Shown here one piece after another: positions 1 to 39,288 of a stretch of 39,288 nucleotides of DNA (position 1 is its first letter; every line of letters starts with the position of its first letter). The stretch is from Thermoplasmata archaeon (lineage in GTDB: Archaea; Thermoplasmatota; Thermoplasmata; Thermoplasmatales; ARK-15): NCBI GenBank assembly GCA_023261745.1, contig JAGDXR010000040.1, forward strand, positions 4,682-43,969, given 5' to 3'. A model generated the notes under the pieces. That model saw only the letters and a program-made list of their open reading frames with translations. It was not told the DNA's origin and made no database searches. The position numbers and the translations under genes were made by a program.

Positions 1-44
1 GACTGAAGATCTGGAGGCCGCTGGTTCGATCCCGGCCCACGGCA
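1..44 (+). tRNA. tRNA-Phe (anticodon GAA), 3' portion only; the 5' part lies outside the window
   Basis: Anticodon loop CTGAAGA at 3-9 (GAA at 5-7). 5-nt variable region. T-arm GCTGG/TTCGATC/CCGGC at 20-36. Acceptor 3' strand CCACGGC plus discriminator A ends at 44. No encoded CCA; a T-rich tract follows. Confidence 0.75.
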
Positions 45-128
45 TTATCATTTTTATATAAAAATATGATCATATTCCTTAATTTAAAAAGGTTAAGTTT
101 ATTATATAATTCAAATTTCCTAACTCTC

Positions 129-380
129 ATGGATTTGAATGTCATAGGATATATCGCAGGTATTTTAACAACAGGCTCATTCATACCTCAATCAATGAAG
201 ATATGGAAAGAAAAAAATGCAAAGGAGGTATCGTTGCTTATGTACATAATAATATCAACTGGTATATTTTTATGGTTTTTGTATGGCCTGCTGACATCAA
301 ATTATCCTGTAATATTCGCAAATGCTGTTTCGCTTGCGATTTCGCTGTCAATTTTAATTGGAAAAATAAAATTTAAATAA
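129..380 (+). CDS. SemiSWEET / PQ-loop family small membrane transporter (3 TM, 83 aa)
   Basis: Three hydrophobic helices with an FIPQ (PQ-loop) motif after TM1 (GILTTGSFIPQSMKIWKEK). Size is typical of SemiSWEET. The ATG at 129 is preferred over 66 because the TATA-like TTTTTATATAAAA at 50-64 abuts the ATG at 66. Confidence 0.6.
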   Translation: MDLNVIGYIAGILTTGSFIPQSMKIWKEKNAKEVSLLMYIIISTGIFLWFLYGLLTSNYPVIFANAVSLAISLSILIGKIKFK

Positions 381-381
381 T

Positions 382-1476
382 TTAAATATTATCAATATCA
401 GCATTTAATTTTGATACCTTTTTTGTCAGATCCTGCATATTTTCTCCTTTCTGCCCTATGACGTAGGGGCTCTTTACACCCGTCAATACTATAAGAACCC
501 TTATAACATCCTCGAGCTCAGGATCTATGCTTGCCCCCCATATAAGCCTTGCATTCGGACTAATGTTTTTCTGAATAATTTCTGCAGCTTTCTGTGCCTC
601 GGATACAGACATGTGAGGATCCCCGACAACCCTTACAAGAGCTCCCTTTGCATCCTTAATATCTGCCTCGATAAGTGGCGAATTTATTGCCTCCTGAACT
701 GCTTCCTCTACTCTGTTATGGCTATCATCGGATTCACCGATTCCAATCATGGCGATTCCTGCATCCTTCATTATTGTCTTTATATCGGCAAAATCAATGT
801 TGACAAGGCCTGGTTTTGTTATAATTTCGGTCAATCCCTTCAATGCTACCATGAGAATTTCATCGGCCACTTTGAACGCCTGATCTAGAGGAAGCTTTGG
901 CACGTACTCCAGTAACTTGTCGTTTGGAATTACAATTGTTGTATCGCAATACCTCCTTAATCTGTCCAGACCGTAGAGTGCCTGATCCATTCTGAGTTTT
1001 CCCTCAGCTGAAAATGGAAGGGTTACAACACCTATTATAAGAACGCCGGGATTTATTTCCCTTGCTATTTTAGCCACATACGGGGCGGATCCTGTTCCCG
1101 TACCCCCACCCATACCTGCTGTGATGAAAAGTATATCCGTTTTTGACAACGCATTCCTGAGTTCCTCATCTGTTTCCTGAGCAGCCATCTCCCCTATTCT
1201 GGGGTCAGCACCAGCACCAAGTCCCTTTGTAAGCCTTTTTCCTATTAGTATTTTTTTATTTGCCTTGACCCTCAGTAAATGCTGGGCATCCGTATTTACT
1301 GCAATCAGTTCAGTCCCAATGATTCCTGAATCAAATAATCTATTTATGGTATTTGATCCTCCGCCTCCACAGCCAACAATCTTAATGCTTACCTTTAAAT
1401 TCTCTACAAATTTCCTCAATTCCTCATCGTCGGGAGAAATTATATTTCTAGCTTCATTCTGATTATTATCTGCCAT
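382..1476 (-). CDS. ftsZ: Cell division GTPase FtsZ
   Basis: Tubulin/FtsZ signatures [12 protein letters not shown] and [18 protein letters not shown] at 1476 is preceded by AGGTGGT; the GTG at 1485 is less likely. Confidence 0.95.
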
Positions 1477-1577
1477 TTTTACCACCTTAATAATTCATTT
1501 CGAACAATATAAATCTAAAATATATATTTTTCTTTAAAATATCCTTATCAATTTGAATAATGATATAAGAATAATAG

Positions 1578-4130
1578 TCAATCGTTTTCAATATTTTTTA
1601 CATATTCGAACGCATCGTTGAATATAGACCTTATTCCTGATTTATTGAGTCTATTTATATTATCCAGACCAATTTTCAGTATCTTGGTATCCTTTGAATA
1701 TTTAGCCATGTAAAGCCCAAAAATGACCATGTGTTTTATTGATACGAATCTGGCTTCAGTATCTTCAATTTCCTTTATTATCTGCATGAATCTGTTGGCA
1801 TTGGATCTGGTAAAATTGAGTTCAAGATCAAGTAAATCCAACCTCAGATTTACTAGCTTTAAACTGTTTATGTTTGGCAGATTCCTGATCCTTTCAATAT
1901 TTTCCAGAAGTTCCCTTGTGCTCTCTTCATTGCTAAAAAATGAATAATAGGCAAGATCCTCCAGGTAAGAAACATAATCATTCATCGAAAGCATTTTTAT
2001 TTTTTCCTTGCCTGTTTCCCAGAAATATTTCCATTCTTCAAGATAATTTTTTATTCTCCCGCTGTAAAATTCAATCATCGCTTTGAGGTGCTTCCCGAGG
2101 TTCTGTTCTACCGGTATAGACGATTCCTTAAGCATGTTGATTTCCTCAACTTTTACCTCCTTTCCATTTATTGCATCAAGGATGGATTTATTTACATTGA
2201 ATATGATATCCGTAATTTCTTCCTTTAAATCCTTTGAAACACTTATTCCAAAATTTATGATTTCTTCAGCCTCATCATATCTGGTCTCCATAAGATAAAT
2301 GTCAAATAAATACAGAATTATGAACTTGGCCAGATCATAGTCTCCCTTTGAAAGCGCAAGTCCCATAGATTTTTTAAGAATCAGAATGGAATTTCTTAAA
2401 TCTCCTTTAATGAAATTCAGTATTCCAAGATTCGTATCCAGCGTTGTCAGAAGCGAAATCCACCAGTTCCTCTCTACTATTTCTATTGCAAGGTTGTAAT
2501 ACTGCATCCCCTTATCAAGATCGATTTCCATATATATATTACCAAGATTGTTGTAAATCGTTGCAATTTCCTTTTCCATGTTCATATTCTGAAATACTGC
2601 AAGGGCCCTTTTGTAATAATTTATGGAACTTTCGTCATTGTAATTGTAATAATAAATATTTCCTATAATTTTATAAGTGAGAGCTTCATAATATTGATCT
2701 TTACGAATTATTGAATATTTCAGTGCAGTTATTGCATAATCCAATGAAATGCTGTATTTTTCCTTTATATAATAAAGATCTGCAATATCATACAAAATTC
2801 TTGAATAATATTCAATTTCTTCATATTTTACAAGATTCAGTAATATTTTTTCGGCCTCATCAAGCCTGCTTGTGTGCAGAGATGCTTCGGCAAGATATAA
2901 ATCGTATTTTATATCTTCGGGTTTTAAATTCTTAAGCTGGTTTGCAACCCTGTACGCCTTTCCAAAGTATTCTTCCTCAATGTATAAATTGAAAAGATAA
3001 TCCATGAGATCTTCATTTATTTCTATTGAATTGCATATTTCACAGTATTTTATGCTTTTCATTTTCTTTATCAGGCTTGATTTGCATAGGAATTCTCTGA
3101 CTTTATCGTATCTTTTTGCTATGTAATATACTTCTGAAGCTTCGAGGATTCTTCCCTTTGTTTCAAGGTACATGCCGAGATTCAAAGCCAGGAATTCTAT
3201 TTTCTTTTCATCGAATGATTCAATCAGAGAATATGTTGATAAATAATATTTATCATCGAACCTGTTAAGAATTTTTTTATCAACCAGGCCGTTTAAAATT
3301 TTTTCCGCATTTTCTTTTGTTTCATTCATTAGATATAAAAGGTCATTTATGGATATTTTTCCCTTTAGCAGATTGATGTATATTATTATATCCTTTTCCT
3401 TTTCATTAAGTTTCTCCAGCATGCTTTTCTCGAACCTGCTGTTTGTAAGAAATGCCTTGACCTCCTCCTTTACTTCATCTGTTGGAGATTTTATGAATAC
3501 CTTTTCCACAATGTAATTGAACCTTTCAAGTTCTGTTATGTAATAATTTATTATACCCATGTCTCCGTTTGAAAGTGAAAATATTGTTTCGAATATCGAT
3601 GGTGGAATTGTGTATCCCATATTCTTTAACAGTTTGTATGTTTCATTCTTGTTCAGATGTTTTAATACAATCTCCTCAGCTCCCTGTTCCTTCAGTATTT
3701 TTATTAAACCCCTGAATGGAATGCTGATTTCATCATCATCGTATATTCCCACCACCTTACCCCTGTAATCCTGGGTTAAAACCTTTATGGCCACACTGAA
3801 AAATATTGACAGCACATCATTTTCCGCTTTGTCTATTGAGTCAAAAATAAATACATAATTCTCATTTTTTAAAAAACTTTCCAGTTTCTGTATGATTGAA
3901 ATCTGGAGTATTCTCTCCGGCAATGATTGTTCTACATTTAAAAATGATGATAAAATCTGCATTGCATTTTTATTTCCCATATTTAATATTTGATATTTTG
4001 TATTTATCTGTTCTATTGCCCTTGTTGTCAGATATAATTTACCTATACCCTTTGGACCATGTATCAGTAAACATCCCGCATTGATCCCCTTGAATTTATT
4101 TACGAATTCTTCTAGAATTTCCCTAGCCAT
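1578..4130 (-). CDS. AAA/STAND-like ATPase with central winged-helix-like segment and long TPR-like repeat region (850 aa), function unknown
   Basis: N-terminal P-loop LLIHGPKGIGKLYL (Walker A with Leu where Ser/Thr is expected). Walker B-like YVFIFDSID. wHTH-like DIIIYINLLKGKISINDLLYLMNETKENAEKILNGLVDKKIL. Repeated A/Y/L-rich 34-aa-type units (e.g. ALTYKIIGNIYYYNYNDESSINYYKRALAVF, ATIYNNLGNIYMEIDLDKGMQYYNLAIEI). Confidence 0.6.
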   Translation of the reverse strand: MAREILEEFVNKFKGINAGCLLIHGPKGIGKLYLTTRAIEQINTKYQILNMGNKNAMQILSSFLNVEQSLPERILQISIIQKLESFLKNENYVFIFDSIDKAENDVLSIFFSVAIKVLTQDYRGKVVGIYDDDEISIPFRGLIKILKEQGAEEIVLKHLNKNETYKLLKNMGYTIPPSIFETIFSLSNGDMGIINYYITELERFNYIVEKVFIKSPTDEVKEEVKAFLTNSRFEKSMLEKLNEKEKDIIIYINLLKGKISINDLLYLMNETKENAEKILNGLVDKKILNRFDDKYYLSTYSLIESFDEKKIEFLALNLGMYLETKGRILEASEVYYIAKRYDKVREFLCKSSLIKKMKSIKYCEICNSIEINEDLMDYLFNLYIEEEYFGKAYRVANQLKNLKPEDIKYDLYLAEASLHTSRLDEAEKILLNLVKYEEIEYYSRILYDIADLYYIKEKYSISLDYAITALKYSIIRKDQYYEALTYKIIGNIYYYNYNDESSINYYKRALAVFQNMNMEKEIATIYNNLGNIYMEIDLDKGMQYYNLAIEIVERNWWISLLTTLDTNLGILNFIKGDLRNSILILKKSMGLALSKGDYDLAKFIILYLFDIYLMETRYDEAEEIINFGISVSKDLKEEITDIIFNVNKSILDAINGKEVKVEEINMLKESSIPVEQNLGKHLKAMIEFYSGRIKNYLEEWKYFWETGKEKIKMLSMNDYVSYLEDLAYYSFFSNEESTRELLENIERIRNLPNINSLKLVNLRLDLLDLELNFTRSNANRFMQIIKEIEDTEARFVSIKHMVIFGLYMAKYSKDTKILKIGLDNINRLNKSGIRSIFNDAFEYVKNIEND

Positions 4131-4217
4131 CCATATGTAATTGATTTTATCATATAAAAATTTTAAACGGTATCAGTTTCGATATATTTTAATACATTGA
4201 ATTAATCATGCTAACAT

Positions 4218-4445
4218 ATGGATCAAATAGAAAAGCCACTTCACGTTCTCCAAAATATGCTGAATAAAAATATATTTGTGGTAGTCAGAGGAAATAAGGA
4301 ATACAGAGGCACCCTTGTGGGATATGATGTTCATCTAAACCTTGTTTTTAAAGATGCAGAGGAAGTTATTGAAAGTCAGAACAAAGGAATTTTTTCAGTA
4401 ATGATAGTAAGAGGAGATAATGTTATATATATTTCTCCATCATAA
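4218..4445 (+). CDS. Sm-like (LSm) archaeal RNA-binding protein
   Basis: Sm1/Sm2 motifs (VVVRGNKEYRGTLVGYDVHLNLVFKDAEE ... VRGDNVIYISP). It has the conserved archaeal pairing with rpl37e immediately downstream. Confidence 0.9.
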   Translation: MDQIEKPLHVLQNMLNKNIFVVVRGNKEYRGTLVGYDVHLNLVFKDAEEVIESQNKGIFSVMIVRGDNVIYISPS

Positions 4446-4459
4446 AGAGGTGAAAAATA

Positions 4460-4624
4460 ATGGGATCTGGCACACCAGCAATGGGTAAGAAAAATAAAAA
4501 CAAGACGCATATAGTCTGTAGGAGATGCGGTCACAGAACATATAACGTCAGAGAAAAGAGGTGTTCACACTGTGGATTTCCTGCTCCGAGAATCAGAAGA
4601 TATAACTGGGCAAAAAGGAAATGA
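4460..4624 (+). CDS. rpl37e: 50S ribosomal protein L37e (54 codons incl. stop; not in supplied ORF track)
   Basis: Hand translation: MGSGTPAMGKKNKNKTHIVCRRCGHRTYNVREKRCSHCGFPAPRIRRYNWAKRK*. It has a C4 zinc ribbon (CRRCG...CSHCG) and AGAGGTGA upstream. Confidence 0.9.
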   Translation: MGSGTPAMGKKNKNKTHIVCRRCGHRTYNVREKRCSHCGFPAPRIRRYNWAKRK

Positions 4625-6017
4625 AAAGTGCGGAGTGGCAGGAGTAAGGACAAAGGAAAACAATTCTCCATTATATTTATATTATATTTTGAGATCCCTG
4701 CAGCACAGGGGTCAGGAATCTGTTGGTATAGCAGTATTTTCTGAAAAAATACAGATCATCAAGGGAATGGGTCTGGTTCATGAAATTCTTAACCCTGAAA
4801 CATTAAAAAAGGTGAAATCCAATTCCGGTATAGGGCATGTGAGGTATTCCACGGCCGGAGGATCAACAATCTCAAATGCACAGCCCCTTTTTGCTCATAC
4901 TAATATCGGGGATATTGCCATTGCGCATAATGGTGAGATAACCAACGCTCAGGAATTGAGGGAAATGCTTGAAAGCAATGGAGTTTCATTCAATTCCGAC
5001 TCGGATACAGAAGTTATTCTGAGATTGCTTTCATACAACATTTTAAAGAGTCATAACCTGATAGACGCAATAAAAAGAACAATGAATAGCCTTATAGGTT
5101 CATATTCTCTTGGTCTAATGATTAACAACAGAATTTTTGCGATAAGGGACCCACTTGGGATAAGGCCACTGATCCTGGGAACATTTCCGGATGGAATAGG
5201 ATTTGCATCTGAAAGTGTTGCATTTGATGTACTTGGGGGTAAAGTAATCAGGGATGTAAGACCTGGAGAAATTGTGGAAATACTCAATAGCATGGATCTG
5301 GCAACTTACAAATTTGGCCCTCAGGAAAAACACCCCGCACACTGCATGTTTGAATATGTATATTTTGCAAGGGCAGACAGTATAATAGATGAAAGATCTG
5401 TTTATTCTGTAAGGTTTAAGCTGGGTGAAATTCTAGCTGAAGAAAGCCCGGTTGATGCTGATGTTGTTGTTCCTGTTCCTGACAGCGGAAGGACTCATGC
5501 ACTCGGTTTTTCTCACAGATCTGGAATTCCTTTTGAAGAAGGATTGATGAAAAACAGGTATGTTGAAAGAACATTCATCATGCCCGATCAGTCGGGGAGA
5601 GTTCAGGAAATAATGCTTAAACTGAATCCTGTTAAACATGTGATTAATGGGAAGAGGGTTATTCTTGTTGATGATAGTATAGTCCGTGGCAATACCATGA
5701 AAAAGATCGTCTCCCTGCTCAGGGATTCTGGGGCAAGGGAAATACATGTAAGGATCGGGTCTCCACCCATAATAGCACCCTGCTATCTCGGTGTTGATAT
5801 GAAAACCAGGGACCAGTTCATAGCTGCTGGAAAAAATGTTGAGGAAATAAGAAAAATTATTAATGCAGATTCACTTGCATACATCTCCCTTAATGGCCTT
5901 ATCAGGGCCATAGGTTTCGATGAGGATGACCTCTGCCTAGGATGTCTTACAGAAATATATCCTGTAAAGATAAAAAATGAAAAGTTCCGCGGTCAGAAAA
6001 ACATAGAATCATTCTAA
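4572..6017 (+). CDS. purF: Amidophosphoribosyltransferase (glutamine PRPP amidotransferase)
   Basis: Ntn nucleophile context KCGVAGV, PRTase loop VILVDDSIVRGNT, and C-terminal Fe-S cysteines (APCYLGVDM, CLGCLT). The only canonical start upstream of the Cys codon (4629-4631) is GTG at 4572. Confidence 0.9.
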   Translation: MDFLLRESEDITGQKGNEKCGVAGVRTKENNSPLYLYYILRSLQHRGQESVGIAVFSEKIQIIKGMGLVHEILNPETLKKVKSNSGIGHVRYSTAGGSTISNAQPLFAHTNIGDIAIAHNGEITNAQELREMLESNGVSFNSDSDTEVILRLLSYNILKSHNLIDAIKRTMNSLIGSYSLGLMINNRIFAIRDPLGIRPLILGTFPDGIGFASESVAFDVLGGKVIRDVRPGEIVEILNSMDLATYKFGPQEKHPAHCMFEYVYFARADSIIDERSVYSVRFKLGEILAEESPVDADVVVPVPDSGRTHALGFSHRSGIPFEEGLMKNRYVERTFIMPDQSGRVQEIMLKLNPVKHVINGKRVILVDDSIVRGNTMKKIVSLLRDSGAREIHVRIGSPPIIAPCYLGVDMKTRDQFIAAGKNVEEIRKIINADSLAYISLNGLIRAIGFDEDDLCLGCLTEIYPVKIKNEKFRGQKNIESF

Positions 6018-6839
6018 TTTTTTCATTTTTTCCTTTACTTCATTTATAAAATTTTCATCGATTTCTTTTCTGTAAAAATCGATCCTTGACGCTATGGCAA
6101 TTTTATTGGCAAGCCACCTTGCATTCCTCCCACGATTTTTGCTTCCGTGGACGAATGGATGCCTGAATATGATCCCGTGTTTCGGACCCAGTCTCCCAGA
6201 TTTTTTTGATATGTAATAGGATTTTCCTGCACCCATGATCTGTATTCTGGAAGAGGGCATCATGGATAATGAATGAAGACCGCCAGTAAGGGAAATAAGT
6301 TCCGCTCCAAGTATTGGACCGGCTACAAACGAGAGATTGGGAGCATACCTTTCCATTATGCTTTTTACCGATTTCTCGATGGTGTTTTCAATGCCCTTTA
6401 AATCTTCATATTCTTTCTTAAGGGTATTTATGATTTCGGATTTATTTTCTTCATCTGAAATGAATTCTTTGATAAACTTCTCCTCTCCCTTTTTATATTT
6501 TCCCGTTGGATCCAGGGATTCAAATATATCAAGGAGAAGCATCCTGTACTGATTCAGAATCCTTTTATAATTTTCCATTGATTTTGTCAGGGAAATCAAA
6601 AATTCCTCTGTTTTGTCAAAACCTTTAATTTTCCTGTAACCTAGGCTTATCAGTGCCTGCCTTAAGAGATCGTTTGAATCCCTCTGCCTGAATTCAATTT
6701 CACACCCTTCACAGAATTCTCCTAACATTCCATTCTCTATTTTCATGAAAATTTCCGCAAGCTTTTCCGGCTCGGCCGGAAAATTGATTATTTTGCCATC
6801 CTGTTCAATATGGTCCCAGTAAATGTATGCCCGTTTCAT
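6009..6839 (-). CDS. Nop5 (Nop56/58-family) C/D box sRNP core protein, short form (276 aa)
   Basis: Nop domain blocks APNLSFVAGPILGAELISLTGGLHSLSMMPSSRIQIMGAGK and GPKHGIIFRHPFV...RGRNARWLANKIAIASRIDFY. The start overlaps the cbf5 stop (ATGA). Confidence 0.8.
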   Translation of the reverse strand: MKRAYIYWDHIEQDGKIINFPAEPEKLAEIFMKIENGMLGEFCEGCEIEFRQRDSNDLLRQALISLGYRKIKGFDKTEEFLISLTKSMENYKRILNQYRMLLLDIFESLDPTGKYKKGEEKFIKEFISDEENKSEIINTLKKEYEDLKGIENTIEKSVKSIMERYAPNLSFVAGPILGAELISLTGGLHSLSMMPSSRIQIMGAGKSYYISKKSGRLGPKHGIIFRHPFVHGSKNRGRNARWLANKIAIASRIDFYRKEIDENFINEVKEKMKKLE

Positions 6840-7714
6840 TTATCCTTCCATCCCCTGGGATATTCCCCTCTTTCTATCAGTACAGCATCCATTATCAGTA
6901 TTTTTCCGTTTTCCCTTCCCGTTGGAAACCCATATCCAACAAGCCTGCCTGATGATGTCAAAACACCCGCAGGATAACCGGCTTTTAAAACTCCTTCCAA
7001 TTTCAGTATTCCAGCATCGTATAGGGGAGCACCGTTCGCAAGTGCATCCACCGCTGAATCCTTTACCCATACCTTTGGAAATGGTTTTATGAGTTCTTCA
7101 AGCGGCCTGAGAATCTCCTTAAGATATTTATCATCACCTTCCCTGTAAAATTCAAATGCATCTACAAGATCCTGAAGATAATGGGATTCATGTTCATATA
7201 TATGCCCTGTTCTTGTCCTTCTTAATTCTATCATGTTTGCTCCAACACCCAGTGCATCACCAATGTCCGCACACAGGGTCCTTATGTACGTACCTGATTC
7301 AGTTGACGTTTTGAAAAGAACATTCAGACCGTCCTTTTCCATAAATTCCAGCGAATATATCTTCCTCCTTCTCATGGTCCTTGATACCGCAGACCTCAAT
7401 GGAACATTCTGATATATCTCTCCTGTAAATTCCCTGAATATGCTTTTTATTCTTTCTTCATCCACATTGGAATGAAGTTTCATGACACCCACATATTCTT
7501 TGTCCAGATAATGAAGAATGTTAATTATCTTCGTACCTTTATTGATACCGATCGGAAGAACACCTGTGACATGTGGATCTAGCGTACCTGCATGTCCTGC
7601 CTTTTCTACATTGAGTATCCCTTTAACCCATGAAGTAACCTGATGGCTCGTAGGACCGTGTGGCTTGTCTATAACCACATATGACCCCTTCAGTAAAACG
7701 AGGATCTCATCCAT
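6836..7714 (-). CDS. truB: tRNA/rRNA pseudouridine synthase Cbf5 (TruB family, H/ACA RNP catalytic subunit)
   Basis: VVIDKPHGPTSHQV and the catalytic-Asp block GHAGTLDPHVTGVLPIG. C-terminal PUA-like region (VWVKDSAVDALANGAPLYDAGI). Confidence 0.92.
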   Translation of the reverse strand: MDEILVLLKGSYVVIDKPHGPTSHQVTSWVKGILNVEKAGHAGTLDPHVTGVLPIGINKGTKIINILHYLDKEYVGVMKLHSNVDEERIKSIFREFTGEIYQNVPLRSAVSRTMRRRKIYSLEFMEKDGLNVLFKTSTESGTYIRTLCADIGDALGVGANMIELRRTRTGHIYEHESHYLQDLVDAFEFYREGDDKYLKEILRPLEELIKPFPKVWVKDSAVDALANGAPLYDAGILKLEGVLKAGYPAGVLTSSGRLVGYGFPTGRENGKILIMDAVLIERGEYPRGWKDK

Positions 7715-8229
7715 CTTTCAAAGGCACCCTCTATCCTTCCTGTAACCTCTCCAACACCCATATTGTCCGTATTAAGAACAATATCATAAATTGATAGGTC
7801 ATCTATATTTATTCCATAATATTCCATATACCTTTTCCTTTCGCTCTCCTCCCTCATGATTACATCCTCAGGCCTTATACCTGAATCCCTCTGGATTATC
7901 CTCTTTATTCTTGTTTCCCTGCTTGCATCAATATAAACCTTAAATGCATTGATGTTATTTTTAAAAGCAAGCCATCCTGATAGCCTGGAATCCACCACAA
8001 TATCATCATCCTTTTTAATTGTATCAAGAAGAAAATCATCTATCTTTCTGTCAATTTCCCTGTCCTTTTCAGCATACCTTGAAAATTCCTCAATCGTCAT
8101 TCCCTTTTCCATTGCCATGCTCCTGAAAATCTCTCCTCCAGAGATGTATCTGAAATTTAAATTTTTTGAAAGTTCTTTTGAAACCGTTGTTTTACCGGAT
8201 CCTGGGGGGCCAGATATTGTTATTATCAT
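7690..8229 (-). CDS. cmk: Cytidylate kinase, archaeal type
   Basis: P-loop MIITISGPPGSGKTT. Size is ~180 aa. It occupies the conserved position downstream of the adk/DUF106 genes. Confidence 0.85.
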   Translation of the reverse strand: MIITISGPPGSGKTTVSKELSKNLNFRYISGGEIFRSMAMEKGMTIEEFSRYAEKDREIDRKIDDFLLDTIKKDDDIVVDSRLSGWLAFKNNINAFKVYIDASRETRIKRIIQRDSGIRPEDVIMREESERKRYMEYYGINIDDLSIYDIVLNTDNMGVGEVTGRIEGAFERWMRSSFY

Positions 8230-8906
8230 TTTCTTTCCAACCTTTCAATATTTTTAAGCCTCAGTGAAAATTCATAAAGCTTGAAGATGTAGCTTATGAA
8301 ATAACCCACTGTACCAGTAAAAAACATGTAAACTATCACCCACACTGGAAATATAGACGGGCCTAGGGCTAGATCCATGCCCGATGGATATGTCCATGGC
8401 AGATATATGGACCTGTAAATTGAGGGTAAGGAAAAAATGAAATAGTATATCCATACCATTATTACAATTCCAAAAATAAATACAATCATTGTTGGTTTCA
8501 TCTGGTCATTCATTATCTTGACATTTTCCATCATGAGTTTCTGCTGAAATGACCTGACCTTTTCTATCATTGCCTTATCATTTTTCTTTATGGCTTCCCT
8601 CATAAGCTTTGATAGCTGCCTGCTCTTGTACTGAACCTTGGCCATACCGTACCAGTCGATGAAATAATGCCTTGCATACATGTTTATTACTGTTATGAGC
8701 AATCCGGTCAGGATAAGGGTGATGATTGGATATTTACCATTCAATCCAAATAATGGATAGAATATGTAATTTGCATATTCACCTATTGAATCCCTTATGC
8801 CAGGCATGCTCCATATTACCAGGGTAAGCATCATTAACATCAGATAAATAAAACTGAACCCCCCGGGTTGGGGGCCCTGATTTTTTCTGCTATTAGTGTT
8901 TTCCAT
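8226..8906 (-). CDS. DUF106 / EMC3-TMCO1-like membrane protein (archaeal YidC/Oxa1-like insertase family)
   Basis: TM helices flank a basic coiled-coil segment (YKSRQLSKLMREAIKKNDKAMIEKVRSFQQKLMMEN). It occupies the conserved slot between adk and cmk after secY. Confidence 0.7.
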   Translation of the reverse strand: MENTNSRKNQGPQPGGFSFIYLMLMMLTLVIWSMPGIRDSIGEYANYIFYPLFGLNGKYPIITLILTGLLITVINMYARHYFIDWYGMAKVQYKSRQLSKLMREAIKKNDKAMIEKVRSFQQKLMMENVKIMNDQMKPTMIVFIFGIVIMVWIYYFIFSLPSIYRSIYLPWTYPSGMDLALGPSIFPVWVIVYMFFTGTVGYFISYIFKLYEFSLRLKNIERLERK

Positions 8907-9447
8907 ATCCTATTTTCTCCATAAGAATCTCTGAGGCCTTTTCTGCCATGCCCTCCTCGTTTTTTATTATTACCAGAGGAGCACCCGTAAATACCGAACA
9001 TGATGCCCCGAAAGCCCTGTTGATACTCTGATGCTCCAGAAGCATTTCCGGACTGTCTTCATCCCTGTACCTGCTGTTGTCCCTTTCCCTCCTCTTTATT
9101 ATTATATCAGGATCAACCTCGATGATTACTATCATGGAGGGATTTATGGCCCTCAGTACCCACTCAGGAAGCCCTGGAAGATATCCCGATGGGGTCTTTA
9201 TAGATAGATGGGTGTCTATGAAAACATTTTCCATTTTCCCTATTCTTTCCGCAGCAAGTTTCTGTATTTCCCTCTGCTTTTCCACAGGGAGTTTCCTTAT
9301 CTCATCCCTGTTTTTTATGCCCAGTTCATTTGCAAGTTCCATCATCACGTCTCCAAAATTTATTATACCATATCCCATCTTCCTTGATGCCATATTCAGT
9401 ACCGTTGATTTTCCTACTCCCGGAACTCCAGTAACAACAACCCTCAT
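8893..9447 (-). CDS. adkA: Adenylate kinase, archaeal type
   Basis: MRVVVTGVPGVGKST P-loop. ATG at 9447 is preceded by GAAGGGTGA. The GTG at 9456 overlaps the secY stop and is an alternative start. Confidence 0.9.
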   Translation of the reverse strand: MRVVVTGVPGVGKSTVLNMASRKMGYGIINFGDVMMELANELGIKNRDEIRKLPVEKQREIQKLAAERIGKMENVFIDTHLSIKTPSGYLPGLPEWVLRAINPSMIVIIEVDPDIIIKRRERDNSRYRDEDSPEMLLEHQSINRAFGASCSVFTGAPLVIIKNEEGMAEKASEILMEKIGYGKH

Positions 9448-9452
9448 ACCAT

Positions 9453-11255
9453 TCACCCTTCAAAAAACTGCCTTATTATTGGATGCATCTCCATGAGCTG
9501 CTCTCTTCCCATTGCTTCATAGAACTGTATCACTATACCTACGGTCAGAAGAAGACCAGTACCAGTAGCATTTCCAACCGTGCCTATAAGGCCTGCAAAT
9601 GCAGCAAGTGCTCCCACAGCTGCACCGCTGAATATTGTTATTGGTGGTATGTATTTTTCAAGTATGCTCTGAATGACCTTGGGCTCCCTCCTGAACCCAG
9701 GAATCTGCATACCGCTCTGTAGTATCTGTTTTGCTACAGATTCGGCATTCATGTTTGTAGTTTCAATCCAGAATTTTGCAAAAAGAATACTCATGCCTAT
9801 CATGAAGAATACATATGCAAGTATTTTTATTATGAACTGAAGCATCGAATGATGGAAGAAGTATAGCTGGTATGATTGAGGTTCCATTATGGGAAGCAAC
9901 CATTCCGATATGCCGTTTATGTTGTTAAGATACCATGCAAGCCCTCCTATAGGAGTATTTGGCTGTATGCCGAGCGCCTGCGCCTGAGACGGAGACGGAT
10001 AAACCCCAAACCATGAATTGTGACCGAGCAGTGGTACCCTCGCAAGTGATGGATTCGTCCAGAATATGAGAGACCACATTGTAATATTTGCCATCAGTGC
10101 ACTTGTTAAAATCACAGGTATGTTTGATGCATACATCAATTTTATTGGATACCTCCCCCTTGCACCCCTCACCCTTTCGTGTGCCAGGGGCAATTCTATT
10201 TTTGTGCTCTCAGTCCATGCAACTATAAGAAATACAAGTATTGTTCCCATCAGGGCAACGAGACCATTTGTACCGAAAAGAACCTGTTCAATCCTTCCAT
10301 TATACAGATCAGATGCGGAGTAGTGTGTCAGTAAATAATATGTTCTGGGTATTGCGCCGCTTGGAGGATTCATTACGGATATTGGTTGTGTTGGCGTTGA
10401 TGGTATCCAGTTGATGGTTCCAGTTATTATCTGCTGTGATACACCTGCAGCTATAAATAAGGATACACCTGAGCCTATGCCCCATTTACTCACAAGTTCG
10501 TCCATTATGAAGAGTATGTATGAACCAAAAAATAACTGCAGAACAATGAATGTGTCTGCCAGGAATGTCCCGTGATTGGGCCATGCATTATCAAGCATGG
10601 TTATGAATCCCGGATCAGGATTCAGATACCCGAATACCTGGGGTATTGCCTCAACAAATATCATTATTATAACAAGGAGCTTCTGTACCCCCTGATATGT
10701 GGCCTTGTCTTCTTCATCGCTGAGATCTAGGTTTATTATCTTTGCACCGACAAAGAGCTGCATTATGATTGATGCAGTGACTATCGGACCAATACCTAGA
10801 TCAACAATAGACCCCTGGGCTCCTGCCATTATGGCCCTGAAAGATGAAAAAACATCTATCATGTTAGATTTGTTAAGGCCATAAATGTATATGTTGGTCA
10901 TCACAAAATATATTACCAGAATCAGTCCTGTCCAGAATAACTTTTCCTTGAACGTAACATGCCTCTTCGGCTTAGCCACAACGGGAAGCCTTTCAGCCAG
11001 AGGCATAAGACCATATAATCTGCTCTTTTTCTCTCCCTTATAAGATAGGGCAAGATAGACCAAATAATATAGTGATCCGATCAATAATAAAAATATTACA
11101 GTTGTCGCCCAGTCGGATGATAAAGCATTGTAGAATCCGTTTAATCCCAGCACCCTGTTCTGTAAATAATCCTCATAAACGTAAATCGTGAATATAAAAA
11201 AGAGAATTATTACGGGTACCCACCTTCTGTCCCTTGGAACCTTTTCTTCAGGCAT
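9453..11255 (-). CDS. secY: Preprotein translocase subunit SecY, unusually long (600 aa) with N-terminal extension
   Basis: The canonical SecY N-terminus LPVVAKPKRHVTFKEKLFWTGLILVIYFVM starts only at about residue 90. It is a multi-TM protein positioned after rpl15. The start overlaps the rpl15 stop by 8 nt. Confidence 0.9.
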   Translation of the reverse strand: MPEEKVPRDRRWVPVIILFFIFTIYVYEDYLQNRVLGLNGFYNALSSDWATTVIFLLLIGSLYYLVYLALSYKGEKKSRLYGLMPLAERLPVVAKPKRHVTFKEKLFWTGLILVIYFVMTNIYIYGLNKSNMIDVFSSFRAIMAGAQGSIVDLGIGPIVTASIIMQLFVGAKIINLDLSDEEDKATYQGVQKLLVIIMIFVEAIPQVFGYLNPDPGFITMLDNAWPNHGTFLADTFIVLQLFFGSYILFIMDELVSKWGIGSGVSLFIAAGVSQQIITGTINWIPSTPTQPISVMNPPSGAIPRTYYLLTHYSASDLYNGRIEQVLFGTNGLVALMGTILVFLIVAWTESTKIELPLAHERVRGARGRYPIKLMYASNIPVILTSALMANITMWSLIFWTNPSLARVPLLGHNSWFGVYPSPSQAQALGIQPNTPIGGLAWYLNNINGISEWLLPIMEPQSYQLYFFHHSMLQFIIKILAYVFFMIGMSILFAKFWIETTNMNAESVAKQILQSGMQIPGFRREPKVIQSILEKYIPPITIFSGAAVGALAAFAGLIGTVGNATGTGLLLTVGIVIQFYEAMGREQLMEMHPIIRQFFEG

Positions 11256-11676
11256 TAAGTTCTACCTCACCACCCGCTTCCTTTAGCTTCTTTATCGCCA
11301 CGCTGCTCGCCCTGTTTACTCTGATTATCATCTTGTGTTTGACTTTTCCTTTGCCTAGAAGTTTTGTTATTTCTGTGGATGTCAGATCAACATACCATGT
11401 ACCGGATTCATTCCTTGCAATTCCAATGTCTGAAAACTTCTGAAGCTGATACTGGAGATCCTCAAGATTTATTGTTTTTTCCTCATGCTTCGGATGATGC
11501 GATGTAAAACCATGTCTTCCCCAATGATATCTGTAATACTTGTTTAGCCATATCCACCTGTGCTTTCCCAAACCTGAAAATCCCTTACCACCTTTCAGGC
11601 CATAACCCCTTCTTCCCTTCATGCCATGGCCATGCCTTCTGTATCCTCTGAACTTCCTTCCTCTGCTGTATGACAT
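11248..11676 (-). CDS. rpl15: 50S ribosomal protein L15 (uL15)
   Basis: MSYSRGRKFRGYRRHGHGMKGRRGYGLKGGKG; operon position. Confidence 0.92.
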   Translation of the reverse strand: MSYSRGRKFRGYRRHGHGMKGRRGYGLKGGKGFSGLGKHRWIWLNKYYRYHWGRHGFTSHHPKHEEKTINLEDLQYQLQKFSDIGIARNESGTWYVDLTSTEITKLLGKGKVKHKMIIRVNRASSVAIKKLKEAGGEVELNA

Positions 11677-11677
11677 A

Positions 11678-12142
11678 TCACATCACCATCATTCTTCTTA
11701 TCAGTTCATTTATCTTTTCTCCCCTATATCCCAGATCACCGTTTTCCCTTACAGATCTCCTTGTGCTTTTATATCCTGATACCGGTGGATTTAATCTGAA
11801 TATGGGTTTTATGCCCGGAAGATCAGAATATGTTATCTTTCCCTCAAGAATCATGTCAGCAAGATCTTCAATTGATTTTACATTTATTTTTTTAAGATAA
11901 TCTTCATCTATTACCTTGTCCCCCATCAGTCTTCCACGCCTTTTTAACAGTTCTATCAGTGTTTCCCTGTTTATTTCACCCCATGTTATGTAATCCTTGC
12001 TTTTATGCAGCATGCCTTTCATGTCATCCGTTTCATTTATGAGAACCATGTGATTTATCCTCGTAAGCCTCATCAATTTAAGTGTTTTCTCTATATCGTA
12101 AGAAATACCTGTCCTGCCTCTAATTCTGATCACCGCGTACAT
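11678..12142 (-). CDS. rpl30: 50S ribosomal protein L30 (uL30)
   Basis: [35 protein letters not shown]; operon position. Confidence 0.92.
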
Positions 12143-12794
12143 TCTCCTTTACACCTCCCTTGTATATTGCCAGATTTAAGGATATTGTGGGATTGATCTT
12201 TACTATTGCAGTCTGTTTAAGTGCCTCAAATGTTGCTATTGCAAAATTTGTTGTTGTTTTGGTATGTCCTTCAGTAAAACCCCATGCATCCTGAATACCT
12301 GCAAGGCTTAGAACATCCTTTGAGACGTCTCCTACGGCAAGGCCTACACCCCTGGGCGCAGGCTTAAGATAAACCCTTACTGAACCAGATGACCCAACTA
12401 CCTTGAATGGTAATGAATGGGGCCTGTTGCATCCACATTCCCATGAACCACATCCCCTCTTTATTTCAATCAGGTTAAGTTTTGCATTATCTACTGCCTT
12501 TTTTATTACTGGACCTACCTCTTTTCCCTTTGCCATACCTATGCCAACTATTCCATCATGATTTCCAATAACAACCGTAATTGCAAATTTTGTTCTTCTG
12601 CCTGAATCGGTCATCCTCTGAACCATCCTTATATCGAGAACCTTTTCCTCCAGATTCGGTAAAAGTATATCAACTATCTGAGGTTCCTTTATGGGAAGCC
12701 TTGATGCTATTGCTTCAGACATGCTCTTTATTTTTCCCTCTGCTACAAGCTTTCCCAGCTTAGTTTTCGGAATCCAACCTTCAACTTCTGACAT
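12120..12794 (-). CDS. rps5: 30S ribosomal protein S5 (uS5)
   Basis: [11 protein letters not shown]..., [29 protein letters not shown]; operon position. Confidence 0.93.
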
Positions 12795-12797
12795 AAA

Positions 12798-13313
12798 TTA
12801 CTCCTCCGTTTTTATAACTTCATCTATCTTTTTCTTGACCTGATCAAAAATGGCTGGATAATCATCTCCAAGATGATTTCCTTTTATTCTCTTTTCATCC
12901 GGAAAAATGCCCTCGCCATGGTTTATCTCAACACCTGCATCTATGAGACCTTTAAGTGAAGCAAAGAGTCTGCCTCCCCTGGATGGAACATGCCTTCCTA
13001 TGTCAAGGACCATCTCGTCCACACCCTTTGATTTTGCCATCTTTCCTGCAAGATAACCCGTAAGATATGCCGCAGGAATGGATTTTGTGGACTTTGTCCA
13101 TCCATATTTCTTGAGATCGAGACTCGATGTGTATATGAATGTTTCATCTCCCTTTTCATTATAATTTATTATCTGGACTATTGTCCTCCTAAGTGTTTTC
13201 CTTACAACGGCCCTGGGTAATCCAGATTTTAACAGAGCCAGCCTCTTCCTGAAATCTGTCAGATTTCTCCTTCTTCTCCTGAATTTCACCCTGTACGTTG
13301 GACTGTCCGCCAT
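12798..13313 (-). CDS. rpl18: 50S ribosomal protein L18 (uL18)
   Basis: YRVKFRRRRRNLTDFRKRLALLKSGLPRAVVRKTLR; operon position. Confidence 0.92.
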   Translation of the reverse strand: MADSPTYRVKFRRRRRNLTDFRKRLALLKSGLPRAVVRKTLRRTIVQIINYNEKGDETFIYTSSLDLKKYGWTKSTKSIPAAYLTGYLAGKMAKSKGVDEMVLDIGRHVPSRGGRLFASLKGLIDAGVEINHGEGIFPDEKRIKGNHLGDDYPAIFDQVKKKIDEVIKTEE

Positions 13314-13754
13314 TTACTTTATCACCTCTTTCATGTGCATGAGAAGGTGGGCCCTGCTCCTGAACATTCCTCCCTTGGCCAACCTGTAATATTTCCTGTA
13401 TGTCCTCTTATCAATCTTTCCCTCTTTCTTTAATTTTCTCAGTTCATTCCTTATTGCCCTGATCGTGGATATCCATCTGTCTTTTCTGGATAACCTGGCA
13501 TGTTTTGTACCTTTCCTTGTACCTGGTCCCTTGCTCCTTCCCTTCATTTTCTGTATTCTCTTCTTTCTCCATCTTGCCCTTGAATTCCCCTTGACGGGGA
13601 GTTTTTTTATCAATCCCTTCTTGATCAGCATCCGGACATCTTCCCTGGTTATTGCATCTGAAACCTCCTCTAGACCTTTTGGATCTATGTATACCCTGGA
13701 TATTCCACATTTGAGGATGTCAGCCGCCATTCTCTTCTGAAAAGATACATCCAT
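13314..13754 (-). CDS. rpl19e: 50S ribosomal protein L19e
   Basis: MDVSFQKRMAADILKCGISRVYIDP..., a basic R/K-rich middle; operon position. Confidence 0.92.
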   Translation of the reverse strand: MDVSFQKRMAADILKCGISRVYIDPKGLEEVSDAITREDVRMLIKKGLIKKLPVKGNSRARWRKKRIQKMKGRSKGPGTRKGTKHARLSRKDRWISTIRAIRNELRKLKKEGKIDKRTYRKYYRLAKGGMFRSRAHLLMHMKEVIK

Positions 13755-13757
13755 ATG

Positions 13758-14153
13758 TCATTCACCCCTGTAATTCAGTATCTTGATACCAAGGGATTTT
13801 GCCCTTTCGTATATTTCCTTCCTCTTCCTTTTGCCCACTGATCCTGCAATCCTTATTGCATCCATTTCAGGATTTATTTCCATGAGCTGCTTTACATTGT
13901 AAACAAGGATATCCCTGTATCCTGATGGATGAAGACCCCTTACCTTCTTTGGACCTCTATAACCTGAATCAACCATCGGTGGCCTGTACTTCTTCCTTTC
14001 CCTCATCTTTGAATGCTTTCCCTTTGGCCTTCTCCATGTCTCTCCAAGCTTTTTGTACCTGAACCATTCCTGCCTGAGAAACGCAGGCCTCTTCCTTGCC
14101 ATTTCAATTTTTAGTTTGAATAATCTGAGCGTTTCCCTGTCCATCTTCCTCAT
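13758..14153 (-). CDS. rpl32e: 50S ribosomal protein L32e
   Basis: RPAFLRQEWFRYKKLGETWRRPKGKHSKMR; operon position. Confidence 0.9.
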   Translation of the reverse strand: MRKMDRETLRLFKLKIEMARKRPAFLRQEWFRYKKLGETWRRPKGKHSKMRERKKYRPPMVDSGYRGPKKVRGLHPSGYRDILVYNVKQLMEINPEMDAIRIAGSVGKRKRKEIYERAKSLGIKILNYRGE

Positions 14154-14695
14154 TCTTCCTCACCTTTGTTTATGATGTAAATACCATCCTGAAATACCCT
14201 TGGATCATAATCCTTGATCCTTGTTGCCCTTTCAATATTTGCTGCGGTCTGACCGACCTCTTCAATATTTGGACCGTGAAGCAATATTATATCATTCTTG
14301 ACCTCAACCTTAACATTACCGTATATCAATGCTTTTCTCGGTCTTTTTTCACCGAGAAAATTTTCTATAACTATTTCCTTGCCCTTTACATTGATTTTCA
14401 TCGGAAAGTGGGCATAAACTACCTTGAGTTTGTATGTGTATTCATTTTCTACACCATTTATCATATTCCTTACATGAGCATTCCATGTACCTGCAATTGC
14501 AGCGTCCCTTTTCTTGGGCAGTTTAACATATATCCTGATAACCTTACCATCAAGTTCCATACTTACATTATCATCCATGAATACCCTGGATATTTCTCCT
14601 TTGGGCCCTTTTATCGTCAATTTACCATTATCGTATTTTGCACTTACCTTTTCGGGAATTTCGATCCTATATTCTATCTCTGGCGCTACCGGCAT
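14150..14695 (-). CDS. rpl6: 50S ribosomal protein L6 (uL6)
   Basis: MPVAPEIEYRIEIPEKVSAKYDNGKLTIKGPKGE. ATG at 14695 is preceded by GAGGTGAT. The ORF-track start at 14716 would overlap rps8. Confidence 0.92.
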   Translation of the reverse strand: MPVAPEIEYRIEIPEKVSAKYDNGKLTIKGPKGEISRVFMDDNVSMELDGKVIRIYVKLPKKRDAAIAGTWNAHVRNMINGVENEYTYKLKVVYAHFPMKINVKGKEIVIENFLGEKRPRKALIYGNVKVEVKNDIILLHGPNIEEVGQTAANIERATRIKDYDPRVFQDGIYIINKGEEE

Positions 14696-14705
14696 AAATA
14701 TCACC

Positions 14706-15095
14706 TCAGTAAACAAAAGCTACAAGCTTTCCTCCAAGCCCTTTCTTCTTGGCCTCGGTATGGGTCATCAGACCTTTGTTTGTAGATATCACTATGATAC
14801 CATAATCCTGAGCAGGCAGATACCTGGATTCAAATTTTTCTATTTCATCCTTTTTAACCGAAAATCTCGGTTTTATGGCTCCACAGTTGTTTATATACGG
14901 TAGGATTTTTATCCTGTAATATCCACCCCTGTTGTTTTCAACATACTCGAATTCCTTAATGTAATTGTGATCCTGCATGATCTTCAGCACCCTTCCAATC
15001 AATTTGCTTGCTGGCCTGACTTCTACATCCATCTTTCCTATCTTTGCTGAATTCCTTATTTTGCTTAATGCATCACTCAATGGATCATTCTGCAT
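14706..15095 (-). CDS. rps8: 30S ribosomal protein S8 (uS8)
   Basis: MQNDPLSDALSKIRNSAKIGKMDVEVRPASKL; GGTGAT upstream; operon position. Confidence 0.93.
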   Translation of the reverse strand: MQNDPLSDALSKIRNSAKIGKMDVEVRPASKLIGRVLKIMQDHNYIKEFEYVENNRGGYYRIKILPYINNCGAIKPRFSVKKDEIEKFESRYLPAQDYGIIVISTNKGLMTHTEAKKKGLGGKLVAFVY

Positions 15096-15106
15096 TCTGT
15101 ATCACC

Positions 15107-15268
15107 TCACGAATATTTTCTGAATCCCAGTTCTGGGGCTATTTCCCTGAAACATTGCCTGCATAAATGCAGACCATACCTTCTTACTATACCCCTTTTC
15201 CTCCCACAACGATCACATCCCTTTTTCCTGCCATACTCTTTCTTTGGCCCCAACTTCGGTTTTGCCAT
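15107..15268 (-). CDS. rps14: 30S ribosomal protein S14 type Z (uS14), 53 aa (not in supplied ORF track)
   Basis: Hand translation: [53 protein letters not shown]. It has a C4 zinc knuckle. The ATG shares 1 nt with the rpl5 TAA. Confidence 0.9.
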
Positions 15269-15795
15269 TATTTCACCTCCAATATCTCCAGATTGAAATT
15301 TTTCCTGAAAAATTCCATTGACTCCTCTTTCGTCACCCTGTGCCTCATGGGTATCTTTGATCTCCTTATTCTCCTGTGCATAACCCTGTATCCACCTTTC
15401 CTCTTAACCCTTACAGATACATCAAATCCAAATATTCCTATTTCGGGATCATATTTTATGTTCTGAAAATTCGTGTAATCCTTAATTCCAAAGTTTAGAT
15501 TCCCAAAATCATCAAATGAATATTCGGGTATCTTGAAATTCTTGACCCACAGGGCCCTTCTCAAAAATTCCTCTGCATCCTTCTTCCTTAATGTAACCAT
15601 GCATCCTATTGACTGCCCTTTCCTGATGCTGAAATCCCTTATTGTTTTCCTTGCCTTTGTTTCTGTTGGTTTTTTACCTGTAAGAAGGTTAAGAACCTTC
15701 TTGGCCTTCTCGAGCCTTTCACCCGCTTCTCCAACACCGATGTTTATTACGACCTTCTCAATAATTATTTCACGCATTGGGTTGTTACTGTTCAC
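15268..15795 (-). CDS. rpl5: 50S ribosomal protein L5 (uL5)
   Basis: [31 protein letters not shown]; operon position. Confidence 0.93.
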
Positions 15796-16510
15796 TCATA
15801 TTCACCTCCGGCAATTTTATCAGAGGTTTTACTGTACCAACGGGAAATACAAAATCACTTATCGTCTCAAACCCTTCCTTGAATCTTACAATGTTGGGGG
15901 TGGATGACCTTGTCTTAAGATACTGATCAATCCTTGCAATCCTTCCTACATTCTGCCCACCGGTTATGAAAGCATATGTATTCTCCTCCAGCGGAATATG
16001 CTCGAGTATTTCCCTGTTTTCCAGATTTATTTTCAATGCATCTCCTGTTTTGTATTGCCTTTCATTCATATGAATGTTTTTTCCATCATGAAAATTGTAC
16101 TGGTACTTTTTGTCTTTTACTACCCTTATATTCTCAATCTTGAGAAGTTTCCACGTTGAATCCTCTTTTGGTATTTCCGTTAACATCATTCTGCCCTTTA
16201 TATCATACAGTATTCTGTAATACCTGTTTATCGACGGAATTGAAAGAACATCCATCAGACCAACAGGATATTTATGATCTGTCCTTACAACATTGTCCAC
16301 ATATACGATCCTTGAGTTAAGAACCTTTTTTGCTTCCCACATCGTATCTACCAGATGCAGATAATCCCTGAGGATTATGCCCAGGGGTATGGACTCATCC
16401 GCCGGATGCGGACCGGCTATCGGTTTTACCGCAAATTTATGCTCCTTTCTGGGTATCTGAACCGACTTCGTTAGATTTAACCTCTTCAGATGTTTGCTCA
16501 ACACTCTCAC
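15785..16510 (-). CDS. rps4e: 30S ribosomal protein S4e
   Basis: The N-terminus SKHLKRLNLTKSVQIPRKEHKFAVKPIAGPHP fixes the start to 16501-16510 (GTG/GTG/TTG); operon position. Confidence 0.9.
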   Translation of the reverse strand: MRVLSKHLKRLNLTKSVQIPRKEHKFAVKPIAGPHPADESIPLGIILRDYLHLVDTMWEAKKVLNSRIVYVDNVVRTDHKYPVGLMDVLSIPSINRYYRILYDIKGRMMLTEIPKEDSTWKLLKIENIRVVKDKKYQYNFHDGKNIHMNERQYKTGDALKINLENREILEHIPLEENTYAFITGGQNVGRIARIDQYLKTRSSTPNIVRFKEGFETISDFVFPVGTVKPLIKLPEVNMSEQ

Positions 16511-16883
16511 CTTCCTCTATTTTTATATTCTTCATTTTTGCAATATTTTCCAGTTTTTCCTTCCTTTTTTTGTCTGACATATCAAGCTTTACTATCTCAA
16601 CCTTTGATGGGTGTATCCAGGCAGGAATCTGCTTTTTGTCCGTCTTACTCATGAGGATGCCTTCTATGGATATCCTTAATTTCTGCATGTCCACCTTTGA
16701 AACCTTTCCTTCCATGCCTCTGTAATTTCCCCTCATTACCCTTACAACATCCCCTTTCCTTACTGCCAATGACCTTATACCATATCTCTGCATTATCTGG
16801 TAAGAAACATGCGCATTCAGCAGCCTGTGTCTTACGTGATGTGGAGCATTGTAAAGCTTTTTTCTCATCCTTGACTGACTCAT
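16437..16883 (-). CDS. rpl24: 50S ribosomal protein L24 (uL24) with acidic C-terminal tail
   Basis: KLYNAPHHVRHRLLNAHVS and KOW block RKGDVVRVMRGNYRGMEGKVSKVD. The tail reads 74 nt into rps4e. Confidence 0.9.
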   Translation of the reverse strand: MSQSRMRKKLYNAPHHVRHRLLNAHVSYQIMQRYGIRSLAVRKGDVVRVMRGNYRGMEGKVSKVDMQKLRISIEGILMSKTDKKQIPAWIHPSKVEIVKLDMSDKKRKEKLENIAKMKNIKIEEGESVEQTSEEVKSNEVGSDTQKGA

Positions 16884-16892
16884 ACAATCACC

Positions 16893-17291
16893 TCAAACTA
16901 TTGTGGATGCAATGGCAGCTATCCTTGGCCACCTTTCAGCCGCTTCCCTTGCCACGGGCCCCTTGATCTCAGTTCCCTTTGTTTCTCCATCTTCAGTTAC
17001 AATTACAGCTGCATTGTCCTCGAATTCTACCATTGTTCCATCAGGACGCCTGAACGGCCTCCTCTGCCTTATAATAACGGCACGCATGACCTTTTTCCTT
17101 GTATCGGGTGTACCCCTTTTAACACTCACAACAACCACGTCACCTATACCGGCTGCAGGCTGTCTCCTTTTGGTGCTGTGGTAAGTTAACACGGTTATGA
17201 TTTCAACTATCTTTGCTCCTGTATTGTCTGCACATTCTATTTCTGCCCCCGTCGGCAGACCCCTTGTCTGTCTTCCCGCCAACCCCTTCAT
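16893..17291 (-). CDS. rpl14: 50S ribosomal protein L14 (uL14)
   Basis: [24 protein letters not shown]; operon position. Confidence 0.94.
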
Positions 17292-17620
17292 CTCTCTTCA
17301 CCCCCAAGATTTTCAATAACCACAAATGAAACGGTTTTTGCGAGCGGTCTGCATTCCATTATTTTAACCCTGTCACCTTCCTTGACAGATATGCAGTCGG
17401 GAACATGCGCATGATATTTTCTTCTTCTCTTCTCATACCTCTCATACTTCTTATCATAACGAAGATACTCTCTAACAACAACTACCGTTTTTATCATATT
17501 TGCTGAACTTACTGTACCCTCAATAACCTGACCGTGTACCTTCAGATCACCGTGAAATGGACATTTTGGATCATTACATTCTTTTTCGGGTTGCTTTACT
17601 TCAACTCCAATATCTTTCAT
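17288..17620 (-). CDS. rps17: 30S ribosomal protein S17 (uS17)
   Basis: [37 protein letters not shown]; operon position. Confidence 0.93.
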
Positions 17621-17629
17621 TTTAATATT

Positions 17630-17854
17630 TCACCTCCTGTAAACCCTGTCAACCGGCCTTTTCATTATATCCTTACCGTATATGATATTTCCATTAACAA
17701 GCATATTCACGCATATTTTCGGGACATATATTCTCTTCCCGGCACTCTCTATCCTTATCATGTTCTTTGTCTCGTCTATTATCTTACCCTTCAGACCTAC
17801 AATGCTGTTCATGGTCGATTCAACTATCACACAGTCCTTACCAATCAACATCAT
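17630..17854 (-). CDS. rnp1: RNase P protein component 1 (Rpp29/Pop4 family), very short form (74 aa)
   Basis: Sm-like barrel block GLKGKIIDETKNMIRIES...IYVPK. It occupies the conserved archaeal slot between rpl29 and rps17. Confidence 0.75.
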   Translation of the reverse strand: MMLIGKDCVIVESTMNSIVGLKGKIIDETKNMIRIESAGKRIYVPKICVNMLVNGNIIYGKDIMKRPVDRVYRR

Positions 17855-18057
17855 ATCCTGACACCCTTTTCTTTTAACACCGTTTTTATCCTTGCAATCT
17901 GCCTCCTTAAGGATTTTATCTTTCCGGGATTATGTGGAGATCCACCCATGGTACTCATGGCCCTTTCATTAAGAAGCGATGACTGCAATTCCTGAAGTTT
18001 CTTCATGAGATCATTGTTGTTCATTTCCCTGAGCATTTTGGCCTTCAGTTCCTTCAT
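17851..18057 (-). CDS. rpl29: 50S ribosomal protein L29 (uL29)
   Basis: MKELKAKMLREMNNNDLMKKLQELQSSLLNERA. ATG at 18057 lies 7 nt after GGAGGT. The ORF-track TTG at 18072 is unlikely. Confidence 0.9.
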   Translation of the reverse strand: MKELKAKMLREMNNNDLMKKLQELQSSLLNERAMSTMGGSPHNPGKIKSLRRQIARIKTVLKEKGVRI

Positions 18058-18676
18058 TTTTATTACCTCCAATTTTAATATTAGCCGGATTTCCTATTAT
18101 CTTGATCTCATCAGGTAGATTGGAATCAGGTGGAAGTATTCTGACAGTTACACCTATTATTCCTGGTTTTGTTTTGGCAACAGCAAACCCAACCTTTACA
18201 GCATGTTTCGGCTGTCCTGAATATTTTATTTTTCCTGCCGTTATCTTTTCCCTCTTTGCCCTGTCTCCCCCAAGCTTTCCACTTACAATTACCTGCGCTC
18301 CCTTGGCTCCTGCGTCCATTATTCTCTTGAGTGTGGAATGGGATGCTCTCCTGAAATGCCATCCTGATTCTAATGCTAAGGCAAGCTTTTTTGCCATTAT
18401 CTGTGCATTGAGATTTATGTTGCCGGATTCCTTTACCTCTATCTGTGGATTTTCTACCCCGTACCTAGTTATCAGTAATTCTGTCAGTTCCTTTATCTTT
18501 GATCCTTTTGATCCTATGATCAACCCTGGTTTTTCTACATAGAGAACCACCCTTAATCCCATGGGGGTTCTCTGAATATCAATACCCCCAAATCCGGCAT
18601 TTTCTGAATATTTCTTTATCTCTTCCTTTATCAGATACCTTTTAACGCTTTCCTGTACGAATTTTTTCTCATCCAT
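18011..18676 (-). CDS. rps3: 30S ribosomal protein S3 (uS3)
   Basis: KH-domain block IDIQRTPMGLRVVLYVEKPGLIIGSKGSKIKELT; operon position. Confidence 0.93.
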   Translation of the reverse strand: MDEKKFVQESVKRYLIKEEIKKYSENAGFGGIDIQRTPMGLRVVLYVEKPGLIIGSKGSKIKELTELLITRYGVENPQIEVKESGNINLNAQIMAKKLALALESGWHFRRASHSTLKRIMDAGAKGAQVIVSGKLGGDRAKREKITAGKIKYSGQPKHAVKVGFAVAKTKPGIIGVTVRILPPDSNLPDEIKIIGNPANIKIGGNKNEGTEGQNAQGNEQQ

Positions 18677-19122
18677 TATTCTACCTCCTTAACTATAATC
18701 TCAAAATGCACCCTTTCCTTGTAAAATGGTGTTGCTCTGCCATATGCCCTAGGCATGTGCTTTTTGATCGTTTCCCCCTTCTTAACAAGCAGTGAATATA
18801 TGATGAGCCTGTCCGTATCAAGATTCTGGTGTTCAGCATTCGCCTCAACGTTTTTCAGCAGTTCAAGCACATATTTTGATACCTTTACTGGATACCTTCC
18901 TGGACCCATTCCCGGTCTGTGGGATATTGAACCCAGATACCTTCTGTAGGGTATTGCCTTCTCTTTCCTGATAACGGCCTCAAGATATTCTTCCGCTTCC
19001 TTCAGATTCTTTCCCTGCAGGAAATTGCAAACATTGACCGAATCCTTTATTGATACGGGCACATTAATTAACCTGGCCCTCGCAGATTTTTCCGGCAATT
19101 CATTAACTGTATACTTCTTCAT
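18676..19122 (-). CDS. rpl22: 50S ribosomal protein L22 (uL22)
   Basis: ARARLINVPVSIKDSVNVCNFLQGKNLKEAEEYLEAVI; operon position. Confidence 0.92.
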   Translation of the reverse strand: MKKYTVNELPEKSARARLINVPVSIKDSVNVCNFLQGKNLKEAEEYLEAVIRKEKAIPYRRYLGSISHRPGMGPGRYPVKVSKYVLELLKNVEANAEHQNLDTDRLIIYSLLVKKGETIKKHMPRAYGRATPFYKERVHFEIIVKEVE

Positions 19123-19128
19123 ATCACA

Positions 19129-19587
19129 TCACTTCAACGGAACATATTTTGAAGATCTCGTTGCACCAACCCCCGGCGCTGAATGCCTTACTTCCCTCCT
19201 TGTCAATACAAATTCTCCAAGGAAATGTCCAATCATCTCGGGTTTTATTTCAAATTCCTGATATTCTTTCCCATTGTATAACTGAACACGCTTCCCTACA
19301 AAATAGGGCAGTATGACTATGTCCCTCACATGTGTTTTAACGATATGTATTTCAGGATCCATAAGCTTCTTGAATAACTTGAGCTGTTCACTGTTCATTT
19401 CTCTTGAAAGTGATCTCCTTGCCCTCGCATTGAATATCTTTATTAAATCTTCAAGTTTCATGTTTTTTAATTCTTCAAGTGAATATCCCCTGTACTTGAA
19501 TTCCTTTGTCCTTTCAGTTGAAAGCTTCTGGGCCCTCCTCCTTTTGTTCGTCTGCCTCCTTTTCACATTAATCTTTTCTCCAGCCAT
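19129..19587 (-). CDS. rps19: 30S ribosomal protein S19 (uS19)
   Basis: EFKYRGYSLEELKNM...GKEYQEFEIKPEMIGHFLGEFVLTRREVRHSAPGVGATRSS; operon position. Confidence 0.93.
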   Translation of the reverse strand: MAGEKINVKRRQTNKRRRAQKLSTERTKEFKYRGYSLEELKNMKLEDLIKIFNARARRSLSREMNSEQLKLFKKLMDPEIHIVKTHVRDIVILPYFVGKRVQLYNGKEYQEFEIKPEMIGHFLGEFVLTRREVRHSAPGVGATRSSKYVPLK

Positions 19588-19592
19588 TCATT

Positions 19593-20297
19593 TCACCTCT
19601 CCCTCAATCTCTTTTTCTTTGGGGCTATCCTTCCCACCTTTCTGCCGGGTGGAGCGTTCTTTGACACTGTTGACGGCCTTCCAATATGCTGATGATTTCC
19701 ACCACCGTGCGGATGGTTAAAGGCATTCATTGCCACACCCCTGACAAAATAGGCCCTCTTTGATTTGCTCTGAAAGGCATGTATCTCATTACCCGCCTTG
19801 AGAAATGGCTTGTCCTTTCTGCCTGCACCGGCAACCATTCCTACTACCGCCCTACACCGGGGATCAAGCATCCTGAACTGCCCCGATGGCAGCTGAATGG
19901 TTGTCTTTTCACCATGTGACACTACTATAGCATAGGATCCCGCAGATCTTACCAGTCTTCCACCATCATTTGGAATCAGTTCAACATTGTGAATTATCGT
20001 GCCATCAGGAATGCTTCCCAGCGGAAGAACGTTTCCATCCTTTATTGGAACGGTATTTCCAACCTGTATTTTATCTCCAATTGAAATTCCTGAAGGTGCA
20101 AGAATATAATAATAATCCTTTCCAAATTTGACAGTGGCTATGGGTGCCGTATGAGCTGGATGATTTAAAATATCAACAATAACGCCTTCAGCATTTTCAA
20201 TATCTGGATGTTTTAAGTCCACATAATACCTGTGTGATGGTGCTCTGTATACAGAATGCCCGGATCCGCGTCTCCTAGTCTTTATTCTCTTACCCAT
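19593..20297 (-). CDS. rpl2: 50S ribosomal protein L2 (uL2)
   Basis: VAMNAFNHPHGGGNHQHIGRPSTV signature; operon position. Confidence 0.95.
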   Translation of the reverse strand: MGKRIKTRRRGSGHSVYRAPSHRYYVDLKHPDIENAEGVIVDILNHPAHTAPIATVKFGKDYYYILAPSGISIGDKIQVGNTVPIKDGNVLPLGSIPDGTIIHNVELIPNDGGRLVRSAGSYAIVVSHGEKTTIQLPSGQFRMLDPRCRAVVGMVAGAGRKDKPFLKAGNEIHAFQSKSKRAYFVRGVAMNAFNHPHGGGNHQHIGRPSTVSKNAPPGRKVGRIAPKKKRLRER

Positions 20298-20307
20298 CTA
20301 TATCACC

Positions 20308-20574
20308 TCAGAATATACCTATCCTTACGGCTATTTCATCCGCATTGAATTCAGGCCTTAATTTAACAAAGGCCTTTTTACCTTTCCTTGAATATAGAAC
20401 GTTTACACTTTCCACCTTTACTCCAAAAGCCCTTTCAACAGCCCATTTGATGTCCATTTTTGTTGCATCCCTTTTTACTATGAACGCCAGTTTGTTTTCC
20501 TTTTCTATCATAAACATCGTTTTTTCAGTTACGTATGGTTTTATTATTATTTCAAAAGGATTGTTCATTGTCAT
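20308..20574 (-). CDS. rpl23: 50S ribosomal protein L23 (uL23)
   Basis: [45 protein letters not shown]. The ATG at 20574 overlaps the rpl4 TGA (ATGA) and is preceded by GGGTGG. Confidence 0.9.
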
Positions 20575-21335
20575 AATACCCACCCTTTGATATTTTCAAG
20601 CGCGCCCATCGTCATCACTACCAGCCTTCCTGCATGTGAACCTGGTGCAAGAATCTCTGCATTCAGATTTGTGGGTGTTACAATTTCAACACCCGGCAAA
20701 TTGTTCATGGCCTTCTTCAGATTCTCATCATTGTTGACAACAAATAATATGCTTTTTGGTGTGTAATATTTTCTTCCCCTGGATTTTCCCTTTCCGGCCC
20801 TTATCCTTGTCCCTCTTTTTGCCCTTTCAATATCGTTCTTTAAACCTAATTTATCTAAAACATTGATCAGAACATCCATATTGTTGATGTCCTCAAGCTT
20901 ATCTTCCATGACAACGGGCAGGGTTATATTTTCCGGAACTATGTGACCCCTCTTCTTAACCATATCCTTGTTTGCAGTCTGTGAAAGCGCCGAGAGCTTT
21001 GCAAGAAACCTCTCCTTTTTATTTACCTTTCTGTACCATTTTCTTTTCGTCGTAGGTCCGAAAACGTTTCTTCCTCCAACCATGTTGGTTGATATTACTC
21101 CTCTGTCACCATCCGCCACCCTGGGAACTCTGGACCTTCCATGATTTGGACCCCAGTTATGACCAACCCTTCTCATGCCCGTGAAATAATACATTCCATA
21201 GGGTTGCCTGGCATTTGACTGAAAACAGTGAACCACCCTCTTTATTATATCAGGCCTGTAAGGCATCTGAAATGCCCTGGGAAGCTCAATTTCTTCCTGA
21301 ACAGTTCCATCAATCCTGTAAACATTAATTTTCAT
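20571..21335 (-). CDS. rpl4: 50S ribosomal protein L4 (uL4)
   Basis: [31 protein letters not shown]; operon position. Confidence 0.93.
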
Positions 21336-21340
21336 TCAAT

Positions 21341-22360
21341 TTACACCCCCTGCTTTGATTCCATTGAAATGTATGAAACCTTTATTTCATTCTCCTCAAT
21401 ATTTGCAGAAGTTGGTCTTATGGGATCCCTGAACCTTACCAGTCTTTTGGAAGAACCTGGAATTGAACCATGGATCATTAGATACCCACCCGTTATTTTT
21501 CCATAATGTAAAAATCCACCCTTTGGAAGTATTTCCTCCTTCAGTTTCCCATTCTCATCGGGAAGAACTACCCTCAGAATTCTTTTATTGTATTCTGTTC
21601 TCTGCTGAAATCCCATCTGCCCCGCCATGGGGACAGTATACATTACCCAGTTTGGATGCCATGGACCAAGGGTCCCCACCAGCCTTCTGTGCTTCCTGTT
21701 TTTATGATGCAGAAGTTTTATTCCAAATCTTTTTATTGAACCCTGGAATCCCTTTCCCTTTGTGACGGCAATCACATCAACCAGTTTTCCAGCCCTGCTG
21801 AAATCCTTAAAGTTCAGCTCTTTCCCCATTTTGTCAATGGCATATTTAATTCTATCCTCGATCTTTCCTCCTCCAACACGCAGTTCAAAAATCTCTGGCC
21901 TCTTTTTAGGAACGCCTGAAATCCTGTATGGCTTTGTATAAACAATCAACCTGACTTCTTCTACGGATGCAATGTCTATTTCTTCAATTTTTATTTCCCT
22001 TATATTTTTTATCTTTGGTATCTTCCTGAAAATTTCTTTATCAACCTTTTCCGTCCAGAATTCCCTGTAAATCTGAAGACCGTAGGTTGTTTTCTTGTAA
22101 AGCCTCATACCTGCAACACCTATAGGCGGAACTTCAACAACAGTCACAGGCATGAAAATTTCCTGTCCTGAAGTATTGCTCTTTTTTCTCCAGTCTGTAA
22201 TAAGAACGTGCGTCATACCAACTTTGTATCCTGCAAATCCCTGTATCCTCGGACCTTCATCTATTTCAGGGTAGCTGTCTATATGAGGAACTATACTCCT
22301 AGCCCTCTTTCTTGGGTAAAAACCCATAGAACCATGTCTCCCATGATGCGGGGTCGCCAT
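21341..22360 (-). CDS. rpl3: 50S ribosomal protein L3 (uL3)
   Basis: HHGRHGSMGFYPRKRA..., FAGYKVGMTHV, VTKGKGFQGSIKRFG. AGGAGG lies upstream of the ATG. It is the first gene of the operon. Confidence 0.95.
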   Translation of the reverse strand: MATPHHGRHGSMGFYPRKRARSIVPHIDSYPEIDEGPRIQGFAGYKVGMTHVLITDWRKKSNTSGQEIFMPVTVVEVPPIGVAGMRLYKKTTYGLQIYREFWTEKVDKEIFRKIPKIKNIREIKIEEIDIASVEEVRLIVYTKPYRISGVPKKRPEIFELRVGGGKIEDRIKYAIDKMGKELNFKDFSRAGKLVDVIAVTKGKGFQGSIKRFGIKLLHHKNRKHRRLVGTLGPWHPNWVMYTVPMAGQMGFQQRTEYNKRILRVVLPDENGKLKEEILPKGGFLHYGKITGGYLMIHGSIPGSSKRLVRFRDPIRPTSANIEENEIKVSYISMESKQGV

Positions 22361-22465
22361 TAAATCATACCTCCTTTTTTAATCATCAACCGTGACACTT
22401 ACTGATGCAGCATAACGAACCGCACCAGTGCGGGATATATTTATCCCTGAGTGTCTGGTTTGATG

Positions 22466-22490
22466 AGCTTTATAACCTTTAAATACGTGC
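22466..22490 (-). promoter_or_regulatory. Candidate TATA/BRE region for the rpl3 ribosomal-protein operon
   Basis: The minus strand reads GCACGTATTTAAAGGTTATAAAGC, with two overlapping TATA-like boxes about 105-125 nt upstream of the rpl3 ATG. No other A/T box with this spacing lies in the 223-nt intergenic region. Confidence 0.35.
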
Positions 22491-22583
22491 AGTATAAAAA
22501 GGTTTTGGATATCCTCATTTTATCATTAATCCCATAATATTCAGTTTTACCTTTTATTACGATATGTTTGTATCTTAAAATTT

Positions 22584-23231
22584 TTATTTTTCCCTGAAAC
22601 CGTATTTCCCTTTCATGGGAACAAATGCCACATCCCCTAGATATTCCTTTATTATTTTATTATCCATCTTTGTTATTTTCAGTAATTGCTGATTGTAATT
22701 ATTTCCAACAGGTGCAAGTAAAATACCATTGTTATTCAGCTGTTTGATGAAATTTTCATTTATGACCGGAATACCGCATGTTATGATTATGCGATCATAA
22801 GGAGAAAATTCGGGTAAACCTCCAGACCCGTCCCGGTTAAACAGGAATATCCTTTCCCTGAAATTACAGTAATTTTTTATCTTTTCAATTGCGATTAAAT
22901 ACAGACTCCTGTCGATTTCAACAGAATATACATATCCATTTCTGGAAAGGGATGCCAGAAGACATGTGTTGTATCCCAGGCCAGTGCCAATCTCAAGAAT
23001 CTTATTACCGGGTTCAATATCGAGCAGTTCGAGCATCATGGCCACCATATGTGGCGCAGAAACCGTTTGACCGTTTAAAGTTGGTAACGGTTCATCTATA
23101 TAAGCTTCATTTTCAAATTCTGAAAGAACAAAATTTTTTCTGTCCACTCCAAGCATTGCTTCTTCTACTTCTTTCTTTTTAATGAAACCTTCATTTTTAA
23201 GATTTTCAATCAGTGTTTTCAGGTCCATCAT
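22584..23231 (-). CDS. pcm: Protein-L-isoaspartate O-methyltransferase
   Basis: GQTVSAPHMVAMMLELLDIEPGNKILEIGTGLGYNTCLLA (PIMT pre-region plus SAM motif I). Confidence 0.9.
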   Translation of the reverse strand: MMDLKTLIENLKNEGFIKKKEVEEAMLGVDRKNFVLSEFENEAYIDEPLPTLNGQTVSAPHMVAMMLELLDIEPGNKILEIGTGLGYNTCLLASLSRNGYVYSVEIDRSLYLIAIEKIKNYCNFRERIFLFNRDGSGGLPEFSPYDRIIITCGIPVINENFIKQLNNNGILLAPVGNNYNQQLLKITKMDNKIIKEYLGDVAFVPMKGKYGFREK

Positions 23232-23739
23232 GATATTTTCTTCTTATCCTGTAAACATAAATATAATGGAAAGACAATTTCATTTCACATATTCTTTCAA
23301 AGTTATACATGGAAAATTCTTCAATAATATTATCAATATCGTTGAATGAACTCAGTACAATATAAATTGTTCCATCTTCATTAAGATGGTCATATGCTTC
23401 CCTGAGAAATCTTTTTATTATTTCTGAACCGTTCTCTCCTCCATAAATTACAATATCCTCATCATAATCTCCAGGAAGATACGGTGGGTTGAATATTATG
23501 GTGTCATATTTTTCATTTATGTTTTCAAAAAGATCAGAAACAATGCACTTTATTTGCCATATTTCATTCTTTATATGGTTTATGCTTTCTATGTCAATAT
23601 CTGCTGCAGTTACATCATACCCCCTCTTAAAAAGCTCAATTGATATTATTCCTCTCCCTGCTCCCATCTCAAGTATTTTACCATTTGGTTCCACACAGTC
23701 CAACAATAAAAATGTATCCTCACCTGGTTCGTACAACAC
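23206..23739 (-). CDS. SAM-dependent methyltransferase with NPPY motif (HemK/PrmC-Mtq2-like N5-glutamine methyltransferase family)
   Basis: YEPGEDTFLLLD, motif I ILEMGAGRGIISIEL, and IIFNPPYLPGD. The start is set to GTG 23739 or TTG 23736, directly before the conserved YEPGEDT block. The 306-aa ORF-track version runs antisense into the neighbouring gene. Confidence 0.7.
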   Translation of the reverse strand: MLYEPGEDTFLLLDCVEPNGKILEMGAGRGIISIELFKRGYDVTAADIDIESINHIKNEIWQIKCIVSDLFENINEKYDTIIFNPPYLPGDYDEDIVIYGGENGSEIIKRFLREAYDHLNEDGTIYIVLSSFNDIDNIIEEFSMYNFERICEMKLSFHYIYVYRIRRKYHDGPENTD

Positions 23740-23744
23740 AAATT

Positions 23745-23775
23745 TTTTAAACTTATTTTTATATATATATTTTTG
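23745..23775. promoter_or_regulatory. Shared A/T-rich, TATA-repeat divergent promoter region
   Basis: TTTTTAAACTTATTTTTATATATATATTTTT lies between the divergent starts at 23739 (minus) and 23785 (plus). The TATATATATA core is about 23-26 nt from each start, consistent with leaderless transcripts. Confidence 0.4.
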
Positions 23776-23784
23776 GGTGGGCGG

Positions 23785-24420
23785 ATGTATATAAAATATC
23801 ATGGACATGCATGCTTTGAAATAGGCAACGGTAAAAGGGTAGTTTTTGATCCACATGATGGAAAAAGCATAGGTTTGCCTGTGCCGAATCCTACCGCAGA
23901 TCTGGTTTTCATTACACACGAACATTTTGATCATAATGCAACTTCTGTTGTCAGGGGAAATTTCAAAATTATCAGAAATCCAGCATCCGGAGAAGTGGAT
24001 GGAATACGATATGATTCCATTACAGAATATCATGACAACGATATGGGAAGGCAGAGAGGAACGGTTAATATATACAAAGTATATGTTGAAAATCTTTCCT
24101 TTGTGCATGTAGGAGACCTTGGACATATGCCAGATGAAAAGACAGTAAAATTCATGAAAAATGCGGATTTTATATTTCTTCCTGTAGGATCCGTATATAC
24201 AATAAATGGTGATCAGGCCGCTGAAGTGGTCGGTTTAACAAATCCAAAAGTTGCGGTTCCCATGCACTATTCGACTGCAAAAAGCAAACTTGGCCTGGAA
24301 TCATATGACAGGTTTTTGAAACATTTTAATAAGGATCAGGTGAAATTCGTGGGAAAGGAAAAGAAATTCAACAAAGAAGAAATAAATTCAAATAAAACGG
24401 AAATATGGGTTTTTGAATGA
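23785..24420 (+). CDS. UPF0173-type metal-dependent hydrolase (metallo-beta-lactamase fold)
   Basis: MYIKYHGHACFEI N-terminus and the metal motif ITHEHFDHN. The ATG at 23785 is preferred over the upstream start at 23773. Confidence 0.8.
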   Translation: MYIKYHGHACFEIGNGKRVVFDPHDGKSIGLPVPNPTADLVFITHEHFDHNATSVVRGNFKIIRNPASGEVDGIRYDSITEYHDNDMGRQRGTVNIYKVYVENLSFVHVGDLGHMPDEKTVKFMKNADFIFLPVGSVYTINGDQAAEVVGLTNPKVAVPMHYSTAKSKLGLESYDRFLKHFNKDQVKFVGKEKKFNKEEINSNKTEIWVFE

Positions 24421-24425
24421 TTTTA

Positions 24426-25082
24426 TCATATATTCAGCGCTTCCTCTATCCTCGAAACTTCAACAACCGTTGAATTGCTTCCTATATATGCCCCTTTGGA
24501 ATTTGCGATCATGGATGCACCTATGAAAATTGATCCAAAGTTAGCTGTAACAATGTATGCCGGTACACCAAAAACAGATGAAAGATACTTCAGTTCATCA
24601 TCATCAACCTGAGGATTTACAAGAAGGGCGTTTTTTGTTACCAGGGCAACGGAACCAACTGTGGGAATACCTCCTATCTTTCCCTTTAAAACCTCTACAT
24701 CAAGAATATCACCTATCAATTTTAAACTTTCATCGGAAAATCCTTCGTGTACAAGAGCTGCCTTGTCATTTGCCAGAATATCATTACCGATTGCATTAAG
24801 TTTATCTTCCAGAAATAATATGTTGTAATCATTTTTGAGAAATTCAACATCCTCCAGATCAGAAAAGTCAGGTAATATTATGCCGTGTGAATTTATAACA
24901 GTCAGGCTGCCTATTATGGGTGATCCGCCTATATATGTAAGATACGTTTCAACTCCTAATGACCTCTTTATATCATTTATTGAATTTTCCTCACAATCTT
25001 TGGGAAGCAATGCAATGTTTTCATTGGCTTTCGCATATACTCCTATATATGGGCTTCCCCTTATCTGCCCTTTTAACAACAT
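24426..25082 (-). CDS. eif6: Translation initiation factor 6 (aIF6/eIF6)
   Basis: Pentein repeats: GSPYIGVYAKANENIALLP, IGGSPIIGSLTVINSHGIILP, GIPTVGSVALVTKNALLV, GSIFIGASMIANSKGAYIG. Confidence 0.92.
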   Translation of the reverse strand: MLLKGQIRGSPYIGVYAKANENIALLPKDCEENSINDIKRSLGVETYLTYIGGSPIIGSLTVINSHGIILPDFSDLEDVEFLKNDYNILFLEDKLNAIGNDILANDKAALVHEGFSDESLKLIGDILDVEVLKGKIGGIPTVGSVALVTKNALLVNPQVDDDELKYLSSVFGVPAYIVTANFGSIFIGASMIANSKGAYIGSNSTVVEVSRIEEALNI

Positions 25083-25096
25083 TCAATACGACCTTA

Positions 25097-25357
25097 TCAC
25101 GGCAAATGGACTTCTACGAGCTCTTCCTCTGGAAATCGCAATATTTTTGCCTTTATTTCGCTAGGAGGCTTTTTTCTTCCTCTTTCCCATATCTTCTCAT
25201 TCAATAAAGGATCTATCCAAACTTTATCAGGATCAACCTTAAATTTCTTTGAAACATATAACCTAATAAAAGTAGCAACAGCATCGGATTTCCTGCTTCT
25301 AGGAACAGGTTTGATATCCCTGAGGGATATTGTGATCATGAATTCATTTTCTGCCAT
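25097..25357 (-). CDS. rpl31e: 50S ribosomal protein L31e
   Basis: ITISLRDIKPVPRSRKSDAVATFIRLYVSKKFK...WIDPLLNEKIWERGRKKPP. ATG at 25357 lies 4 nt after GGTGAT. The ORF-track GTG at 25366 is unlikely. Confidence 0.9.
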   Translation of the reverse strand: MAENEFMITISLRDIKPVPRSRKSDAVATFIRLYVSKKFKVDPDKVWIDPLLNEKIWERGRKKPPSEIKAKILRFPEEELVEVHLP

Positions 25358-25367
25358 TTTTATCACC

Positions 25368-25523
25368 TCATACCTTCATTTTATTCCTTCTCCAGTTTCT
25401 CCTATGCGAATGGGTTGTAAACTTCCTGTTTGTTTTCATCATGACCCATCCAGGAACTCTCCTGTTTCTTTTTACCATTTTTACAAGCCTGATTTTCCTT
25501 CCAAATGGTTTATTTCTTGCCAT
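25368..25523 (-). CDS. rpl39e: 50S ribosomal protein L39e, 51 aa (not in supplied ORF track)
   Basis: Hand translation: [51 protein letters not shown]. An in-frame alternative ATG at 25529 overlaps the upstream stop. Confidence 0.88.
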
Positions 25524-25525
25524 TT

Positions 25526-25876
25526 TCATCTCCTCTCTATCTTTATATCTCTACTTTTTTCAGTTAGCTTTGAAAGCAACATTTTTAATTCGTCATCCGT
25601 TATTATCCTGTTCAACCTTCCTATCTGAGCAAGATATATTATCTGGTTTTCAACTGCTTCAGCAAGCTCTGGTTTGACTAGCCTCACATTTGCCAGTCTC
25701 TGCCTGGCCTCTGTGGTGAGATATTGCCTCAATATCCTGCTTTTCTCTTCCTTTACAGCCTTTTCCTTTTCTTCTTCCTCTTCAGCTCGGGCTTGTTCGG
25801 CAAGGAGTTGAGCCATTTTCCTTCTCCTTATCTCTTCAAGCTCCTTATCCTCCTCGTCCATAACACTCACCCTCAA
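25526..25876 (-). CDS. PDCD5/TFAR19-like dsDNA-binding protein (archaeal DNA-binding protein family)
   Basis: [17 protein letters not shown]...[37 protein letters not shown]. It occupies the conserved slot between rps19e and rpl39e. Confidence 0.8.
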
Positions 25877-26307
25877 TTCTCTTTTTTTACTTCCTTGGAT
25901 TTTATGATCTCTTCCGCAAGTTTCTCAAGATATGAAATACCTTTGGGTGTTAATTTTCTACCTTCCTTTCCAACAGAAGTATATCCCAGTTTATCCAGTT
26001 CCTGTAAACATTTTCTTGTAATGTTCCTGCTACCCTTAACTGCATGATACCTCTTTGTACCCCTGTCCCTCTTTCCCCCATAGTCACTTGCTAACCTGGA
26101 TGTGCCTATCGGCCCCTTTATATACAATTTCCTGAATACGCTTGCCATTCTTGTATAATACCATTCATCCTGAACTGGCCCCGTCTCCCTGTGTGGACCG
26201 GTTTTAACCCATTTTACCCAGTCAGGAACTTTAACGTTCTCATTCTTCAACCTATCAGCTAGTACTTTTATAAATTCATCCGGATCAACATCATATACTG
26301 TAACCAT
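25873..26307 (-). CDS. rps19e: 30S ribosomal protein S19e
   Basis: MVTVYDVDPDEFIKVLADRLKNE...PDWVKWVKTGPHRE...WYYTRMASVFRKLYI. The ATG at 26307 lies about 28 nt downstream of CTTTATAAAT. The upstream 27 codons of the track ORF are discarded. Confidence 0.9.
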   Translation of the reverse strand: MVTVYDVDPDEFIKVLADRLKNENVKVPDWVKWVKTGPHRETGPVQDEWYYTRMASVFRKLYIKGPIGTSRLASDYGGKRDRGTKRYHAVKGSRNITRKCLQELDKLGYTSVGKEGRKLTPKGISYLEKLAEEIIKSKEVKKEN

Positions 26308-26397
26308 ACCTATCAACCTAATATTTTTGAATTTATAAAGTTTATCACAATCCTGTATAAGAAAATTTCGCAAATTAAAAAATATCAAAAAGACCAG

Positions 26398-26470
26398 TGG
26401 ACCGGCCGGGATTTGAACCCGGGGCCTTTTGCTTGCGAAGCAAACGATCTACCAGCTGATCTACCGGCCC
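26398..26470 (-). tRNA. tRNA-Ala (anticodon CGC), 73 nt, no intron, no encoded CCA
   Basis: Cloverleaf folded by hand: acceptor GGGCCGG/CCGGTCC with the G3:U70 identity pair; D-arm GATC/AGCTGGTA/GATC; anticodon arm TTTGC/TTCGCAA/GCAAA; variable AGGCC; T-arm CCGGG/TTCAAAT/CCCGG; discriminator A. Confidence 0.93.
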
Positions 26471-26925
26471 TCTTTTTCTGCATATTCTTCGGTATCAATA
26501 GAGGCCAGTAAATCGTTATTGTCAATCATGCTTAAAAAATTTTCATATAACCTTTTGGAATAATATACGAGTGTGGTTATTGTTTTGTCCTTTTCTTCAA
26601 GTTCTGAAAATGGTTTCAAATAATTCATCATGAGATTTTTCTTAAAATTATCAAAAAGTATGGTAAAATTTGGGTTTGCGGATAGTACAATCTGCCCCAT
26701 GTCCCTCTTTTTTTCTACGAGATTTATGTCCATAAGAATTGAAAGGCTTGCATATACCCGTGCTATGGAATATCCACTTTTATCAACTATCTCCTTAACA
26801 GTTAAAGGTTTTTCAGAAAAATAGAGAGTTGTATAAACTGTACTTGAACATTCATCAAGACCAAGATAAGAAACCATCTTTTTAAATAGGTTTTTAATCT
26901 CCTCCATCATAGATATATATAACAT
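26461..26925 (-). CDS. Winged-helix transcriptional regulator (TrmB/MarR-like HTH), start uncertain (26925, 26910 or 26907)
   Basis: wHTH-like segment STVYTTLYFSEKPLTVKEIVDKSGYSIARVYASLSILMDINLVEKKR. It is a small protein with a helical C-terminal half. Confidence 0.55.
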   Translation of the reverse strand: MLYISMMEEIKNLFKKMVSYLGLDECSSTVYTTLYFSEKPLTVKEIVDKSGYSIARVYASLSILMDINLVEKKRDMGQIVLSANPNFTILFDNFKKNLMMNYLKPFSELEEKDKTITTLVYYSKRLYENFLSMIDNNDLLASIDTEEYAEKEGR

Positions 26926-27083
26926 ACTTATTTATAAACATTATGCTATATGCTAACAAAGCTACTGAATCTCACCAAAACTTCGAATCCAGTTGCACTC
27001 ATGAAAAAATTTCATTGAACGATAAGGACCAACATGTTGATTTCAACCTGAAGTTGTGCAGAGTGTCTATATTCTGAATATCA

Positions 27084-27140
27084 GAGTTTCACTGCTTCCC
27101 TCAAACTTCTAACTTTTCTATAAAAACCAGAATTATATAA
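27084..27140 (+). repeat. Copy A of a ~57-nt duplicated module ending in ATTATATAA
   Basis: GAGTTTCACTGCTTCCCTCAAACTTCTAACTTTTCT matches 29125-29160 at 32 of 36 positions by hand alignment. Both copies are followed after 12-13 nt by the identical ATTATATAA. Confidence 0.8.
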
Positions 27141-27203
27141 TTTAAAATTTATTTTTTTAGACCATTTAATAAATAATTTATATGTATATTATTTATTAAA
27201 AAC

Positions 27204-27890
27204 ATGGTTGATGAAAATACGGTTTTAATGTTATTATCTTCGGTAATAGCCTTCCTATTCTTCATCATACTGTTTTATAAATACATGATAAGAAGGGATT
27301 CAAAATTTCTTTACTGGTCCATAGGTCTTTTGTTCATGTTTTTCGCATATCTCATAAATTTCTTTTCCCTTATATATTCATGGAATAATCTGCTTTTTGA
27401 TTCATATTATTTTTTTGCAATGGCAAATGTGGGTTTTCTAGGTCTGGGATCCGTTTCCCTGATAAATAAAAATAAAATTACAATGTTACTTTTGACTTAC
27501 AATATAATTATGTCCATGATTTTTCTTTTTGCAATATTATTTTCAAAAGCTAATCTGAATCTTGTTTTAAAGGGTAATTTCAATGCATTTCCAGCCTACG
27601 TATCTTTGCTTGGTGCACTGATCACTGTTCCTGGGGCCATATTTCTAATATTTATTTCCCTTTATTCCGCAATAAAACTCAAGAATAACAGGAATGCTCT
27701 TTTATACAATTCCTTGATTGCACTCGGCGCCATTATATTTTCAGCTGATGGATCCCTTACATTATCAGGAAATGTGACATTTTATTATACATTCCTTTTC
27801 CTTGGACTCGTGTTGATGTTTACTGGATTTCTGAATAGTATAAGTTTTAACAGTAAAATCGAAGTAAATGTTGCTAGAGATTTATCATAA
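27204..27890 (+). CDS. Polytopic membrane protein (about 7 predicted TM helices), unknown function
   Basis: Alternating hydrophobic stretches run throughout. No recognisable catalytic motif. The ATG lies about 64 nt downstream of the ATTATATAA box. Confidence 0.55.
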   Translation: MVDENTVLMLLSSVIAFLFFIILFYKYMIRRDSKFLYWSIGLLFMFFAYLINFFSLIYSWNNLLFDSYYFFAMANVGFLGLGSVSLINKNKITMLLLTYNIIMSMIFLFAILFSKANLNLVLKGNFNAFPAYVSLLGALITVPGAIFLIFISLYSAIKLKNNRNALLYNSLIALGAIIFSADGSLTLSGNVTFYYTFLFLGLVLMFTGFLNSISFNSKIEVNVARDLS

Positions 27891-27904
27891 TAATTTTCTC
27901 CTTA

Positions 27905-28015
27905 ATTTTTTATATGTCTGCTACTCCTCGCTAAAGCTTCGGAGCCTGTTGCTGGTCTCCCCTCCACCTGTGGCTGGAGGTTCATCGAACCGAAACGATC
28001 GGCTGACTGTGACCT
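27905..28015 (-). ncRNA. Candidate omega-RNA (reRNA) scaffold / right-end region of the IS200/IS605-type element
   Basis: This G+C-rich block (about 58% by hand count over 27921-28010, in a strongly A+T-rich window) lies immediately 3' of the tnpB reading frame. It contains stems such as CCTCCA-N8-TGGAGG and CCGA-N5-TCGG (minus-strand reading). Confidence 0.4.
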
Positions 28016-29049
28016 TTAATACTCAAATATAAAGAATATTTCAATATTCCTTGAGGCGTTCAGTTCAAACCCACAGTTCTTGCATCTGAATAATTAACCG
28101 TGCCTGTTATTTTTATCTATGTATCTGCACCTTGAACATTTATGCAATGTGTGTTCGGAATTTACATATACCACAATCTTATCTGCATCCTTGGCCCTGT
28201 ATTTTATGAACCTTTCCAGTTCTGCTTTTGACCTGATCCAATCATTTTCCTGAATTTTATGCTCAGAACGTTATGTCTCATATCTGCGTATTTCAATGAT
28301 TCAAGCGCAATCACATCATAGGGAAGTGAAACAATTCTCTTTGAGATCATATGATTGACATCACGCACGATCCGTCTTTTTCTTCCGCTTATTTTTTTCA
28401 ATTTCCTATGAGCAGAACGAGCACCTAAGTGCTGTAATCTCCTCTTTAAATATTGATATCTCCCTTTCACTTCCCTAAGATGTTTGCTGTTGAAAAATAT
28501 ATTGTTCGACAGTACTGCTATGTTCTTTATTCCTCTGTCTATTTTCAGTACTTTCACATTTTCTTTTTTCAACACCTCCTTATCAGGTATCTTTACCTGA
28601 ACCATTATAGATATCGTATTCCTTCTTTCATCTATTACCAGCTGGGCATTTGTGTATTCACCCCTGTATTTCTCGATTAAGGATGAATGCGCCACTGGAT
28701 ATACCAGCCTGTCCTGTACTGTGATGAGAGATATCCTATGTGAATCTGGATAGAACTTGAACGTCCTGTTATTATACCTTATTGTGAGTGATTTCTTCTT
28801 TATTTTCTTCTTGATTTTGGTTGCCTTAAATGCTTCCAAAGCTGTATCTCTGGCTATCTGCACCAGTGCTGATAGTAGTGTGGGTATCCTTTCCTTCACA
28901 GTCCTGTATTTACCTTTATTGATTCGGTTTATTGAACGTCTTATTCTCAAATCGTAGTCCATAACTATCTGTGTTGCTTCTTTGAACTGCCTAGCAGTTT
29001 AAATGAGTGATCTATCATACGGAAGCTTCAGTTTGATAGTTTTAAACAT
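28016..29049 (-). pseudogene. tnpB: tnpB (IS200/IS605-family OrfB, RuvC-like RNA-guided nuclease) pseudogene
   Basis: N-terminus MFKTIKLKLPYDRSLI. RuvC-I LKIDRGIKNIAV and RuvC-II VIALESL. After a frame change: WIRSKAELERFIKYRAKDADKIVVYVNSEHT, CSRCRYIDKNNRHG, FRCKNCGFELNASRNI. Lesions are an in-frame TAA at 29001-28999, a frameshift between about 28245 and 28300, an in-frame TAA at 28096-28094, and NAS where the RuvC-III NAD is expected. Confidence 0.85.
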
Positions 29050-29088
29050 TATTTATTAGGATAGCAAAATTATCAATAAGCCTTTCAA

Positions 29089-29145
29089 TTGAGGGAAGTT
29101 TGTGTATCTCCTCCCTGAAGGTCGGAGTTTTACTGCTTCCCTCAA
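29089..29145. repeat. Inverted repeat / hairpin with perfect 10-bp arms
   Basis: TTGAGGGAAG (29089-29098) and CTTCCCTCAA (29136-29145) are exact reverse complements separated by 37 nt. The 3' arm lies inside repeat copy B. Confidence 0.7.
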
Positions 29146-29182
29146 GCTCCTAACTTTCCTGTAATCCAATGTGATTATATAA
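29125..29182 (+). repeat. Copy B of the ~57-nt duplicated module ending in ATTATATAA
   Basis: GAGTTTTACTGCTTCCCTCAAGCTCCTAACTTTCCT followed 13 nt later by ATTATATAA; see copy A at 27084-27140. Confidence 0.8.
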
Positions 29183-29267
29183 AAAAAATAAACATGAAAT
29201 CTCCAATCTTTAGCGATGAAAGTATGTCAGTAAAATTTTATATATAAATCTTTTAAGTATATATTCA

Positions 29268-30032
29268 ATGAATAACAATATTTCTTCAAGCGACAGAATG
29301 GAGGTGGTAAACTCACTGAGGAAGAAGGCAGGTTATGATTTCATTGAGGAGGAATTACCTCCAATAATTAGAAGTAAAATAGGTAGATTATCTGAAAAAT
29401 GGGGGAAAATAAAATCCATGATTATGGAATATAATAATAAATCTGAAAACATAAAAAGAACAATTAATCTTTGCAAAACTGAAATAATTCTGTTAACAAT
29501 TTTAATTCTCTTCACACTATTGGTGAACTGGCCGGCATTACTGATCTATTTTGGCCTTTCATTTCTATTAGGATATAGGGATCAGAAAATATTTATATAT
29601 TCTATAATAATATTGATTTTGATCATCATATTATTTTTTGTAATAAATATATATTCTGTCTATATAATATCCGTATTATTCATTGGAGTATTCATTATAT
29701 ATTATAAAAATACTAAGGCTAAGAAAAATTATCTTGTTACCCTAAAAAACAATATAGATAATTTGGAAAGGGAATTTGAAAATGAATTAAATGATCTCTC
29801 TGATGAAATATTGAAATCTCACGAATACGTTTTTGAGGCAAAATTAGAAGGAAACAAAAATGTTGTTATAAATAAAAATATATCGAGAAATATAACAATA
29901 AAATGTGTGAGCTGTGGGGCTCCATTAACATTTGATCCTTCCCAGTATAAGTGGGAAAGAGGATCAATTGTGATTGAATGCCCTTACTGCGGAACTAAAA
30001 ATTATGTGAATAAGGATATTTTAAATAAATAA
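29268..30032 (+). CDS. Membrane protein with cytoplasmic N-domain, about 3-4 TM helices, coiled-coil segment and C-terminal C4 zinc ribbon; unknown function
   Basis: Hydrophobic core IILLTILILFTLLVNWPALLIYFGLSFLLGY...IIILILIIILFFVINIYSVYIISVLFIGVFIIYY. C-terminal CVSCGAPLTF...CPYCGTKNYV. Confidence 0.55.
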   Translation: MNNNISSSDRMEVVNSLRKKAGYDFIEEELPPIIRSKIGRLSEKWGKIKSMIMEYNNKSENIKRTINLCKTEIILLTILILFTLLVNWPALLIYFGLSFLLGYRDQKIFIYSIIILILIIILFFVINIYSVYIISVLFIGVFIIYYKNTKAKKNYLVTLKNNIDNLEREFENELNDLSDEILKSHEYVFEAKLEGNKNVVINKNISRNITIKCVSCGAPLTFDPSQYKWERGSIVIECPYCGTKNYVNKDILNK

Positions 30033-30097
30033 ATTTTTAGTTTTTTAAAAATATGATCGGTAAAAAAGTTTAAAAAAATGAGTTGAATTATGATTTT

Positions 30098-30793
30098 ATG
30101 GAAGATGGTAACTTAATCAAAGCTGAAAAATTTTACGAAAAGGAAATGTTTGACAGTGCTTTGGAATTATATTTAAAGGAATTTCCCAATCTGGATAATG
30201 AAAAGAAAATTGAAGTTGCAAAAAAGATTGCTGAATGCTATCTTTATAAGGAAAAACCTGACGTTGAAAAAGCACTTGAATATGAAAATATAGTTTTAAA
30301 TGGATTGAAGGATAAGGATCTTTTGAGGGAAAAGATTTTTTATTCAACTATACTTTCAGAAAGGGATCCCGAAAAGGCAAAATCAATTATTTTAGAAATA
30401 AAGGATGAGGCAGAAAAAAATGGTTATAAAGATATATTACCTGAGATCTACAATTCTATTGGTTTAATGCTCTGGAATACAAAGGAATCGGAAGATTATT
30501 TCATAAAAGCCATGAATTTATCTGCGGAAAACCATGACCTGGAGAATTACATAACAGCAATTCAAAATCTTGCATATATGGAAGCCGAAAGGGGTAATAG
30601 GCTTAAAGCAATGGAACTTCTTCAGAAGGCCATAAACACAATTGAAAATGAAAACGAAAAATTGCCAAAAACCAAGAGGAAAAGCTTTAAGGAATCATAT
30701 TCAGATCTGTATGATCAGGCAGCAAATCTGGCAATGGATATGGAGGATTTTGACCTGGCCATGGAAATATCTGAAAAAAGTTCAAAATATTAA
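30098..30793 (+). CDS. TPR-like repeat protein, unknown function
   Basis: Helical repeat units, e.g. KAEKFYEKEMFDSALELYLKEF, IYNSIGLMLWNTKESEDYFIKAMNL, AIQNLAYMEAERGNRLKAMELLQKAI. The ATG at 30098 is preferred over the TTG at 30083. Confidence 0.55.
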   Translation: MEDGNLIKAEKFYEKEMFDSALELYLKEFPNLDNEKKIEVAKKIAECYLYKEKPDVEKALEYENIVLNGLKDKDLLREKIFYSTILSERDPEKAKSIILEIKDEAEKNGYKDILPEIYNSIGLMLWNTKESEDYFIKAMNLSAENHDLENYITAIQNLAYMEAERGNRLKAMELLQKAINTIENENEKLPKTKRKSFKESYSDLYDQAANLAMDMEDFDLAMEISEKSSKY

Positions 30794-31497
30794 AGTGAAA
30801 AATTTTCCTTAATTAATTTAATCAATTTTTCCATTATATATTCATTGACTTTTTCTCCAAGTTCCCTGGTTGCTCCTGAAGGATCACTCAGTGTCCCATA
30901 TGGATATATTGATGAATAATTGTCTATTATCATATATTTGCCCTTTCCATGGAATAAAAATTTTGTATCCTTTTTAACCAGATCGGGTCTTATTGCCATC
31001 ATTCTTGAAGTTTCTATTAAACCTGCATGGGAATCATTTTCAGGGACTAGATTTCCTCTAAGCTCGTAAGCAATATCATAATCGGACAGAAACATGATTT
31101 TGACAGTATTCTCTCTGACTATTTTAATTGCTGCATCCCTTATGGCGGCCATGTGGATCGATCCAGCGTGTCCTGAGATTATCAGAATTTTTGTGAATTT
31201 CCATTTTATTACGGATAACAGAATATCATAAATTAGGGATCTCAAAGTGTCAAATGATACCGTTATTGTTCCCTCAAAATCATCCAGATCGGTATTTCCA
31301 TAATATATGGATGGCAGTATCACCGATTCTATTTTTTCTGATATTTTATTGGCAACAAATATTGCCTGGTCTGTATCAGATGATAATGGAAGATGAGGCC
31401 CATGCTCCTCGATTGAACCAACGGGTAAAATTACCAGAACATTATCCCTGTTTAATTTTTTAAAATCCTCAAATGTCAGATCTGTCCAATTAACCAT
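30790..31497 (-). CDS. Creatininase-family amidohydrolase (ArfB-like / creatinine amidohydrolase superfamily)
   Basis: VLVILPVGSIEEHGPHLPLSSDTDQA and ILIISGHAGSIHM..., SHAGLIETS: the metal-binding motifs typical of the family. Confidence 0.75.
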   Translation of the reverse strand: MVNWTDLTFEDFKKLNRDNVLVILPVGSIEEHGPHLPLSSDTDQAIFVANKISEKIESVILPSIYYGNTDLDDFEGTITVSFDTLRSLIYDILLSVIKWKFTKILIISGHAGSIHMAAIRDAAIKIVRENTVKIMFLSDYDIAYELRGNLVPENDSHAGLIETSRMMAIRPDLVKKDTKFLFHGKGKYMIIDNYSSIYPYGTLSDPSGATRELGEKVNEYIMEKLIKLIKENFSL

Positions 31498-31574
31498 GTT
31501 AGTTGATTAATTTAAGAATATAAAAAATTAACTGAAAAAGAAACAATAATTAATTTGAAAGATATTATGCATAT

Positions 31575-32870
31575 GTGATTGATATGAGCATGGAAGATGC
31601 ATTGAAGATTAGGGATCTAGCTATTCAGCACAATAAATATTTTGAGGAGTCAATTCCATTGATAGCAAGCGAGAATGTTATGTCCCCTCTGGCGAGGGAA
31701 ATGCTTTTGACTGATCTCGGTTCAAGATATGCTGAAGGGCTACCGGGAAAGAGATATTATCAGGGAAATCAGTATGTGGATCAGATAGAAATATTGACAA
31801 CAGATCTGGGTAAAAAATTATTCAATACAGATTATGTGGATGTAAGACCAATATCTGGAACAAATGCCAATCAGGCAGTTGTTTTTGCACTGACAAACCC
31901 TGGGGATCTCATTACAACCATACCCCTGGCCAGCGGTGCGCATATATCCAGTGCAAAGTTTGGGACTGTAGGTTTCAGAGGCTTGAATCCCATTCCATTA
32001 CCCTTTGATCATGAAATCATGAATGTTGATGTCGATCTTGCCTCTAGAATTATTAAACTGGTAAAACCAAAAGTAGCTCTTTTTGGACAATCCGTCTTTC
32101 TGTTCCCAACTCCATTGAAAGAACTTTCAGATGCGCTTCAGGAAGCTGATTCATTTGTATGGTATGATGGTGCGCATGTCCTGGGTTTAATTGCTGGAAA
32201 AAGGTTTCAGGATCCTCTGAGAGAGGGAGCACATGTTATCACAGGAAGCACACATAAAACTTTACCTGGTCCCCAGAGAGGAATAATCCTAGGAAATTCT
32301 AAGAATGAAGATATGTGGGAAAAGGTGCAGAGGGCAGTTTTCCCGGGAGTTATATCAAACCATCATCTCAATACTATGGCAGCATTGGGTATCACATTTG
32401 CGGAGCATCTGGAATATGGTGAAGCATATGCCGACCAGGTTATAAGAAATGCGAAAAGGTTGGCGGAAACAATGCATTCACTGGGATTCAAAGTTCTCGG
32501 CGAGAAGGTCGGATTTACAAAAAGCCATACGATTTTGGTGGATGTCAGGGAATATGGAGGGGGAAGAAAAATAGCTGAAAATCTTGAAAAGGCAAACATA
32601 GTTTTGAATATGAATCTTTTGCCTTACGATGATCAATCAAAGCCAAGAAACCCCAGTGGCATAAGGCTTGGAACACAGGAATTAACTAGAATAGGAATGA
32701 AGGAGAGCGATATGGACCATGTTGCTGAATTGATCAAAAAGATAACAATAGATAAAAAGAATCCCGAAGATGTCAGGAATGAGGTAATCGAGTTTAAGAA
32801 GAATTTCAGGACTGTAAAATACTGTTTCAACGACAATTTTGAGGCATATAAGTATATAAAATTAATTTAA
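31575..32870 (+). CDS. glyA: Serine hydroxymethyltransferase
   Basis: IPLIASENVMSPLAREML, SRYAEGLPGKRYYQG, and the PLP-lysine block ITGSTHKTLPGPQRG. The start is GTG 31575 or ATG 31584/31590. Confidence 0.92.
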   Translation: MIDMSMEDALKIRDLAIQHNKYFEESIPLIASENVMSPLAREMLLTDLGSRYAEGLPGKRYYQGNQYVDQIEILTTDLGKKLFNTDYVDVRPISGTNANQAVVFALTNPGDLITTIPLASGAHISSAKFGTVGFRGLNPIPLPFDHEIMNVDVDLASRIIKLVKPKVALFGQSVFLFPTPLKELSDALQEADSFVWYDGAHVLGLIAGKRFQDPLREGAHVITGSTHKTLPGPQRGIILGNSKNEDMWEKVQRAVFPGVISNHHLNTMAALGITFAEHLEYGEAYADQVIRNAKRLAETMHSLGFKVLGEKVGFTKSHTILVDVREYGGGRKIAENLEKANIVLNMNLLPYDDQSKPRNPSGIRLGTQELTRIGMKESDMDHVAELIKKITIDKKNPEDVRNEVIEFKKNFRTVKYCFNDNFEAYKYIKLI

Positions 32871-32935
32871 ATCTTTTAAATTTTATTTATTTATAATTTG
32901 AAAACATTTATGCTTTCATATACCTTGATTTATTT

Positions 32936-33565
32936 ATGAAGATTGCACCTTCGATAGTATCAGCGGATCTAACATGCCTTGAAAATGTTATTGAAATACT
33001 TGAAAAGAATGGTATTGATCTTTATCATGTTGATGTGATGGATGGCCATTTTGTTCCTAACATTACAGTCGGTCCAGACTTCATAAAAAATTTGAGAAAA
33101 TTAACTGAACTGCCTATTGAATCCCATCTTATGATAACCAATCCGGAAAAATATGTAAAAAGATTCATGGAAGCAGGATCAGATATGATAACATTACATT
33201 CTGAATTGAGTTCTTCAAAGGATATATTGAAAAATTTAATGGATGTAAAAAGAGGCATTGCAATAAATCCATCCACACCAGCTGAAATTTTAAATGATTA
33301 TTATGGTATTGTTGATTATGTTCTAATAATGTCTGTAAATCCCGGTTTTTCAGGTCAGAAATTCATCCCTGATGTGATACCGAAATTGATAAGAGCTCGT
33401 GAGATATTCGGTGAAAAAATTGAAATTTCGATTGATGGAGGCATAAATTCAGAAACCGTAAAATTTGTAAAAAATTATGTTGATATAATCTGTTCCGCCT
33501 CAGGAATTTTCAGTGGAAATATAGAGGAAAATTTAAAAAAGTTAAGATTGAATTCAATCCCATGA
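32936..33565 (+). CDS. rpe: Ribulose-phosphate 3-epimerase
   Basis: MKIAPSIVSADLTCLE...LYHVDVMDGHFVPNITVGP, VLIMSVNPGFSGQKFIP, ISIDGGIN. Confidence 0.92.
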   Translation: MKIAPSIVSADLTCLENVIEILEKNGIDLYHVDVMDGHFVPNITVGPDFIKNLRKLTELPIESHLMITNPEKYVKRFMEAGSDMITLHSELSSSKDILKNLMDVKRGIAINPSTPAEILNDYYGIVDYVLIMSVNPGFSGQKFIPDVIPKLIRAREIFGEKIEISIDGGINSETVKFVKNYVDIICSASGIFSGNIEENLKKLRLNSIP

Positions 33566-36316
33566 TAGAGGTACATTGCATTTTGGACAGAATGCTTCTT
33601 GATTTGGTAATTCCGTTTCGCACATTGGACAGAAACTTTTTTCCTCATTCCTGACAACATTAAATAATTTTATGCTTGAAAGATAATCCTTTGCAACCTT
33701 TATTTTGTTTATTGATATTCCTGTTTTGTCAGAGATTTCTTTGATATCTGCATTTCTTATATCCTCTATTGTCCTGTAACCTGAATTGAACATCTTTTCT
33801 GCATCCTGAAGAGTAAATGAAGGAAGTTTAGATATTGATTTAATCTTATATTTTGCGTATAATGGAGTGATTCCTATTTCTACATCCCCTTCCATTATAT
33901 CATTAAAGGATCTCACCAGTGCTTCAACTATCTGGTCAGTAAAATTCATTTCCGCTATTTTCAATTCCCTTATCATCTGATCCTTCCTTTTATTTATGAT
34001 ATTTTTTAAATACATTGAATTGGTAAGACTTACTTTGATAATATCATCAAATTCGGTATTTATCTGATACTTCATATAAGAAATCCTTCTCAATAATTTT
34101 TTATAAATTTTTTCTTCCTCAAGTGAATCATCTTCATTGAAATCTATGTAAAATTTGAATTCTCCTATTTCCTTGTAGGCAAATCCTTGGGGCAGCTGAT
34201 ATTCAAACTTTACCATTGAGGGGGTTATTGTTATCAGCTGACCCTCTACTCCTACATTATATCCATTTAACTCTATTTCACTTTTTAATTTTCTTGCATC
34301 CAGTTTTGATAATATAAGTTCAAGGGTGTTTGCCATGGGTTTGTATATATCCCCCAGCTTTTCCCTGTTTAATATTATCTTGTATTCTTTTCCCTTCCAT
34401 GAATCGGTTATCTCAATATCCATAGAATTCAAAAATCTCCTTATCTGGACTTTCATGTTAACCAGAACAGGATTGTATTTCATCTGTGTTTCAATAATTA
34501 TTTTTTTGACCGGTTTTGACTGTTCCCACTCCCTCTCCTTCTTTAATTTTTTCAGCTCATTTTCAAAAATAAACAATGATTCCACGAGGTTTTCAAGGGC
34601 CTCGTTTACCATATATTTTCCTCTCTCAATTTTGACAATGTCAAAATCGGTTTTTGATACAAATTCTAAGATGGTACTTGGGAAAAATGGATATGATATG
34701 GAAATGAACTCCTGAAGTACATCTCTGTTAACCAGATCCTTTCTTATCATTTTCAGATATTTCTTGGAAAATAATTCCACAAAATTGTAGTATTCCTTTA
34801 CAATGTTTACAATATTGAAATTTTCAAAATTCTCATGAAATATTTTCTTTAATCTTTCAGCCCTGGAGAGTATCCATTCATCCAGGACATTTGCATTCTT
34901 TCTTGTTCCATATATTAAAGAAAATCTTAGAATGTTGTCTATGTAACTCCTTATTTTATCGGCCTTGTCAATGTCCTCAATATTCAGAACACCGGATTTT
35001 TTGGATGCAGATGTAATCCTGAAAAGTTCAGGATCACTTTCCATTATGTTTATTTTATTAGAATCAACATAATCAATGTAAATGTCTTCAATGTAATTTG
35101 TTTTTGTTGCTGATATAAAATTAATTAACATTGAAATATTTTTTAATTTTTTATGATTGATCTTTATTTTGTTTTTTATGGAGTTTGAAAATGCGTAGAT
35201 TCCAACAGGTAAAATATTTGGATCATAGGAATATTTCAGAACCATTCTTCCTCCACAGCTACAATCCTTTTCTTCCTTTCCGAATTCTATCTTACCGCAT
35301 TTTTCACATTCCAGTATAGGCAATCTTGGATAGTTCTTGAATTCCTTGGAAATCATAATGGATTTTCTGTAAACCTGTTTTTCAATGCTCTTGGGATGTA
35401 TTCTTACATTTAGCTGGTCAACAGTTAAAAATACTGCATTCTGCCTTTTCTTTCTTACCTTCTTATTACAGTACTTGCATTTTGGAATGTTTCCCATTAC
35501 ATCATCATGATCTATTATTTCAACTTCCAGTTTCACGCTCCTGTCCACATACTTTTCATCAGATGCATTAACATCACCTGATAATATTCGTGTTTGCAGA
35601 TTGGGTTGTATTATTGGTTTAAATAATTTGAAATAACTCTGAATGTCTGTGCCCATTTTTTCTTCATATTTTGCCGGGAATATCACTTTCTTTTCTATTA
35701 ATTTATTATATGTATTTCTCTCTATAACCCATCTTTCATTTCCTTCATTCTGAATATAAAAAATATCATAAGAATTGATCGTCAACCCCTGTGCAGATAA
35801 TACAACATCTTCAGGACCATAGAAAATAAAAAATGTATTGTTATCTATCTTTATTTTTGCATATAAAATCTTGCTTTCCCCAAGTTCAAACATGATGTCC
35901 TGCTTTGAGAGGGCAGTTTTACAGAAATCACAGTAGTATTTTGGGCTTCCATCGACATATAATTTTCCAGAGGAATATAGATTACCTATAATATTATCAA
36001 GCTGCGAGATTGATTTGATATCGGATGATATAAGAGATACACCATTAGTAATATTTTTCATGAGATTTTTAATCTGTACAAAATTTACCTGTGTTTTTTT
36101 AACAGATGTTGGGGGTAGTGCTATAATGGGAATGACCAAACTACCTTCCACAAGATTCATTCCATATGATAATATAATCTTTTTATTTGGATTTTTAAAT
36201 AAAATTTCATCTAACCTATGATAAATATCCGAATAAGAAATCGAAACTAACATTTCATTATCGGGTGGAAGTTCTATTGGATAGGTCCCACCTGTTAATT
36301 TTCTTTCACCCATCAT
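33554..36316 (-). CDS. Class-Ia aminoacyl-tRNA-synthetase-like protein (IleRS/ValRS/LeuRS architecture) with degenerate catalytic motifs and C-terminal HhH-like segment plus zinc ribbon
   Basis: The block order matches class-Ia aaRS. PIELPPDNEMLVSISY sits in place of the HIGH region. Then GKLYVDGSPKYYCDFCKTALSKQDI, IPKCKYCNKKVRKKRQNAVFLTVD and CSCGGRMVLKYSYDPNILPVGIYAF. SASKKSGVLNIEDIDKADKIRSY sits in place of KMSKS. Anticodon-binding-like DEWILSRAERLKK...YYNFVELFSKKYLKMIRKDL. C-terminal CPMCETELPNQEAFCPKCNVPL. Confidence 0.6.
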   Translation of the reverse strand: MMGERKLTGGTYPIELPPDNEMLVSISYSDIYHRLDEILFKNPNKKIILSYGMNLVEGSLVIPIIALPPTSVKKTQVNFVQIKNLMKNITNGVSLISSDIKSISQLDNIIGNLYSSGKLYVDGSPKYYCDFCKTALSKQDIMFELGESKILYAKIKIDNNTFFIFYGPEDVVLSAQGLTINSYDIFYIQNEGNERWVIERNTYNKLIEKKVIFPAKYEEKMGTDIQSYFKLFKPIIQPNLQTRILSGDVNASDEKYVDRSVKLEVEIIDHDDVMGNIPKCKYCNKKVRKKRQNAVFLTVDQLNVRIHPKSIEKQVYRKSIMISKEFKNYPRLPILECEKCGKIEFGKEEKDCSCGGRMVLKYSYDPNILPVGIYAFSNSIKNKIKINHKKLKNISMLINFISATKTNYIEDIYIDYVDSNKINIMESDPELFRITSASKKSGVLNIEDIDKADKIRSYIDNILRFSLIYGTRKNANVLDEWILSRAERLKKIFHENFENFNIVNIVKEYYNFVELFSKKYLKMIRKDLVNRDVLQEFISISYPFFPSTILEFVSKTDFDIVKIERGKYMVNEALENLVESLFIFENELKKLKKEREWEQSKPVKKIIIETQMKYNPVLVNMKVQIRRFLNSMDIEITDSWKGKEYKIILNREKLGDIYKPMANTLELILSKLDARKLKSEIELNGYNVGVEGQLITITPSMVKFEYQLPQGFAYKEIGEFKFYIDFNEDDSLEEEKIYKKLLRRISYMKYQINTEFDDIIKVSLTNSMYLKNIINKRKDQMIRELKIAEMNFTDQIVEALVRSFNDIMEGDVEIGITPLYAKYKIKSISKLPSFTLQDAEKMFNSGYRTIEDIRNADIKEISDKTGISINKIKVAKDYLSSIKLFNVVRNEEKSFCPMCETELPNQEAFCPKCNVPLSWD

Positions 36317-36365
36317 TTTGATTTTTAATCGTTATATTTCATTATAAATTTATCTATTTGTTACA

Positions 36366-37769
36366 TCAATTTTTTATATATTTTTTCATAACATCCGGAA
36401 TTAAATCAATCATTTCACTCGTATAATAGAAGTTTGAATGTTTCTCAAATGCTTCAATGCCTGAATTTCCAACTATGAAAGAACCCATACATGCCGCATG
36501 ATAAGGATCTATACCCCTTGCCATTAACCCTGCAATTACACCTGTTAAAACGTCTCCTGTTCCACCCCTAGTCATGGAAGGATGGTGAAATATTGCATTT
36601 CTTTTTAACCTTTCACCATCGGTAATTATATCCGTACTACCCTTTACCAGTATTGTTACATTCAATTTCATTGAATAATTCTTAATTACCTCCTCAATGG
36701 GATCTTCACCAAACATTTCCCTGAATTCACCTCTGTGAGGTGTTAGTACACCAAGATTTTTAAAATTTATATTTTTTACTGCAAGCAGGGCATCTGCATC
36801 TACAACAACCTTTCTTTTGTTTTCAATTGCAAAATTAACTATTTCCCTGACAGTTTTTAAAACATCTTCATTTGTTGATATCCCCGGTCCAATCGCAAGA
36901 ACTACATCCTTTTCCTTCATCATATCTTTCATCTCATGTGTCAGTTCGATGTATTCATTACCTCCATTACGTAGAATCATATCATTGAAATTCGCACCCA
37001 GTATTGAATGGATGGACTTGGGTGAAAAGAGGTAAACCAGATCCACTCCCATCCTGCCTGCAGCCTTTGATACATATAGAGGTGCACCAAAATAATGTAT
37101 GCTCCCGGCTACAACCATCACCAGACCATTCATCCCTTTATGTGATTCCTTACCGTTCATTCTATATAAAATCATTTCACCTGGACCCACGGATTCAATT
37201 ACTTCCAAGGGAAAACCAACATTCGCAACCACTATTTTTCCACAGCAGTTTTCATCCATACCCTTCTTAATAAATTGCATCGTGACCGTTAAAGTCGGTT
37301 TTATTCTAACCTTTGTGGGAAAACCGCTCGGTACATCAACTGAAATTACACGTTTCCCTGATTCATTGACTTTCTGAATTATACTTCTGAAAGGTTCCCT
37401 TGGCTCATTGTTTAATCCAATCCCTAACATGGCATCTATGATCATATCATATTCATCCAATGATAATTTATCATCCATTATGACACCTTTCTGTAAAGCT
37501 TCATTGTATTTTTTTATGCAAAGTTCAGATGCTGGAGGGGAAACCGGATATCCATGAACTTCGAAACCATTCATTTTTAGTTCTCTGGCAGCAACATAGC
37601 CATCCCCTCCATTATTACCTGAACCGCATATGACAAGGATTTTTGTTGGTTTGAATGATATCGCCTCAGATGCAACTGATTTTCCTGCATTTTCCATTAA
37701 ACTTTCCATATTGATATTGAAAAATTCAGCATTTTTATCCAGTATTCTTGCATCATCTATATCGTACAT
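36366..37769 (-). CDS. nnr: Bifunctional NAD(P)H-hydrate repair enzyme (NAD(P)HX epimerase / ADP-dependent dehydratase, YjeF family)
   Basis: YjeF-N block ILVICGSGNNGGDGYVAAREL. C-terminal carbohydrate-kinase block GMNGLVMVVAGS...GAPLY and TRGGTGDVLTGVIAGL. Confidence 0.9.
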   Translation of the reverse strand: MYDIDDARILDKNAEFFNINMESLMENAGKSVASEAISFKPTKILVICGSGNNGGDGYVAARELKMNGFEVHGYPVSPPASELCIKKYNEALQKGVIMDDKLSLDEYDMIIDAMLGIGLNNEPREPFRSIIQKVNESGKRVISVDVPSGFPTKVRIKPTLTVTMQFIKKGMDENCCGKIVVANVGFPLEVIESVGPGEMILYRMNGKESHKGMNGLVMVVAGSIHYFGAPLYVSKAAGRMGVDLVYLFSPKSIHSILGANFNDMILRNGGNEYIELTHEMKDMMKEKDVVLAIGPGISTNEDVLKTVREIVNFAIENKRKVVVDADALLAVKNINFKNLGVLTPHRGEFREMFGEDPIEEVIKNYSMKLNVTILVKGSTDIITDGERLKRNAIFHHPSMTRGGTGDVLTGVIAGLMARGIDPYHAACMGSFIVGNSGIEAFEKHSNFYYTSEMIDLIPDVMKKYIKN

Positions 37770-37817
37770 AAATAATGATATGAAAAAAGAATATAATATT
37801 TTATTTCAATTTTTATT

Positions 37818-39098
37818 TTATAAATTTTCTTTTATTTCTATTATTTTATCTAAATCCATCCTTGTGAAATCAACTAAAAATAACGTGATTATAGCTATCA
37901 ATAAAGAAGCCACCCCAAGATACTGCATGTTAACTATTGCCGTCCTGGATTCAAATTCCGATGAACCTACAAAAAATAAACCCAGTAAAGAACCGAATTT
38001 CCCCATCATAACAGCAAAACCATAAGCAGATCCTCTGTACTCGGTTTTTGCAAGTTCAGCGGGAAAGATTCCTACCGTGGTGCTGACGAACTGGATAAAA
38101 ATTTCTGCAACGGCAATTGAAAATATTAAAACTGATATCGATGAATTTATCCATATCGGTATAGTAAAAAGTACTATCGACACACCTATTGATCCTGTTA
38201 TTTGCAGAATCTTTCTCCCTATAATATCTACTATATACATAACTATAATTGAAACTGATATTATGAGTCCACCAATTAAAAATGCTGTTATTAATTCAAC
38301 TGTATTGAGAAATAAAATCTGTTTACCCATTCTGGATAGAATGTAAGGTAAAAACAATGATGTCCCATAGGCTGCCATATCAAATAAAAACCAGTTTATG
38401 GAATTTAAAATTGTATATTTCCCTCCACGACCAGAAAACATTGATCTGACAATCTCAATACCATAGGATTTACCCTTAAGATTTTCCCATTTTTGGGATT
38501 CTGAAATTCTGCTCCTAAAATATATTGCAAATGGTGCAGGTATTAATCCTATACCTATTAAGAGCCGCCAGCCCACTGGATCTGCGGGCATAATCAGGGG
38601 AATCACAAAAGATATCAAAACACCAAAGGTTGCTCCGAGGGTGTAAACTACGTTGAGAAAAGCAAGATATTTCCCCCTGACATTGGGGTTGGAAAATTCA
38701 GCCACATATGAATTGGCTATTGGAAATTCTGAACCCATGAAAAATCCAAATAGAATTCTCATTATAACATTAATATAAAAAATTTCAAAAGATATTGATA
38801 ATAAACCAAATATTAAAAGAAAAATCAGATTTAATACATACATTCTTTTTCTGCCAAAAATATCAGTAAGAATTCCAGAAAACATGGGGCCAATAAGATA
38901 ACCTAAAAGGATTGCACCTAAAAATATTGTTGTTGTTAAAGGTTGTATTAAATATGGATAAAATGTATTTTTCATGTATATAATTCCCCATGGAAGAATT
39001 CCTACCTCATAACCAGATATGAATAGTGATGTTGAAAAAATAAATAAAACGTATATGTATTCCCTTTTTAATTTTCTTTGTGATCCAGTTTCTTCCAT
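37818..39098 (-). CDS. MFS transporter (12-TM, sugar-porter-like)
   Basis: The MFS loop 2-3 motif GILTDIFGRKRMY and a second-half repeat IVDIIGRKIL. 12 hydrophobic segments. Confidence 0.8.
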   Translation of the reverse strand: MEETGSQRKLKREYIYVLFIFSTSLFISGYEVGILPWGIIYMKNTFYPYLIQPLTTTIFLGAILLGYLIGPMFSGILTDIFGRKRMYVLNLIFLLIFGLLSISFEIFYINVIMRILFGFFMGSEFPIANSYVAEFSNPNVRGKYLAFLNVVYTLGATFGVLISFVIPLIMPADPVGWRLLIGIGLIPAPFAIYFRSRISESQKWENLKGKSYGIEIVRSMFSGRGGKYTILNSINWFLFDMAAYGTSLFLPYILSRMGKQILFLNTVELITAFLIGGLIISVSIIVMYIVDIIGRKILQITGSIGVSIVLFTIPIWINSSISVLIFSIAVAEIFIQFVSTTVGIFPAELAKTEYRGSAYGFAVMMGKFGSLLGLFFVGSSEFESRTAIVNMQYLGVASLLIAIITLFLVDFTRMDLDKIIEIKENL

Positions 39099-39288
39099 TT
39101 ACTGATGATATGTAAATTAATTATATATATTTTAATTATCAGAGTTTTTCCTAAATTTTATTCATTGAGTTTTAAGAATTGTATAGAACTTGTATTTTAA
39201 TCACCTGACTTTTTAGGTATTTTTATACACTAAGTCTCTTATTTTTTCCTGGATTGAACTTAATTCTACCAATGTTTCCCATTTAAAT

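What the first reader, a model, noticed from the sequence alone, without database searches (positions are those of the whole stretch)
33554..36316. Pseudo-synthetase: class-Ia aaRS scaffold with lost HIGH/KMSKS/editing motifs and an added HhH plus zinc-ribbon tail
Read by eye, the 920-aa ORF follows the IleRS/ValRS/LeuRS domain order block by block, but every catalytic signature is degenerate. The consensus strings below are quoted from memory of the family. PIELPPDNEMLVSISYSD (aa 13-30, nt ~36227-36280) sits where dGPPyanG.lHiGH belongs: the PP is kept and HIGH is gone. SYGMNLVEGSLVIP replaces GwDcHGLPiE. GKLYVDGSPKYYCDFCKTALSKQDI resembles the kGliYrg.k.v.wCp.C.TaLs..Ev entry into CP1. The CP1 segment is only about 130 aa and lacks the T-rich and GTG.VH editing motifs. 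IPKCKYCNKKVRKKRQNAVFLTVD resembles yP.CWRC.tP.i.r...qWFi, and CSCGGRMVLKYSYDPNILPVGIYAF resembles C..CG....r..DVlDvWFdSg. SASKKSGVLNIEDIDKADKIRSY (aa ~436-458, nt ~34940-35010) sits where KMSKS.GN.i.P......yGaDalR belongs. DEWILSRAERLKKIFHENFENFNIVNIVKEYYNFVELFSKKYLKMIRKDL looks like the anticodon-binding helix bundle. About 330 further residues follow, ending in an HhH-like segment (LQDAEKMFNSGYRTIEDIRNADIKEISDKTGISINKIKVAKDYL) and a CPMC...CPKC ribbon. The reading frame is fully open in an A+T-rich genome, so the gene is maintained. It is probably a tRNA- or nucleic-acid-binding protein rather than an aminoacylating enzyme. It sits 49 nt downstream of nnr on the same strand.
Basis: partly seen in the sequence, partly recalled or inferred. 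Interest (0 to 1): 0.72.

Follow-up and report, generated by a model that had tools for sequence, protein, structure and literature searches.

The report
Dead isoleucyl-tRNA synthetase kept as scaffold
This archaeal gene is its lineage's original isoleucyl-tRNA synthetase, which lost every catalytic motif while a second, bacterial-type enzyme does the charging, yet it is still conserved, so it probably keeps a non-enzymatic job such as binding tRNA.

Summary
The 920-aa ORF (33554-36316, minus strand) is real. It is specifically an IleRS derivative: profile-profile E 4.5e-99, and only IleRS among solved structures. HIGH, KMSKS and both editing motifs are gone, the two Rossmann halves are shrunken, and four structural Cys pairs are kept. 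About 220 of the "330 extra residues" are the normal IleRS C-terminal domain (DUF5915).

The HhH plus zinc-ribbon tail was not added to the dead enzyme. Catalytically intact IleRS of many Thermoplasmata carry HhH, often a zinc ribbon, and DUF835 (inactive KaiC-like), at a conserved locus rpe-fen1-ileS-acnX. Mid-size dead forms in DHVE2/Aciduliprofundum sit at that same locus. The window's family keeps rpe next door.

An intact, tail-less, bacterial-type-2 IleRS lies 8 kb away on a sister contig (98% identical DNA), and in 5 of the 9 reference genomes that carry the dead gene. dN/dS is about 0.13, like its neighbours.

Best reading: the ancestral ileS, functionally displaced and kept for a non-catalytic role. 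tRNA(Ile) or nucleic-acid binding is inferred, not shown. It is a new variant of the known pseudo-synthetase kind.

The parts
33554..36316 (-). Whole gene: 920-aa catalytically dead IleRS derivative (stop codon 33554-33556)
   Evidence: ORF. IleRS homology. Family alignment. dN/dS 0.13.
36029..36316 (-). aa 1-96: remnant of the first Rossmann half. PP17-18 and D30 are kept; HIGH and GWDxHGLPIE are lost.
   Evidence: MAFFT columns. Not reached by hhalign. pLDDT below 50 in both models. Least conserved segment of the family, 40% mean identity.
35480..36028 (-). aa 97-279: entry into CP1 with zinc knuckle C129/C132, and a shortened CP1-like domain without the editing motifs
   Evidence: phmmer match to IleRS2 8c8u residues 155-264. 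hhalign. TTTPWT and GTGxVH motifs lost. pLDDT 80-90. 50% mean family identity.
35201..35479 (-). aa 280-372: zinc knuckles C280/C283, C337/C340 and C352/C354, plus the ISKEFKNYPRLPILEC block (= DWCISRQRYWGIPIPVWEC)
   Evidence: The Cys pairs are invariant across 20 sequences including intact IleRS. Most conserved segment of the family, 60%.
35027..35200 (-). aa 373-430: collapsed second Rossmann half. The KMSKS position (about aa 405-415, NYIEDIY) is lost.
   Evidence: hhalign and MAFFT. pLDDT below 50 at 380-426.
34517..35026 (-). aa 431-600: helical anticodon-binding domain (DPELFR = GxDxLR; DEWILSR)
   Evidence: Pfam Anticodon_1 above cut-off. hhalign. 10 of 22 positions conserved in canonical IleRS are retained.
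33857..34516 (-). aa 601-820: IleRS C-terminal domain (DUF5915), the tRNA-binding domain of type-2/archaeal/eukaryotic IleRS
   Evidence: Pfam DUF5915 above cut-off. Profile match to 8c8u/8c8v residues 671-1012. pLDDT 80-90. dN/dS 0.05.
33662..33856 (-). aa 821-885: (HhH)2 domain resembling the N-terminal domain of RadA/Rad51
   Evidence: HHH_5 at 23.6 bits, below cut-off 27; above cut-off in relative P0029. Weak RadA N-terminus hits in NCBIfam. Foldseek local matches to 1pzn, 2zub, 3fyh: 22-29% identity, rmsd 1.2-2.1 over about 50 aa.
33557..33661 (-). aa 886-920: zinc ribbon C896-x2-C899 ... C910-x2-C913, ending at W919
   Evidence: The four Cys and W919 are invariant in 14 family members. 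Zinc-ribbon Pfam hits are weak.
36341..36357 (-). Conserved AAATTTATAAT motif ending 24 nt upstream of the ATG. Candidate archaeal TATA box for a leaderless transcript (inferred).
   Evidence: Sequence. Alignment of 8 loci from clades only about 40% identical in protein shows the invariant core AATTT.T.AT.
32936..33565 (+). rpe (ribulose-phosphate 3-epimerase), convergent, 3' ends overlapping by 12 nt. The only neighbour linked to the gene in all 12 loci of the family, and also a neighbour of intact ileS in other Thermoplasmata.
36366..37769 (-). nnr (NAD(P)HX epimerase/dehydratase), upstream on the same strand. Present at 10 of 12 loci: replaced by a class II aaRS gene in L010, and not assessable in L007, where the contig starts at the gene.

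Best explanation
The gene descends from the ancestral archaeal-type ileS of Thermoplasmata. That enzyme already carried a C-terminal RadA-like HhH domain, a zinc ribbon and, in most lineages, an inactive KaiC-like DUF835 domain.

In the thermophilic lineages that include the window's organism, tRNA(Ile) charging is done by a different, tail-less IleRS of the bacterial type-2 clade. Relieved of that duty, the old gene lost HIGH, KMSKS, the editing site and most of both Rossmann halves. In this family it also lost DUF835.

It kept its zinc-stabilised core, a CP1-like domain, the anticodon-binding and C-terminal tRNA-binding domains, and the HhH/zinc-ribbon tail. All of these remain under purifying selection.

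Inferred mechanism: a non-catalytic protein that still docks on the anticodon arm of tRNA(Ile), or another structured nucleic acid, through the retained IleRS domains. It would use the HhH/zinc-ribbon tail to contact DNA or a partner protein. On this view it continues a second, non-charging role that the tail-bearing enzyme already had.

Shown: ancestry, motif loss, the co-existing intact enzyme, and selection. Inferred: binding and the nature of the second role.
For: IleRS ancestry:
- hhalign E 4.5e-99 over aa 97-920.
- A family profile hits only IleRS chains in the PDB.
- Foldseek ranks type-2 and yeast IleRS first, E 1e-32 to 1e-26.

Dead enzyme:
- All four catalytic or editing signatures are absent in every member.
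- TIGR00392 scores 30 bits against a cut-off of 621.
- Only 13-22% of positions conserved in canonical IleRS survive in the catalytic and editing regions, and most of the survivors are the zinc-binding Cys plus scattered Pro, Gly and Asp. In the anticodon-binding and C-terminal domains 45-50% survive.

Tail inherited:
- Intact IleRS with HHH_5, a zinc ribbon in some, and DUF835 (1320-1500 aa) are the annotated isoleucine--tRNA ligase of many Thermoplasmata, including Methanomassiliicoccus.
- A rough NJ tree puts the short and mid-size dead forms inside that clade.

Same locus:
- rpe-fen1-ileS-acnX is conserved around intact forms.
- DHVE2 mid-size dead forms sit directly upstream of acnX in the same orientation.
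- The window family keeps rpe adjacent.

Replacement enzyme:
- A 1026-aa IleRS lies 8.2 kb away on contigs collinear with the window at 98% identity. HLGH, WTTTPWT, GTGIVHIAP and KMSKS are intact in the first 608 residues, the part fetched.
- It is found in the same assemblies as the dead gene in JBAMMA01, JAGDXS01, JBMFTB01, JAVRLH01 and JAVRLK01.
- It is closest to P. megaterium IleRS2 (E 6e-277) and passes the ileS cut-off with 911 bits.

Maintained:
- dN/dS is 0.13 against the 98% relative, and 0.08-0.19 in three other pairs. Neighbouring genes give 0.03-0.13.
- The ORF is intact in 12 loci spanning about 40% protein identity.
- A TATA-like motif upstream is conserved.
Against: - No binding or expression data exist. 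tRNA binding rests only on which domains stay conserved.
- The anticodon helical domain is among the less conserved parts within the family (41% identity).
- The first HhH hairpin glycine is replaced in the window's subclade (LPSFT against LPG(I/L)T elsewhere), so DNA binding by the tail is uncertain.
- The protein is much richer in K/I/N/Y/F (41-45%) than housekeeping proteins of the same window (27-35%). That fits relaxed constraint on much of the surface.
- For the window family the locus argument rests on rpe adjacency alone, and rpe has the opposite orientation from the ancestral arrangement.
- The tree is neighbour-joining without support values.
- Co-occurrence was not shown for the other 4 GTDB genomes (JAVZSA01, WSBC01, PNIT01, CAYSIM01) or for DHVE2. 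The query-specific patterns would only find close relatives.
- The direction of transfer of the type-2 enzyme was not resolved.
Confidence: 0.6

Rival explanations
1. Scaffold or regulator that acts through protein-protein or DNA contacts rather than tRNA. For example, it could bind the type-2 IleRS, another synthetase or EF-1alpha, or tether something to DNA through the RadA-like HhH domain and zinc ribbon. The IleRS body would serve only as a structural platform.
For: - The best-conserved segments are the zinc-knuckle core (60%) and the HhH domain (55%), not the anticodon helical domain (41%).
- The tail resembles the RadA/Rad51 N-terminal domain, which in those proteins binds DNA and partners.
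- Relatives carry DUF835, described as an inactive KaiC-like signalling domain.
Against: - Positions conserved in canonical IleRS are retained best in the two tRNA-binding domains (45-50%).
- DUF5915 has the lowest dN/dS of all segments, 0.05.
- No conserved partner gene lies next to it. nnr and rpe are metabolic genes.
Confidence: 0.2
2. A new enzyme built on the old frame. For example, a tRNA-dependent transferase that uses Ile-tRNA(Ile), as the IleRS homologue SbzA does. Alternatively, an activity housed in the conserved CP1-like domain.
For: - IleRS homologues with non-canonical chemistry exist (SbzA; review PMC9437257).
- The CP1-like domain is confidently folded and 50% conserved.
Against: - The Rossmann core that would hold the acyl-adenylate or the 3' end is the most degraded and least confidently modelled part.
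- The editing-site residues are gone.
- There are no biosynthetic genes nearby.
Confidence: 0.1
3. A decaying relic with no function that has simply not yet been deleted.
For: - Composition has drifted strongly towards the AT-rich mutational bias. Local GC is 0.31 and K+I+N+Y+F is 41%.
- The catalytic regions have shrunk progressively from long to mid-size to short forms.
Against: - The 2.76-kb frame is open in 12 loci from clades only about 40% identical.
- The apparent break in L012 is a run of N, not a frameshift.
- dN/dS is 0.08-0.19, including 0.18 for the dead N-terminal half.
Confidence: 0.05
4. A very divergent but still active IleRS.
For: Some full-length relatives have only partly altered motifs and might still work, for example P0043 with HVGI and KISKS.
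Against: - In this family HIGH, KMSKS, GWDxHGLPIE and about half of the second Rossmann half are missing.
- A canonical IleRS co-exists in the same genomes.
Confidence: 0.02

Closest known systems
LeuRS-I of Sulfolobaceae and LeuRS2 of Halobacteria (second archaeal LeuRS copies with lost or very weak aminoacylation; review PMC9437257)
   Same: Class Ia synthetase copy in an archaeon, next to a working enzyme. The CP1 domain is disrupted and the C-terminus is unusual. The copy is retained and thought to act in a tRNA-dependent but non-translational way.
   Different: LeuRS-I still makes leucyl-adenylate and keeps a full catalytic core. Here HIGH and KMSKS are gone and the Rossmann halves have collapsed. 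Here the dead copy appears to be the original gene at the original locus and the working enzyme the different type, rather than a degenerate duplicate. The parent is also IleRS, not LeuRS.
Bacterial ileS1/ileS2 pairs (type-2, mupirocin-resistant IleRS acquired alongside or instead of type-1; PMC10485003, bioRxiv 10.1101/2022.02.09.479832)
   Same: Two evolutionarily distinct IleRS genes in one genome. The working enzyme here belongs to the type-2 clade: closest solved structure is P. megaterium IleRS2, with MupA/MupB-like scores of about 900 bits.
   Different: In bacteria both copies are active, or one is lost outright. Here the displaced copy persists as a catalytically dead protein. The displaced enzyme is the archaeal tail-bearing type, not bacterial type-1.
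HisRS-like domain of GCN2 and HisZ (synthetase-derived non-catalytic sensor or regulatory modules; own knowledge, HisZ listed in PMC9437257)
   Same: A synthetase fold that lost catalysis but keeps ligand or tRNA recognition and is coupled to other domains.
   Different: Those are class II HisRS derivatives with demonstrated functions. No effector domain is present in the window protein, and DUF835 is present only in its relatives.
Tail-bearing Thermoplasmata IleRS (IleRS-HHH_5-[zinc ribbon]-DUF835, 1320-1500 aa; annotated only as isoleucine--tRNA ligase)
   Same: Direct parent architecture: same anticodon-binding domain, DUF5915, HhH and zinc ribbon, and the same gene neighbourhood.
   Different: The parent has an intact catalytic core and editing domain and usually ends in DUF835. 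The window protein has neither. I found no paper describing this fusion: DUF835 appears in one held paper and DUF5915 in none.

Membership tests
Isoleucyl-tRNA synthetase (class Ia), as a homologous family | Significant profile or fold similarity along the IleRS domain order, and closer to IleRS than to ValRS or LeuRS | tested here: met
   hhalign E 4.5e-99 over aa 97-920. A family profile hits only IleRS chains in the PDB. Foldseek ranks IleRS above ValRS above LeuRS. The second model's alignment contained canonical IleRS, so the fold match is not independent of that.
Isoleucyl-tRNA synthetase, as a working enzyme | HIGH signature (HxGH/HxGT) in the first Rossmann half | tested here: not met
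   Absent in all members. A 6-residue deletion lies where the motif sits.
Isoleucyl-tRNA synthetase, as a working enzyme | KMSKS loop | tested here: not met
   The aligned position reads NYIEDIY. The surrounding 58 residues are reduced to about 26.
Isoleucyl-tRNA synthetase, as a working enzyme | CP1 editing motifs (WTTTPWT; GTGxVHxAPGHGxxD) | tested here: not met
   Replaced by FIFYGPED and TRILSGDVNAS. CP1 is 148 aa against 212 aa.
Isoleucyl-tRNA synthetase, as a working enzyme | Curated model cut-offs (Pfam tRNA-synt_1; NCBIfam TIGR00392 ileS) | tested here: not met
   No PF00133 hit. TIGR00392 scores 30.4 bits against a cut-off of 621.4.
Isoleucyl-tRNA synthetase, as a working enzyme | Ile activation and tRNA(Ile) charging in vitro | not testable with these tools
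   Needs ATP-PPi exchange and aminoacylation assays.
Anticodon_1 / DUF5915 (IleRS tRNA-binding C-terminal half) | Pfam hits above the gathering score | tested here: met
   PF08264 scores 33.5 against 25.1. PF19302 scores 30.2 against 27.
(HhH)2 domain, RadA/Rad51 N-terminal type | HHH_5 profile above cut-off, and two helix-hairpin-helix motifs with hairpin glycines | tested here: inconclusive
   23.6 bits against a cut-off of 27 in the window protein, and 37.4 bits in relative P0029. Local fold matches to RadA have rmsd 1.2-2.1. The first hairpin glycine is replaced by Ser in the window's subclade.
DUF835 / inactive KaiC-like domain proteins | C-terminal PF05763 domain | tested here: not met
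   The protein ends 7 residues after the zinc ribbon. DUF835 is present in the mid-size and long relatives.
Decaying pseudogene | Frame disruptions, or dN/dS near 1 | tested here: not met
   The frame is open in 12 loci. dN/dS is 0.08-0.19.
Anti-phage defence proteins (PADLOC) | Match to any PADLOC model | tested here: not met
   No hit at E <= 0.01.

The most novel reading that the evidence does not exclude
The tail-bearing archaeal IleRS is a two-function protein, a synthetase plus a tRNA(Ile)- or isoleucine-status sensor wired through HhH, zinc ribbon and an inactive KaiC-like domain into archaeal KaiC-type signalling. The dead forms are the pure sensor left behind once charging passed to another enzyme. 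That would be an archaeal counterpart of the GCN2 HisRS-like domain, in a domain of life with no known stringent-response or GCN2-type sensor of uncharged tRNA.
Probability: 0.15. Interest if true: 0.85.

Novelty: new variant of a known kind. Interest (0 to 1): 0.62.

Why it matters
Replacement of one synthetase by a foreign one is textbook, but the displaced gene is normally just lost. Here it appears to have been kept for a long time as a shrunken, catalytically dead protein, spanning DHVE2/Aciduliprofundum and several uncultured thermophilic Thermoplasmata lineages.

The series of intact, motif-less full-length, mid-size and short forms is a natural deletion series. It shows which parts of an IleRS matter when charging no longer does: the zinc core, the tRNA-binding C-terminal half and the HhH/zinc-ribbon tail.

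This implies that the tail-bearing IleRS of Thermoplasmata, including cultivable Methanomassiliicoccus, has a second, undescribed function. It also gives a direct way to look for that function.

Tried and rejected
- The first AlphaFold run, with only the six family sequences, gave pLDDT 52.8 and an unusable N-terminal half. Adding canonical IleRS rows raised it to 73.6, but that biases the model towards the IleRS fold.
- A word-index search with a 14-sequence family alignment returned no members beyond the five already known.

Attempts to find the working IleRS:
- Looking up the contig of P0006 gave an unrelated assembly.
- The window protein itself is not on record.
- Matching NCBI accession numbers of canonical IleRS clusters to those of the dead-gene clusters gave no pair closer than about 2950 accessions.
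- I designed an AT-biased degenerate DNA pattern for DWCISRQRYWG and tested it on 80 local loci. It matched none, and codon use proved too variable, so I ran no further search on it.
- No canonical IleRS lies in any of the first 130 loci around the dead genes.

Other dead ends:
- The Makarova et al. 2017 paper on KaiC-like hubs is not held.
- A defence role was checked with PADLOC and gave no hit.
- The apparent split of the gene in L012 is a masked run of N.

Full report
**1. What is in the window**

The ORF 33554..36316 on the minus strand encodes 920 aa from an ATG. It lies 49 nt downstream of nnr (36366..37769; YjeF_N + Carb_kinase). Its 3' end overlaps the convergent rpe gene (32936..33565) by 12 nt. 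Local G+C is 0.31, the lowest in the window.

Pfam finds the following:
- Anticodon_1 at aa 479-553 and DUF5915 at aa 644-795, both above their cut-offs.
- HHH_5 at 837-868, just below its cut-off.
- Weak zinc-ribbon hits at 890-917.
- No tRNA-synt_1.

The NCBIfam ileS model scores 30 bits against a cut-off of 621.

**2. It is an IleRS derivative and it is catalytically dead**

An alignment of 14 family members against 16 canonical IleRS gives hhalign probability 100 and E 4.5e-99, covering aa 97-920 against IleRS 145-end. A family profile hits only IleRS chains among all PDB sequences. Foldseek with the better model ranks type-2 bacterial and yeast IleRS first (E 1e-32 to 1e-26), then ValRS, then LeuRS.

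Column by column:
- HIGH is gone. PP17-18 and D30 line up with PP42-43 and D61 of a canonical enzyme, with a 6-residue deletion in between. This part rests on MAFFT only.
- GWDxHGLPIE is gone.
- WTTTPWT reads FIFYGPED.
- GTGxVHxAPGHG reads TRILSGDVNAS.
- The KMSKS position reads NYIEDIY, inside a segment shortened from about 58 to about 26 residues.

Four Cys pairs (129/132, 280/283, 337/340, 352/354) are invariant across 20 sequences that include intact enzymes.

Of the positions conserved in canonical IleRS, only 13-22% survive in the catalytic and editing regions. Most of those are the Cys pairs plus scattered Pro, Gly and Asp. In the anticodon-binding and C-terminal domains 45-50% survive.

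AlphaFold2 with a mixed alignment (pLDDT 73.6) is confident everywhere except aa 1-98, 299-318 and 380-426. The first and last of these are the two Rossmann halves.

DPELFR (428-433) is the GxDxLR that follows KMSKS, so SASKKSG is not the KMSKS equivalent.

**3. The family**

The word-index search found five clusters, all from Thermoplasmata MAGs, 41-98% identical and 918-922 aa long. NCBI names them 'class I tRNA ligase family protein' or 'DUF5915 domain-containing protein'. Nine GTDB species genomes carry the gene, including 'Aciduliprofundum sp. ARK-15'.

An exhaustive profile search revealed a graded series:
- Mid-size forms (about 1000-1090 aa) have the same degraded N-terminal half but end in DUF835.
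- Full-length forms (1170-1500 aa) have lost the motifs but keep their size.
- Fully intact IleRS (1320-1780 aa) have HIGH and KMSKS and carry HhH, often a zinc ribbon, sometimes more HhH or TPR, and DUF835.

DUF835 is described as a divergent, probably inactive KaiC-like domain used as a signalling output (PMC5847659). The intact, tail-bearing proteins are simply the annotated isoleucine--tRNA ligase of many Thermoplasmata, including Methanomassiliicoccus. The tail is therefore ancestral, not an addition to the dead enzyme.

The HhH part matches the RadA/Rad51 N-terminal domain locally, at 22-29% identity and rmsd 1.2-2.1. HhH followed by a RecA/KaiC-like domain is also the layout of RadA itself.

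A neighbour-joining tree of the shared region puts the short and mid-size dead forms together, inside the tail-bearing Thermoplasmata clade. The tree is rough and has no support values.

**4. The locus**

Around intact ileS of Thermoplasmata, with or without the tail, the order rpe -> fen1 -> ileS -> <- acnX-small <- acnX-large is highly conserved. The mid-size dead forms, found in DHVE2/Aciduliprofundum MAGs, sit directly upstream of acnX in the same orientation. Several motif-less full-length forms do too.

The window family has nnr -> gene -> <- rpe. rpe is adjacent in 12 of 12 loci. nnr is adjacent in 10 of 12; L010 has a class II synthetase instead, and the L007 contig starts at the gene.

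The dead genes therefore look like the original ileS decaying in place, not stray duplicates. For the window family this rests on rpe adjacency, with inverted orientation, plus the tree.

**5. The working enzyme**

The contigs that encode the 98%-identical protein P0001 are collinear with the window at 98.2% DNA identity, from window 39203 down to 29159. About 8.2 kb past the dead gene they carry a 1026-aa tRNA-synt_1 + Anticodon_1 + DUF5915 gene. Only its first 608 residues were fetched. In them HLGH, GWDCHGLPVE, WTTTPWT, GTGIVHIAPAFGADD and KMSKS are intact.

Using that fragment as query, the same enzyme was found in the same assemblies as the dead gene for five GTDB genomes: JBAMMA01, JAGDXS01, JBMFTB01, JAVRLH01 and JAVRLK01. 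It is 67-85% identical, full length at 1023-1030 aa, has intact motifs and has no tail.

Its nearest relatives are Thermoplasmatales (Acidiplasma, 56%) and Jordarchaeia, then many Bacteria at about 50%. The closest solved structure is the type-2 IleRS of P. megaterium (E 6e-277). The enzyme passes the ileS cut-off and scores about 900 bits on the MupA/MupB models, against about 610-640 bits for a tail-bearing archaeal IleRS.

The direction of transfer was not resolved. The other four genomes with the dead gene, and the DHVE2 genomes, were not reached, because the patterns were specific to the query.

**6. Selection and expression signals**

dN/dS of the dead gene is 0.134 between the window and its 98% relative (28 synonymous and 16 non-synonymous differences). 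The five neighbouring genes give 0.03-0.13. The dead N-terminal half alone gives 0.18 and DUF5915 gives 0.05. Three other pairs give 0.08-0.19.

Within the family the zinc-knuckle core (60%) and the HhH domain (55%) are the most conserved. The two Rossmann remnants (40% and 44%) and the anticodon helical domain (41%) are the least conserved.

A motif AAATTTATAAT, ending 24 nt before the ATG, is conserved across clades whose proteins are only about 40% identical. I read it as a candidate TATA box for a leaderless transcript. That is inference.

The protein is markedly richer in K/I/N/Y/F than housekeeping proteins of the window. This fits relaxed constraint on much of its surface.

**7. Interpretation**

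*Shown:* IleRS ancestry; loss of all catalytic and editing signatures; inheritance of the tail; co-existence with an intact type-2 IleRS; purifying selection.

*Inferred:* the protein still recognises tRNA(Ile), or another structured nucleic acid, through its retained C-terminal half. The HhH/zinc-ribbon tail would mediate a DNA or protein contact that was already a second function of the ancestral enzyme.

*Rivals:* a pure protein or DNA scaffold, a new enzyme on the old frame, a functionless relic, and a divergent active IleRS. The last two are disfavoured by the data.

**8. Comparison with the literature**

A 2022 review of synthetase duplicates lists, for IleRS, only IleRS2 and SbzA. Its closest archaeal analogues are LeuRS-I of Sulfolobaceae and LeuRS2 of Halobacteria (PMC9437257). 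Searches for DUF5915, for DUF835, and for IleRS with HhH found no description of this family or of the tail-bearing parent. The held library is not complete, so this is absence of evidence only.

I rate the finding as a new variant of a known kind (the pseudo-synthetase). It has an unusual history, in that the original gene is the one that died, and an undescribed parent architecture.

Noticed in passing
window 28204-28962 (-), with the synteny break at about 29159: A 252-aa ORF carries an IS605 OrfB (TnpB-type) transposase domain. It sits within 200 nt of the point where 98%-identity collinearity with the sister contig L131 ends. In L131 the next genes are thyX, polyprenyl synthase, ThrRS and the working IleRS. 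A 130-nt stretch of the window (27912-28038) matches the far end of L131 at 83%. An IS-linked rearrangement probably separated the dead gene from the working ileS in this genome.
   Followed up: partly
L115 2129-6334 and about 30 other loci (L017-L030, L040, L054, L116-L120, L126): Catalytically intact IleRS of many Thermoplasmata, including a complete Methanomassiliicoccaceae chromosome, is a 1320-1500-aa fusion with HhH, sometimes a zinc ribbon or TPR, and a C-terminal DUF835 (inactive KaiC-like) domain. It lies in a conserved rpe-fen1-ileS-acnX neighbourhood. I found no paper describing this.
   Followed up: partly
L033-L037, L043, L053; proteins P0038-P0044, P0046, P0048, P0054, P0057, P0058, P0062: Full-length tail-bearing forms (1170-1780 aa) with HIGH and KMSKS partly or wholly lost. 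Several sit at the ancestral acnX-linked locus in soil and sediment Thermoplasmata. Some (P0043 with HVGI and KISKS, P0042) may still be active. Whether their genomes hold a second IleRS was not checked.
   Followed up: no
L099-L114, L117 (DHVE2 / Aciduliprofundum MAGs): Mid-size dead IleRS (about 1000 aa) that still end in DUF835. They lie between ubiA/pcrB (lipid synthesis) and acnX/purH. The cultured A. boonei was not among the hits, but the patterns used may have missed it.
   Followed up: partly
window 36341-36357 (-): A TATA-like AAATTTATAAT motif ends 24 nt upstream of the start codon. It is conserved across distant clades, which suggests the gene has its own promoter and a leaderless mRNA, rather than only read-through from nnr.
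   Followed up: partly
window 33554-36316 compared with the rest of the window: The dead gene has the lowest G+C of the window (0.31). Its product is 41% K+I+N+Y+F and 13% G+A+R+P, against 27-35% and 18-26% for nnr, glyA, rpe, ftsZ and purF. Its composition has drifted with the mutational bias.
   Followed up: yes
window 1578-4130 (-): An 850-aa ORF whose only Pfam match is one weak TPR_12 hit. Its function is unknown.
   Followed up: no
window 27204-27890 (+): A 228-aa ORF with no Pfam match, next to the IS605 OrfB fragment and the tRNA-Ala gene region.
   Followed up: no
window 26397-26470 (-): tRNA-Ala(CGC) is the only tRNA or Rfam match in the window. No tRNA(Ile) gene lies near the dead IleRS.
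   Followed up: yes
window about 6000-22400 (-): A long run of short, tightly packed minus-strand ORFs ends with ribosomal protein L3 (21341-22360). It is presumably the large ribosomal-protein operon. ftsZ (382-1485) and purF (4572-6017) lie upstream. Only L3, ftsZ and purF were checked.
   Followed up: no
L010 1654-2943 (-): In the TVZ.SD19.226 genome the gene upstream of the dead IleRS is a divergent class II Asp/Asn-type synthetase instead of nnr.
   Followed up: no
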